DNA of 63,791 nucleotides, counting the filler, from Corallochytrium limacisporum Hawaii (lineage: Eukaryota > Protista > Pluriformea): NCBI GenBank assembly GCA_002811645.1. It is 4 parts of 4 records of this genome, joined end to end, with 100 filler letters (N's around TTAATTAATTAA, not from the genome) between each part and the next. Parts side by side here need not be neighbours in the genome. Positions count along the whole stretch, not along the records: positions 18,417 to 44,810 come from PDIP01000129.1; 3 more parts are not named here. One strand, given 5' to 3'. The notes under the pieces were generated by a model that was not told the DNA's origin, searched no databases, and was given only the letters and a program-made list of their open reading frames with translations. The first letter of the stretch is position 1. The number at the start of each line of letters is the position of its first letter. This document shows, one piece after another, positions 1 to 63,791 of this stretch. The position numbers were made by a program, and so were the translations under genes.

Positions 1-432
1 GGGGGGGATGGGCGCGAGACGCGGAGTGTATTGGGATTTGCAGCGGCGGCGGATGGGGGAGGGGGGCCGCATTTACGTCGCACCGTGCGTGGTGGTGGTG
101 GTGGCACAAGGCTTTTTCACGGGCGGCGGGCCAGTGGTTCTAGGGGTCGGGAGTGACACAGCTGGGAAGCAGCATAAAGGGGGATCAATGCAAAGGGATG
201 GTTTGCGGTAGACTGGTCCTATCGTCATTTTTGAGAATGCTTTGGTTTGGTGGATAAATGTTTGGTTCGTATTTCAAAGAAATAAGAATAGAAAAATGCA
301 ATGATATTGCTACACCTCAGGCCCGTGCGTTGCACCGTCGCATCAAGATTCCGTCCAGCCGAGAGCGTGACAGACATAATGGGATATCAGCCATGAAACG
401 TTGATTGAAAGCCATACGTAGTACTAGTCAGA

Positions 433-933
433 ATGGTGCGTGTAAAGTACCGCTATGTTGTTGTACACTGGGACCTGCTACTTTCGGACGAAGCCGAGAC
501 GCACAAAGTCAAGGGTAAGGGCGGTAGCGGAAAAGCGGACCTCGTTGATGCTAAGGAATTGCGAACCATCCTGAGGTCCGCGGTGCAGGAGTTCCATGGA
601 GATTTCGGATCTGCGACGATTGCGAGCAGTCTAGCGTTGAAATACACAAATTCTTCGACCTCAACTTGCATCATCCGGATTCTGCGCGATGTGACAGAGG
701 TACTGATCAGCGTTGTTCCGCTCATCACGAAACTCAAGGGCCGCCCCGCACGCCTGACAGTAGGATACGTCGGGGGCACGATACGAGCATGTCAGAAACA
801 CATTGTACGACGGACACGGGCAGACATTCAGCGATTGATGCGGCTACCCTCCACGACTGATGCCGACCGGGAGGCATTGGCTCAGGTTTTGGCGACGGTT
901 CCCGTTGAGGTTCACAAAGTAAAGGCATGGTAA
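433..933 (+). CDS. POP5: RNase P/MRP protein subunit Pop5 (Rpp14/Pop5 family)
   Basis: N-terminal MVRVKYRYVVV, central 'VQEFHGDFG' and C-terminal 'VGGTIRACQK' match the Pop5 signature; 166 aa. Confidence 0.9.
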   Translation: MVRVKYRYVVVHWDLLLSDEAETHKVKGKGGSGKADLVDAKELRTILRSAVQEFHGDFGSATIASSLALKYTNSSTSTCIIRILRDVTEVLISVVPLITKLKGRPARLTVGYVGGTIRACQKHIVRRTRADIQRLMRLPSTTDADREALAQVLATVPVEVHKVKAW

Positions 934-1038
934 GTTAAAATTTCTTCATGTTAAAGAATCCATAATACAAAAGCACACTCCTTCAAAACTAATAACGTTC
1001 TACTGTTACTGCTGTGTGTACATTGGTCTCTTGGTACC

Positions 1039-2658
1039 TCAAATAATTGCTGCATCTGCAAACTTACGACGTTGCGCCGGCTCAAAGTAGTTCACAACGG
1101 CACCACGTTCCGTGTCCATGCCCGTGACGAGCGCGTCTCCTTTCCCGAGCCACGCAATGCCCGCAATATGTACATCGATGCCTTCCGGACAGACACGGAT
1201 GATTTGCTCTTCGCTGTACGTGCGTGCGTCTAGAAGGTGGATGTAGGTCGTGTGCTCGCTAAAGGCCAACAGGTCCATCGCAGATCCCTTTGGCGAGTAT
1301 TTGACACTTCGTACCGCTCCCTTCACGCCCGGAAACTGTTTCGATGCCAGATTTACCATCGGTTTGTCAAGTTTGCGCACATCAAAGACCGTCAGGTGAC
1401 CGTCCTGGCCCGCAATCGCGATATGCACACCTGTGTTGTCCCAGCAGCAACTGAAGCCCGTGTCCTGGCAGGCAGTGAACTCCATGGTCTGGCTGAACTG
1501 CAGTGACCCTCCCAGGGTGCCACCGCTGCCATTCAGGGCGCCGTTGCCGGAGACATTGTTGCGCACGTCGAAGAGTACGGCACTTTTATCATCCCCAACT
1601 GTGACCATGCTCCGGCCATCCGGTGACATGGCGGCGTAGTTGACAGGACAAGGAAGGTGCACGCTGGTCAGATGTTCATTGGATGGCAGACCCACGACTT
1701 TGACGGTGCGATCGTTGTTACTCACAAGGATAAATGCGGGCAGTGATTCACTTGGAGACATTTCGTGCGACGAGTCGTGGACGGCTTCATGCTGGTCCCC
1801 TTCAAGCGTGGTGTTGCTGTTGTTGTTGTCATCGTCATCATCGTCATCATCGTCCACCTCCTCAGCGGGCTGCGCCGCGTGGAGCCGACGCAGTCTGCGT
1901 GGCGCGTCCACACTGCCAAGCGGCGCGCCCAAGACATCTTCGTTGTTGCCCTCAATCACTCCAGCTCCGCTTGTCCGCTCATAGACCCCAGACTCCCCAT
2001 ACCTCAGTCTCATGGCCGGAATTGGATCCCCAGACGGTCCAAGAATTGGTGGCGGAGGTTGGACAATAGGGCGCTGTCGGTGGCTGAAGCTAAACCCAGA
2101 TTGGCCACGGCCACTCCTCCGCCGTTGAACGGTAGCCCGGGTGTAGGGACGTTCAGTGCCTGCCGCACTGCTGCCACTGCTGCCACCGCCTGAACTGCCA
2201 CTGCTATGGGAACGTGACCCAAAGCGCGGACTGACGTAGTGCTCCGTGTTGATGGTTCCCCCGTAAGGCGCAATATGAATTGAATTATTGATGGACCCGC
2301 CCACGGTTACGTCCTCAGCGTTGCCAGTGACCATATTGTGTACCCGGAGCTGCGCCTCCTGACCTCCCGCAATCACGTAGCCAAGGCCTGCTGTTATGCT
2401 GGTCGGTTGGAACATGAGGTCGCCCATTATCTGCCGCTGCCTACCCCCCGGAGACAGTGGATATTCATTGACTGCATAGTTTGCGGTGTAATAAAATCCG
2501 TCTCCCTTGGCGTTGGAGTGGACAAGATCCCGGAGCTGCCAGTGCAGAATGACTGGCCTGGCCTCACTGCATGTCTGTGACTGGCCGGTCGTGAAGACTG
2601 CATCGTTGCGAAGAGAGATTGTCATGCCGATATCTGTGGCCGTCCTGTCCTCAAACAT
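1039..2658 (-). CDS. WD40-repeat protein of the DUF2415 family (S. pombe C2A9.03-like) with a long low-complexity insertion
   Basis: N-terminal HWQLRDLV motif; 'SNNDRTVK', 'VNYAAMSPDG', 'GFSCCWD', 'GAVRSVKYSP..MDLLAFSEH' are typical of this family; Ser/Gly/Asp-rich insertion at about aa 140-305. Confidence 0.75.
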   Translation of the reverse strand: MFEDRTATDIGMTISLRNDAVFTTGQSQTCSEARPVILHWQLRDLVHSNAKGDGFYYTANYAVNEYPLSPGGRQRQIMGDLMFQPTSITAGLGYVIAGGQEAQLRVHNMVTGNAEDVTVGGSINNSIHIAPYGGTINTEHYVSPRFGSRSHSSGSSGGGSSGSSAAGTERPYTRATVQRRRSGRGQSGFSFSHRQRPIVQPPPPILGPSGDPIPAMRLRYGESGVYERTSGAGVIEGNNEDVLGAPLGSVDAPRRLRRLHAAQPAEEVDDDDDDDDDNNNSNTTLEGDQHEAVHDSSHEMSPSESLPAFILVSNNDRTVKVVGLPSNEHLTSVHLPCPVNYAAMSPDGRSMVTVGDDKSAVLFDVRNNVSGNGALNGSGGTLGGSLQFSQTMEFTACQDTGFSCCWDNTGVHIAIAGQDGHLTVFDVRKLDKPMVNLASKQFPGVKGAVRSVKYSPKGSAMDLLAFSEHTTYIHLLDARTYSEEQIIRVCPEGIDVHIAGIAWLGKGDALVTGMDTERGAVVNYFEPAQRRKFADAAII

Positions 2659-5600
2659 GAGACTCGCTCACTTCACGGTCGGAGGATAAACAGCAACCGT
2701 TTAATTGATTTACAGTTTTGCGATTTCTTCCAAGCCTGCCGGCATATTACTCACATAGTTGTAGGCGTTGTGTCTATAGCCGGTTGTCCTTGCGATGACT
2801 GTTTCACAAAGTGCTTTTCGTGTATCAACTATGCACTCTGCAAGCAAGGATACGCTCCTGGTCACCCTCCACCTTGAAATAGTCATGACTAGTGCTAACA
2901 CCCATACTGCTGGAACACACTGCCAGGAGATTCACCAAGAATTAGCCAAAAAGAAAGAGAAGGCAATGGAAGATAAGATATGAAACCAAGGAACTGCATG
3001 TGCAACTTTGCACCAAACGCACATCCATTCTTGGCCGCAAAACGGTGAAACCTGAACGTTGCGCGACACACCCACACCGGCGAGGAACACAGAGAAAAGT
3101 TCCCCTCTGGCGCATAACTTTGCAACGGACACGCTCGCGGAGGGTGGAAGGGCCCTCCTCCCTCCTGCCCATCTTTTCCTCTCTTTGCCTTAGTTATCAC
3201 CCGACGAACCAAAGGAAATAATTGCAAGAGAGAGAGAGAGGGAGCGAGAGACCCGGGGGGAGGGGGGGGTTCGCGGGCAGATTCAGGAAATTAAAGAAAA
3301 AATAAAAGAAAGGAAAATACTCCGCCTCTCACTTTGCACCGATTGCCCTCAGTTCCCCTCCCCTCCCCCCCGGTCCCACCTTTTTCTTTGGTTTTCTTTT
3401 TTACCTTAAGCGATCGATGGCACCCACCGTCGTAAGGGGGAGGGGGCTGGCCACGGGCAGGCGAAAGAACCCGCTGCTGCCGGGTTTCCCATTCGCCGGG
3501 ATCTCTCCCGCAAAAAAAAAAATAAATACAGCCGAGCAGCAGCAGCAGGAAAAGAAACAAAAAAAAATTAAAGATAGCAAGCAATGTCGAAACCACTGCA
3601 TTTTGCCGCCCCCTTCCCCGCCTCCCTCTCCCCCCGGGGAGGGGTGGGTTGGTTGGTTGGTTGGTTGGGAGGAGGAGGGAAGGAGCTCTGCGACGACCGG
3701 TTCTCCCGCCGCCTCTCTCACTTTTCTGTCGCTCTGGTGGTGTGTGTGTGGGGAGGGGAGAGAGGGAGAGAGAGAAAATTCTGGAATGGCAGTTTCTAGA
3801 ATACCACACCGCACCACCACCCTCGAGAAGCAGACGGAATTTTGTTAAAAACATAAATGACCACGCTAGAAATTGGCGAAGGAGGAATTCCATAAAAATT
3901 GAGAAAGAGAAGAATCACAGAACAATGCCGCCAGAGAGAGAGAGAGAGAGGGACACAACGAAATCGTTTCACGGCAGGACAAAATCTCGCAACGGCCTTC
4001 CCCCCTGCAAGTCCCTACTTCCTCGCTCGGTCTTTGCACGCACTCACTCACACACACTCTCTCTCACTCTGCGGTAACCCTTCCCCCTTTTCTGTGCCGT
4101 GGTGGCCCACCACCACCACAGCGCCCGAAGAGAACTCTAACAAAGCTCCCTTTTCCTGGGCACCAACAGAGAGAGAGAGGGAGAGAGCGAGAGAGTGAGT
4201 GTGTGAGAGGTGCGTGCCGTCCGCATTTGTTCCGGACCCCCCGCCACCCCCGATTTGACCTCGATTAGGGTCCAAAGGGGCCCCCGTTTGGCCCCGAACC
4301 AAGGGCCCCCCCTCTGCCTTCCTTCCTCTCTCCTTTCCCCCCCTCCTCTGTCCCCAGGGGCGACTCTTGCTTCTTCTGCACTCTGCGGCAAATGAGCCAT
4401 AAACCCAAAATAAAAAATCAAAAAAAGGAAAAATCAAAGAAATCCCCCGGAAGGGGGGGAGGGGGGCGGTGGTGGTGCTTTCATCCCCCGTACCCCACCG
4501 GCACTGGGTGAGCAGCAAGAAAAGGTATTGTACTCGAATCATCTTCTACACAACCCTGCTACGAGGATAAGGGAGGGGGGGGGCCAAAGTTGGGGGTTTC
4601 CTGGCATGCATGCATTCCTTAGCTTCACCTGGCCCAAAAAAACACACTTCCAATCGCGGTGCAGGTCCCTACCGTGCAAAGGTTTCGGGGTAGTACACAA
4701 AACACAGAGAGAGTGTGACTGTGTGTGTGTGTGTAACAAAGAGCATAAAACCCCCAAAAGCGCCCAAAGTGTCCACCGCCCCGCTCTTTTCTGCAAACAA
4801 AAGGAAAATATGAAAAGACAAAAAGAAAAAAAAGGCAAAAAGTAAAAGGCGATGAGAGCGCGATGTCGCAGCAACCTAGCCTCCCCGGCGGTTCTTAATT
4901 CCTAGCGGTCCCGGCCGGGACGGTCCGTTCATTTCACCGCTCTCCCGCATTTCTCCCGGGTCGACGAGAGAGTGGGCCCCCCCACAACCCCCCCTCCTCC
5001 TCCTTCCAACTCTCCCTTTTACTGCTAATTTTATATACTTATGGTCGACGTCTTTGAAACTGTTTAAACGAGTGCTCGGACCCACAAGGGCGTGTGTGTG
5101 AATGTGAGTGTGTGTGTCTGTGCATAGTGGATGTGTACGACCCCATTCGCGAACGTGTGCTGCCCAATTTCCCTCTTTTATTTCTTCTTCTTCTTTGACG
5201 GGTCTCTCCTGCTCAGGTCGTGCGGGTGTGAGGTAGTGAAAGTACTGGAAACGTCGACTAAAGGGGCCGTGTGACAGGGCCGGACCGTCTCGGGGAGATG
5301 CAAAGGAGAGGGGGGAGGGGGAGGGGAGGCGTCAGTGGGACGGGTCGGTCACACGGCACGCGCGTACACACTCTCTTACCCGGCACCGCGACGGGCACGC
5401 AACAGTCGGGAGAAGACCTGGCCCCACTTTTCTCAGTTGAATTGTGTCGTTTGTTAATAATGTATATGTGCACTTATGTAAAGGTATTATAGAATGGTTT
5501 CATGAATTGACAATGTGTCGGAATGGTACCTGTGGCCAGTGCATTTTGTTTGGGTGAATGATCAGCGCCGGACGAAACAACAGAGTCTCGGGTGAGGTTC

Positions 5601-5711
5601 TGTCGTATAGGCATAGTCTTTGTGATTTTTAAACGAGTTATTGCCCAACAGTTTTTATTTTGGTGTGAACGTGGAATAGATACGGAAACCAGCAATATAT
5701 ACAGATAAACG

Positions 5712-6911
5712 ATGACATCATTACTAGCAAGACAGAGCGCTTCGGGCCTTGCTCGTGTAGCTGTTGAGCCGTCGACATTGGTGTCCCAGTCCACACAGTC
5801 TCTGGGAGGATGGCTTGGTCGACGATGGCGCTCAGCACAGGCTGATTCCACGGTAGACGATGCTGCTGCTGCCAAGGAAGCCAGCATCGCAGCCCGCAGA
5901 AAGAAAATGAGTGAGGGACCGGATCTGACTTCCTTTATCCGCCAGTCGCTATCCAAGGAAGAGTATGCTCGCAAGAAGCGAGAAAAACGGGCACAGAATC
6001 GTCTTCCCCCGTGGTTGAAGACCAACATTGCTATGGGTGCTGATTACCACAACATTAAGACCCAGGTTGAGGGTCTAGGATTGGCTACTGTGTGCCAGGA
6101 AGCCCGCTGTCCCAATATTGGTGAGTGCTGGGCTGGCGGTCCGGACAAGGTCGCCACTGCCACAATCATGGTCATGGGTGACACCTGCACTCGCGCCTGC
6201 CGGTTCTGCAGCATCAAGACCAGCAACACTCCTCCTCCCCTGGACGTGGACGAACCGATCAAAACAGCCGATGCAGTGAGCAAGTGGGGAGTGGAATACG
6301 TAGTGCTGACTTCGGTAGATCGGGATGATCTGCCGGACGGTGGTGCATCGCATTTTGCGGAAGTGGTAAAGCAGTTGAAGGCAAAGACGGATGGTAAGGT
6401 CCTGGTTGAGACTCTGACACCAGACTTCCAGGGTGATTTGGATGGCGGCGTGCGATTGATTGTGGAGGCCGGCGTGGATGTCTACGCGCACAATTTGGAG
6501 ACAGTGGAGGCCTTACAGCGCAAGGTCCGTGATCGGCGGGCAAATTATGCACAGTCTATGAGTGTACTGGCTGGTGCAAAGAAGTTCCGGCCCGACGGTG
6601 CTCTGGTAACGAAGACGTCCCTGATGTTGGGCTGTGGTGAGACAGACGACCAGATCATGCGGACAATGGAGGACCTTCGAAAGATTGATGTGGATGCCGT
6701 CACCTTTGGACAGTACATGCAACCGACTAAGCGCCACATGCCGGTAACAGAATACGTGAAGCCTGAGAAGTTTGACTACTTGCGCGAGGTCGGCGAAAGC
6801 ATGGGGTTCAAGTACGTCGCATCCGGGCCACTGGTGCGATCGAGTTACAAGGCGGGTGAGTTCTACATGGCCAACATTGTACGGGCCCGCCAGGACCAAG
6901 CTACAATTTGA
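5712..6911 (+). CDS. LIAS: Mitochondrial lipoyl synthase (radical SAM)
   Basis: [12 protein letters not shown] (Cx4Cx5C) and CTRACRFC (Cx3Cx2C) cluster motifs; C-terminal [11 protein letters not shown]; Arg/Ser-rich N-terminal presequence. Confidence 0.97.
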
Positions 6912-7089
6912 TCCCAATCATCTTCACATCATTTGAGTTTAGTTTTTAGCAACCACACAGAAGTAGCTCGCATAGGAGCGCTGTATTTCTGAAATGAGAT
7001 TGAAATATTAGAGTTTTATCCTATTATTTACATATCCATTTTACTCCTCTTAATCTCGTTTACTGAAGCGTGTGTTACATTGGTCCCCC

Positions 7090-9255
7090 TCAATCGACCT
7101 CGTCGACATCGGTAGCACCCTCACCGTCCTCATCATCATCATCGTCATGGACGCCGTCCACAGCATTGACACCAGCACCTCCACTGCCACTCTTCTTCTT
7201 CTTCTTCTTCTTCTTATTCTTCTTCTTCTTCTTGCTGCTACCCGATGAGCCTTCCGCTCCGTCAGCGCCGTTCTCCTTGCCTGCATCACCACCGGTCCCG
7301 ACGCCGGCGGAACCATCGCCACCATCGTCAACCGGATGAGCATCCTCAAAGCCGAGTTGCTTGGCCAGGAAGGAGCCCAATTCCACGTCATCCAAACCGT
7401 CCACTGGACACGTTGCCCGTGGAGGACCACCCATATTCAACAGAGCCAGTTGTTGCTGCAGACTGTTGGGTTCTTCGTCTTTGGATTTGTTGAGTTCGTC
7501 TGGTGCAATGAATGGTGGTGGCAGGGAATCGCGAGCCTGTCCGAGTCGCAAGGGCTGCTGCAGGAAGACTTTTTTTGTGTCCTCCAGCAGGGTGGGCATA
7601 AACGTGTTGAATTCATTGTGGGAACGAAGAATATCACGCACGTACGGGGACCCCTCTTTGGCGAGCGTATTGAGTCGCAGCATGTTCAGAATGACCAGGG
7701 TCAGGCCTCCCAGATCACCGCGGTTGCCCTCCTGCTTGTAAACTTGGATCAACCGCGACACCAGCTTGCCACGCGTCAGAAGTTTGTTCAAGCATCCCTC
7801 GTGACCTGCCTGCAGGATGACACGGAAGAGCCTGAAGAACCAGACCTGGTACATGCTATTGTGTCTGCGGTCAATCAGCACGTTCACCACGCTGCGCAGA
7901 AACCCATCACATGGCGACGTGGAAATCTGTGTCAGCAGAGGTTCCAGAGCCAGATCGCCGGTGTTTACTGCGTGAACCCGCAGCAGCAAGAACTTCATGA
8001 TGGCAATGCGCAGCATGCGAACGGGCTTGACTGTATAGCCCGGCATGGCCTGGGCAATGTTCTCCTCTGTCTTGGGGGTCATTTCCAGAAACTTAACACA
8101 CACAGCCTGCACCGCCGGTTCTGTCTGGTCATAGACGCGCTTGAAGAAGGACTTCGCCTTCGGATGGTCCATGCGGTCTGCCTCGAGGAATTCGAGCGCT
8201 AGATTGATGTACGACCCCAAGCACTCGACAATGTTTGTCAGATACCTTTCCTCGGTTTCCGTGCTTGCAGACTTCATCTCAGTGATGAGATACCGGATGA
8301 GGGTGACGTTCTCGAGGTCGACATCGAAGAGTAGAGCCAGCGGCGTCTCGATCCACCCTGCTCGGTACTGCTCAACGTTCTCCTGGTATAGGAACTCCCC
8401 ATTAACGCGTTGCACAGCTTCCAGAACGCACTGCTTGAGTTCAGAATCCCCGGATTCACTGGCTCTCTCCAGCGCATTCTGCAGTTTCTCAATGAAATTA
8501 CACCGCGCCAGCAGCGCGCAGAAGCGGTTCCTGTGGTCGCTAGATGATCCCGCTTTGTAGAGGGCGATGAAGGAATCGAAAACACTGGGTTCGTACAGAT
8601 ATGTTAACATGGGCTCCATGTACTTTGTACCCTTCTCCATGATGGTCTTGAGCAACTGTTGGCTGGACGTCTGTATCAAATGTTCCATAGCCTTACGGAA
8701 ATGCATAAATGATCCAGCCGAGTTCGGATTGAAAATCGCAAAGAACGCGTCTACAACGCCGCCAATGTGCGCATTCAGTACCTCTTCCAAGGGCTCGCCA
8801 GAACAGTTCAGAAGCATGACCGCCCGATAGCTCTTTTTCAGTGCCTCTAGTTCTTCATCGTTGCGTGCCTGTGGGCGCTGCCATGATGTTGGTTCGTCCC
8901 CAACGCGCGTAATGAATGATATGAGAATCTCACAGTTGCCCTCTTCCAGCAGGAAATGTAACATGTTTTCTGTGATTTTGGGGTTTTCAATGGTCAAGAG
9001 CCGATCCAACAGCTGCTTCGCGAGAGTGTCATCTTTTTCTTTTTCGCGGTCATGCAGCTGTTGCAGTAGTTTTTGTGCTTCCGGATCCGCCGATGTCTCG
9101 TCCGCTACGAGCTCCACGCGCTCTGGCCCAGAGTTAATACTAAGATTGTCTTCAAGATCGTGAAGGGTTTCCTCCAGATCGGCTACATTGTCTTCCACAG
9201 GATCGTCCCAGCCACCTGCTGCGACGACGTCCTTCGGAACCATTGGAGGATCCAT
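7090..9255 (-). CDS. Helical-repeat protein, probably SAPS/PP6 regulatory subunit-like, with acidic and poly-Lys tail
   Basis: Long ORF (first ATG at 9255; the ORF track opens at a GTG at 9264). The helical core with 'RMLRIAIMKFL...HNSMYQVWFFRLF...GGLTLVILNMLR' resembles the SAPS C-terminal region. Family call is tentative. Confidence 0.5.
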   Translation of the reverse strand: MDPPMVPKDVVAAGGWDDPVEDNVADLEETLHDLEDNLSINSGPERVELVADETSADPEAQKLLQQLHDREKEKDDTLAKQLLDRLLTIENPKITENMLHFLLEEGNCEILISFITRVGDEPTSWQRPQARNDEELEALKKSYRAVMLLNCSGEPLEEVLNAHIGGVVDAFFAIFNPNSAGSFMHFRKAMEHLIQTSSQQLLKTIMEKGTKYMEPMLTYLYEPSVFDSFIALYKAGSSSDHRNRFCALLARCNFIEKLQNALERASESGDSELKQCVLEAVQRVNGEFLYQENVEQYRAGWIETPLALLFDVDLENVTLIRYLITEMKSASTETEERYLTNIVECLGSYINLALEFLEADRMDHPKAKSFFKRVYDQTEPAVQAVCVKFLEMTPKTEENIAQAMPGYTVKPVRMLRIAIMKFLLLRVHAVNTGDLALEPLLTQISTSPCDGFLRSVVNVLIDRRHNSMYQVWFFRLFRVILQAGHEGCLNKLLTRGKLVSRLIQVYKQEGNRGDLGGLTLVILNMLRLNTLAKEGSPYVRDILRSHNEFNTFMPTLLEDTKKVFLQQPLRLGQARDSLPPPFIAPDELNKSKDEEPNSLQQQLALLNMGGPPRATCPVDGLDDVELGSFLAKQLGFEDAHPVDDGGDGSAGVGTGGDAGKENGADGAEGSSGSSKKKKKNKKKKKKKKSGSGGAGVNAVDGVHDDDDDEDGEGATDVDEVD
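7190..7232. repeat. (CTT)n microsatellite encoding a poly-Lys tract in the minus-strand gene
   Basis: Visible CTT trinucleotide run, translating to KKKKKNKKKKKKKK. Confidence 0.9.
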
Positions 9256-10006
9256 GGTCGGCACTGCCCTCTGCGTCTGTTTACCTACGAAGTTTTCTGT
9301 ACTCTAAACGATTCGCTACCGCAGGGAACTTCGCCCTGCACTTCCTCCGTTTTCCAAAGCTGTTTTTCTCAATTTCAAACCGGTGAGGTGGTGATGCCCT
9401 ATGGATCTATACAACAGAAAGCCTCAAGTACCCGAAACAAGAGGTCAGCAAGAACCACGCTGCGTAAACAAGCAAACGGCCCCTGGCCACCGCGCGTTTT
9501 TCATTCACATGGCCCCCCCTCCCCCGGGGGCGAGGGAGAGGGGGGGACCTAATCCTGGCCCTCAATACTCACCCTGCGACGGTGCGGACCAAATAGGTGG
9601 GGAGGAAAGGAAAGGGAAAAGCAGGGGTAAGGGGCGGAAGGGAGGAGGGAGGCAAGGGGGGGACAAAGGACCGCCTTGGTAGAGAGGAAAAAAAAAGGAA
9701 AGAATGGTGAGAGGAGGTGTTGCGGAGGAAGCGGATTAAATAGGCCCCTAATTCCTCAGCCCGGCCGGCCGGAAAACAGTGTCGCGGTGGTCGTGGTACC
9801 GTTGCGGAGGGAGAAGAGGGGAGGGNNNNNNNNNNNNNNNNNNNNNNNNNNNNNNNNNNNNNNNNNNNNNNNNNNNNNNNNNNNNNNNNNNNNNNNNNNN
9901 NNNNNNNNNNNNNNNNNNNNNNNNNNNNNNNNNNNNNNNNNNNNNNNNNNNNNNNNNNNNNNNNNNNNNNNNNNNNNNNNNNNNNNNNNNNNNNNNNNNN
10001 NNNNNN

Positions 10007-10018
10007 GCTCTTCCGATC
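10007..10018 (+). other. Illumina adapter remnant at a contig edge (artefact)
   Basis: GCTCTTCCGATC directly after the N gap matches the 3' end of the TruSeq adapter (...GCTCTTCCGATCT) and is followed by a G run. Confidence 0.75.
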
Positions 10019-10576
10019 GGGGGGGGGCCGGGGAGCACAAGACCAGGCAGACAGGGGTAGGGACGCGCTTGGAAACAGTGTGTTCTCAACCGCCCTCCCG
10101 ATATCCCGGGCAAAGGCGGTGATGGGGGGGGGCAGGAGGGGCGCGGCTGCAGAAGCGAATGTACCGGGCCAGCCATTGGGTCCCCCCTTGCCATCCTCCC
10201 CTCTCCGGGGCACCAAACTCTTGCTCGGGACCCCCCCCCTCTCTGGGGAGGGGTGTGTGTGTGAGAGGGAAGTCGGGACTGGCACCGCTAAGTCAAAACA
10301 GGGCAGGGACGAGGACCCGTCGGGGCGAGTGTGTGGTATCGCTTTCTGTTTTGGCTAGCGCGAAGGTATACCAGACTCATCAATGCAAACGAAATGGACA
10401 GATCGAAGGTTAAGGAAGCGTACTATGTGTGACTCCGGGAGCTCAAATATGAATGGCAGCGCAAACGGGAGAGACAGTTGTGGCGTGTCCGACGGGGCTA
10501 GATATGCCATGGTAAAGAAGTAGAGCCTTCATACTCGTTCATACTCATCAGTCAAAACTGTCCATAGTAGGAAACA

Positions 10577-13444
10577 ATGGCTGACGCTAATGTGGAGGAG
10601 CAGAGACGGCGTCACCGCGAGAAGCGGAAACAGATGCTGCAGTCCTTTTATGGACTTGACCACGTTCAAAACAAAGGAACTGGAGGAAACCAGCGAACTC
10701 GGTCTTCCGACACGGCAATAGGAGGGCAAGGGATAATGCCTTCGGTACCTCACCGGATATCACCGGAGATTGGCCATATGTCATCCCGTCAGACCTTGAA
10801 GAGAGAACCCAGCAAAGCATTTGACGACATCGACGGACCCAACTTTGACCCCGATGCTTACTTGACCAAGATCCTGAACGAGAAGCCACTGAGTTGGATT
10901 GTCAGTTGCAGCTCAAAGAACAATCGGGAGGTGAAGGAGCTCGATGCAGATATGCAGAATTTAGTGTACGAGAACTACAATCGCTTCATCACAGCCACAG
11001 ACAAGATACATCAAATGAAGGACCGAGTAGGGTCCATGGGAGACGAGTTAGAGTCCGTGCAGGGGAAAATGAATAGCATCGAACAGTACGACTACCTTAT
11101 CAGTGGGCCCGTAATTCAGCAGCGGGAAGAGGTTGCAGAACTGGCTAAAACACATTCATTGCTAACGAAGATGCAGTTCCTGTTTGATTTGCCGGAGAAG
11201 TTGAAGTTGGCCGTGGAGATGAACAGCTATCGCACCGCCGTGGACTACTATGTGAAGGCATCTGTGATCCTGAAACGGTATAAACACTTGCCGAGTTTCC
11301 GTGGCATTGCCACGGACAGTGAATCTATCATCCGGGATCTGCGCCACGAATTGTGGCGACAATTAGACGATCCGACGTTACCATTCCTGAAAGCAGCAAG
11401 TATCATTGAAATGTTGGTGGAACTGCAGGATGATGTCAGTCGTCTATGTGACAAATTCTTCGAGAACTGCCGACAGCGGGTGGCCATGGATCTGAAGGAA
11501 CACGAGGAACAGGAGACAAAGGGAGCAATGACACGCGATGTGAGTGCATCGAATTCAGATCTGGCCGCCGCCAACGGCGAAACAAGTACCAACGCTAATG
11601 GTGATAAGAGCTCTGCCACTCAAAAGGTGAGACAGAGTACAGTCGGTGAACCAACACGTCAGATTATTGTGGTCGAAGATGATGAGGAAGACGACGACAC
11701 AGACGATGATGACGAGCCGCAGGCCGGCCAACTGACAAAGACATCCAGCACATCTGGACTGGATCGTATGGGACGCAAGCTAAAACGATCACAGGGAATC
11801 CATCTGCAGAACCCGTTCTTCAAGATCATGAACGATGTCACTGTTTTCTTCCAGCGAATTTTCCTCGAGAAGGAGACAAACCGGCTGATGGAGCGAGACA
11901 AGCGACTGGCCGTGGCGGAACTGAATAAGTTCGTGACTGTTCAATTCTACGACTACACCAAGCGTTTGACAGGTACGCTGAAGAGCAGCGCTGCAAACAC
12001 AGCCACCAATAGCCATGGTACAAACTCCACAAGCATGCAGCATGTTCATGCAGTCTTTGCGGAGCTGGACGAGTTCTATGTCAATGCAATGCAGTTGCAC
12101 CGTCGCCTCCAGCAGACCAAGAACAAAACGGTGAAGCTGGCAACAGAGAAGGTCGTCTATGAGGTGGTGGAATCCCAGGCGTCCCTGTTCCAGAAGCATC
12201 TAATCACTTCGTTCATTAATGGGTTGGACAAGTCTTACGAGGAGTACTTAACATATGCAGAGCACTTCCGTAAAAAAATGCAGGGCATCGTGGATGGGGA
12301 GGAAGCTGAAGAAGAGACTGAGCAGAACGAAGATGAAGTTATGCACGATGGGAGCGAAACTGTGGGCACAGAAGTGGAGGATGACGATGATGACGATCAG
12401 GAAACGAAAGCAGCGAGGAAAAATACCAAGCCGGCAAAGAAATCTCTGCGCTACGATGACTTGGATGACCTCATCGACCAAACAATTCAAGTCTTCATTA
12501 CCAACTTTGAAGAGACTCTGGAAGGCCTCGCCGAAGTGCGCAAACGTGAATACAATTTCGCAAAAATGGAAGGCTTCCGGAACCGGTTCACCACCGAAAC
12601 GGTGCGCCGTCGCGTCTTCCTTGCTTTTCTGAAGGACATTGTCGACTGTCTGCGGAGTTACTGTGACAGAGCCTACGGCCCTCTGCGCAGTAAACCGAAA
12701 CTTTTCTTATTGTCGTCGAAGATGGGCCTAAATTTGGCTAACCACGGGTTGAACAGTATGGTGCGCATATTAGACACAGATTTCCCAGCCCCCAAGGGGT
12801 CCGGCAGTGACCTAAGCGTTATCAAGGAGACCCGCAAGGACCTCAAGGACGTGGCGCGCTCTCTTATTACCATATACACGCGAGTGGAAGGCATCGGCAT
12901 CAGCGATATTCTCCGACGCCAGGTGACTTCCCGGAGTTTCCACTGTGTGGGCGATACAAGCGGCAAAGATGGAAAAGGGCCGTCCGCTGCGGTGCAGAGA
13001 ACCATCGAAGAGCTGCAGGAGCTATACATCGAAGCGAACAATGTTTACGAGGCGGAGGGTGACCGTACTGCAGGGCGCTACGGTGGCCCTGGACGTAGCC
13101 AAGGCCATGCTACAGAGAAGAGCAATCGGTACAACTATGTTGATTCGAAACTTTTGAGCTCCATGCACGACATTTTCGCGGAACAGATTGTCATCTACGA
13201 AAAGATCGACTTCACTAGCACGGCTATTGTGCGTGGGGCAGTGAAGATTGTACTCAAGTGCCTTAGTGAGAGCATACGCACGGTGTACTACGATGCTGTA
13301 GCCTACCGCGTGCTCAAGAGGGACCTTGAGTACATCACGGAGGGACTGTCGGAGGCTGTCAATGACGAAGGAGTGATGAAATCGCTCGCTCAAGAATGTC
13401 TTGAGTCGTGTGCCAGCCGATGCATCGAGCCCGTGGAAGAGTGA
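10577..13444 (+). CDS. VPS51: GARP/EARP complex subunit Vps51 (Ang2/fat-free)
   Basis: 'DIDGPNFDPDAYL...LDADMQNLVYENYNRFITATDKIHQMK' and 'LLTKMQFLFDLPEKL' are the Vps51 N-terminal hallmark; C-terminal 'VKIVLKCLSESIRT...SCASRCIEP'. Confidence 0.92.
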   Translation: MADANVEEQRRRHREKRKQMLQSFYGLDHVQNKGTGGNQRTRSSDTAIGGQGIMPSVPHRISPEIGHMSSRQTLKREPSKAFDDIDGPNFDPDAYLTKILNEKPLSWIVSCSSKNNREVKELDADMQNLVYENYNRFITATDKIHQMKDRVGSMGDELESVQGKMNSIEQYDYLISGPVIQQREEVAELAKTHSLLTKMQFLFDLPEKLKLAVEMNSYRTAVDYYVKASVILKRYKHLPSFRGIATDSESIIRDLRHELWRQLDDPTLPFLKAASIIEMLVELQDDVSRLCDKFFENCRQRVAMDLKEHEEQETKGAMTRDVSASNSDLAAANGETSTNANGDKSSATQKVRQSTVGEPTRQIIVVEDDEEDDDTDDDDEPQAGQLTKTSSTSGLDRMGRKLKRSQGIHLQNPFFKIMNDVTVFFQRIFLEKETNRLMERDKRLAVAELNKFVTVQFYDYTKRLTGTLKSSAANTATNSHGTNSTSMQHVHAVFAELDEFYVNAMQLHRRLQQTKNKTVKLATEKVVYEVVESQASLFQKHLITSFINGLDKSYEEYLTYAEHFRKKMQGIVDGEEAEEETEQNEDEVMHDGSETVGTEVEDDDDDDQETKAARKNTKPAKKSLRYDDLDDLIDQTIQVFITNFEETLEGLAEVRKREYNFAKMEGFRNRFTTETVRRRVFLAFLKDIVDCLRSYCDRAYGPLRSKPKLFLLSSKMGLNLANHGLNSMVRILDTDFPAPKGSGSDLSVIKETRKDLKDVARSLITIYTRVEGIGISDILRRQVTSRSFHCVGDTSGKDGKGPSAAVQRTIEELQELYIEANNVYEAEGDRTAGRYGGPGRSQGHATEKSNRYNYVDSKLLSSMHDIFAEQIVIYEKIDFTSTAIVRGAVKIVLKCLSESIRTVYYDAVAYRVLKRDLEYITEGLSEAVNDEGVMKSLAQECLESCASRCIEPVEE

Positions 13445-13557
13445 TTGATTGCGTCAAGTTGTACAGTAAACTGCTAAATTGCTGATTGGTTTGTAGGTCT
13501 TCTAGGTTAGTGGTGTTTATTACGGGAGATGGGGATGGCGATGGTTTATGGAAAGAT

Positions 13558-15129
13558 CTATGCAGCCTTTGGCTTGTCATTGTACTCAAAGTTGAAATGG
13601 TCTGCCGTGACGCCCTCGAGAGACTCGAGGTAGTATTGGAAGGTGTGGTTGGGGTACAGCGCATACGGAAAGCCTTTAGAGTTAAGGTACCAGCTCTTGC
13701 AATCGTTCCACACCTTGCCCTTGAACTGCCCTCCAATCTTGTTCATCCATTGCTCCACAACCTCGTCCTTGACATCGACCTCGGACGCTCCCAGCTTCTC
13801 GGTGCAGCTCATTACCTCAAGAGCCCAATTGACCTGACATTCTATCATATAGATGATGGAATTGTGACCGAGGCCGGTATTGGGACCAAGGATACCAAAA
13901 GTATTTGGGAATCCATGGATCATGATACCCAAGAATGTATGCGGTTCTTCACCGACCATTGTCTCCAGATCGCGTCCGCCTTTGCCCTTGACCTCGGTCT
14001 GTATAGTAGCCATGAGGTTGAATCCAGTAGCGTAGATGATTACGTCAAATTCATGATGCGTACCATCCGCTGTGGTGATGCCGGTTGGCTTGAACTCAGT
14101 CATAGCATCGGTGACCAAGTCGACGTTATCTTGGTTCAGCGTTCGGTAAAAGTCGTTGCTCATCAAAAGCCGCTTACAGCCGGGCGGGTAGTCAGGCCTG
14201 AGCTGCTTCTGCATCTCCTTGCTACGCACGTTGTCAGTAAGGGAGTGCACGAATTCTTTGCGGACCAGTGGAGCGAACATACTGCCCTTTACCCAGATAA
14301 TACGAAAGAGCATCTCGTTGAATAGGTACGAACCAAGCCTGTAGAGTGACAAAAATCCAGGTAGATAACGGAAGAGGAACCGTTCCACGGATGTGTACTG
14401 TCGCTCCGGCCTGACAGTGATCCACTGCGGGGTGCGCTGGAAGACAGTCAGATGCTGCACTTGCTTCGCTATGATCGGCACGAACTGAATGGCCGATGCG
14501 GCGTTGCCAATCACGGCAACACGCTTGTTGGTCAGGTCAACATCATGGTTCCATCGTGCAGAATGGAAGGTTGGGCCTGCGAAAGTTTCACGGCCTGGCA
14601 CCTCGGGGTAGGCCGGTTCGTCCAGTCCACCAGTTGCACGCACAGCGTACTTTCCGACGTAATTCGAGCCGTCTGCACAATGTATGGTCCATCGGCACGT
14701 GTCGTCATCATAGTGGGCGCCGACTACGGTCTTATTAAAGCGCATGTAAGGGAGAATTCCATACTTTTCCGCACAGTGCTGCTGGTACTCAAGGATTTCC
14801 TTTTGACGGGCAAATGTTTCGGTCCAGTCTGCTTTTTGTTCAAAGGAGTACGAATACAACACGGAGGGCACATCGCACTGGCATCCCGGATATGTGTTCT
14901 TGTACCATGTACCACCAAGCCCGGATTCCTTCTCCAAGATAATAAAGGGCACACCCCGCTGCTTTAGCTTAATCGCCATACACATGCCGCTGAAGCCGGC
15001 ACCAACGATGACCACGAGACCGTCCATTTCCCCGTCCCTCATGGGTCCGTCTCTGCACTTCTCGCCAGCGTTAGTGAGGTGCTTCTCACTAACGCCGCCG
15101 AAGATCATTCGCCACAGCGCATAGAACAT
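13558..15129 (-). CDS. Type I Baeyer-Villiger monooxygenase (FAD/NADPH flavoprotein), copy 1
   Basis: GAGFSG FAD motif; GGTWYKNTYPGCQCDVPS; BVMO fingerprint FAGPTFHSARW; second Rossmann VIGNAASAIQ; GCKR; IYATGF. Confidence 0.93.
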   Translation of the reverse strand: MFYALWRMIFGGVSEKHLTNAGEKCRDGPMRDGEMDGLVVIVGAGFSGMCMAIKLKQRGVPFIILEKESGLGGTWYKNTYPGCQCDVPSVLYSYSFEQKADWTETFARQKEILEYQQHCAEKYGILPYMRFNKTVVGAHYDDDTCRWTIHCADGSNYVGKYAVRATGGLDEPAYPEVPGRETFAGPTFHSARWNHDVDLTNKRVAVIGNAASAIQFVPIIAKQVQHLTVFQRTPQWITVRPERQYTSVERFLFRYLPGFLSLYRLGSYLFNEMLFRIIWVKGSMFAPLVRKEFVHSLTDNVRSKEMQKQLRPDYPPGCKRLLMSNDFYRTLNQDNVDLVTDAMTEFKPTGITTADGTHHEFDVIIYATGFNLMATIQTEVKGKGGRDLETMVGEEPHTFLGIMIHGFPNTFGILGPNTGLGHNSIIYMIECQVNWALEVMSCTEKLGASEVDVKDEVVEQWMNKIGGQFKGKVWNDCKSWYLNSKGFPYALYPNHTFQYYLESLEGVTADHFNFEYNDKPKAA

Positions 15130-16430
15130 GGCCGATAGTGGGAGGCTTTATTTCCAAGCCTTGTTCTTTTCTATTGTAGATACACTTGTAGAGAACTTTC
15201 CGCCCCTACGTGGAAACAGCTTACAAAACTGAAACATCATATCCAGATCCACTAGTCTACTTCTAGCTTTCCATGATCAAGTTGCGTCCTTATGCGCACT
15301 GAGTCACACGGGCTCCCCAACACTCAGGTAGTGAATCCTTATCCCAATGCCACCGCCACATGCTGAAACTCACGTTCGCTACGGCATGCTCTGTAGAGAC
15401 CCGAACGGCGAATTCTTACCACCGGTCGATCCCACTACGTGCTAAATTTTCTCAAGCTAAGGGTGTGTGTGAGTGTATCGAAGCGTACTCACTGCCCGTT
15501 CGAAGCGTACTCACAGCCCAAGCCCGGCGATTTGACGAGTGGCACACGCGTACCCACCACGAATTAGCACCGCCGAAGGGACGGGGCTTGCCGGGATGAC
15601 CGTTCCCTAATTGGCTTTTCTCGCTGCCAGTGCCCGTTTGAGTCATTCTAGCGTTGTGTATGGGACTCTACGTTTTCCCCTGGGTTCTTGGGCTCTTTTG
15701 CGAACGGAGGACGACACCTGCGCTTGTTACACGTCCTCAGCGCGGGTGGCGACGGGAAAGTGTTGTCAGTCCCCCCCCCCCTCCCCCTGCGGCTTCGCCA
15801 TTCGTTGGTACCGAAAGTATGGAAGAGGCGGGAGGAAGAGGGGAGGAAGGAGGAGGTGCACGGCGAGGAAGGGCAGAGAACACGCGAGAGAGTGAGAGAG
15901 AGAGACACGGACGGATCGCGGGGTGGTTGTGGGAAAAGCCTCTCCAGAAAGCGGGGAAGAGGGGGGGGGGCGGCAGGACGACGAAGCGGGGGCAGTGGGG
16001 TGGTTGGACGCTGGAAAGTAGGTATGTTCAGTACTGCGTATGAAATTCTTACCATTCTCAGCCACCGGACTTGCCCGGGAAGGCAACGAAGAGCCGGGTT
16101 GCTGGAGGGGGGGGGCAATAAATCCGTAATTGGCGAGGACGGAAGGGGACAAAAGGGAGGCGGCACCGAAAGGATAAGCGGATTGGAAGGGTCCACTGGG
16201 TTGACCATCGATCGCAGAACGATGCCACAGCATTAGGTGGACGATGTTGATCTTCGAATCAGTAGTACAGGAATCCATGGGATGACCTTAGTCATTCAAA
16301 ATGCCATAGTCATCATATCAATTGATGCGACTGCGATGGTCAGAAGTTTGGAAGCCTCCATACACACCTATCATGTATACAATGAGATGGTAATTGCGTA
16401 GATGTTTGTCAAGAAAGTATATATTGCTAG

Positions 16431-17993
16431 TTAGAGTACAGTACGGCGCACGTTGTAGTCCTGCAGACCGCTTCTGAGGGTGTCGAAGTAGTAGTTATAC
16501 GTATGGGAAGGATATAGAGCGTAGATAGTGCCTGTGGCACTGCGGTACCAGCTCTCGCAAGTGGTCCATACCTTGTTGCCGAACTGGCTACCAACACTGG
16601 TCATCCAGTTCTCCACACTTTCTGGCTTAGCATCAATCTCATCCGCTCCTACAGCTTCCGCTTCCTTCAGCAGCTGCATGACGTAGTTGATCTGACACTC
16701 GATCATATAGATAATGGAATTATGACCCAGACCGGTGTTGGGACCGAGCAAGGAGAAGACATTCGGGAACCCGTTAAATGAAACACCGAGCAGAGACCGG
16801 GGGTTGTCACCCACCATTTCACCAAGGTCTTTGCCCCCCTTACCAACGGTACGGACGGTCTCGGCAAAGGACAGCAGGTTGAAACCAGTTGCGTAAATGA
16901 TCACATCAAACTGACGTTCTTCGCCAGTCACAGTCTTGATTCCATGCGGAGTAGCGGCAACAATCTTGTCGGCCACCACATCAACGTGCGGTTGGTTTAG
17001 TACCTCGTAGTAATCGTTCGAGAGCAGAAGGCGCTTGCATCCAGGATCGTAGGATGGGGTCAGCGCCTTAGTTAGCTCTGGCTTTTCTTTCATTGCGCCT
17101 TTGATACGCCTCTGCAGCTGTTTCTTAATCCAGCCGTTGAACCAAGTGCCCTTGAACCAGATCAACCGAAAGCGGACCTCCAGAAGGAAATATGTCAGCA
17201 TGCGATCAACATATTGGTAGCCAGGGACGTAGTTGCATAAAAACTTCTCAAAGGAACTGTACTCACGGTCTTCACGGGGCGCAATCCAGTGACTGGACCG
17301 CTGGAAGACAGTCATGGACTTGACCTGGTCGACAATCTCGGGCATGAATTGAATGGCCGACGCAGCATTGCCAATGACAGCCACACGCTTGTCAGTGAGA
17401 TCTACACTGTGGTCCCACTCAGCGCTGTGGAACTGTTCGCCCTTAAACGACTCACGGTCGGCCATGTCTGGGTAGCGTGGTGTATCCAGGCCCCCGGTGG
17501 CACGCACAAAGTACTTGCCAGTGTATTTGGAGCCATCGGCACACTCGACAGTCCACAGGCACCTGTCCTCATTCCAGACCGCACTTGTCATTTCCTTGTT
17601 GAAGAGCATCTTGTCTGTGATGTTGTACTTCTTCGCACATCTGCGCATGTACGCAAGGATCTCACGCTGAGTAGCATACTTGCGCCTCCAATTCGGATTG
17701 GGTTCAAAAGAGTATGAATACATCACCGAAGGCACATCGCATTGGCACCCCGGGTAAGTGTTCTTGTACCATGTACCACCGAAGTCGTCTTCTTTCTCGA
17801 GAACAACGAAGGGCACTCCTTGTTCTTGCAGTTTAATGGCCATACCTAATCCAGAGAAACCACTGCCCACAATGATCACCATGGCGTCAATATCATTTTC
17901 GATCTCCATGCGAACTTTCCATTTGGAACCTGCCTCCTGCAGTGCGGTTGCGCTGGTTCCAAACCCAGCCATTTTGGAGAGTGTCTTCAGCAT
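16431..17993 (-). CDS. Type I Baeyer-Villiger monooxygenase, copy 2 (tandem paralogue)
   Basis: GSGFSG; GGTWYKNTYPGCQCDVPS; FKGEQFHSAEW; VIGNAASAIQ; shares GPNTGLGHNSIIYMIECQ with copy 1. Confidence 0.93.
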   Translation of the reverse strand: MLKTLSKMAGFGTSATALQEAGSKWKVRMEIENDIDAMVIIVGSGFSGLGMAIKLQEQGVPFVVLEKEDDFGGTWYKNTYPGCQCDVPSVMYSYSFEPNPNWRRKYATQREILAYMRRCAKKYNITDKMLFNKEMTSAVWNEDRCLWTVECADGSKYTGKYFVRATGGLDTPRYPDMADRESFKGEQFHSAEWDHSVDLTDKRVAVIGNAASAIQFMPEIVDQVKSMTVFQRSSHWIAPREDREYSSFEKFLCNYVPGYQYVDRMLTYFLLEVRFRLIWFKGTWFNGWIKKQLQRRIKGAMKEKPELTKALTPSYDPGCKRLLLSNDYYEVLNQPHVDVVADKIVAATPHGIKTVTGEERQFDVIIYATGFNLLSFAETVRTVGKGGKDLGEMVGDNPRSLLGVSFNGFPNVFSLLGPNTGLGHNSIIYMIECQINYVMQLLKEAEAVGADEIDAKPESVENWMTSVGSQFGNKVWTTCESWYRSATGTIYALYPSHTYNYYFDTLRSGLQDYNVRRTVL

Positions 17994-18316
17994 CTTTGCT
18001 TTCTGCTTTGATTCCTAAAACTTTTTCTCACTTTATCGTTTACAGCATAACCCGGAACAAAGAGACTGCTCTTAACTAGCTGATGTAATGGTAATTGCAG
18101 ATGCTGGGTGACCTTTTCCCCCGGGTCGCCCCGCCAAGGCTTCAGACGTGCGCAGAGCCTTAAGTACCCGAGCCTGCCTTCCATTCCCCCCCTTCTCCCG
18201 CTCCCCCTCCCCCAAATTTTCTGCTTCCCTGACTATGGAAAATGTGTACCACCCTCTGTCTGGGAATATTGTATCAAATCTACTCTTTTTGATTTAGCTC
18301 TGCCGTCGCTTGGGAG

Positions 18317-18416
18317 NNNNNNNNNNNNNNNNNNNNNNNNNNNNNNNNNNNNNNNNNNNNTTAATTAATTAANNNNNNNNNNNNNNNNNNNNNNNNNNNN
18401 NNNNNNNNNNNNNNNN
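18317..18416. other. Artificial 100-bp scaffold linker N44-TTAATTAATTAA-N44
   Basis: The identical construct occurs three times; the palindromic core has stop codons in all six frames. Confidence 0.95.
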
Positions 18417-18517
18417 CCCCCCGGGGCCCCCCGGGGGGGGGGGGGGGGGAAGGTGGGAGTCTCTGACCTCGACCAATGCCCCGAGGCTCAGTGCAGATCG
18501 GTCAATACCATCATGAC

Positions 18518-20323
18518 CTAGAAGGGTACAATTCCATTGCCAGTGCGCCCAAAGTATCCTTTGCGACAATGGTCCATGTTGCTGCCTTCCATTACTCCCG
18601 GCACATCTTGGATGCGCTCTAGCCACTTGCTGATGTGGGGATAGGTGGCAATAAGAGGCCCGTTAAGCAGCATGCGGAGATAGTACACTTCGTCCATGCG
18701 GAAGATTGTGGGAAACAGACGGACATCTGCTTCAGTCAGAGCGCTGCCGCACAGCCAGTGGCGACCATCAGACAGTTGATCTTCGATCGTGGCGATGGCA
18801 CGGTAAAAATCGCGAAAGCCTTTCTCGTACACCTCGTTGCTCGCACTGAAGCCAGTGCGGTAGGCCCCGTTGTTGATATAAGTATAGATATACGTATTCC
18901 AGCTGTCAATTTCAGCTTGCAGTTCAATGGGGTACAAATCTAGCTCCTTGCCCAGGCCAGCAGTCTTGAATTGTGTCTCCATCATGCGCAAAATCTCAGA
19001 GCTTTCGTTCGAAACAATCTTCTTCAACTTCTTGTCAAAGAGTATAGGCACACTTCTTTCTGTTGATCCCTCCATCTGGTAGATTTCAGGAATGTACTGC
19101 TTGCCATTGACTGTGTCTGGAGTACATACACGATCTTTGTCGGGTCTAAATTGCCACCATCCCCTGTCTTCGCTTCTTCGGTACCAGAGGACATCCATTG
19201 TGATATCTTTCTCCAGACCCATAATGGTGCGACCAACGGCTGCCCGATGGCACCATGGGCAGTTATAGGCGATGTACAGATGGTACCGTCCAGATTCAGG
19301 CGGGAACTCCTCAGAACCGATCCAATTGCGATGGGCGCTGTCCTTGCGAGTGAATTCGTTGACCTTTCCTTTCCCCTGCACATCCTTGGTATCGGCACCG
19401 GCGGTGTGTGTTGCGATAGACCACGGCTCCTTGATGAAGCGCAGTCGTCCATGGGGCCTCATGAAATCCGAAACCGCACCTGCAGGAGTTAGTCGCCGAG
19501 GATTCTGACTGAAACTGTTGCAATAGTGGGTCTCGAGGATACTGTCCCAGTTCAAACCCGCTCCACCTAGCATAGTTGTGATGTCGTACGCGAAGTCCTT
19601 TGCATTTTGGTACTGCTTCAACCGTGTTCTGCTCAGTTTGTAGATCATGGCATAGACCGAGTCTAGCCGGACAAGGATGGCGTACAGAAGCATATCATTG
19701 ACTGATAGAATGTCATTGTGTCCGATGAATCGCTGTTCCCCGAGTACTTTTTCAGTATGATCAAGTTGCAAGCAAACACTAGCTCGATTTTGCTCGTAAT
19801 TCTTCTGGTTGTCGGGAAACCCCATATCAAGGATGCTCCGATACAAGATCAAGGATGACTCGTCACCCAACTTTGACTCTGGGTCGAAGAGTTCAAGGAA
19901 GTCACCATCCTTTTTGCGGCCATAGGATGAGATAGTATCCACAATGTCCTGGAATTTTCCGACTGCAACCCCGGTGCTGGGTTTGAATAGACAAGGGACC
20001 GGTGGGAGCTCAGCAGGATCACCTTTAAATTCTCGATGGACATCTACAGTCACAATGCGATCAATATCTTCACGACTCTTGATGGTGGCTCCTTGCCATT
20101 GAATAGGAAGCTCAAGGTTAAATCCGTTATTTTCGACAAATCTGAGTTCCACCGGAGAGTCTTGAACTGCATGAATTACTGGACCGCTTCCGCGCAAGCC
20201 AGTCGCTGCATTATCACCTTTAGAAAATTCAACCCATCCGAGAGAGCGCAGGTGCAACAAGACTGCATGTGAGAGTGCATCCCCGGCCCGGGATACGACA
20301 AGAAGATCTGGAGAGCCTGGCAT
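18518..20323 (-). CDS. Glutathionyl-hydroquinone reductase (Xi-class GST, YqjG/Ecm4 family) with an additional degenerate N-terminal copy of the same domain
   Basis: C-terminal half: FPPESGRYHLYIAYNCPWCHR, SVPILFDKKLKKIVSNESSEI, INNGAYRTGF, TEADVRLFPTIFRMDEVY, GIVP. N-terminal half retains 'NDMLLYAILVRLDSVY...HYCNSFSQNPRRLTPAG' but no CPW motif. Confidence 0.88.
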   Translation of the reverse strand: MPGSPDLLVVSRAGDALSHAVLLHLRSLGWVEFSKGDNAATGLRGSGPVIHAVQDSPVELRFVENNGFNLELPIQWQGATIKSREDIDRIVTVDVHREFKGDPAELPPVPCLFKPSTGVAVGKFQDIVDTISSYGRKKDGDFLELFDPESKLGDESSLILYRSILDMGFPDNQKNYEQNRASVCLQLDHTEKVLGEQRFIGHNDILSVNDMLLYAILVRLDSVYAMIYKLSRTRLKQYQNAKDFAYDITTMLGGAGLNWDSILETHYCNSFSQNPRRLTPAGAVSDFMRPHGRLRFIKEPWSIATHTAGADTKDVQGKGKVNEFTRKDSAHRNWIGSEEFPPESGRYHLYIAYNCPWCHRAAVGRTIMGLEKDITMDVLWYRRSEDRGWWQFRPDKDRVCTPDTVNGKQYIPEIYQMEGSTERSVPILFDKKLKKIVSNESSEILRMMETQFKTAGLGKELDLYPIELQAEIDSWNTYIYTYINNGAYRTGFSASNEVYEKGFRDFYRAIATIEDQLSDGRHWLCGSALTEADVRLFPTIFRMDEVYYLRMLLNGPLIATYPHISKWLERIQDVPGVMEGSNMDHCRKGYFGRTGNGIVPF

Positions 20324-20726
20324 TAGTTTTCAAGTGATTCATAGCTATTGGGACAAACTTCTTACCATGCGCTCATCACGTCAACCTGACAACGTTGTGT
20401 ACCTTGCGCTTCATGGCTTTGCATGTCTCAGTCATGCGAGTACCCCCCCCCAGTGAGCAGCGTCAATCTGCGGGGAGGTTGGAATGTCTCTTTGGTGGTC
20501 TGTTACGTCATTGTTTCAGTAGGAGGGCAATATCCCCCCTACCACTTAAGCTTGCGAAGGGGAGGGCGCGAACAATTTAAGAAAGAAACCGTAAGTGTAG
20601 GTTCTGGTCTAGTCAATGGTACTTCAGACCGATAATTGTGTGGAAGACGGCAGAATTCTACACTTGACATGCTGCAGTCAAGTCAAGGTCGAATGATCGG
20701 TCAATTCCTATACATAGTTGCCTGCA

Positions 20727-22664
20727 ATGGAAGGTGATTTCAAACAGGGTGTGCGAAGAGCACTTGTTCGATTACTAAACGAAAGTGCAAAGCGTGACGC
20801 AGACCATGCTGACACTGAGTCCAGGCAGGGACCATTTCAACATAGCCGGGCAACCAATTGGACAAGAGCCTTGCGACGGGCCCTGAGAGGTTTAGACGAG
20901 CACACAGGGTCAGTGGAATGCACATCGGACCTTTTTGACGTCCACGGCTTTGGGACTGCGACTATCAATAAAGTGGATACAGAGCTCCGAAGGGTTGAAG
21001 GTAACCCACTCGGACATGAGGCTTCAGAAACTACTTCCAGGCTGAGCAAAGAAGATGTCGGCACGAAAAGTAGCGGGAGCACAGAAACGGGAAAATGGCC
21101 CAAGCGACGCACCGGTTCCAGTGGCATCCTTATTGCGCTCGCGATCCTGCACGGTCAAGTGGGCAAGTCCGAGACTTTTCCAAAGAAAACAATCGTCGCA
21201 AAGGCACAGCCATACTCAGACTCCAGCTACACAGTGGCACCACCGACTGCTAGGCGGTCGAACCCAGCCGTAGGTGGTAATAGGAAGGTTTTTAACTATA
21301 CAGCGTGGAATTGCATGAAGACTCTGCTCAACAAGAATCTGGTCTCAAAGCACAGTCGTAACTATAAACTAACTGATGAAGGCATTCTACTAGCGGGAAG
21401 GCACGCACTAGCTTGCGGTGTTTCTCTGACTTCCACTGTAGACGCTAGGGATGAAGTCAGTGAATCTAATTTCGTACCTTCGCCGCCGCGTAGCAACCCA
21501 TCAGGAAGTGATGGTACTGGGCGGCTACTCAATAACTGGCAAGACATTTTACACGACTGCACAAACCGGCTGGCAAGTTTGGGACTGGATCCCAACATCC
21601 CCACATTTATTGACACTAGATCACGAAAAGTGCCGTGTAGGTGCCAAGCTGCCACACGGAAAATCGCTGGAAGGACGGCATACCGAGCTACGGTGAATCC
21701 ATCTTACGCATCTTTAATCGAAGGTGGAATCATAGACATCTCGGCCCAACCGAAAGGGGGAGATGATCGGTTGACAGTGTGGTTACCCCACGATGGAAAG
21801 GCATGCTGTCGGAGCGCGTCAGTCCAAAGTTCACGGTCGTTTTCTGTTTCTCAGCTGAGTAGCCAGATCCAAAGGAGTCTGCATGTGACTGAGGGACCCG
21901 GTGCCTCAGGGTCTGTTCGCATCCTTATAGACAACAGAGAGCCGAACAAGGCATCAATGTTGAGGAAACTGCGGCAGGTGGGTATCGATGCAGAAGTCCG
22001 TGCCTTGCCAATTGGGGACTTCCTTTGGGTTGAAGACGTTGATGGGTGTGAGACGGTACTGGACTTTGTCGTTGAGCGAAAGCGTTTGGATGACCTGCAC
22101 CAAAGTGTAAAGAATAAGCATTTGGAAAGCCAACTGAATCGGCTGCACATGGCAGGATTTAGTCAAACGTTCGTACTCTTGGAAGATTATGGGAAAAGCT
22201 CGGGTGATGCGAAGGTTCTTCATGGCGTGCTATCTCAGCTTCTTTTCCGTGAAATGGTGAGCCTGCTGTATTCATACGGTCCTGGAGACACATGTAAGAT
22301 ATTGGAAACGCTCACACTTAACCTGCACAACCATAGTCGAAAGGCACTGATCAAGTGGGAAGACTTTTCGGACCATTTAAAAAGCTACACGGGGCCAAAG
22401 ACGCACAACGATATGTTTATTTTAATGTTAGCAAACGTACGTGGAATTTCGCTAGTGACTGCTGAATGTATTGCAAAGCAGTACCAGACTTTGGCTGCGT
22501 TTGTGAAGTCCATGCGGACAGACTACACGTCACCTGCAGATGCTATTTTGGCATTGGCATCATCGACAGTTGGCGGTGATGGCCATGGGAAACGATTGGG
22601 TCCGAAAATTGCAGAAAATCTGTACAGTACGTTCATTGGGGATGGAAAGGATGTGAATGATTGA
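20727..22664 (+). CDS. MUS81: Crossover junction endonuclease Mus81
   Basis: N-terminal HhH (VHGFGTATINKV), winged helix (YTAWNCMKTLLNKNLV..YKLTDEG), ERCC4 nuclease (ILIDNRE, LPIGDFLW, VVERKRLDDL) and C-terminal HhH2. First ATG at 20727. Confidence 0.92.
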   Translation: MEGDFKQGVRRALVRLLNESAKRDADHADTESRQGPFQHSRATNWTRALRRALRGLDEHTGSVECTSDLFDVHGFGTATINKVDTELRRVEGNPLGHEASETTSRLSKEDVGTKSSGSTETGKWPKRRTGSSGILIALAILHGQVGKSETFPKKTIVAKAQPYSDSSYTVAPPTARRSNPAVGGNRKVFNYTAWNCMKTLLNKNLVSKHSRNYKLTDEGILLAGRHALACGVSLTSTVDARDEVSESNFVPSPPRSNPSGSDGTGRLLNNWQDILHDCTNRLASLGLDPNIPTFIDTRSRKVPCRCQAATRKIAGRTAYRATVNPSYASLIEGGIIDISAQPKGGDDRLTVWLPHDGKACCRSASVQSSRSFSVSQLSSQIQRSLHVTEGPGASGSVRILIDNREPNKASMLRKLRQVGIDAEVRALPIGDFLWVEDVDGCETVLDFVVERKRLDDLHQSVKNKHLESQLNRLHMAGFSQTFVLLEDYGKSSGDAKVLHGVLSQLLFREMVSLLYSYGPGDTCKILETLTLNLHNHSRKALIKWEDFSDHLKSYTGPKTHNDMFILMLANVRGISLVTAECIAKQYQTLAAFVKSMRTDYTSPADAILALASSTVGGDGHGKRLGPKIAENLYSTFIGDGKDVND

Positions 22665-22698
22665 ATCCCTACACACCCGCTTGCGGATACACACTCGA

Positions 22699-23454
22699 TC
22701 ATGACTTGAAGGCGTATCCAGGAACATGCTTTCCGAACCACCAGGCGGAAGGCTGCTGGCGGTCCTTCCTGAATTTCAATCTAAGGTCCTTTAGGTTTTC
22801 TTCCATGTTCGGAATACGTGCTGACAACAGATCCTGCATGGTATAGGCCGACACGATCCTTGCTTTCCTCTGAAGCTCGGCTAGCGGTGTGTCTTCATCA
22901 CCATCAGGTCCGACATTAGTTTGGGCGGGCTTCGGGATCGGACTACCAGATAGGGCACTGATCCTAGTCTCACCATTCCAGGTGATGGTTGTAGGGCGCT
23001 TCAACACCGGATCCAGGAGCTGGAAGTCGCGATAGTCTCGCTCTGCGTAGGCTTCCCGACATTCGTTTTCTCCATTGGCCCCCATGCCCCACAGTTGCCG
23101 GGGTCGTAGTCCAGAGACCAAGACTCTGTAAGCAATTGTGTCAATGTTCTGCACTTTGCAGATTGTTCCAATTTCAGCAGGATTGTCACTGCGCATGCAC
23201 ACGACGTAGTCGTTTTCGAAGTATGGCTGCTTCTCATACTGGCCGAGTGGTCTCGGCAGAATAAACCCTTTGTATCTCACCATGCCTTTCGTGACCACAA
23301 CATTCTGCAATTGATTAGGGTTTACTGGGTCGAGTGCTATATATTTTCCCCGAAATGGATACTTTTTAGCAAGTTCTGCCATAACATAGTCTTTCTTGAT
23401 CGGTGCCTTGCCGCGGAGGGCTGACGGTAGCGCCCGCACAGCTCTGCCTCGCAT
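22699..23454 (-). CDS. MRPL24: Mitochondrial ribosomal protein uL24m
   Basis: KOW-like 'IGTICKVQNI..RVLVSGL', then 'FQLLDPVLKRPTTITW..RISALSGSPIPKP..GDEDTP', matching uL24m; basic N-terminal presequence. Confidence 0.8.
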   Translation of the reverse strand: MRGRAVRALPSALRGKAPIKKDYVMAELAKKYPFRGKYIALDPVNPNQLQNVVVTKGMVRYKGFILPRPLGQYEKQPYFENDYVVCMRSDNPAEIGTICKVQNIDTIAYRVLVSGLRPRQLWGMGANGENECREAYAERDYRDFQLLDPVLKRPTTITWNGETRISALSGSPIPKPAQTNVGPDGDEDTPLAELQRKARIVSAYTMQDLLSARIPNMEENLKDLRLKFRKDRQQPSAWWFGKHVPGYAFKS

Positions 23455-23909
23455 TGCAAGTATTTCTCTATGTTTGCTTTCGACGCTGTGCCACGTTCTC
23501 AGGTCATTGTTGTGACAGACTATAACGTTGCGTAATTACTGGTCACGTCGAAGATCTGGAGGCTACACTTATAGCTTTCTTTCTCGTGCTTGAGCAATCG
23601 TGGATGGGAGTAGCGGGTTGGTCCCGCAAACAATATGGGCGATCATGTGGGCCCCCTCCCAACCTGCTCCTCATGTACGTACTCCTTTCCGGCCCAGTTT
23701 TAGTACTGGGCAAGCCCGGTCCCATCAGCGACCAATACTGAAACGCTTAGGGCACTGATAAATCAATATTTTCGGCGGTGGGCCCGCAGTGGAGGGGGGT
23801 GTCTGAGCAAAGGTAGACAAGACCGACAGCTAATGTGAATGTCAAGCAGGAAGACAACATCAACTAGCAAATGTATGGTCTATTACAAAATTGATAACAA
23901 TGTGACATA

Positions 23910-24452
23910 ATGGGACTGAGTGTTTTAGAGTTTGTCTTTGGTGTAGGCCTCGCCACATATGTCATTGGTCCCCAACAGTTGCCTGCTGTAGCAAGACAAG
24001 TGGGTAGAACAGCGGGATCTGCTGTCAGAATCATATCGTCATATCGTGACACGGTTTACAAGCAGATGGCCGGCAACAAAGCCGGCGAAATAGAAAGACA
24101 ATTGGAAGAGGCTTACGACGATTTGGCCAGAGTACGGAGAGATATTCGCGGAGGGATTAGTCTTTCCCGAAGAGTTGTTTCCTATATCCCCAGCAGCCGT
24201 GGAACCAGTAAAACAACTGCGTCTGAAAGTGCCGGTGTTGACCAGTTGAAGGACGACGAGCAGCTTCACACAGTCACACCAACAGAATCCGCAAGTTCAG
24301 AGAACAGCCCAACATCACTGCCACTGTTCTCATCGAGACCGCTATCTCGCGACGTCCCGATTGGTGTCCAGCCATCAACAGGATCCAGCATTCTATTAGA
24401 GTCCTTAGTCAGAGAAGGACGAGCACAACTGGAGAAACTAAAATTGAAGTAA
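23910..24452 (+). CDS. tatB: TatB-like twin-arginine translocase subunit resembling plant mitochondrial TatB
   Basis: N-terminal 'GLSVLEFVFGVGLATYVIGPQQLPAVARQVGRTAG' gives a conserved Glu, short TM helix, GP..LP hinge and amphipathic helix. 'IERQLEEAYDDLARVRRDIR' and C-terminal 'GSSILLESL' resemble plant mtTatB segments as I recall them. Confidence 0.75.
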   Translation: MGLSVLEFVFGVGLATYVIGPQQLPAVARQVGRTAGSAVRIISSYRDTVYKQMAGNKAGEIERQLEEAYDDLARVRRDIRGGISLSRRVVSYIPSSRGTSKTTASESAGVDQLKDDEQLHTVTPTESASSENSPTSLPLFSSRPLSRDVPIGVQPSTGSSILLESLVREGRAQLEKLKLK

Positions 24453-24457
24453 AGAAA

Positions 24458-25864
24458 ATGCACTCTATGACCGGAGAACGAGGAGCATTTGTGTGGATCC
24501 TTCCGAAGAGACTCGCTGTCCTCGACCAGACCGCGAGTTCTTTGCTGGTAGAACCGGCTAATGAACAAGCGGGGTTGCCAACATTAAGGTGTCTTCTGCA
24601 AGCAGAACAGACTTCAGATGTTCTGGTTGTTGTATTTGGGTACTACGTGAAGAGGAAAGCGATGACAAGAAAGCGCAAAAGTGGGGACCCAGAGTTCATG
24701 GGACCATCGTTGATTCACAATTTAGTGGTGGGAGACGAGACCATCGGGCGAATGGACCTGCCGTGCTGGAAACATGACCAATTGAAGAACCCTTTACCAA
24801 GATCTCCAGTAGTAGCAATCCTGCGCAGGGTGTCCATTCGCAAGGGACGGAACGGAAGATTGTACGCGTCTGTTGGGTCATCCTCCTGTGTGTCCATTGT
24901 CCAAAGAGAAGAAGACATTAATCAAGGAAATGTCAGTCTCGAAATGTGTACTCGTTTCAGTTCATTAACTAAATTGCTGCATTTGTCTCACTTATTTGAT
25001 CGATGCCATACCATGGCAGGAAGGCATCTGGAATGTGTTGACATAGATGTGGGCATTTACGATGCTGTGACCAATAGTGAAGATTGCTGTTTTCTGGAAG
25101 TGGCCGTCCAGACAGCGACAGGCCAGCACGCAACTCTTCTTTGCCTTCATGAATCCTTCATTTTGACTTTGAAAGAGCATATCCGTAACAAGATTAGGTC
25201 TTTTCGCCTCTCTGATATGATTATGATCACCACAGGTGGAGTTTTACAATATCAGACCACGACAGATTCATCTGTTTGTCCTATTGCTCAACTGGAAGTA
25301 ACCAGTCCTGCACCGGCACCTACGTCCCTCCTGCACGTGTGCCAAAAGGGCAAGAGCGATCGAGTTTATGTCTGTCAGATCAGCGTGTCCTTTCTTGTCT
25401 GGCGGTCAAGTGAGCATGATTGGATTGGGTTTTCCAGAACTGGAATTCATTTGGGACCCGACTACCACCTGTCTACCTTGACCATGAGGCTGTGTCAAAT
25501 GTGCCATATCGCTATCGAAACGAGTACAGCGATATGTCCACGTTGCCATCGTCACGGCCCTCCGATTGTGCTGAGGAATCCTGATGTCACTGTACACGAC
25601 CCAACATGCCAAACGGGGGTCCCTGCACAATTGCTAAATGCTGAAAGCTTGTTCCGCGGAATTGAAGTAAGCGCCATCCTTGATGGCGATTCTCGTCACC
25701 AACGCTTGCTGTACCAAAGCCTTCGAAGATTCATTGATAGAACACGCCATGTCTATACTGTTCATGTCAGGAAGCGTGAGAGTGGTGTCTTACTCATAAC
25801 GCGTCTAGATTTTCCGAGCATTTCGGATGTGTTTGCTACAGATTCTATTCTTCCCGACGAGTGA
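24458..25864 (+). CDS. Multi-OB-fold ssDNA-binding-type protein with a C4 zinc ribbon (SHLD2/RPA70C-like)
   Basis: OB-like 'DVLVVVFG...NLVVGDETIGRMDLPCW...VAILRRVSI' and C-terminal CQMC-x10-CPRC followed by 'VTVHDPT', the layout of RPA1-C/SHLD2/CTC1-type OB folds. Confidence 0.5.
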   Translation: MHSMTGERGAFVWILPKRLAVLDQTASSLLVEPANEQAGLPTLRCLLQAEQTSDVLVVVFGYYVKRKAMTRKRKSGDPEFMGPSLIHNLVVGDETIGRMDLPCWKHDQLKNPLPRSPVVAILRRVSIRKGRNGRLYASVGSSSCVSIVQREEDINQGNVSLEMCTRFSSLTKLLHLSHLFDRCHTMAGRHLECVDIDVGIYDAVTNSEDCCFLEVAVQTATGQHATLLCLHESFILTLKEHIRNKIRSFRLSDMIMITTGGVLQYQTTTDSSVCPIAQLEVTSPAPAPTSLLHVCQKGKSDRVYVCQISVSFLVWRSSEHDWIGFSRTGIHLGPDYHLSTLTMRLCQMCHIAIETSTAICPRCHRHGPPIVLRNPDVTVHDPTCQTGVPAQLLNAESLFRGIEVSAILDGDSRHQRLLYQSLRRFIDRTRHVYTVHVRKRESGVLLITRLDFPSISDVFATDSILPDE

Positions 25865-26807
25865 ATTGCTGCACCAGCTGCTTGTATTGTTCCCAAATCA
25901 CGAAGGTGAGAATAGTATGGGGAAAGATCCGCAGGAAGTGCGGAAACAGCCCCTTGTAGAATCCTTGAGGTCCCTCTCGTGCAAAAATCTTCTGAATACA
26001 GTCAAAGAGACCATTGTACCGCGCTGCCTTAATATGACCCTTCGTTCCCTCAATTTTCTGGTTGAATAACCGAGTGCTCACTACATCCAATGGATTCATA
26101 CCGACAGCCACACATACTCCAGACATCGACGCCACCAACAAGTGAGTTGGGAAACTGTCTTGCATCCCCTGTTTTCTGGTCAAGTACTCCTTGAACGACT
26201 CATACGTGGTAAGTTGTATGGAAGAGCCCACCATTACACGAGCAGCTGCAGCCTGCACCCCACGAAAGAGACCTCCAAACCCCTCCTGGTTCATGATGTG
26301 TGCTACTGCAGCACGCATGGTCGTGTAGCCGTGCTGATCACCGACAACTGCATGGCCAGGAGCCCTGCTCTGAGCCTGGAGCTGTGTCTTGATTAGCTGA
26401 AATGGAGTGCCCGCAATTGCGCCGACGACGCCCGCCAAGGCACCACTCAAGAGTCTGTACTGAAACTCACGTTTCTCCCAATCGTCGTCTAGGCTATGGA
26501 ACATGGCCTTGAAGGGGCCGTAGGTACCCAAGCGTAGACCATTCATGGTGAGTTGGTACCCCAACGCCGGAACTAAGCCACCTTGTATTCCACTAACTCC
26601 TTCATAGCGTCCAATCTGATAGAAAGCCTGCAGGAAGTTCTTGTACACACGTGGTTTTGCACCACGTTTCACGCCTTCTCCGTCTAACTGCATGCGAATC
26701 TTGACAACTTCAATAGGATTCGTGAAAAATCCTGCGGTGACGGTTGCCGCACCACCAGTTAGGTGTTCTACCCACGGAGTATCTGCGGTAGGAGTTGCAG
26801 CGGCCAT
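25845..26807 (-). CDS. Mitochondrial carrier (SLC25), OAC1/SLC25A34-35-like
   Basis: Three carrier signatures (PIEVVKIRMQ, PFQLIKTQLQ, PLDVVSTRLF); 'GIQGGLVPALGYQLTMNGLRLG' and 'RIFPHTILT' are typical of the OAC1 subfamily. Confidence 0.9.
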   Translation of the reverse strand: MAAATPTADTPWVEHLTGGAATVTAGFFTNPIEVVKIRMQLDGEGVKRGAKPRVYKNFLQAFYQIGRYEGVSGIQGGLVPALGYQLTMNGLRLGTYGPFKAMFHSLDDDWEKREFQYRLLSGALAGVVGAIAGTPFQLIKTQLQAQSRAPGHAVVGDQHGYTTMRAAVAHIMNQEGFGGLFRGVQAAAARVMVGSSIQLTTYESFKEYLTRKQGMQDSFPTHLLVASMSGVCVAVGMNPLDVVSTRLFNQKIEGTKGHIKAARYNGLFDCIQKIFAREGPQGFYKGLFPHFLRIFPHTILTFVIWEQYKQLVQQFTRREE

Positions 26808-27494
26808 GTTGAACTAAATGGTTTTGCCGCCCCCAGGAGTTTAAGTTACAGGCTTTAACTTCGATGGCTTTTTGCAAACACCTGACTTCTCTGATCACAA
26901 GTACCTGATCATTATTCTATCCCTTCATATATTATTGTGCACGAAGAATGGCGTGAGAATTTCAGTTCCTGACGACCCCGTGGGTCACGGGTACGATCTC
27001 CCTCCCTTTTTCCTCTTGCAGTAGCAAGACTATCAGGCGGGTCTCCTTAGTCTTTGTGGTTGTGCACTCTCCAATCACTCTCTGTTGCTATACTAGAATG
27101 CCAAATGTGATGGGGTGTAAGGCTCTGCCTGCGGCTAATCTCGTCCAAACGTTAAAACTGGGTGTCACTGTGGAGCACTAACCAAGTGCCTCGTCAGATT
27201 TAATCTTGCTGTGAGACGCAATTGTGAACATGGTACAAGTTACAAAAGGGCTATTTATGTGGTACCGACAAAAATTTGACATGGTTCATGGCCCTCAGGG
27301 CCCTTGAAGGAGTGAATTCTCTACTCACGGATACGTGGTAAATGCAGGCCTTTAGAGAAATCAAGGGAGGGGAGGTCAAAAACAGTACGAAGCGGCAAAC
27401 ATAGGGAAAGTTCCAATCTCTTGATTTTTCACTAAGAAACATCCCATCCGAGTCACCCCCTACGCACCAATCTCGACATCAGCAGTCGGCCGCT

Positions 27495-28373
27495 TCATTC
27501 CCAGGGCTTCTTCGGGACTGCCTCCGCACCACTTGCTTCCGGCAGTGGTTGGTCATCCTGCGTTGTCATGTCAATTTTTCTGACGCCGGGGAGTTCCAGA
27601 CCCTTCTCTACCATCTCGGCCAGTTCCATGAATGATCGTGGGTAGGGTGTGGCATCGCTGCTTTCGTTGGCCTCCATTGTGTCGCTTTCCTTTGCTGGGT
27701 CACCATTGCCAGTGATGGACACCCCACTGCCTTCTTCCTGTCTGATACGCTTATACTGGACATAGTCCAGGGATCGGAATGCCTTAGAGAAATAGAAAAC
27801 CTTAGCTTTCTCGTACACTTCTGGACTAGGCGGAGAATCAGCACCCATTGATCTCTGTAAGCTGTCCCAGCCGGTTAGGAAAGTCTGATCCTGTTCGAAA
27901 TCATAAGCCTCGAAGGCATCAGCAAGGCTGGAGGGGTTGCTGTCCGCCATATGCCAAAACATTGCTGTTTCTACTGCTGTTGCGACGAATTGAATCAATG
28001 TTTCTTGAGCTTCAAGATGATCTACACTGGTAGCGCACAGTAATTGGTGGAGATTGAAGAGATCTGTTTGACCTCTAGCATCTGCGTCGCCCCCAGGCCC
28101 ACAAGCCATACGCACATTTTGTCCTCTTGCGTTCTGGATAACATCGTCTAAAGCAGTTCCAGCTCCAGCTTTCAATAAAGAAGTGTACAGGGTGGAAAGA
28201 GAAACGTAGACTGAATCTCTCGCAGAAAAAGTAGTAAAATCAGCGACGTCAAGCTGATCCGATAGCTTTTCAATAGCGGGCTTTGGTACAAAACAACGAG
28301 CAAACTGGTTATTAAATGTCTTGACATCACCTATCCCAAATCCAGTTTGGGAGTGTGTTGCATCCCCACCCAT
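27495..28373 (-). CDS. PEX39: Peroxin PEX39-like (C6orf226/YJR012C family; HTH segment plus KPWE motif) with an N-terminal extension
   Basis: 'FEAYDFEQDQTFLTG..EKAKVFYFSK', 'PYPRSFMELAEMVEKGLELPGVRKI' and terminal KKPWE. Confidence 0.8.
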   Translation of the reverse strand: MGGDATHSQTGFGIGDVKTFNNQFARCFVPKPAIEKLSDQLDVADFTTFSARDSVYVSLSTLYTSLLKAGAGTALDDVIQNARGQNVRMACGPGGDADARGQTDLFNLHQLLCATSVDHLEAQETLIQFVATAVETAMFWHMADSNPSSLADAFEAYDFEQDQTFLTGWDSLQRSMGADSPPSPEVYEKAKVFYFSKAFRSLDYVQYKRIRQEEGSGVSITGNGDPAKESDTMEANESSDATPYPRSFMELAEMVEKGLELPGVRKIDMTTQDDQPLPEASGAEAVPKKPWE

Positions 28374-28848
28374 GTCTCACGGTTGTGGTTCAGAGTCACG
28401 CGCAGTTGATCTATTTATTAGAAACGCTCACTCCTGCTTACATTGTGATTCGCGACTTTACTGTGCAAACACGTACACGTGATTACAAGGTTCCAGATGT
28501 ATGGGACCGGCATCCTCGCTGAACTACCTAAACAAGCGAGCAGTGGTTAACACCTGCCACAGCTGAGGTTTTGCTGTGCCGGGTATATCCCTCAAATCCA
28601 TAAGAATACTGGAGGCCCATAACCAACCCATTACAAATCCCTCCCCCACCCACCCCCGGGGGGCACTTCCTACCCTGCCCTTCAGAATCCAGATTTCACC
28701 CAGGTCCGCACTCCGAGTGGGTATCTAAGGTTCTTCGTTGGTGAAAGCAGGCACTTGAATCCATAGCGTAGACCCTCCTGGAATGCACAGGATACCATAA
28801 GCAGATGCAAAGTTTTGGAGAATGTAGCACCTCAGAGGGTTAAACAGA

Positions 28849-31209
28849 ATGATTTCTCCTGAAGATGAACAGGACGTCCACGCTGAGTTTGAAAATGTGG
28901 ACAGCAGAGTCAAGACCGGTCACCGCAAGGGCCGACGTCGTCGCAATAATCAGGTTGGTCGGCCGCGGAGAGGTGCATTGTCACTTATGCAGCAAGATAT
29001 GATGGGCAAAGCAAATATGCAATACGTTGATGGGAAGCTGTCAGAGGCTGCAGAACTAGCGAAATCCATTGTCCAGGAGAATCCGCATGCACAGGAACCA
29101 TATCAATTATTGAGTACCATATTCGAAGAACTCGGCGACGTTCGGCAGGCATTTAATTTTGCGCTAACTGCGGCATATTTACAAAGAACAGATCCAGAAT
29201 TGTGGTCAAAGAGTGGCTTCTTTGCTCTGGAGCTAGGAGATCAGGAGAAAGCGCTCATGTGCTTTGGTCGGTGCCTAAAATGGAATGCGAAGCGGGTACA
29301 GAAAAGAGAGTCTGCTGGAGGCTCTCTTCATTTAGTCTACTCCAAATCAGATAACACAGACGTACTATGGGAGATCATCCGAATCTACATGGCATTGGGA
29401 GATGATGATAATGCAAAGAAGTATTTGGATAGACTGTTACGTCGGGAGCCTTCCAGTCTTGATGCTCGCATGGAAATGGCTAATTTACTGTATCGTCAAG
29501 GAGACTATCAGGAAGCACACTGGATTCTAAGGCAAGGAGTGGACGTGTCTACCAACACGCTCTCACTGGAGCAGGTTGCGGTATATTTCCAGTTGTGCAT
29601 TGCAGCGGAGTGCTATCGATGCATCTTGCCTCTGGCAAGAAGACTTTTTGGTTTCACCCTAGGGCCCACATTTGCCGAGCAGGTGATGAAGGAAAAGTTG
29701 CCTATCGACCTCGAACTCCATATTACAATTGCTCTGCTTCATTGTGAACCGGGTATGGCCAGTGACGGGGTCAAGTTGGCACAGCAGGTTTTAACGTGCA
29801 TCCCAGTTTCGCCATATGCTGATTTGTATTCTATCGTTGCGAAGGCGTTGCACACGTTCAATTCTGTCAACACATCCGGAAGTGGTCCCGCGCTGGAGGC
29901 TACCAGGCCGGACTCTGTGAACCTGGAAAGGACCCTGTGGAAGGCATTGTCCAAGGTGAACGCAGGTGAAGTACCCGCTGAGGTTCGACCCGACCAACTG
30001 GTTACTAAATGCAAAGCATTTTATCTGTACTGTCTATCCAAAGGCAGCCAGCCATCGTCACAGAATGGTGAAGACCTCGTCCAAGAAATGGAATTGTGCA
30101 TTGCGGATTTGACAGGACGAAATTTGCTAGAAACCGACGGAGGAGCAGAATGCATTAACTGGCTATTGGAGCGGTATCTGGAAAGAATTGAGTTCCTGCA
30201 GGCCGCCAGAGTGCTGCACTATGGCAGTGGAACGTGGGAGGACCAGGCAACTGACATTCGACAGCTCTCTGAAGATCTTAGCCCGTGGACGATAGCACAA
30301 TTGATACGTCCATCGCTCAGCTCCTTTTCACATATTCATTCTGTCGCTCTGCAGCTACTTGAGGCGGTACCAAATATCATGACTGACATTGACAAATTGG
30401 CGCAAGTTGCAGATGGGCTGACGCTGTGTGTTGTCCCTCACCTGATTCGCCTCGCGATTGCAGGATCCAAAACCAGGAACGAGATACGTGCTTTTTCCGG
30501 ATTATTCCCCTTAGTGGATGAAGCAAATCTGGCAGACGGCAAGGATTCACTGAGGGAACTGGAACAGTCCGACCAAGAGCTCATGCATGGTCTTGAAGTC
30601 CTCATCGGATTGCTGTGGTTCCGTGACATGTACGATGAATTGGAGACATTGATCAATGCAGCGCAGATCGCTTTCAAACGATCAGAGCCATTTGGGCACA
30701 AACTACTGAGTTTACAGTCGTTCAAAAGCATTTTGAGTACGCGGGCTGGCTCTAAAATTGCACTGCCAGAGAAATCGATCTCCCTAAGTGACACCGATGA
30801 ATCCTATTGGTATGCATTGGATCTGCGTGCCCTCAAAGATTCTTCAATGAGGCCAGATCCCAAGATGTCTCTACAATACGCGAAACCATTAGGGTTACGT
30901 AAATATCACCAATTACTTTATCTCTATCACAACAGCACAAGATGTCCCGGGGGTTCATCCAATGATGCATGCGAGTCTTTGACGTTGTTGATGTCGTCAC
31001 TTCTGCAACGGAAAACAGAATACAAGCAGGACGGAGATCAGGACGAGACTGCTATGGAGGTAATGATGGCACTTCTCGCGATTCACTTCTTAGTGAACAA
31101 TGTAGACACCAGTGGGCTCACTGACGATTCTTTATCTGTATTGACAAACAGGGTTCTACTTCAGGACACTAGATTTCAAAGCCTTTTCTCAGGTAACTTA
31201 AGATCCTAA
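28849..31209 (+). CDS. GTF3C3: TFIIIC TPR subunit (Tfc4/tau131/GTF3C3)
   Basis: Basic patch, then 'MMGKANMQYVDG...SIVQENPHAQEPYQLLSTIFEELGD...LTAAYL..DPELW' N-terminal TPR array; 'LPIDLELHITIALLH' and 'YADLYSIVAKAL'. C-terminal part is divergent. Confidence 0.78.
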   Translation: MISPEDEQDVHAEFENVDSRVKTGHRKGRRRRNNQVGRPRRGALSLMQQDMMGKANMQYVDGKLSEAAELAKSIVQENPHAQEPYQLLSTIFEELGDVRQAFNFALTAAYLQRTDPELWSKSGFFALELGDQEKALMCFGRCLKWNAKRVQKRESAGGSLHLVYSKSDNTDVLWEIIRIYMALGDDDNAKKYLDRLLRREPSSLDARMEMANLLYRQGDYQEAHWILRQGVDVSTNTLSLEQVAVYFQLCIAAECYRCILPLARRLFGFTLGPTFAEQVMKEKLPIDLELHITIALLHCEPGMASDGVKLAQQVLTCIPVSPYADLYSIVAKALHTFNSVNTSGSGPALEATRPDSVNLERTLWKALSKVNAGEVPAEVRPDQLVTKCKAFYLYCLSKGSQPSSQNGEDLVQEMELCIADLTGRNLLETDGGAECINWLLERYLERIEFLQAARVLHYGSGTWEDQATDIRQLSEDLSPWTIAQLIRPSLSSFSHIHSVALQLLEAVPNIMTDIDKLAQVADGLTLCVVPHLIRLAIAGSKTRNEIRAFSGLFPLVDEANLADGKDSLRELEQSDQELMHGLEVLIGLLWFRDMYDELETLINAAQIAFKRSEPFGHKLLSLQSFKSILSTRAGSKIALPEKSISLSDTDESYWYALDLRALKDSSMRPDPKMSLQYAKPLGLRKYHQLLYLYHNSTRCPGGSSNDACESLTLLMSSLLQRKTEYKQDGDQDETAMEVMMALLAIHFLVNNVDTSGLTDDSLSVLTNRVLLQDTRFQSLFSGNLRS

Positions 31210-32325
31210 TAGAAGATCTAAAGCGCGACTAACTTGTCCATTAGCTGCTATCACAGCTTGTTCCACCTCAATGTGTGCAAAGCCCATTCCTATCAGGTGG
31301 GAAACAGCTTCGTCGTGACTTGGCGATGGCTTTGGCTGTACCGGTGCATCTGACTCTCCCGAGAGATCGATAACAACCTCATTCTTAGACGTAGCGTGAG
31401 ACTTGTTTTGCAGGTTCGGCTCCTTTTGACGAGATCTTTGTTTCAAGATCTCGGCAGCCTTGTGTAAATTCCCATTTGCTTGTACCATGGCGTTTTGGAG
31501 CGCGTCATTGTCCTCGACATGAGTCAGCCATCTCAGCCTATTCAGTCGGGAATCAGACTGTGGCTCACTCGTACTACAGCCCAGGATTGTCCCCCCCGAG
31601 TGCACAGCACTCGCTTCCGCTGAAACACCTTTCCGTTCCAAAAACTTGTCAAGATTGGATTGGGATGAGTCCTTGGGCTTCTTTTTCTTGCCCTTTCGAT
31701 AGTCCTCCGGTTCTTTGGTCTTGACGTATTTCCCACTGCAAGTAGCTGCATGCCTGTGCCAGAAGCACTGCTGTTTACAGCGCCCTCGCCTACGGAGGTA
31801 TGGACAATCCTTTTCGGACGGTGGTCGATTCATTGCACGACGTACCTCATCTTTACACACATCACATTGCCAATGATGGGTCCTGAAATGCTCCACCTCA
31901 TCATGGAAACTATGATACACGGTGATGTTGTAGCCACTTGGTGGTCGGTATGGGTCAAGGTCCGGGTTCGCGTATCGACCTCTCCCGCAGTTGATCTCAA
32001 GTGCGATTCTGAGAAATGCAGGTCCATGGTCTTCTCTATCTATGTCTTCCCTAGTTCCATTTGCCCCCAAAAATTGATATGCATGGATCATTTCATGTAG
32101 CAAGGTTTCCTTACCTTCCTTCGCTGTTCTGAACTGCAACAGCTGTTCACTCAGTACAATTTCTACTAGTCCATTCGAACATAATTTACAGTAACCAGCA
32201 CACAAGGTCATGCGGCCAGTTGACCATCGGAGCTTGACTGCGTTTTTTGATAGTAATGAGTTAAAATATGCTGCATCGTATGCGAGGAACATGTCATGAA
32301 TGTCTGGTAGAACGTCAACTTCCAT
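31198..32325 (-). CDS. SPRTN: SprT-family DNA-protein crosslink protease Spartan with a PIP box and C-terminal UBA-like domains
   Basis: 'PDIHDMF', 'RMTLCAGYC', 'ETLLHEMIHAY..HGPAF', 'YNITVYHSFHDEV..HHWQC', 'RRAMNRPPS..HAATCSGKYVKTKEPE'; QSNLDKFL PIP-like motif; MGF-type UBA. First ATG at 32325. Confidence 0.92.
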   Translation of the reverse strand: MEVDVLPDIHDMFLAYDAAYFNSLLSKNAVKLRWSTGRMTLCAGYCKLCSNGLVEIVLSEQLLQFRTAKEGKETLLHEMIHAYQFLGANGTREDIDREDHGPAFLRIALEINCGRGRYANPDLDPYRPPSGYNITVYHSFHDEVEHFRTHHWQCDVCKDEVRRAMNRPPSEKDCPYLRRRGRCKQQCFWHRHAATCSGKYVKTKEPEDYRKGKKKKPKDSSQSNLDKFLERKGVSAEASAVHSGGTILGCSTSEPQSDSRLNRLRWLTHVEDNDALQNAMVQANGNLHKAAEILKQRSRQKEPNLQNKSHATSKNEVVIDLSGESDAPVQPKPSPSHDEAVSHLIGMGFAHIEVEQAVIAANGQVSRALDLLLGS

Positions 32326-34122
32326 AGTGCCATCTCTATCGTTCACAATGAGGACCAGCCCCCACACGTACCCAAGCTTGATGTGTAGTTCATTGTACCT
32401 CCATGAAGTCTGCAGTAAATGTTGAAGATGTAGTGGCCCTTCACATAGCCCAGCGGTGCGAGGGAGATGTACATCCACCCCGATTATCTCAGACCGGCGG
32501 GCAGCGCTGCCGAGCGGGGTTCCCCATACATGGATTAGTTTTTTAAAAAAAAACAGATTACTTAAATAATATGAACGTCCTCCCCAACCGGAAGGTTAGA
32601 ACCCGCTGCTTGATGACACGGTCTATTCGTTCGTTGCCACACAGACTTTTCGCGTAAGTGGGCTCTCTGGAGCGTGCCTTACTATGACGGAGGGGGATTC
32701 CACCCACACACCGCAACCCAACAACCCATAGCCAGCCAACAGCAACAAGAAATGAATTAACGTCCCAAGAATGAGTTGGCACTCTAACTTGCTGTGGAAG
32801 TCATTCTACGGTGTACGCTTGTCTATGATCCGGAAATGCCAGAGCTCCATGTATCAAATTTATTCCCACTTCAGTAGTTGACTACTACCTCGTATGATCT
32901 CATGCTCCAGGCACTCCAAGCTAGTCGAGAATGTGGTGTCAAAAGTTCGTGGTTTTGTGGACTATACTGTGGATTGCAGATACGGCAATCCTTCTGAACC
33001 ATGGTATTTGCGCAGCCGCCAACGAAACATGGTTCGCTCGCCATATCCACTCTACCCAACTGGAGGTTTCAGTACACGGTCGACCTGCCTTTTTTGAACG
33101 TCAACCGGTGTCGGTATGATATGATGTAAAGATATTTTGACAGATCGAGTTTCGCTTCCATATTGCCACAAGTGAGCTGTGATACTAGTGTATCACCCCA
33201 GGTAGCATCGTAGCATCGTCGGGTGCAACAGCCAGGGCAATGATGGCTGTTCCGCTAAAAGAACCACCAATTAAGATGATCTACTATTGTATTTTCGACT
33301 CGCGTTGGTTGTTGATTGTGCATGCTGTGCCTATGCGTATGGACACAGGCATTTGACATGCGTGTTACGTGATAAAACAGCTGTCCCTACCGCAGCAACC
33401 GGCGCGAAACCGAGGAACGCTGGGTTACGTCAATGCGACTGTGTGACTTTTGTTTGCCCTGATATATCTTCTCAATACTACCTTCGTCCTACCTCTCATC
33501 GCTTATCTTCCTCCATTCCATCACTGGTGGGCGGCATTGGAGAGGGGACGGGATAGGCTTACAACCCTCCATAACGAAGAGAAAATTTTCTTCACTGGTT
33601 TGCTACTACGAGCCGATCTCTTTCTCACCCTCTCACCATGGAAAGCAAACGTTGAAAAAGGCGAACGAGCGAGTCTGAGGGAGTAGGGGCGGGAAATGGG
33701 GACGCCGTGTTTTTTTAGTCCATCATACATACCGCAGATCTCCTGGCATTTCCCCCCTGGATTCCATGTCTGCCAATTCGAAAGCAGAGGCAGAAGGCCC
33801 GCGAACACAGCAAGATCACCCAGCATATTTGCACTCCCGTGGTAGATGCGGGTCGGTGGTGAACCTTAGGGATCACATAAGTGCGCAAGCGGTGACCGTG
33901 TCCACAGAAATAGGGACAAATATGGGACCCACGCAATCGGTGGCGAGAATGTGATTAGTAGATATGCACAAGCTCTCCTCGGGCAGTCCTGAAGGCAGGT
34001 ATTTTCACTCTTACAGTAAGCGAATCAGGCAAGTGTGTCGTCACTTTGATAGAACTCAACAGTCGAGAAAGTGCAAAACTTCTGAAGGCTCAGTAGGTCC
34101 AGTGTAAGCTAGGATAGCAATC

Positions 34123-35109
34123 ATGGCAGCAGAGAAAACCCCATATCCACTGGCTTCGGTTCCTGACTTCTATCCACCTCCACCGTTGCCCCAAAACCCA
34201 GCTGGGCGTAGCCATTCGCTGCCTGGACATCCACCGTCGTACAATGCATCTGGGAGCTCATCTCCGGGATATCCACCATCGCCATCCGCTGTACTTAACT
34301 ATCAGTCCCACACACCCCCAGCACAGTATCAGCCCGGTGGATATTCACCACCGCATCACCCCCCTGCATACCCACCATCAGCTGGGTACGGGGCGGGTCC
34401 GAGTTCTCCGGGTTACCCACCTCAACACCACCATGTAGCGCCATACCCTCCACAACATGGGCAGCCGCAGCGCCACAGCATTGCTGGTACTACTGTACCG
34501 GCTGGCCAGCTTCAGCAGTATGGACTGAACAATGTAGTTTTTGCAGGAAAGAATTTCACCCTCCGCGCCGCCCCACCGAAACCCAAACCACCGGTGGAGA
34601 AGCCTCCCGCTAAGGGACTGATGGGATTCATCAAATCGGCTAAGAAAGCAATTCAAGATGCATTGCCAAAAGCCCAGGCAGCTGAATTGTATCCAACTCC
34701 CGAAGGCTGGATCTTTAATGGAGTAATTGTACCTGCACAACATCTTCAATTCAAGTATCCAAAGAATGACCAGAAGCGTAGGCAATGCACTTTTCTCAAT
34801 TATCAGTCTCAATACGACTTAGGGGAAGCTGTTGGATTCTATCCGTGCCCCAAAGGTCATTGCAAAGCAAGAGGACCACACAAGAAAATCATTAGCACCA
34901 GCTTTAAAGCAAAGGCCGGTTTGTCTTGCCTTGCGCCACCTGTAGAAATGCCAGCTCAACAGTGTTCTCGATGTGGTCATGTTCTAATCCTAAAACCTGA
35001 TCACATTCAAATTCGTGGACTCCAAAAACCTGGCAAACGCAGACGTGGGAATAGCGGAGGTTGGAACGACAGCGGCTCTGTCTGCAGTGGCGGTAGTGGT
35101 GGGAGCTGA
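34123..35109 (+). CDS. Hypothetical Pro/Tyr-rich protein with PPxY motifs and a C-terminal Cys cluster
   Basis: 328-aa ATG ORF; PPSY and PPAY motifs; CPKGHC and CSRCG; AT-rich 3' region follows the stop. Confidence 0.7.
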   Translation: MAAEKTPYPLASVPDFYPPPPLPQNPAGRSHSLPGHPPSYNASGSSSPGYPPSPSAVLNYQSHTPPAQYQPGGYSPPHHPPAYPPSAGYGAGPSSPGYPPQHHHVAPYPPQHGQPQRHSIAGTTVPAGQLQQYGLNNVVFAGKNFTLRAAPPKPKPPVEKPPAKGLMGFIKSAKKAIQDALPKAQAAELYPTPEGWIFNGVIVPAQHLQFKYPKNDQKRRQCTFLNYQSQYDLGEAVGFYPCPKGHCKARGPHKKIISTSFKAKAGLSCLAPPVEMPAQQCSRCGHVLILKPDHIQIRGLQKPGKRRRGNSGGWNDSGSVCSGGSGGS

Positions 35110-35376
35110 GTATCATATTAAAGTATACCATTGATTGCAATCTTGTATCTCACTTGTTGTCTTACTGTTATGAAGCATATTCAATACCCAACTATCTTTG
35201 ATAATGGAATTCAATTTGGATGAAATTCATAATTTGAATGAAATTGAATGGGCAAAACGGCTACAGGAGTCTGCTAACGAAGACTGTCACACTAGTGCTA
35301 CATATACATGTTTTTATGTAGTAATGTATTTTGTATGTCCCAACCTTTGGACAAATCTTTCTTGATAGTTGCGTGA

Positions 35377-36375
35377 TCAAGCGTCAACTGTGTCCACTTC
35401 ATTATCTTCCAACTCAATGCCTGTTTGATAGTCTGCAAGCATAAAGTAGGGGTTATTATCTGTAAGGCGGAAGTGATATGCTAATGCGCCAAGCAGACAA
35501 ACTTTGAGCAAATCTGTTGATACAGCAAGGAATGCAGACGATTGTGCTTTCCAAATGGTCCACATGAGCAACAGAATGAGGGACAGGAAATAGAACGTTA
35601 CTGCGACATTAAATTGAACCATCAAACGTAATTTGGCTTTGTCTGGTACCGTATTTTCTTTGTCTTCGTCCTCCTCATCTATGTCCTCATGTGCATCTGT
35701 CTGTTCATGGCTTGGAGAATCTTCGTTGTATGCATTTTCGAGAATCGCCTCCGGATCACCATCTGATTGGAGTCCCTCGACATTTCCATTGGCACCCGCG
35801 GCTTGCTGCTCAGTTCTAATAATTTTCATTTCTAAGGCTTCTCTTTCCAGCTGGGAGGTCTGGAAAATCCAAGTCCACATGTAAAAAAGCATAAAGAGAT
35901 TCGTGAGGCCCGCAATAAAGAGGATGTTCCGCTCCAGAGTGGACGACAAATACAAGATACCGTTCTCGTCCTTGTCGTCCTCGATACCAATGATGTAGTC
36001 TTTGGTGAGACCACTAATGACATACAGTGCAGGTCCGATGTAAATTGCCAGAGTGTGTTCACCTAGTGTGTCCCGAGTAATACACCACCCACTAGCAAAG
36101 AGCATCATCAACAGAATGAGCATTCCTTCAGCGATATTGACGAAAAACAACCACACAAAGAATACGCCCTCCGAGGCAGTTTGAATGTATACCACAGTCC
36201 AAAATTCTTTTAGCATGATTAAGACAGAAGTTGTAAATATGACACGATGTAACTGCCATCCCTTAGATTTTACATTTCTGTGTATAATCCAGTCCACACT
36301 AGTTGCCAAAACGACAGCTGCACTGATGCCTAGTAGGGCAGAGTATGCTGCCAAAAGCCAGCCTTGTGGCGACAT
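35377..36375 (-). CDS. Multi-pass membrane protein, probably GOST family (TMEM87/GPR107/GPR180-like 7TM core)
   Basis: About 7 hydrophobic segments; 'LLMMLFASGWCITRDTL' and C-terminal 'YHFRLTDNNPYFML' resemble lung-7TM-family motifs. Confidence 0.6.
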   Translation of the reverse strand: MSPQGWLLAAYSALLGISAAVVLATSVDWIIHRNVKSKGWQLHRVIFTTSVLIMLKEFWTVVYIQTASEGVFFVWLFFVNIAEGMLILLMMLFASGWCITRDTLGEHTLAIYIGPALYVISGLTKDYIIGIEDDKDENGILYLSSTLERNILFIAGLTNLFMLFYMWTWIFQTSQLEREALEMKIIRTEQQAAGANGNVEGLQSDGDPEAILENAYNEDSPSHEQTDAHEDIDEEDEDKENTVPDKAKLRLMVQFNVAVTFYFLSLILLLMWTIWKAQSSAFLAVSTDLLKVCLLGALAYHFRLTDNNPYFMLADYQTGIELEDNEVDTVDA

Positions 36376-37873
36376 TTCTACGCTTTCTATGAATCACAGT
36401 GAAAGCAAGTCTAATATTTGTTTTCTTTGTCGTCAAATAATCATATTTGTGTCCCATTCCACCTTAAATCTTGCAGAACGAGGACAATTTTTCCCTTTGC
36501 AATACATTACGTGCTATCACGGAAGTACCTCATGAATGGACGTGATTCATGTTCGACAAGAGGAGATTCATCAACAACAGGAAGAGCCATTGGTTTTTAA
36601 TGCTGCTGTTACATGGCTCGTCGACTGGTAGTATGTGACACGCGTAACTCAGTATTCTGTTGTGTGGTTTGCAGCGTCGCTCTGGAGCCCCACCGAAGCA
36701 AAGCTGAAAGCAGCCGTGGGCCAGTGTTGTGCCACAGCAGGAAGTGCGTGTAGGGAGGAAGGAGTGAGGGACTTTTTTCTCCGAGCGCTTTGTATGCCGG
36801 TCCCAGCTTCCCACTTCCCCCATACTTCTTCAGCTGCCGTAGTGGAGGAGACAGCCCGGGGAACCGCAAAGGCAACATGTCCACCTCAATGTGTGAAGCA
36901 ATCGCGCCAGTGCACAATGCAGTACTGAGTGAGCTTCTTCTCACTCAGGCTCGGAATTTTAAAGAATTGACAAGCATAGATATACTTGTGTTTGCTGTTT
37001 CACCATCCGCATGAAACGCTGATCATACTGGGGTGGACACAGCCCTGTGATGACGATTTCGAGGATGATGTGTTGATGGCAGCACCCACCCCTCCTTTGC
37101 CGGCCCCCCTCCCCGGGGGGGGGCTCTCTTTCCGGTTCTGTTGCAAGTAAAGTGCTACCGGGTGATTCTAAGAGCCTGCCTGCGACCCCGCCGGATCGCG
37201 GAAAAAGCGTGCGATGGTGCAGTGAAATTATTTGTGCGTCCTAAAGGGGGAGGTCCGTGGGTGCCGTGGAGAGAGCGTGTGGAAGAGAGTTTCCCAATTT
37301 GTTCCGGACCCTTTGAAGCTGATGGCAGCTCGAATACCCCTCCCTGACCAGCGGCACCCCCCCCCCCTGCACCGTCATACACTACAACGAGTGCAGTGGC
37401 AGACAGGGAGAGTGCCACCTAAGAACCACTCTTCGCCAAATCTTAGTTCAACTGAAGCATTCTGCCTTTAAAACGTCATGCACTCAGTATTGAGCACACG
37501 AGAAAGCGTTAAGTGCTGCATTCCTCAAGTGACTACGGGTGTGCATCATCAACACAACCACCGCAAACCTTCGTTGTCCTGCTCCCGGGCGGGGGAAGGG
37601 GGCAGAGGCCGGCACACCAACGCGTACGGACTGTCGGGGTTGGGGTCGGTTGGGAGCTCAAGGTACATGATGAGAAGGAGTCAGCATTCTACCAGAAACA
37701 AGCAGCCCCAGAATCTTTGTTCCTGAGAGGCACAACGCCGCAATATTGCGTTGTCGCTCATAATGGAGAACTGCACACAGCATGAGTCTTCGATCCACTC
37801 TATACGATCCACTATGGAGTCAATTAAACTACACTATGTATTATGTTACTACTACGCTAAAATATGATGGGAT

Positions 37874-40153
37874 TCAGGCAACATACTTATAAAACCTTCG
37901 GTTGTTTTCGTCTCTCTCAAGGTACTCTTTGTCAATGAGTACCTCGATTTCCCTCTTGATTAGAGAAAGGTCAGGCTTGAAGCGACTTTGGAGTTGAGCC
38001 GCAACTTCAGAGATAAGACCGCTGTGCTCCATGTGCTTTCTTGCCTTCATGACTCGGACAATGCTGGCCTGAATAGTCAACTTCCGGTCTTCATCTACTT
38101 TCTTGCGTGTATCCTGTCGGTCTGCATCAGCCGCTTCCCTGTCCCTCATTCGAGGGATCCGAATCTTAATAACCTTACTTTGGAAATCAGTATTGAACGT
38201 ATACTTCGTCGTGCCGTCCACATCAACCCTCTTCAAAAGCCTGTGCTTGCCTGCACAAAAGGCCTTAAGTGTTCCAGTCACCTCCCTCTGAGTCAGGCCC
38301 GTCTTTCTGCACAACTCAGCTGGAGTCAATTGCTCATCTCCAGCAAAGTTAAGCAGCAACACCGCTTGATGAGTGCTCAAGGTCAATTCATACCAACGCA
38401 GGCCCACCAAACATCTTATGACAACACTTCCAAGATTGGTTTGCCAGCTGAGTTTCCTTCCTGAATGTTGATTGTAGTAATAGTTTTCAAATGACGTGAG
38501 GGCGTCCTGAAATTCCTTCGGAAGTGTGCATGGAGGTTGCATAGTGTTCGGCCAGCATCCCATCGTCAGAATCTTGACACTGAAGTCGAAGGGTGATGTG
38601 GTTGCAGTTCTGCGTTTGAATGCGTCGGTGAGGTCATTTGAGACTGCTATATCCTTGAACATGCCTTCTAGTTTGTTTGTGAATGCATAGGATGATTCAG
38701 TGTTGAGACGGCTTATCATCAAATGCTCGAGATCCTCATTTGTTACCTTATCCTGCAGCAAGCGCCTACTTAGATGGTCCTTGTAGTATCTTTCAAAGAT
38801 GTCTTTCTCACCTAAGAAGCGGTGAATCACAAGGCACTTTTCAACTAGGGACTCAAGGTCTTCATCTATGCTCAATTTGCTGCCCTTGCGAAGCAGGTCG
38901 TCAATGTACATGTTGAGATACTCTGGCAGTCTCTGATTGAGTGCCAAGACATTTCGGTAAGCCGCATGCAGGTTTTTCTGAAACGTGAGATCTCCATCGA
39001 AGCCTTTCTCTAGAATGTCATCAGTCTGGGACTTGAAGTCAAGGATATCACCGATATACTTGATGGCGTCCTTAGGTGTCAGAGATAGTGGAGTGGAAGA
39101 CCCTTCTTCGTTTGGATCCATGTCACTCGACTGACCGATAGCAACAATACCCCGCCCAGTTGAGATCACATACTCGCTAAAGACCTCGAGCATCCTTGTA
39201 ATCCCACCATCAACCCGCTTCAGTAATCCATGCATACGGGCGACGTCATCATGCTGGTAATTCTTCAACATATATGAGAGACCGCTATTTTCCGGGCTCA
39301 AAAGCCTGTCGAGATGGTTGGCAATCATCTCAGTTTCAACAACCCTGACCACTTTGTCTTCGGTTCCCACATCTAGACACTGCATAACACGATCACTCTC
39401 TTCTTTAAGACGATTCTCGACCTTTTTCAAGTATGAGCTCACGTCATTTTCCTCAATGTAACGGATACTTTCACTGTGGAAGTGCTGCTGCGACCTTTCC
39501 AGATAATAGAGTTCAAATTCTGCCTCATAGTAATAGCGGCTATTGATCCCGAGGTGTAGCAGCATTTGGACAATGCTTCGAAGAGTACTATGATCCATCG
39601 GTTCCCCTAGTCGTTCCCTTTGAATATGGTCCAGCATTGCTTCTCGAGTCTGCTCTCTGATTGGCGACTTGCTAGTCACCTCCTCTCGAAAGATTTTCAG
39701 ACCTAGTTCCTTGGCTGTCAACATTTCCTGCTTTCGGATATGTGCTCTTTCGAAGTACATGAGAATGTCTTGAATCATTCTCATGGCTGTTGTGTGGTCT
39801 TTCCATACTGTCTCAAGGGTTCTTATTAATGTAGTGTTGTCATCCAGGTTGGCTTCAACTTTCTTCGCTTCTTGCTGCAGATGTTCTCTGATCACATCCT
39901 GTAGACCCTCGTATAGGACATTTCCCTTTTTGTTCAACACTATTGTGTAGGCATAACGATACAGTTCTTCAAAGCTCAATTTGGATGGATTCTTTAACTG
40001 AATCTCCTTAATTGCCTTTCTCAACAGCTCCCAGTTCGAGGTTGCGTGCTGTGGATTGATCTGTGGGATATTGGCTGTAACGTTGACAGCCATCTTCCCC
40101 AGCCTTCGCCGAGGAGGCTGAAAATTACTCATTCTTGTTGTTGATGGGCTCAT
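37874..40153 (-). CDS. CUL3: Cullin-3
   Basis: 'WELLRKAIKEIQLKNPSKLSFEELYRYAYTIVL', 'KDIFERYYKDHLSRRLL', 'FTNKLEGMFKDI', 'HSGRKLSWQ' and neddylation region 'IQASIVRVMKARK..IEVLIDKEYLER'. Confidence 0.93.
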   Translation of the reverse strand: MSPSTTRMSNFQPPRRRLGKMAVNVTANIPQINPQHATSNWELLRKAIKEIQLKNPSKLSFEELYRYAYTIVLNKKGNVLYEGLQDVIREHLQQEAKKVEANLDDNTTLIRTLETVWKDHTTAMRMIQDILMYFERAHIRKQEMLTAKELGLKIFREEVTSKSPIREQTREAMLDHIQRERLGEPMDHSTLRSIVQMLLHLGINSRYYYEAEFELYYLERSQQHFHSESIRYIEENDVSSYLKKVENRLKEESDRVMQCLDVGTEDKVVRVVETEMIANHLDRLLSPENSGLSYMLKNYQHDDVARMHGLLKRVDGGITRMLEVFSEYVISTGRGIVAIGQSSDMDPNEEGSSTPLSLTPKDAIKYIGDILDFKSQTDDILEKGFDGDLTFQKNLHAAYRNVLALNQRLPEYLNMYIDDLLRKGSKLSIDEDLESLVEKCLVIHRFLGEKDIFERYYKDHLSRRLLQDKVTNEDLEHLMISRLNTESSYAFTNKLEGMFKDIAVSNDLTDAFKRRTATTSPFDFSVKILTMGCWPNTMQPPCTLPKEFQDALTSFENYYYNQHSGRKLSWQTNLGSVVIRCLVGLRWYELTLSTHQAVLLLNFAGDEQLTPAELCRKTGLTQREVTGTLKAFCAGKHRLLKRVDVDGTTKYTFNTDFQSKVIKIRIPRMRDREAADADRQDTRKKVDEDRKLTIQASIVRVMKARKHMEHSGLISEVAAQLQSRFKPDLSLIKREIEVLIDKEYLERDENNRRFYKYVA

Positions 40154-41324
40154 TAGACCATCTTACGGACCATCGAATTTCCCACTTTTGCGTACACAGC
40201 AGAGCAAATGGCGTCTGTACATACTCATTATTTCAGGAGGATTTTTTCCAAACAGGAACTTAAGTACTTTGTACAATAGTAAGACAGACATAGAAAGCTT
40301 CAGCCTTTCAACGTCATGTTGCTTATACTCTACTTCGGTGCACATGATCAAGCCCTGCGCCGATCGGGAAGACCCGCATATGTGTCAGTCTTCGGATCAG
40401 GGAGGGAAGGTGGGTAATTTCTGAGTAGCCTGGCTGCGAAAACGTATGTATTCCCTCCTCGCCGCCCGTAACGGCCGAAACGTAGAGCCAAGCCAGAGTG
40501 CTGACAGGAGCGGCAGCCACAACGCTAGGTCGCGATAGTGTGGGCTTGTCAACCCACCTTCTGAGCTGTCGGATGTCTGAAACACAGAGTTTTACTGTCG
40601 TACCACGACTTGGGTCTCCTGGTTTGTGTGGAGCGGTGTAGTTCAACAGCCAAATCGAAAATGACCAAACTCCTCAAATCGAAGACTTGTCGCGCGTCAT
40701 TTCTTCTCCTGTGAACTAGCAGACACTGACGTTTGTTAGCCAAACTTCCCAGCACGAAACACTCACGGCGCGCATTTCACTCTCTCCTCTCGAAGGAAGG
40801 GGTCTTTGGAACGACTCTGTACCACCCTGTATGTAGCAGGCTTAACTGTGAAAGTCAAAGGGACTGCCTAGGGTTCCCTACCCAGCCGCTCTGTCACCAG
40901 CCGCTTCCCCACCGCCCCTATGGTGAGCAGCAGTTTCAGTTGTATAAGCAATATGGAGAGGGCGGAACTGCCCCTACTGGGACACAGAAGCCTGCCGGGG
41001 CTCTGGAAATATGGAACCCCTTCCACCAGCTCAGCTACCCGGTATGAGTTTGGCGCCGAAAATTCAGAAAAAATATCTTGGGCAAGAACTCGATACTATG
41101 GTGAGGGGTTGGAGAGTTTAGTATGCCTTGGCCAAAAAGAGGTCTCTGACAACCCTTAGGAAAGAACCAGTCAATTGAAAAGAGAACTTGCTAAGAGGCT
41201 AGGAGATGCAAAGACTATGACAAGGTATGCATTTGTATTTAAGAGGAATGGTGTATTTAAACCAATAAAGCTGCTGTGAGAAAATGGTCACCGGGAATCA
41301 CAGTGAGAGAACACAACTGAAATC

Positions 41325-42659
41325 ATGTCAAACGAATACTCATACCCGCTCCTGAAGTCTGTCGAAATTTCGGCATTCCTCAGGGAGGTCGGTCTATCTG
41401 TCAAAGAAAAGGAGCTTCAGAATCCGACCCCCGAAATGGTTACCCGCATCTATGAAGTCTTTGTTGAATTACTCATGGGGGCCACTCGGGAGGATCTGAT
41501 TACGAGTACTGCCAGTGTGCGAAACGAAGACCATTTGGGACAGCATCCTGAACTCCATGAGGAGTCTTCCATTCAAGAGCTCATGTTCCGTGCCATTCAG
41601 ACGCTTATGGAAACCTGTGGGGTCAGCGACTTTACAATCCGGGATTTGATTGCACCCGAACCGAAGCGCACTCGGTCAACTCTGAGTGCCGTCGTCAACT
41701 TCGCGCGCTTCCGAGAGGAGCACATGGAAAAGTACAGGGAGCTTTTGGAGGGTACGGAAGGGTTGGTAAGTAGGAAGCAGATTCTACAGGCTCGCCTTGC
41801 CGACGTGAATGAAGAGGTGGGCAAGTACCGAGCTGAGAAAGCCGCACAGCAACCCGAAGTGGATATCCGCACTCATGAACTCTCAGCTCTGAATGCAACC
41901 ATTGACAAATTGCACGAAGAACAGCACAGGTTGCAACTGGAGCTCCGCAGTGTCAAGGAGGAGAACCTGAAGTTGGAAGAGGAGCACGCCACCATTGAAA
42001 AGACCCTCCAGCAAGAAAGCCGCGAACTGGGTACCTTGCGTGACGCCTACGTACCTGAACCTGAAGTTCTACACAACCATGTTGTTGAGACTGAAAACCG
42101 CATTGAACAGGTCAAGGTTGCGCTGGAAGAGAGCCAGCGTAAGGCTCGTGAATTTATGGTCAAAGTGGAATCCCTCAATAAGGTGCATGAGGATCTGCAG
42201 AACGTCTTGGTTGACATGACCAACACGGAGAATACTATCAAGGCCACTCATGAGGCAGAGCGAAGTGTTGAAGCAAGCCAGGAAGAATGCGAGCGCTTGC
42301 AGCAGCAGGTGCAGGAGACTCAGCAGAAAGCAGTCAATTCTAAGAGAATGCTTTCTAACTACCAAAAGAAAATCTATCGTGCGCAGGAGAAAGGTACAAC
42401 GAGGCAAGAGACTCTCCAGTCCAAACTGCAAGACGTCCAGGCCGAGAACCAATCCTTAATTGAAGAAGAGGCTTTTAACAGACAAAAAGGAGTGGAGCTG
42501 GAGAGTAAGGCCAATCAGATACGAGACAATACGGCAAGAGAACGAGAGAGGCGGGATGCCGAAGTTGAGGAGATGAAGAAGAGCGTCGAAGAGCTATCCA
42601 AGAGCGTTCGTGCCTATCACAACAGCATTTCAGGACACTTGCAGGTTCATTGTCCCTGA
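41325..42659 (+). CDS. NUF2: Kinetochore protein Nuf2 (Ndc80 complex)
   Basis: 'YSYPLL..ELQNPTP', 'CGVSDFTIRDLIAPEPKRTRSTLSAVVNFARFREE' CH domain, followed by a long coiled coil. Confidence 0.92.
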   Translation: MSNEYSYPLLKSVEISAFLREVGLSVKEKELQNPTPEMVTRIYEVFVELLMGATREDLITSTASVRNEDHLGQHPELHEESSIQELMFRAIQTLMETCGVSDFTIRDLIAPEPKRTRSTLSAVVNFARFREEHMEKYRELLEGTEGLVSRKQILQARLADVNEEVGKYRAEKAAQQPEVDIRTHELSALNATIDKLHEEQHRLQLELRSVKEENLKLEEEHATIEKTLQQESRELGTLRDAYVPEPEVLHNHVVETENRIEQVKVALEESQRKAREFMVKVESLNKVHEDLQNVLVDMTNTENTIKATHEAERSVEASQEECERLQQQVQETQQKAVNSKRMLSNYQKKIYRAQEKGTTRQETLQSKLQDVQAENQSLIEEEAFNRQKGVELESKANQIRDNTARERERRDAEVEEMKKSVEELSKSVRAYHNSISGHLQVHCP

Positions 42660-43080
42660 ACTTCACTAATTCTATTCATTTCCATTCTTCATAACCACTA
42701 TTTAAATAAAATGGACTTGGCAACTTATTATGCGGAGCTATTGAAAAGGACTCTAACGAATGTACGGCTTCTGCAACATCCTTCGGGACAGCCCTCCACT
42801 TCGTCCCCCTTCCTGCCAGCAAGTAACCACTGCCTGCCCCCCCCCCCTTCTCAAGGGAAGTCGGGAACAGGGTCACTATGGAACCCTATTGGTGACGGAT
42901 CGTGACGGTAGTCGGGGCGGGTTTCGGGCCGGCAGAACGACGTGCCCTGTTCACCTTGACCAACGCCCAAAAGAGGTACAAAGTGACGTCTCGTTGGAAT
43001 TGAATGTACAACAGTTACAATATGCGCAAAAGGTCAAATTTGTAGACAATCTAGGATAGGACAGGACAATCATACAAATC

Positions 43081-43764
43081 ATGTCTAAACGGAAAGCAGA
43101 AGAGCCTACTCCAAAGGGAGGCATGAAGAGTTCCAAGAAGCCGAAGAACTCTAAAACCAAAGAAAAGGACACTGAGTTCACAGAACCATTGCCCAAGAGG
43201 GACAAAAAGAAGAGGTTACGATTTCCAGACCATCCAGAGTTTATGCCAAATCTAACTCCGAAAGAAGTTCTACAGAGTGGTGCCTTTGGAGGCACTTACT
43301 TCCGTAACATTAGGAGTAGTGTTACAGGAAAGTGCTACAGGGACGTATGGAAGGAGCTTCCTGAGGATTGGATTGATGGACTAAGTGTCAAAAGACACCT
43401 TGCATCTCAAGAATATCGGTTGGATGTGAATAAATACCATGCCAAGTGTGGACAGACTCTTGAGCAATGGGAATCTTCAGGCTGGATTACAGGACAAGAT
43501 CCCTATGGATGGTTCCAATGGTATTGTCGTTTCTATCAAGGCCGCCGAAGTGCCGACGATGGTCGTCAGATTGCTAGAGCTCGTGGCGTCATCAGCGATA
43601 GCGGTCGATTCCGGAACCAGCTGATAAACAAGTGCCATGCAAGCGGCAAGAGTTTCGACGACACCAGTGTTTCACCTGTGATTAGGCAAGTTTTGCTGCA
43701 CTGGGGATACGAGCTGACTGAAGCCGATGCCATGACCTATCTAAAGAAAAAGGGAAAGGCATAA
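43081..43764 (+). CDS. Conserved uncharacterised protein ('FGGTYFR ... DPYGWFQWYCRFY' family)
   Basis: Strongly patterned core 'PEFMPNLTPKEVLQSGAFGGTYFR', 'QDPYGWFQWYCRFYQGRRSADDGRQI', 'SPVIRQVLLHWGY'; Lys-rich N-terminus. Confidence 0.8.
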   Translation: MSKRKAEEPTPKGGMKSSKKPKNSKTKEKDTEFTEPLPKRDKKKRLRFPDHPEFMPNLTPKEVLQSGAFGGTYFRNIRSSVTGKCYRDVWKELPEDWIDGLSVKRHLASQEYRLDVNKYHAKCGQTLEQWESSGWITGQDPYGWFQWYCRFYQGRRSADDGRQIARARGVISDSGRFRNQLINKCHASGKSFDDTSVSPVIRQVLLHWGYELTEADAMTYLKKKGKA

Positions 43765-43800
43765 CCGTGAACCCACACGGCAAACGTAAAATCTTACTAC

Positions 43801-43822
43801 TATATATATATATATATATATA
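43801..43822. repeat. (TA)n microsatellite between convergent stops
   Basis: Visible run of about 11 TA units. Confidence 0.9.
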
Positions 43823-43832
43823 CATTACTACA

Positions 43833-44561
43833 TTACGCACCTGGGCGGTAGCCATCGTCTAGCATTGCATCCAAAATACGGCGAACGTTCCGGCAGTCGT
43901 CTATTCCTGAATGATGACGACCTTCAAGCTCAAGATTGAGCAATTGCAGCATGCCAATCATGCCTCCATCTGGGTTTTTCTTGAAATACCGCCTGAAGTC
44001 ACGCTTGATGTTAAGCCATGTTAGCATGTGCCGCGGCACGTACATCTTGTGAAGGCTGCAATTGTGGGGCAGACAGGTCTTGAAGTCCCAATCTCCGCAG
44101 GTCATGTAAACAAATGAATTAGTCTTATTACCAGAAACATCCCCGTGAATGTCTTGGGTTAGCCCGTGTTTCTGCAACCAACTCTCATGCAACCGCATAG
44201 CCTCAGGGAACGTTGGTGCCGAGTCCACTGTGCCTTGCTCGATTCCAGTCAGTTCCGTACAGAACTTGGTCAATTGTGGATTGAGTGTAGGTTTTACGTA
44301 GGTATGGAATTCATCTACCACGGTACCGTCTTTCAGGCTGTACAGGAGGGTCGGAAACTCGATGATTTCATTGTTCGGTTCCAAGGGAGTCTCGTTTGGA
44401 TCGTGACAGGTAGCTTCGAAATCCAGAATCAGAGCATAGTCAATGGCCGCAGGCTGCCTTCCCAGATTTCTCCGCACTATTGTTTTGTGTTTCGTGACTC
44501 TGTCAACTTTTTTCATAAGATGAACCACCTGAGGTGCTCGTATTGCTATTGTTGCTCGCAT
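43833..44561 (-). CDS. ERI1-family 3'-5' exoribonuclease (DEDDh; ERI2/ERI3-like)
   Basis: LILDFEATC, EIIEFP, FHTYVKP..LTKFCTELTGI, TCGDWDF, LEGRHHSGIDDCRN. First ATG at 44561; start is uncertain. Confidence 0.92.
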   Translation of the reverse strand: MRATIAIRAPQVVHLMKKVDRVTKHKTIVRRNLGRQPAAIDYALILDFEATCHDPNETPLEPNNEIIEFPTLLYSLKDGTVVDEFHTYVKPTLNPQLTKFCTELTGIEQGTVDSAPTFPEAMRLHESWLQKHGLTQDIHGDVSGNKTNSFVYMTCGDWDFKTCLPHNCSLHKMYVPRHMLTWLNIKRDFRRYFKKNPDGGMIGMLQLLNLELEGRHHSGIDDCRNVRRILDAMLDDGYRPGA

Positions 44562-44810
44562 GGCAGTCAAGTAAGCCTATATCGATATCAATGCCTACTC
44601 CCTCGAGTGTGCTGATTCGCTCTAAGCAAAGCATGCTTACCGACTGGCTCAAATTTATACACTGCCTGTTGGTTGTAATACGTTCAGATATGGAATACTG
44701 ATGAATTGGTTGCGCAAAGTCAAGAATTTTTCATTGTGGTTGTTTTCCTCGCACATGACATGTGTGATGCTTGGCCCACGTTAAGACCACAAGGGCCCCT
44801 CCCCCCCCCC

Positions 44811-44910
44811 NNNNNNNNNNNNNNNNNNNNNNNNNNNNNNNNNNNNNNNNNNNNTTAATTAATTAANNNNNNNNNNNNNNNNNNNNNNNNNNNNNNNNNN
44901 NNNNNNNNNN
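44811..44910. other. Artificial 100-bp scaffold linker
   Basis: N44-TTAATTAATTAA-N44. Confidence 0.95.
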
Positions 44911-45493
44911 TGGGTCAGAGAGGGTTTCGGGGTCGCTGAGTTCGAATTTGAACTCGGTTGGCGCGAATTTCTCCCTCCCTCCTTATTCCGGTTGATTAAA
45001 TATGATTTGGAGCAATATTTCGACGCAGAGGATAGTACACAAGGATCCGGGCGCTTGCTCACGGCTCAGCGTTGATCCCCTCCATGAGCCAGTCGTGTAT
45101 TGCCGATTTTGACAACGCCCTTAGTATCTCACTTGCCTCTCTAGCTACTGACCTACGGTCTTCATTCTCCTTCTCTCCCATTAGTCTCTTAGAGTTCATT
45201 TATTGGCTCATCGGTGTCAGTTGCAAACCGATAGACGATTCGGCAGTTTCTGCACCGATTGGTTGTCCTCTAAATCTGTGCGAGGGCGCAAGATTCTCAT
45301 CATCTGCACGCGCTGAACTTATCAAGAAGACAGCCACTTTCGAGTTGTACCGTTCCTACTGCCTGCCTCGGTCTTGCCCTCCCTTGCTTGGGACAATTGG
45401 ACTACGTCACGGAGACGTAGTTGTACATACACTACACCTAGGACATTGCGAAACTGAAGGACAGCCTTAGTGCCAAAACGGCCACGTGGCAGT

Positions 45494-47347
45494 TTAAGTT
45501 CTATATGCTGCGGGCCTCGAGATAACGGGAAGATCCTTGGCAGTATCAGGTGCCCGATTGCGATGACAGAGCCGCCAGGCTATGAACGCAAGAATGGCCA
45601 GGCCGACTACGCCGCCAATGACAATCCCAGCAATTGCTGAATCAGACAGATGATGCGAAGTCTGCGGAGTCTGTACGTTGCCATTATTCTTGACGTAGTC
45701 AGCCATGGCCTGGAAGTTTGGGGTGCCTAAGCCCGTCACAGGATTCCAACCAGCGATCGCGTCGAAGCCAGGACAGGTGTTGGAATCGATGCCGAGACCG
45801 TTGTTACCCTCCGTAATCTGAGTGAACGTATTAGGGTCGTCCACAGCCATCTTATACAGAAGGGGGTTTAGAAACCCGAGAGGTTGGCCACCGTTATTGA
45901 AACGAACGTCGTTAAGCAAACTAACGATTCCAGCAAAAGTAGGCGTAGAGGCCGAAGTACCGCTGACAACAATTTCCTCACCGCCTTGGATAATTCTAAA
46001 GTTTGTGGCAAAGGCAGAGACATCCGGGTAGCCACGTCCCCGGCTATTGTAGAAACTGCTATCTGGAAGGTCCTTTGCAGACTTAAAGAAGTTTTCTACT
46101 GCACTATCCTGATAGCTGGGGCGACTGAATGCATTGCTGAAGCCACCACCAGAATTAGACCAGCCCAGAGACGCACCGTCCGTACCACCGACTGAGGTGA
46201 CGTATGGCGAAGAGGTTGGAAAAATGGGTATAAAGGGCGACCCAGTCCTTGTGCAACCCACGCCGCTATCCCCAGAGGCGACCAAAATAGTGCGTCCCAT
46301 AACGCCAAACTTCATGAACTGTTTGTTCAGGTTGTTTATGTTCTCAAGCAGTGATGATCCAGATTCAGTATCCCCATAGCTCATAGAATGGACCCAGGGG
46401 GAATCATCGGTGTCTATCTGGCCACTAATCCAATCTATCAGGCTAAAGAAATCGTCCTGGTACACGACCCAGGTCTCGACTCCTTGGCCGACGGCCATGA
46501 TATACTGGACGTCCAAGCTGGCCTCGTCCCCTGGGAAATCGGGATCGTTCTGACCCACAACCTTCATGACTGGGGTTTCCTTGACGTGGAATGTGGATTG
46601 AAACTTCGACAGATCATTCGGGCTGAAGAAAAACTGTTGGAAGGACGCAATAGCCTGAGTGGTCTTGGGATTTGTGGCGATGTAATCAATCCCATACGTT
46701 TTCATGATGACATCAGGAGTTATTGGAGGGCCCTGAGGGCTTTGACGTCGACGGTTGTCAACGACATTGGCAGCCTGCACAGTCATATGATGCCCACGAG
46801 GCAGCAAACCTGTGATCTCGTCTAAGGCCTCGCCTACCTCCTGCGGAACAGTGTAGCCCATGGTGCGGATAAACTCTCTACCCGGGTGGCCCTGGTAAGC
46901 ATAGCGACGGAATTTAGTACGAAACGCTTTCTCGGCCTCACAGACCGAGATGTGTATCGTAATTAGATCTTTCGCGGTAGTCTTGATGACCTTGTTCCAA
47001 TGAAATGTCTTCAGCCATGACTCCACAGCGTTAATGTGGTCGGGGTGCGGCATCACAATCTCAGCCACCTGGTCCACTGTCCGCCACTGACCATACTGAG
47101 GACTGTTCGGGTCGGTAACATTCCAGAACAGTTCTTCCAAGTATGTCTCATTTTGGTGTTTCAGGGCAAAAATAATCTTTATATCTTGTTCGCAACTATC
47201 GTTGTCATTCACCTCACCAAGGTCAACCCACCCATCTGGTAGGGTATAGGTTCTCGTAGCGAAATCAAAGGCAGCTGAACCCTCCGTTCTAGCAATATTG
47301 GCCAGCAGCACACTGCCGAATATGAGACCTATCAGTGAGATTTGCAT
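45494..47347 (-). CDS. TPP1: Tripeptidyl-peptidase I / sedolisin (S53) precursor with signal peptide and C-terminal TM anchor
   Basis: Signal peptide from ATG 47347 (MQISLIGLIFG); prodomain 'VTDPNSPQYGQW'; catalytic EASLD, ASGDSG, GTSASTP; Ca site 'GWNPVTGLGTPN'; TM 'AIAGIVIGGVVGLAILAFIAW'. Confidence 0.9.
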   Translation of the reverse strand: MQISLIGLIFGSVLLANIARTEGSAAFDFATRTYTLPDGWVDLGEVNDNDSCEQDIKIIFALKHQNETYLEELFWNVTDPNSPQYGQWRTVDQVAEIVMPHPDHINAVESWLKTFHWNKVIKTTAKDLITIHISVCEAEKAFRTKFRRYAYQGHPGREFIRTMGYTVPQEVGEALDEITGLLPRGHHMTVQAANVVDNRRRQSPQGPPITPDVIMKTYGIDYIATNPKTTQAIASFQQFFFSPNDLSKFQSTFHVKETPVMKVVGQNDPDFPGDEASLDVQYIMAVGQGVETWVVYQDDFFSLIDWISGQIDTDDSPWVHSMSYGDTESGSSLLENINNLNKQFMKFGVMGRTILVASGDSGVGCTRTGSPFIPIFPTSSPYVTSVGGTDGASLGWSNSGGGFSNAFSRPSYQDSAVENFFKSAKDLPDSSFYNSRGRGYPDVSAFATNFRIIQGGEEIVVSGTSASTPTFAGIVSLLNDVRFNNGGQPLGFLNPLLYKMAVDDPNTFTQITEGNNGLGIDSNTCPGFDAIAGWNPVTGLGTPNFQAMADYVKNNGNVQTPQTSHHLSDSAIAGIVIGGVVGLAILAFIAWRLCHRNRAPDTAKDLPVISRPAAYRT

Positions 47348-49368
47348 CCCTATTGTTTTCAAATTTACATTGGTGTAATGGTAAAACGTGATTCTACGTA
47401 CTGCATTGATACGTGATAAGAAAAAGCTACGGCCCAAACCCAGCGACCGTGATCCTTAAGGACCTTTCGGGTTCTGGTCACAGGGAGGAAGGAAACCCTA
47501 CCATGCGAAAGATTATATCGAGCATAATTCCATACCACAGACGGAAGAATCGTTCTCATCTGGGAGGCGGTGATCTCTGACCATGTTGACACAAGTAAAC
47601 AGGCGCTGAGGACCCTCGGCGGCGAAGGTCGACTTCGGCAGCACACAACAAAGACAGCCGGACCTCACAACACAGACTGCATGCACGTATTGTTGCAGGT
47701 TGATTCTACTTGTGACAAAGGCTATGGTGTACACATTTCACCAACGAGCTTGAGGCGTTGGAGCCACGCAGGTTACCCGATTCCCGAGCATTGACAGGCT
47801 TCTTGCTCAGTGATTTAACTGGGTGAGCACTCAAGTATAGTACATCAAGGACAGTGGTTTGCATTGGCCCACTGCCTGTGGATGCAAGACCTCCATTGTC
47901 GTTCGCACAGACCTAATGCATTATATGTGCGGATATTGCTACCACCGCACTAGTTTGGACAGTATCATCCCCGTTAATGGCTTCCGTCAAATCGGTATGC
48001 AAAAAAAGGGCGGTGTTTAATCGAAATGCGCCGGGATAGGAATAGTTTTCACCTTATTAATCTCTTTGGAGGCGGTGGCTGCAGTACCCCACACCTTCGA
48101 TCCCGTGGCGAGCTGAAAGCGTGGGCCAGTTATGTAGGTGGTACAGCTTTATCACGGTCTGGAACCCGTTGCCCATGTCAGCCTCGATTGGTTGTCACCT
48201 ACTGTTGGGAGAACTTGGTCCAGTACCGGGAGCACGGTATCTTGAAAAAAGTCGTATACAAGCGGTTTCGATGCCCGTGGACACTAGGAGTGAAAATTGA
48301 AAGAAATATAGAAATTACAGAGTCCAACGGTGCCGGCTTTTGATCGAATACCAAAAGCCAACCCATTAATTTCCGCCACCTCCGGCCTTTCCCCCGGCTG
48401 GTCCTCGCTAATCGTGTTGCAAGCTGTAGCACTCATTGCCACCCTGAACATTGGAGAAACGTAAACTCGTGACTTGGACGTGGATCTGGAGAATGAAGAA
48501 AGCAGTCATAGGACTGTTGTGTCACACACATATCACGTTAAAAAATTGTCGCAGAGTGCAACCGTACTCAGAAGTACCCAATGAATAACCTGCTGTGATC
48601 ACCGCCAATGCCCCAGTGGATATCTTTTGCGGCAGTCCGGAGCGCGTGTAGGAAGGAGACGTGATTGTTAAAGATTTTTGTGTGTGTCTTGCTAGCCGGG
48701 GACGGCAGCTCAGCTCATTGAGTCCACAACGATCAGCATAAGACCCCGACGGAGTCATATGGAGATTGTAACTCCTGCCACAGACGTTAACATTCAGCAA
48801 CAATTCAAAGAGTCGGTTCTCGGCATGTACACACCCCGTTCCCGGGGAACTATGGAGATACAAGGCACGCCATTTCCGTTCAAAGGGTCCATATCCAGCA
48901 GATCTGCCATGTCACAAGGGACAGACCAACGTTGTGCTGCTCAAACTATGGAGAGCACAATAGGTTGTCTTTGTACTTGTCATTCAGTGCTGCGGGAGAT
49001 CCTCAGAGTAGACCTTAAATGTTCCTATCTTATTAATAGTATTGTTGTCGTGTTGTCGTAGAATTGCGGAGACGCTTTCGATAAATACGATTGGTACTTA
49101 GGTGCTCTAATCATAGCAGAACCCAATGTCAAACAGTCTTAGCTGGCGTACTTCTGAAGCACAGTGTGGTACTTTCTCATGACACCACTGTTCCACTAAA
49201 TACTGTTCTGGAGACCAAAAGTTCTCACTTAGTGGAGGTTATGTCATTGTGTGCAGGAATGAGATTAATAGACGGTCACAGTCTTTTATACCTTTGTATT
49301 TAGGCTGGAATATGGCCAGCGAGGAAGTCAGCGGCGGAAAGATGATCCAAAACTTCGGCCAAAACACT

Positions 49369-49950
49369 TCACTCTGATGAATCACACTCCGATTCTGGAA
49401 TGCACTTGTAGCTGAGATCGTCGTCTCCCGTCTGGCAGCACACAAGGTCCTCACCCTGAGCACACTTCTGCTTCCAGTCTCCGTTGGGTCCCACAGCGCA
49501 GCTTCCTCCGTTAGGCACATAGTCATAGCATTGAAGTAGACTTGTCGTCGGGTTGAGGTCGCAGTACGATGTAGCATCCTCGCAGAAAGATTGATAATTC
49601 ATTTCGTTATCGTAATTGTTGCCGAGGCCACAGTAAGTATAGCCTTCAGGCGTAGACTGACAAATGCCTTCCGAGCGATCTTCGGTCGCCATGCAATACA
49701 GGTCGTTGGCACAGATATACTGCTGGATGAGGCCTGTGTTGGAGCATTACTCGCCTTCCTTGCGGAGCTTAATGCATGTGGTGGGGTAATCTGAGTCAGC
49801 CATGTTTTCCGATCCACACACAAAGTTGCCACTGCCACAGCATTCATCGCTAGAAGAACAAGACCAGTTTGGAGGCGTGCAGGTAGGGTTAGCGGAGACA
49901 TATGCAATGGTCACAAGGGTAATGCACGCGATATTCATTACAGTCTTCAT
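49369..49950 (-). pseudogene. Secreted cysteine-rich protein gene interrupted by one in-frame TAA (49747-49749)
   Basis: ORFs 49747..50022 and 49369..49692 are in the same frame; the 54 nt between them read CSNTGLIQQYICANDLYC and continue the Cys pattern; signal peptide from ATG 49950. Confidence 0.7.
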
Positions 49951-52900
49951 AGTGTTATGTGTTGTCAAATGTTTACAATCTGTAGTGATTGGTTCGAGAA
50001 GCCTCTTCAAAGACCTGACCATACTTGATCTGCTTTAAATACCTTGCGGTCCAATCGTCTCTCAGGCAGACAACCCAACCAGAAACCCCTAATCGTTTCA
50101 CGTAACCCGTGTGTCTCAGCATCGCATGGCTTAACCACGTACCCTATCAAGCACCCCCTACTTGTGGTTCTTGCTTGTGTTGCCTTGGAACGTGACGCAT
50201 CGGGCATGGAGACCTTGGGTTTTCGATGGGGTCGTGCGCAGTACGACTCAAAAAGAATTGTGCAACCCTCTGATTTTTTTTGGTATTTTGCCTATGGCAT
50301 GTGTTCTATCGCATCCTCCTGGAACTCTCCGCTGATCGACACGTAGAGTACCAATTGGTACGGTGGGGCCTGGTTTCGAGCTCAGATAGTCACTAAGTTG
50401 ACCCCAAGGATGTCTATTTCTTCAGAACAGAAGTGACAATAGGCTTGCGCAATTTTTTGACTGTAAAGAATGGTGGCAAGAAATTTGCTGGCACATGGCG
50501 AGCCGGAATCACCTGTCGCCAACTCGCCATCTGGCGTTATTTTCTTTTCTCTGGGTCAACCGGAATACTATCGAAGAGTACTCATCGCAAACGGTGGTAC
50601 AAAAACCATGGGACCTAGGAACGCGGTTTGGTCATAACCTCTTGGAGAATCCGGTTGACACCACCACATTTTGCCATCACAAAAATGCTGCACATGTCAA
50701 ACAAGCGGTTTTTTCCAGTTCACTGTTTGTAGTTTGGACCAACAGGGAGATGTTGACGGAAATGGGCACCTGTTTCGTTGGTGTAGCCCCCTGCAGCACC
50801 ATCACTGAAATCGGGAGGGCAAGCATCGCAAACAAAGTCGTGTCTGGTGACGGAGATCAGCACCATTTCTTCAGTGCCGCAAAAGTTCCATTGAAGACCT
50901 TCCTTGCAGCTGTCACGCCCATCGTACGTTTTGCAATGAGGGTCGACATACCTATCGATCGTAACGGAGTACGATTTAGGCTGAAGTTGTCCTGGAACTT
51001 GATACTGTGGACTATGCCATCTGACTCACGAAATCTTACTCCAGTGACGCAGTTTTGTTTTGAGCAAAGGGACGCAGCTCCAAAATGTACGTACTTTCCT
51101 GCAACCGTTAAGTCTATACAGCCAGCATCCACACGCATTCAAGCTAGGTCGCCAATATGTCTAATCGTCCGACGAAGTCAGAGACGAGATACTCGTCTCA
51201 AGAATCTTGTAATGCACTTTGATCTGTCCCTTTTTGACAAGCAGGACATTGGAATGCCAAGAAACGAACACTGTTTACTAAGTCCGTAAACTACCGTGCA
51301 GGGTCAAATCGCAAGAGTCGAAGAACCCTTAGCGCTCACTCAAGATTTCGCCATTTCTGGCCGCGCACAGTCCCAAAAGGAAACAGTTCTCGATTCCTTT
51401 GTCCGGAAAAAAACCTCTAACAAAGACACTGCTTTTTTTGCTACTCGCTCACTGCAACGTTTTCTGCAGCGGGTCCAAGAGAGCAACACTATAGGGCTCT
51501 TACGGCCTCTAGGGCGAGATGGAGAAACTCTTAGTCGTCAGGAATTCAGTGGATGGCATCGGGAAAACCTTCCCTTACCTCGTAACATAAGGGCTCCGAA
51601 TCTACAGTGTACATGCCCCAGTCCGTGCTCACACCGGGGCCCGATCAACGCGTCTTTTTCCTGTGCTCACCCCGGGCAGTAGCGCCACATACGGGGAATG
51701 AACACGCACCGAAGGTGGAGTAACGTGTACTACCGGATCCCATTTGCCAGCTCGGGAAGGAAAACACTGCGGGGAAGAAAAAACACGCACACATAAAGTA
51801 GGGAAACATCCCTTGCCAGCTCAATAAAGAAAATTCTGCCCACGCAGTAACCACGGCGATCGAGCAAACCCTAAGAAGGCGTTCTGTATGGTGATTCGCC
51901 TCCCATAATAGGGTTCTCCATAGTTCAATATATTTGGGAGGGGCCCCATACCAGCGACATATCAAGTATTATCAAAGCCGCGATTACAATGCGGGGCCGG
52001 TCTAGTATTTATTCATAAAACGACTATGGACATTAGTCTACATCGTGGGGCATGGTTTCGATCGAACTTGAGAGTTGCGGACCATGGAGTTGTTAACGTT
52101 GACGGAGGCATAGTTCATGGCTCAAAATATCTAGAGTGGTTGCTTCTAGACATGATAACAACCAAGAAACGATGTTTAACAAGGATGCCTAATTCTCAGT
52201 GCCATCTCCAATCAAGTAACGTCTCAGACCTCGAAGGTCTAATGAGATGGTCTAACAATAATATTGGTCGTCTGACAATCTGTAGGTTTATTCAACGTCA
52301 TACAAAACGGTGCACTGAATACACTTGGTAGAAAATTCATGGGAATAGGAACCAGGCTCCTCAACAGGCGACATGTGGTGCCATTTCTGCAGAACTTCAT
52401 CACCAGAAGCCGCAACTTGGAGATGGAGACCCACCTGGGAAGTGTCGTAGCTTAAAACTTCGAGAGGACCCATATTAACACTGGGCCAGTCCTGCTGAAG
52501 GCCAGTCTGGCTTGCTGGCAAGTCACTTTGATCACCGTGCGACTTGTACATGGTAGTAACAGCGCCTTTAAGTCCCGGTGTTTTCGCCCACCACCGGAGC
52601 CATTGCGGTATTCACAGAGCGCACTGGCTTGCTCAATGCAGTCTACTGCATTGAGCGTAACGCTGTAGGTTTTTCTATAGGCGGGCACAGCACTTGCGTA
52701 GAGCAGCATGCTGGCTGCCAAGATCGAGAAGGTGTATTGAAGTGCATGATTATGGGTTTGCTCCGTTAATTTTGAATTTGATTCCAGCTGTGGGATCAAG
52801 TCCGCGGAGACTGAAATACCTGCTTTGCCCTCGAAGGGGACATTGAACAGCTCGTGAACTGCCCATGGCTTTGTCCTCAAATCTGAGGCACTCAGAGGGA

Positions 52901-53566
52901 AAGGGTAGAAAGGGCCTTGCGAGCAGCCCCTCCTTGTGGGGTTGGGGAGTTTGCGGGCGATAAAAAATTACACCGGCGGGGACTAATGGGAGACCATTCA
53001 ATGCTCGCGCAATCCACCAGCTACCGTTGGTAATTGGGTTTATGACATGGGCGGACAAGTCATTCGAAGAATTGGTACCCTGGCTAGATCCAAGGGAAAG
53101 CCGGCTATGTTGAATTGACCACAAGCAGCTTCAATATGATTGAATAGCCGGGCTGTACAGCCACTTTTGTCAACATTCGTGCGCCACCATTCAAGCGAAA
53201 GAGCGCATCCCTATGCACATGACTTAGTGTTCTCTTGCGATTCCTTACGCAGTAATTAAGGCAATTTGGAACTCTAAAACAAATGTCTTCGGTAAGGCGG
53301 TGACGGTGGCCCAGAAAGCTTTCTGTGGAATCTCAGCACAGTATTCTGGGCCAAAAAAATGCAATCTTCAAAAAGATTTTTTCAAGGAGAGATGAGGTTC
53401 GAAGGGATCTGCATATACGGGGTGGACACTTCGTTCCGTTCTGAGTCATTCCAGACACACGCGAAGAGGCCGCCTTGGTTTAGTGCCACTGTTCAATTTC
53501 TCCGCCCCCTCCATGGTCTGTATTTTCTCGAAATCGCCGGGGTCGGACAGGCCACCATCAAATATA

Positions 53567-53597
53567 CCAACCTCTGCCCCGTAAGTTAAGGAGGAAT
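53567..53597 (+). repeat. Left terminal inverted repeat CCAACCTCTGCCCCGTAAGTTAAGGAGGAAT
   Basis: Matches the reverse complement of 55775-55805 at 29/31 positions. Confidence 0.9.
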
Positions 53598-53836
53598 TCA
53601 GGTTTATGGGGTCGCAACCTTCTTCGAATCAAATAAATCTCTCAACTTTTGATTTCTTCCCCTTCCCGCCCTTTTCCCGCACCCTCTTCACTCGTCCTTT
53701 TTGACAACCAGTCGTTTTGGTACTTCGGATGGCATAATCCATCAGCAAAAAAAGGGAATCTTTGACGTGACATCTTTGAATTTGGGAAGACAATTATTAG
53801 GAAATGAGCAAATTCTTTGAAATGTGATGATTACTC

Positions 53837-55615
53837 ATGACTCATACAGCTGTGTTTGAAAGCGATCATACAGCTGTGTTTGAAAGCGATCGGATGAATG
53901 GGTCACTATCTACGCCGCCACGAAGATCACCGTCTTCGACACCGGACTCCAAGTGTCGCAGGCTCTTGTCAACTCCAGAACGCGCCCAAGCTATAGAGTA
54001 CATGAAGTCTAGATGTATTGCCAACATGCGAATGAAGAAAGGAGTCTATTCAGAAGTTGCAGATAAGTTCAATTGCAGTGAAAGCTCGATGGAGAAGCTT
54101 TGGAGTAGATATAGAACACAANNNNNNNNNNNNNNNNNNNNNNNNNNNNNNNNNNNNNNNNNNNNNNNNNNNNNNNNNNNNNNNNNNNNNNNNNNNNNNN
54201 NNNNNNNNNNNNNNNNNNNNNNNNNNNNNNNNNNNNNNNNNNNNNNNNNNNNNNNNNNNNNNNNNNNNNNNNNNNNNNNNNNNNNNNNNNNNNNNNNNNN
54301 NNNNNNNNNNNNNNNNNNNNNNNNNNNNNNNNNNNNNNNNNNNNNNNNNNNNNNNNNNNNNNNNNNNNNNNNNNNNNNNNNNNNNNNNNNNNNNNNNNNN
54401 NNNNNNNNNNNNNNNNNNNNNNNNNNNNNNNNNNNNNNNNNNNNNNNNNNNNNNNNNNNNNNNNNNNNNNNNNNNNNNNNNNNNNNNNNNNNNNNNNNNN
54501 NNNNNNNNNNNNNNNNNNNNNNNNNNNNNNNNNNNNNNNNNNNNNNNNNNNNNNNNNNNNNNNNNNNNNNNNNNNNNNNNNNNNNNNNNNNNNNNNNNNN
54601 NNNNNNNNNNNNNNNNNNNNNNNNNNNNNNNNNNNNNNNNNNNNNNNNNNNNNNNNNNNNNNNNNNNNNNNNNNNNNNNNNNNNNNNNNNNNNNNNNNNN
54701 NNNNNNNNNNNNNNNNNNNNNNNNNNNNNNNNNNNNNNNNNNNNNNNNNNNNNNNNNNATTGAAGTGAAAGCAGCAGTTCGGAACAGTAGGAATCGTGCA
54801 GCGGGAACGCCGATTATGGTCAATAAGAAAACAAGGATCTGTATGCTAAATTCATGAGCGAAACACTAATTCCGGCTATTGTGGCGCAGTGGCCAATGGA
54901 TTGGGACAGGGGTCGGAAAGTCAGGATCGTTCATGACAATGCACCCTCCCATCGAAGGGTTGAACTTGATAATAGGGTTGTGTGTGCTCTGTTGTGGGCG
55001 AGGACTGTGCGTGGTCTAGAAATTGTGTTCGTTAATCAGCCAGCATGTAGTCCAGACATGAATGTACTGGACAATGGTGTTTTCAGAAGCCTCGACGCCG
55101 ATCGCAATAGACCATATGCAGCAAGTCTCGAGCATGCTGTTGAGAACACCACAAAGGATTGGGAAGAATACAACGGCAGTGGTATAGACAAGAGCTTTGA
55201 TACTGTTGGTGTCAATCTAGGGGTTGTCATGGAGAATGGAGGCGCGATCATGCCCCGCATGCGTCATTTCTACAAGGATATGGCTAAGAGACACTGCACT
55301 TTTAAGAAGTTATTCGTAGTCCCTGAGACCGTGATCAAAATTGCGGCGGCAAAGATACTGGAACTGAAAGCTGAAGTTGCAGCTTTGCAGCAGGGGCATG
55401 AGGTCTAGCGAGCGGAAGTTGCCAATTTGCAGCAGGGGTATGAGGTCCAGCAAGCTGAAATTGCCGATTTGCAGCTGGAGCATGAAGTCCAGCGAACTGA
55501 AATTGCCGATTTGCAAGGCATCGTGCTTGTCATGAAAGACAGTATCAATGATTTACGACAGAAAATACGAGGAGAAACTGAATCCCAGAGTGCATTCACT
55601 GCATCGTCAGCTTGA
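53837..55615 (+). pseudogene. Mariner-type transposase with a frameshift (~54825-54833) and a premature TAG (55406-55408); partly hidden by the gap 54122-54758
   Basis: N-terminal HTH 'LSTPERAQAIEY..KKGVYSEVADKFNCS..EKLW'; 'AVRNSRNRAAGT'; after the shift 'NKDLYAKFMSETLIPAIVAQWP..IVHDNAPSH..QPACSPDMNVLDNGVF'. Confidence 0.85.
55370..55516 (+). repeat. 42-bp tandem repeat x3.5 encoding 14-aa coiled-coil units
   Basis: Units start at 55370, 55412, 55454 and 55496: AEVAALQQGHEV*R / AEVANLQQGYEVQQ / AEIADLQLEHEVQR / TEIADLQ. Confidence 0.88.
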
Positions 55616-55774
55616 TCGTCACCGGCAGTATTGAAGAAAATTTTTTGAATCATATAAATCATACTAATTCAATTATTTGATTTTACGTTTTACTGACCGT
55701 CACCTGGAATGGCGGGGAAAAGGAAAAATAATCAGAATCTCCCTCCTTATATTACGGTGCATGTTTTTCGGCAG

Positions 55775-55805
55775 ATTCCTCCTTAACCTATGGGGCAGAG
55801 GTTGG
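55775..55805 (-). repeat. Right terminal inverted repeat
   Basis: ATTCCTCCTTAACCTATGGGGCAGAGGTTGG followed by TA. Confidence 0.9.
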
Positions 55806-56093
55806 TAGCCAGCTTTCTCTGGGGGGAAGAGCGCCTCATATCTCTGTACCAGTTGTCCACGGAGGGACGCCGTAGTGGCCCCATTGTATGTCCGCCGTAG
55901 CATTCTCCGCGGTAAGATGGGGAAAAACAGTGTTAGCTGTTGGAAGCTCACAATTCTATTCGGATTCACGAGCAACATCAACTCTCCTACGAAAATACGG
56001 AATTGTATTGGAGCCACTTTGGAGGAGACCTGTCAGTTACGCCCAAATGTAGTATATTGTGTTGCCGTTCCTCCTTTTCAAGAACGAGCACTG

Positions 56094-57530
56094 TCAGCTG
56101 CTCTGCCAGTACTCTTGGCCGTCAACGTAATCGATCCGCTTCGGCCCCATGGTCTCGGGGTGCACCACTGCATCGGCATCGTTGAAAGTCATGGCATGGA
56201 AGGGCAGCACTGGCCGGAGCCCAATTTTCATACTGCCCTGCATAATATCCTTGACTTGCATGTTGTAGACTGCGGCAGCTTGATTCTTGTCGATCCTTGT
56301 GTGATGGGTGAATGTGTGTATCTCCAAGACCTTGCCCAGCATAGGGTACAACTGGGTCACACAGTGATCCATGACAAGCCAATGGCCATCGAGTGTGCGT
56401 CCCATGAAGCAGCCTCTCGTGAAACCGCGGCCAGACCGGTCCAAATTGTTTGCGACCCACCACACATTCATTTGTTTGTATACAAGTGGGACACCTTCGT
56501 GCCATAAATGAGGTAATATTGACGTTTCTGGATGACCTGACGGGCCACGGTGGTGGTATGCTACAAGGGTTTTGCAGCGGCTGAGGTCAACCTGCTCTAC
56601 GGCTTTGTCGAAGGACCCGATGGGCCGTTCACAGATGGACCACTCGACGATGCCGTGCTTAGCCTCAGGCAGATTAAACTTTTCCCACAACGACTCCATG
56701 GTCTGTGACGCAGTCTGGCTCTCCCGATGAATGACCTCAGCCGCCCTTTGCTTGACTCCCGGATCCGATTCCATCATTTTCTTCTCCAGTTCCTCGAGGC
56801 TTTTCTTCAGCCGTTCTGCCCGCTCTGCAAGTTCCCGTTCCTTCATCTGCAGCGATTCCAGACTTTCCATATTCTCCCTATGTTCACGCACCACATCGAT
56901 GGCACCCATAACAACATTGAATCGTGTGTTGGTCTGGACTGGTCTTCCCAGTTTTTTCAGGGTTTGTTCCAGCTCCAACAAAGCTGTTCTGAGATCGCCG
57001 CTGTCTGCTGCAGAGTGTACACCTGCCTGAAACCCCATTTCTGTTTGTTCCTCCTTCGGCCTAGATGCAGTGCTGTGTTCAAACGGCTGCAGGAAAATTG
57101 ACGGCTCGGTATGCCGGTTCTCAGAGAAACTGTACTGTTGTTGCATTTGCTGCAGTGCTTGCGGCATTGGAATAGATGTCACATCTGACATACTTGCTCT
57201 ATGATGTTGTCGGTGTGACTGATGCTGTAGCTGTTGGAGCTCTAACATTCTCCGTTTCACTGCAAATTGATGATCGGTCTTCGGCTGCCCCATGGACGGG
57301 AATGCTGGACTTTCGTCCAAGTCCATTTTGGTGTCAAGGCTCTGTTGATTCACCATGGTCATCTTTTTGCTGTTTGATCCCGCAGGCCCGACTGTCGCGT
57401 GTGCGTCGAAGCCCCAATTGGGCAAGCTTCTTCGCGGGTTCTGTTGTCGGGTATTCTGTATTCCCTGACCCTTTGTTTGTCCTGCAGACCCTGGAAGATC
57501 ATTGAATGAGAAAGCATTGGTTCCGCTCAT
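56094..57530 (-). CDS. Hypothetical protein: Gln/His-rich disordered N-terminus, HLH-zipper-like centre, unknown globular C-terminus (possible transcription regulator)
   Basis: 478-aa ATG ORF; 'DLRTALLELEQTL..TRFNVVMGAIDVVREHR' followed by heptad-patterned 'LQMKERELAERAERLKKSLEEL'. Confidence 0.65.
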   Translation of the reverse strand: MSGTNAFSFNDLPGSAGQTKGQGIQNTRQQNPRRSLPNWGFDAHATVGPAGSNSKKMTMVNQQSLDTKMDLDESPAFPSMGQPKTDHQFAVKRRMLELQQLQHQSHRQHHRASMSDVTSIPMPQALQQMQQQYSFSENRHTEPSIFLQPFEHSTASRPKEEQTEMGFQAGVHSAADSGDLRTALLELEQTLKKLGRPVQTNTRFNVVMGAIDVVREHRENMESLESLQMKERELAERAERLKKSLEELEKKMMESDPGVKQRAAEVIHRESQTASQTMESLWEKFNLPEAKHGIVEWSICERPIGSFDKAVEQVDLSRCKTLVAYHHRGPSGHPETSILPHLWHEGVPLVYKQMNVWWVANNLDRSGRGFTRGCFMGRTLDGHWLVMDHCVTQLYPMLGKVLEIHTFTHHTRIDKNQAAAVYNMQVKDIMQGSMKIGLRPVLPFHAMTFNDADAVVHPETMGPKRIDYVDGQEYWQSS

Positions 57531-58049
57531 GTTACTCGGACGTAGGCTTTGAAAGTCTTACTTCAAGACGGCTCAGTACCCAACATGCAGAATTCTATGC
57601 GCCGTCGCAACCATCTTGCGTAGAGTTCCCTTCGTTATAGTCATCAGTATTTCTTAGTATTCACTTCTTATCTGGACTGCATGCCGACTTCCGTCATGTC
57701 CCAAACATAAGCCCGGAGTATTTCATATTCCCAACCGCAGATGACGACTTTGACTTTCCAAAAGCGTATTTGTTCGCTTCAGCCTCACTGAATCAAAGCT
57801 GCGAAACCATTTAGTTGATTCGCTATGCTACAATGCGAGAGATCCACAAATCTTTTCTTCTTATACGATAATACATCTTTTCTTGCCATTGGCACCGTCT
57901 ACGAATGTGTTCGCCAATGGACGTGAAGGGTGTAGACCCCTCCCCCGCTATCTATCTCTGCCTGTCGATCGTCTGTCTGGTATGTCAGGGTCAAAACTCC
58001 GAAAAACTTGACTCCCGAGGATCTTTTTCAATCTTGATTGTATAATAAC

Positions 58050-58149
58050 NNNNNNNNNNNNNNNNNNNNNNNNNNNNNNNNNNNNNNNNNNNNTTAATTA
58101 ATTAANNNNNNNNNNNNNNNNNNNNNNNNNNNNNNNNNNNNNNNNNNNN
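58050..58149. other. Artificial 100-bp scaffold linker
   Basis: N44-TTAATTAATTAA-N44. Confidence 0.95.
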
Positions 58150-61100
58150 CCCCCCCTCCCTCCTTCCCAACCTTTCCCCCTTTTTTTCACTTTTTTTTCC
58201 TTATTCTTTCTTTTTCCCCCTCTTCTCTCTCTCCCTCTTCCTCCTCCTTAATATTTCGTTGCTTTGCCCGTCTGGTGCCACACCAACGGGGGGCGAGCAG
58301 GAAAGTCAGCACAACTTCCCTCGAAGGTCGGAACCCACGAGAAAAGAAAAAGAAAGAGAAAAAAAAGAAAGGAAACAGAAAGAAAAAAAAGAAGATGAAC
58401 AACGAAGTGATGATGGAGCGTTGTGTGTGTGGTGGTTATAGTGGGAGACTGGGCATTTAAGTAGTAAGGAACACAAAGAAAATGGACTTCGCTCTGCGAT
58501 GGACGGAGGAGATGGAGGAGTGCAGCATGCGTTATACCGCAAGACGACGCGCAGGGAGAGAGGGTGGGAGGGGGAAACGCGTACCACATTCTCGGTGCTT
58601 GGCCATACAAAGTGCTGTCGGGGGTACGCGCTGTGGTTCGTTCGGGTTCCTTTTGGGTTCTCACCCATTTTCTTTCACGGTCTGGGAAAGGGTCGGGCTG
58701 AATCAAAGGTATTCGTATACTGAATGTACTGGAGCTGGTCGAAATATTTCAGCACAGGGAAAAAAGCCACTGTAGTGACCCGTCCTCCGCAGCATGTGGG
58801 CACGCTCCATCATTGGCGCATTTTGTATGGCCTTGGAAACCAGAGGAACATCTGATGACCATGTCAGAGGATGGTGATAACCTGTGCGTGATCTGGTGTA
58901 GTTTGATGATGGTGACGATAGTGGTGAATGAGCTGGCAGCAGGTAGCATCCATCGCGTATGGGCCACACGGGCAAATCCGGGGTCTATTATTATAACCTG
59001 GCCCCCGGCCCGCATGCGCTCTGCTCCTACACCTCGGCCTCCCGTTTCCATCCCTCTACCTTCACTGCGCAGCTGTTGATGGAAACTCGCAATACTGATC
59101 AATACGGCACCAACCCAACTCCCGAGCTTCGTTGTCGGACACGAGACAATTTAAAGTGCCACAATGTCCATCCGTTAACTGGGCCTTGCTACCATGGTGT
59201 GCATCATGAAGCACTGTTCTATCGCAGCTCTTCGTTTGTGTACTGCGGTCACCGTAGTCGTTTACATCGTCACAGTGGTCGCAAATGCGTGAAAGCCCAT
59301 GTGACCTGCTGCAGGCGTCCACGTTACCGGGACCATGCAAGTCAGCAACAAGCACCAACAGTCCCGGGACACCGGTACTAAACATACTGCCCGAGCCCGA
59401 ACGCCGGTACCACGGTACACCGCCCATTACCACCAAACACGAGACACCCCTGCCCACCCCAACACTGCGCCCGCCTTGTTTTCTTTGGTTGTTAGTTTGG
59501 GCACCAACAAACCCCCTCCCCCCCGGGGCTTTCCTCCTTCTCCCTCCCTCCCTCCCGGGGAAACGCGGTAGCACCCCCTCCTGCTCTCCTCGCTCTTCTT
59601 CTTCATTTTCTTCTTTTTTTTTGTTGGTTGTGTCTCCCCCCTGTCCACCTACTTTTTCCTCGGGGTACCTAACCCCCCTTGCCGTCTCTCGACAGCTGGT
59701 TTGCTACCGAAGTATGTGAGACACCCACCCGAAGTGAAGGGCGCGAATACTTTGTAAAAAGAAAACGGAAGATTGACTCCCGGTTGGTGGGTGGGTTAGG
59801 GGGGTTTCGTGGCGAGTAGGGGAGGAGAGGGGAAGGAGGAGGAGGAGGACTGGGGGCACGGCAGGCTGGGGGCCCTTGGCGCCGCTGCTGGGCTGCGGGA
59901 GACGTAGAGATTTGTCACACAATGTTGTACAATAGGGCAGGGCACCCAAACTTTGAAAGAAAGCCGACCCTAATCTGGTGCCGAACGCGAGGCAAATTTG
60001 CGAGAAAACCCCCAAATGATCATCCAATCCAAAATTCTGTGTCCTGCCCGCTTGTTTTTGCCGGGAACTGGGACCATGTTGTACGGGGACTGCTGGGAAT
60101 GAACCGCGCACAAAAAATTGATAGGCTGCCCAAAAACAATACACTCACACATACCCACCGAAATTAGAAAGAAACAGAATAAATACCACAGGTCCGCATA
60201 CTTAGTCGACTGGGTTCGGGGCAGGTTGGGTCGCAACCTCCAACTTTCCACGGCAGTTGAAAATGGCCCGGTAATTTCCTCCGAGTCGGGGGAGGGGGTC
60301 CGTTTCCACGTACACCCCCCCCCCCCCCGGGGGGGGGCCCCCCCTTTTCCTTTTTTTTNNNNNNNNNNNNNNNNNNNNNNNNNNNNNNNNNNNNNNNNNN
60401 NNNNNNNNNNNNNNNNNNNNNNNNNNNNNNNNNNNNNNNNNNNNNNNNNNNNNNNNNNNNNNNNNNNNNNNNNNNNNNNNNNNNNNNNNNNNNNNNNCCC
60501 CCCCCCCCCCCCGGGGGGCGGGCCCCACATTTTCCTTTTTTTTTTTGCCGATCTCTCCCCTTTCTCGCAATTTCGCGTACCCGGGTTCCTCCGTTCTCTA
60601 TTTTGTCCTGTACAAAAGGGCAACCAAAGAAACAGACAAGTAACAAAAACAATAACACAAACAGAATTAAAACACGTCAATCATACACACACACACACAC
60701 ACACCCCACGCGTGCCGATGGTAAAAAAAAAAATGAAAGCCGGAAAAATTAGAGCAACAGGGGAAAACAAAATAGAAAAAACCAAAACAGATTGGCAAGC
60801 ATAGGCTTCGGGGGCCTATTATTCCCGACCTGTTGGTGTGCCAAAGAGACAAAGAACCACCGTTTTGGCAACAGCAAAAAAAAAAGCAAAAAAAAAAGGA
60901 GAAAGAAACAAGATGTAGAAGACGGTGGGTGGGAGGGGGAGGAGTTAAGCGGGAAGTAATAGAATGCACGGTGATGAGCACGGTCAAGGTCACACCCTGT
61001 CAGCGATATGTGTATGTATATATGTATACACGCGTATCGTCAGGACCCGACGGGCTTCGCCGGCAGGGTCTCCATAAGAACTGTATGGCTGTTAGGTCGG

Positions 61101-63756
61101 TTGTGCCCCTGCCACCGCCGCTTGCCTTGGACTCACCGATTGGTTGTGTTTTGGACCAAATTGCTCCAAAGTTGCGGGCCCGTGCTGACCTTGATATCGA
61201 AGGTACCCTTCGTCACCACCACCAGGTTGATAATCTCGGTTTAAGACAGAAGGCATTTAGGAGAAGAATTTTTCGTGTGGTGGCAAACGGCATAGATAGT
61301 TATCCTCACTTTTGGCTTGCGTGGCAGTGCAGTGATGTGGTAGCAAGGTCTACGTGTTGGAATCAAAAACACCACGGGATAAGCTGTCTGCTTGAATTGA
61401 ATGACGGGTCAGACAATGTTGTACAACCTTTTCTTAGTGTTCCCTACCACTCGCCAATCCCTCTACCCGCACTCTCCTTTGCTTGTGTATAACTTGCGCA
61501 ACAAAGTTTTGATCTCTCTGTTTGACGCTCATTCGCTTTGTGAGATCTCTAAGCCCCCCCCCCCACCCTCCCCATTGCTGGGCTTTTAAAACCCCCGAAA
61601 TCTCAGGAAGTCTCTCGATGGCTTGTGGCAATCTTTCATCCTCACATCCTCCTTCCTCCACCCAATCTACCCTGCTTGCTTGCCCGCTCACCACCGCCAG
61701 AAGAAAAAAAAAGAAAGTTCTCAAATGACTCTCCCTCTCCGCAATTTTTCTTTTCCTTTTCTATATTTTCGGGTTCGCTCCGCTTAAAATTCACGGGCTT
61801 CTCCCATTGCCCCAACCCCTTTTCTTGCCTTCTTGCGCGGTCGCTATCTCGTATACCTCCCCGGTCCTTGTGTCACCTGGTCTGACATACAGTATATTTT
61901 ATATGTCAAGATGCAAGTAAAGTCCGCGCTCATGACGTTGAGAGATGTCATTGGCGGTCGTCCACATACAATCGTTACACAACTTCTGGTTTTGTTTGCA
62001 TCTTTTCATTTTCTCGATAAGATTGACCGCGACCCTCGGTTTTGTTGCGTACATTTGCTATCCGTTCGTTAATTGCGGGGGCGGGACAATGATGAATTGA
62101 TAAAGTTGTTGCCGGAAGGAGCAAGAGCTCTGTCTTTCCGGGATATCGGATTCCGTACTGAAGCTACCTATGAAGGTAGAATTCCCGAGCGTAAGTATTG
62201 CCCTTTATCGTCAGGCTCACTATGAAACAGCACTCACTCCAAATACAGTCGGAATGCAAGTGTCTTGCCATCGGGAAACGCTGCCACGAGGAGCATATGC
62301 CACCTGGGAATAAAGTGGAGCAGATGATCAGCCCAATCTACTCTCATCTACATCCCATGCCCAACGTCACTCGCGCCACGGTCAATACGTCCGCTGCACC
62401 GAGTCACCGCCACCGCTAACGACGTTGGATCCCCATCCTGCACCATTTCGGCCCACGGATACCGGCTCTTCCACGGCTGCGTTGCATGTCCATGGATGTC
62501 CAGAATCGTTGGAATTCAGCGCTGCAAGATGGCTGAGAACCAAAAAACCCCCCAAATTCCCCTGCACAGGCCATTCTTCCGGTTCTACGCCCCCGGGGGG
62601 GGGGGACTTTGCGTAGCGAAGACAGAAACACCGGACGGCCTGGTACCCTACCACACAGCTCGTCATCTTCCGTAAATCTTTAGTCGTCCCTTGTCCTAGA
62701 GCGCCTATTGGTGGGTACCCGTGGGGGGGGGGTTTTACCACCACCGATTGCCCGTTAATCGGCTCGCTCCAGTTTGCGCCCGCCCCGCCCCGCTGGTCCA
62801 CGCTTCGGGGGAGGGAGCGGTTGTCTGGCAAGATGAGTAGGTAAGATGGAACACTAAACCCCCCCCCCCCCCTTTACACTCGCGTACCATACTAAAAGGG
62901 GGAGGAAAATAGAGACAAGAAAACGTTATGGTAGTTGTAGGTTGGACAGGTAGGCGATAGATTTCCATCCAAAGATTTGTTCGAAAAAATTAACGTGGTT
63001 GGATGACGATGCAATTTCTTTCCGTCCCGAAACAATTGCCAGAAGCTTTGCTCGTCCTCTGATGTGTTGATTGGAACTGCACCCAAGAGAGAGCGGGTTC
63101 TGTGTATATTATCATATGCGCACAAGGCATGAAACAAAAGTTGGCACCGGTTCGGGCTGGGGCTGGTGCCAGGCACACCAAAACACGACAAGAAAACGAA
63201 CACAACGAAAGAAAGAAAGAAAGAAGGAAGAAGTGTCCCTCCCCTGCCTCACTTCCCCGGGGCTGTTCCTTTCTTCCCCTCTTCCCTTACCGTAAAAAAA
63301 AAATTCGAGACCACTCTCACACACAGTCTCCAACTTTCTTATACATTTTTTTCTTGTTACCCCCCGCCTTCAAAAACGAAACAGAAGAGAAAGGAGAGCG
63401 TATATATACAGCGCACAGCGCACGAGAGCGTGAAAACAGTCTCCTAAACCTACAGAGCCATACCACGACCCGGGTGCAAGCCAACCCAACATTCCCTTAT
63501 AGAGCTTCACGAGTTGATGTTCAAAGCTGATGGCCGACTACACACAACGGTCAAAAGCGCCTCGTGGAGTGTTGTGTTCGTTGTGTGTGTGTGTTATGCG
63601 TGATTTTTTTTTTGTTTTTAAGTTTTGGAACGTGGAGGGGGCGGGCGGGCCTGCGCTCTAATCAGTGGGTATACATAATCACCATTTTGAAACGCTGCTC
63701 ATCTTTTTGTTGTCTAAGTTTTCCTCCGAAAACAAAAAAATGAGGTGCGGTATGGT

Positions 63757-63791
63757 CTCTTTCTCTTTCTCTTTCTCTTTCTCTTTCTCTT
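63757..63791. repeat. (CTCTTT)n microsatellite at the window end
   Basis: Visible hexamer repeat. Confidence 0.85.

Follow-up and report, generated by a model that had tools for sequence, protein, structure and literature searches.

An open reading frame in the nuclear genome of Corallochytrium limacisporum Hawaii, a marine protist whose kinship as a single-celled organism is close to animals, probably is a genuine, expressed, single-copy gene for mitochondrial TatB (mtTatB) in an opisthokont host, and its product probably works with a mitochondrial TatC to help export the folded domain of the Rieske protein. The frame lies in a window of 63,791 nucleotides, by which we mean the whole stretch of DNA that was analysed. 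To judge from the literature that could be searched, this seems to be the first mtTatB in an opisthokont.

The TatB gene and its genomic setting

The ORF runs from ATG to TAA without introns and encodes 180 amino acids according to the ORF listing. The features of the gene and its surroundings, in window coordinates, are as follows.

23910..24452, + strand: complete coding sequence assigned to nuclear-encoded mitochondrial-type TatB, 180 codons plus TAA (phmmer matches, full-length profile score)
23922..23963, + strand: short N-terminal transmembrane helix, residues 5-18, with Glu7 inside (AlphaFold helix, pLDDT ~83-86)
23967..23984, + strand: hinge G20-P21-Q-Q-L24-P25 (P21 and P25 kept in at least 90% of 44 aligned sequences)
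23985..24155, + strand: amphipathic helix and second helical block, residues 26-82 (within model helix 21-82)
24156..24380, + strand: linker, residues 83-157, low-complexity, disordered, Ser/Thr/Pro-rich (pLDDT ~48-59)
24381..24446, + strand: C-terminal helix, residues 158-179, starting with the GSSILLESL box (model pLDDT ~80)
23877..23909, + strand: probable 5' untranslated leader (starts of transcript-like contigs from two runs)
23515..23876, no strand: intergenic stretch, presumed bidirectional promoter shared with the uL24-like gene (gap in the X3 and X4 contigs)
22699..23454, - strand: divergent neighbour of the uL24 family, probable mitoribosomal L24 (seven PDB sequence matches, all uL24)

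The ORF lies midway along a contig, 26 kb or more in length, on which genes for cullin-3, Nuf2, MUS81 and an SLC25 mitochondrial carrier are also found. Another ORF begins 6 nt downstream of the TatB gene. This contig uses the standard genetic code; TGA specifies Trp in the mtDNA. The eukaryotic neighbours and the standard code establish that the gene is nuclear-encoded. It is present in a single copy, and no second TatB-like gene was found in the nuclear genome. The host genome (24.1 Mb) is intron-free and holozoan-like, which, together with the affinities of the cullin-3 gene, bears out the opisthokont-lineage host proposed in the preliminary description of this DNA.

Transcript-like contigs from two runs (X3 and X4) of two strains start at positions 23877 and 23878, 32-33 nt upstream of the ATG; the RNA nature of these runs is a tool's guess. 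The contigs are colinear with the genome, and the TatB gene is therefore without introns. Positions 23515..23876 are left bare by the X3 and X4 contigs and are covered by the DNA run X1. The gene is present in two strains that were sequenced in separate studies. All five strain differences, one of them an in-frame CAA insertion, fall inside the linker; the N-terminal domain and the C-terminal box are identical, at an overall divergence too low for a real test.

The neighbouring gene had been described as mitochondrial MRPL24, transcribed divergently about 455 bp away. The 455-bp gap and the opposite orientation stand. The MRPL24 label itself is plausible but weakly supported, because Pfam gave no match to the ORF at 22699-23454 and the PDB sequence matches are weak (uL24c best at E 7e-4, human uL24m at E 0.1-0.2), although seven of seven are to uL24.

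The features of the ORF that had been noted earlier are all present, namely Glu at position 7, a short transmembrane helix, a GPxxLP hinge, an amphipathic helix and the GSSILLESL box (residues 158-166); the second helical block that had been proposed lies within residues 26-82. The AlphaFold model (mean pLDDT 69.6) consists of a helix at residues 5-18, a break at 19-20, a helix at 21-82, a disordered segment at 83-157 and a helix at 158-179. Since the membrane helix begins at residue 5, the protein presumably lacks a cleavable presequence. The hydrophobic stretch ends at residue 19. In the alignment Glu7 occupies the column of the Glu conserved among the bacterial TatB matches, and its 13-residue spacing to Gly20 equals that from E8 to G21 in those proteins (e.g. 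P0015). R29 is invariant across the 44 aligned sequences and G32 is conserved in at least 90% of them. The helical block at residues 26-82 ends in a conserved I/V-R-x-E/D-x-R-x-G motif; in the eukaryote-type alignment I75 and R76 are nearly invariant, as is G158. Most of the eukaryote-type matches have the C-terminal box, which is absent from every bacterial match, and GSSILLESL aligns with the box of plant, green-algal, Diphylleia and metagenomic homologs.

A mitochondrial tatC candidate, the Rieske protein and Bcs1

The assembly includes a 40-kb mtDNA with TGA as a Trp codon. One ORF in it, which had no assignment, is, from sequence comparison, very likely tatC.

Contig C286:16906-17619, - strand: candidate tatC, 238 codons (TatC profile alignment, six hydrophobic segments, TPPD turn)

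This ORF is situated between tRNA-Leu and tRNA-Cys, contains three TGA (Trp) codons and possibly starts with GTG at codon 4. Its product, with six hydrophobic segments, aligned colinearly with a custom profile made from 32 bacterial TatC sequences (HMM positions 26-238 of 256 against residues 22-230 of 238). The score was 28.1 bits with null2 off, and only 0.6 bits with composition correction on. Under the former setting the next-best mitochondrial ORF scored 7.7 bits and the reversed sequence 7.8 bits, and the score was matched by none of 2000 full shuffles and by 1 of 1000 local shuffles. The TPPD turn aligned with the tPPD of the profile and with TatC chain 9e02_E. In TatC this Pro-Pro-Asp turn sits between TM5 and TM6, and its Asp is equivalent to E. 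coli D211, the importance of which is discussed in PMC13673990. TatC was the sole PDB match of the C-terminal piece of the candidate; the N-terminal piece gave no PDB match. Alignment of the single mitochondrial sequence to the bacterial TatC alignment with hhalign was weak (pairwise E 0.029, probability 1.7%). The candidate mitochondrial TatC is extremely divergent.

Pfam TatC (PF00902) was blank on the whole genome and on three TGA-free pieces of the candidate, and a whole-genome Pfam search of the assembly for TatA_B_E was blank even for the TatB ORF. We regard the blank whole-genome searches as false negatives, because the genes are divergent. TatA, the other component sought, was found neither in the nuclear genome nor in the mtDNA, where a search for a TatA-like ORF was included. 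The organism probably does keep the TatB-TatC gene pair that the preliminary description had predicted, with a eukaryote-type TatB gene in the nucleus and the probable tatC in its own mtDNA.

The nuclear-encoded Rieske protein has a TRRAF motif, a near-consensus T-R-R-x-F, ahead of its membrane anchor, as might be expected of a Tat substrate under the earlier proposal. In yeast and mammals, Rieske export is carried out by the Bcs1 AAA-ATPase. The nuclear genome also encodes a full-length Bcs1 that includes the N-terminal BCS1_N domain, Walker motifs and a membrane segment. Both routes are therefore represented in this organism, and Rieske export may not need Tat.

In the mechanism that we propose, TatB would be imported into mitochondria without cleavage of a presequence. 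The short helix at its N-terminus would anchor it in the inner membrane, and its amphipathic helix would lie along the matrix side. Together with the TatC encoded at C286:16906-17619 it would form a TatBC receptor in that membrane. The receptor would recognise TRRAF just ahead of the membrane anchor of the Rieske iron-sulfur protein and, while complex III is being assembled, help to carry the FeS domain, already folded, out of the matrix and into the intermembrane space, as has been shown for mtTatB in plants. Bcs1 might share this work.

An unlikely alternative, though the best of those considered, is that mtTatB and TatC are real but that Rieske export is done by Bcs1, with TatBC a relic or serving another role. 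The full-length Bcs1, the extreme divergence of TatC and the failure to find TatA in either genome are all in keeping with it. The pair may be likened to TatC-only complexes that did not transport a test substrate; complementation of E. coli failed with the TatC-only machineries of Naegleria and of Malawimonas (PMC6251230). Nor do RR-like motifs track Tat, since RR, KR and RK in Rieske proteins show no correlation with the presence of Tat across eukaryotes (PMC6251230). Nevertheless, both genes are intact, the N-terminal domain and box of TatB are the same in both strains (which have diverged too little for a test), and the Rieske protein keeps its near-consensus motif. Plant TatBC functions without a dedicated mitochondrial TatA gene. 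According to reviews, having Tat does not preclude having Bcs1, or the reverse (PMC8662606). Passages of 10.1101/2020.04.06.026997 and PMC8662606 cite mtTatB as essential for Rieske topogenesis in plants. We favour a TatBC that takes part in Rieske export.

Relationship to other TatB proteins

A phmmer search of the full library (1.8 billion representatives) with the ORF product gave 43 matches at E <= 1e-3, all of them aligned in register from the N-terminus. Judged by these matches, the resemblance to TatB exceeds chance. The matches comprise bacterial TatB and a eukaryote-type group. Named members of this group include the land plants Apostasia and Riccia (both with the UniRef name TatB), the green algae Parachlorella and Trebouxia, the choanoflagellate Didymoeca costata, and Diphylleia rotans. 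The plant sequences are taken to be mtTatB from their UniRef names and N-terminal architecture. Pairwise BLASTP showed 38% identity with Didymoeca (87 aa, 2e-17) and 30% with Apostasia (144 aa, 2e-15). PF02416 (TatA_B_E) is carried by 28 of the 44 aligned sequences. In a protein atlas TatA_B_E is common to 29 of the 30 nearest clusters, and the best cluster is 96% eukaryotic.

That the ORF encodes an unrelated small single-pass membrane protein, resembling TatB by chance or convergence, is very improbable. The match is admittedly short and of low complexity, and scores fall below curated cut-offs. The Pfam scan of the ORF gave TatA_B_E at 11.7 bits (cut-off 21, E 0.16), and NCBIfam tatB TIGR01410 gave E 4.4e-5 and 23.9 bits, below its curated equivalog cut-off of 56.5. 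A word-indexed homolog search returned only the query itself for the single protein and only 11 proteins, most of them without a name, for the family alignment. Comparison of the AlphaFold model with the PDB by Foldseek gave no meaningful match, which is not surprising for so simple a helical membrane protein. One preprint (10.1101/2020.04.06.026997) moreover argues that plant mtTatB resembles TatB by structural analogy and not by homology. Against chance stand the common register of the 43 matches and the position of the conserved P21, P25, R29 and G32, which fall in the hinge and amphipathic-helix segment of TatB. In addition, nearly all PDB matches of the family profile, including the best eight, are TatA/TatB chains (E 8e-7 and 2.7e-6; E. 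coli TatB 1.3e-3).

Within the TatB family, the ORF product is supported as grouping with eukaryote-type mtTatB and not with bacterial TatB, by profile scores and a tree. A eukaryote-type profile from which the query was left out scored 102.8 bits over residues 1-172, and a bacterial TatB profile 60.2 bits; both scores are inflated, as the profiles were built from matches picked by the query itself. In a tree restricted to the first 110 residues, with taxa picked by similarity to the query, the box-carrying sequences were split from the bacterial ones with support of 92/89 and the ORF fell on the eukaryote side. The profile searches and phylogeny thus agree with the mitochondrial-type assignment made earlier. 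It is more improbable still that the ORF is a bacterial tatB acquired by contamination or recent horizontal transfer: its significant matches do include bacterial TatB, but it stands amid eukaryotic genes (cullin-3, Nuf2, MUS81, SLC25 carrier) far inside its contig, is adjoined by neither tatA nor tatC, carries the eukaryote-only C-terminal box, lies on the eukaryote side of the split and occurs in two strains from separate studies.

Significance and comparison with known systems

The preliminary description saw in this gene an extension of mtTatB well beyond plants. The opisthokont host upholds this in part, but stramenopile and cryptist mtTatB had been known since 2018 (PMC6251230; PMC8662606). 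The novelty is therefore narrower, a first opisthokont case. What appears, on the sequence data, to be new is that the host is an opisthokont and that a lineage supposed to be TatC-only is now classed as TatBC; neither the protein family nor the mechanism suggested for it is novel. Surveys class opisthokont mitochondria as either Tat-free (Bcs1) or TatC-only. Given TatB both here and in Didymoeca, some holozoan TatC-only systems may be TatBC. A holozoan and an apparent choanoflagellate TatB would make TatBC older and wider than plants, stramenopiles and cryptists, and a nuclear TatB would be one way to account for the orphan tatC genes of Monosiga, Oscarella and Sphaerothecum. The chances are about even that nuclear mtTatB dates back to the ancestor of eukaryotes and persisted into Holozoa, as found here, in Didymoeca and in Diphylleia, and that the holozoan TatC-only mitochondria are in fact TatBC, which existed beside a full-length Bcs1 in the line that led to animals. 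With Tat, full-length Bcs1 and a near-consensus twin-arginine Rieske protein in one organism, the old question of why, and in what way, Bcs1 took the place of Tat would become open to experiment. Corallochytrium is transfectable and, if mtTatB is ancestral, would be a tractable opisthokont in which to dissect the replacement of Tat by Bcs1 in Rieske export.

Among the closest known systems is that of plants, where mitochondrial TatB, reportedly described by Carrie et al. in 2016, is the product of a nuclear gene and works with an mtDNA-encoded TatC (OrfX). In both systems TatB is encoded in the nucleus and lacks a long presequence; its membrane helix lies at the very N-terminus and is followed by the hinge, an extended helical region, a linker that varies and a conserved C-terminal box. 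In both, tatC (a probable one here) resides in the mtDNA. To our knowledge, plants have no dedicated mitochondrial tatA gene. The present protein is shorter than plant mtTatB (180 aa against about 235-280 aa), and its host is an opisthokont without plastids, so that it has no plastid TatA that could be dually targeted. The Rieske motif is RR here, whereas that of plants is KR. Plant Bcs1 has been reported to be N-terminally truncated (10.1101/2020.04.06.026997), in contrast to the full-length Bcs1 of this host.

Putative nuclear mtTatB was reported from stramenopiles (such as oomycetes and ochrophytes) and cryptists by Petru et al. in 2018 (PMC6251230; also PMC8662606). These eukaryotes too lie outside plants and combine a TatB gene in the nucleus with a tatC in the mitochondrion, and both sets are known from sequence only; they belong to a different supergroup from the present host. 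That survey searched Monosiga, Salpingoeca, Sphaeroforma and Fonticula and did not report an opisthokont TatB; Corallochytrium, Didymoeca and Diphylleia were outside it (PMC6251230). The mtDNAs of Monosiga brevicollis, Oscarella carmela and Sphaerothecum destruens are the holozoan TatC-only cases, with very divergent tatC genes of 219-234 codons (PMC7027106). The present mtDNA resembles them in its use of TGA for Trp and in its divergent tatC candidate of 238 codons, but differs in that a nuclear TatB is found, as it is in the choanoflagellate Didymoeca.

Bacterial TatB (E. coli; TIGR01410) has the same Glu 13 residues before a Gly-Pro hinge, the LP motif, and the amphipathic and further helices. 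Unlike the bacterial gene, the present one is not in an operon; it has a eukaryote-specific second motif and C-terminal box, scores 23.9 bits against the equivalog cut-off of 56.5 bits, and stands apart in the tree. The Bcs1 pathway of yeast and mammals has the same proposed cargo and compartment, but its machinery is unrelated, and in Corallochytrium it coexists with TatB and TatC.

Family membership of the TatB reading frame

The preliminary description, made from the sequence alone, had proposed that the following frame encodes a nuclear mitochondrial-type TatB:

23910-24452, + strand: frame of 180 codons in the ORF list, ATG to TAA (TatB ORF)

Each architectural element named in that proposal is present. 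Glu7 lies within a short hydrophobic stretch that ends at residue 19, and the hinge reads G20-P21-Q-Q-L24-P25. Beyond the hinge come a basic amphipathic stretch, another helical block, a Ser/Thr/Pro-rich linker and the box GSSILLESL (residues 158-166), in that order. The spacing from Glu7 to Gly20 is 13 residues, identical to that in the bacterial TatB matches (E8 to G21). An AlphaFold2 model with a 21-sequence family alignment as input (mean pLDDT 69.6) has helices at residues 5-18, 21-82 and 158-179, a break at 19-20 and disorder at 83-157. A Foldseek search of the PDB with this model was uninformative.

The curated families scored the protein below their cut-offs: Pfam TatA_B_E gave 11.7 bits (E 0.16; cut-off 21) and NCBIfam tatB TIGR01410 gave 23.9 bits (E 4.4e-5; cut-off 56.5). 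A word-indexed homolog search returned no match besides the query itself. Homology was borne out by exhaustive phmmer against 1.8 billion cluster representatives: at E <= 1e-3 it retrieved 43 proteins besides the query (best 9e-8), each in register with the TatB ORF from the N-terminus. TatA_B_E is present in 28 of the 44 aligned sequences (query included).

The matches are of two kinds. The first comprises typical proteobacterial TatB proteins. The second, eukaryote-type kind has two further features: the conserved motif I-R-x-E-x-R-x-G and, at the C-terminus, a box with the pattern G-S/A-D/E/S-I/L-L/M-L-E-S/A-L, the equivalent of GSSILLESL. It includes land plants (Apostasia, Riccia, Calypogeia and Diphasiastrum, two of them with TatB as UniRef name), the green algae Parachlorella and Trebouxia, the choanoflagellate Didymoeca costata, and Diphylleia rotans. 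Pairwise BLASTP gave 38% identity over 87 aa with the Didymoeca protein and 30% over 144 aa with that of the orchid Apostasia.

A eukaryote-type profile built without the query scored the TatB ORF at 102.8 bits over residues 1-172, and a bacterial TatB profile at 60.2 bits, restricted to the N-terminal part; because the query itself had selected the sequences of both profiles, these absolute scores are inflated, and what is informative is the gap between them. Against the PDB, nearly all matches of the eukaryote-type profile were TatA/TatB chains, as were all of the best eight (chloroplast TatA 8e-7, a TatB 2.7e-6, E. coli TatB 1.3e-3). Among the 30 nearest protein-atlas clusters of the TatB ORF, 29 contain TatA_B_E; eukaryotic sequences make up 96% of the best one. 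When a maximum-likelihood tree was built from the N-terminal 110 residues alone, leaving out the C-terminal box that defined the groups, box-bearing and bacterial sequences still split on one branch (support 92/89, in 88% of bootstrap trees), with the TatB ORF on the eukaryote side, apart from bacterial TatB. From these comparisons we conclude that the protein is a member of the eukaryote-type mitochondrial TatB (mtTatB) family.

A bacterial contaminant was rejected, as the ORF groups with eukaryote-type homologs and its neighbors are eukaryotic nuclear genes. A chance ORF was likewise rejected, given the 43 in-register matches and the TatA/TatB chains at the head of the PDB matches.

Two unnamed eukaryote-type homologs were also located: one of 157 aa (L126 1081-1554, GCA_040384145.1), tightly packed beside PDS5, and one of 183 aa (metagenome locus L128 2343-2894), beside an ELO elongase and an HD-domain gene. 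As both adjoin eukaryotic genes, further unsampled protists carry such a gene.

Genomic setting and probable transcription

The assembly (24.1 Mb; 24,109,830 bp) contains one copy of the TatB ORF, whose neighbors include MUS81, an SLC25 carrier, a PEX14-like protein, an SprT/UBA protein, cullin-3 and Nuf2. Nearby ORFs are:

22699-23454, - strand: divergent upstream ORF, uL24-like, starting 455 bp from the TatB ORF
24458-25864, + strand: ORF of 468 aa
25845-26807, - strand: SLC25 mitochondrial carrier gene

The divergent arrangement with MRPL24 that had been described is there at 455 bp, with the neighbor's identity less firm: its PDB sequence matches are exclusively uL24 proteins (best E 7e-4) and it has no Pfam match, so the MRPL24 label is plausible but weakly supported.

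Contigs of two 2015 runs (X3 and X4; ∼13-14 Mb of contigs), whose RNA nature is the tool's guess, cover the TatB gene colinearly with the genome. They start 32-33 nt before the ATG (at 23877 and 23878) and leave intergenic 23515-23876 uncovered, a stretch spanned by the DNA run. The pattern fits expression of an intronless gene from a bidirectional promoter. Within the ORF, the second strain (X4) differs from the window solely in the disordered linker (24279-24331), by C>G at 24279 (Pro124 to Ala), T>A at 24330, C>G at 24331 and an in-frame CAA insertion after 24329.

The 468-aa ORF starts 6 nt past the TatB stop codon; a weak RING-like zinc-binding stretch (E 0.34) was its sole Pfam/PDB match. 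Single transcript-like contigs span it together with TatB, so bicistronic or overlapping transcripts could occur. Its 3' end overlaps that of the SLC25 gene convergently by 20 nt (25845-25864), which illustrates the compactness of the genome; one contig each in X3 and X4 traverses both genes.

Several lines make Corallochytrium limacisporum the very probable host. The best named match of the window's cullin-3 is the ichthyosporean holozoan Chromosphaera (Nk52), followed mainly by animals. The protein has <= 42% identity to anything else, which fits PMC5560861, where Corallochytrium is described as more divergent than any other holozoan. The same source describes the Corallochytrium genome as 24.1 Mb and essentially intron-free, published in 2017 with other holozoan genomes. 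Runs that contain the sequence come from one DNA study of 2017, in which a second organism is also present, and from a pair of 2015 studies whose strains differ slightly; marine metagenomes contain small shares of its words.

A mitochondrial TatC candidate

On contig C286 (40,068 bp, 29% GC), cox1 includes ten TGA codons and one tRNA has the anticodon UCA, features that identify the contig as the mtDNA, with TGA read as Trp. A Pfam TatC search of the whole genome was blank. Under code 4, one unassigned membrane ORF emerged:

C286 16906-17619, - strand: tatC candidate, 238 codons, exactly between tRNA-Leu and tRNA-Cys

Its three TGA-free pieces had no Pfam match. In the PDB, the C-terminal piece matched a single entry, a TatC chain, with the T-P-P-D turn aligned (E 5, not significant alone). 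A profile of 32 TatC proteins of Pseudomonadota gave 0.6 bits (bias 27.5) with HMMER composition correction and 28.1 bits without it, aligning positions 26-238 of 256 colinearly with residues 22-230 of 238. Other mitochondrial ORFs, including nad6, cox3, atp6 and nad1, each scored <= 7.7, and the reversed candidate 7.8. None of 2000 full shuffles equaled the real score (mean 5.4, S.D. 3.7, maximum 21.2); of 1000 shuffles within 12-residue windows, which preserve the hydropathy layout, 1 did. The candidate has six hydrophobic segments and resembles in size the tatC of Monosiga (234 codons) and Sphaerothecum (219 codons) (PMC7027106). We regard it as a probable tatC. A search of the mtDNA for a TatA-like ORF found none.

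Neither the TatB ORF (no PF02416 match at E <= 10) nor the TatC candidate was picked up by six-frame Pfam searches of the assembly; where an organellar protein is short or divergent, a blank family search of this genome is no evidence of absence.

Seven other large ORFs lie on C286, outside the rRNA genes (rrnS 2524-3942, rrnL 34184-36113):

26148-30251, 30414-33848, 36356-39571, + strand: large mitochondrial ORFs
10754-12940, 4684-6672, - strand: large mitochondrial ORFs
22568-24151, 19179-20171, + strand: large mitochondrial ORFs

They have 331-1368 codons (code 4) with 4-20 TGA codons each, a length that cannot arise by chance in DNA of 29% GC. Their longest pieces had no meaningful Pfam match (one to Prp18, E 0.0047, fell below the cut-off).

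Rieske protein, Bcs1 and known Tat systems

The Tat consensus is S/T-R-R-x-F-L-K. The nuclear complex III Rieske protein, inspected for a twin-arginine or KR motif, has T-R-R-A-F directly before its membrane anchor, close to this consensus; the protein is the candidate cargo:

L124 1456-2496 (contig C257), - strand: Rieske ORF, 346 aa from the first ATG

About 170 residues precede the RR motif, a long N-terminal extension when counted from the first ATG. Petru et al. (PMC6251230) caution that such Rieske motifs are uncorrelated with Tat presence. The nuclear genome also encodes a full-length Bcs1 (548 aa; BCS1_N E 9.5e-29, positions 8-182 of 182), which is hydrophobic in a segment near its N-terminus and contains both Walker motifs (A and B). 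With TatB, a probable TatC and Bcs1 encoded, the organism therefore has both machineries; a published review (PMC8662606) treats Tat and Bcs1 as not mutually exclusive.

Nuclear mtTatB was discovered in plants; later reports added stramenopiles and cryptists in which tatC is still mitochondrial (PMC6251230, PMC8662606). Opisthokonts appear in that literature as Tat-free or "TatC-only." The plant protein is needed for Rieske topogenesis (cited in 10.1101/2020.04.06.026997 and PMC8662606). The species sampled in the 2018 survey include Monosiga, Salpingoeca, Sphaeroforma and Fonticula, and not Corallochytrium, Didymoeca or Diphylleia (PMC6251230). Our literature searches, with many subscription-journal papers outside their coverage, found TatB and choanoflagellates combined nowhere, and TatB absent from the 15 best-ranked papers for TatB with holozoan terms.

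The family and mechanism are therefore known. The proposal that this organism keeps a TatB-TatC system is supported overall, with TatB retained alongside a probable mitochondrial tatC; its novelty beyond plants is narrowed by the stramenopiles and cryptists. We infer mitochondrial localization, TatB-TatC binding and the substrate of TatB. The Tat-versus-Bcs1 question becomes testable in a relative of animals. Relative to the known systems, what appears to be new is the opisthokont host of mtTatB, its detection paired with a cryptic mitochondrial tatC and its coexistence with full-length Bcs1, together with a hint that choanoflagellate and Diphylleia lineages also carry the gene.
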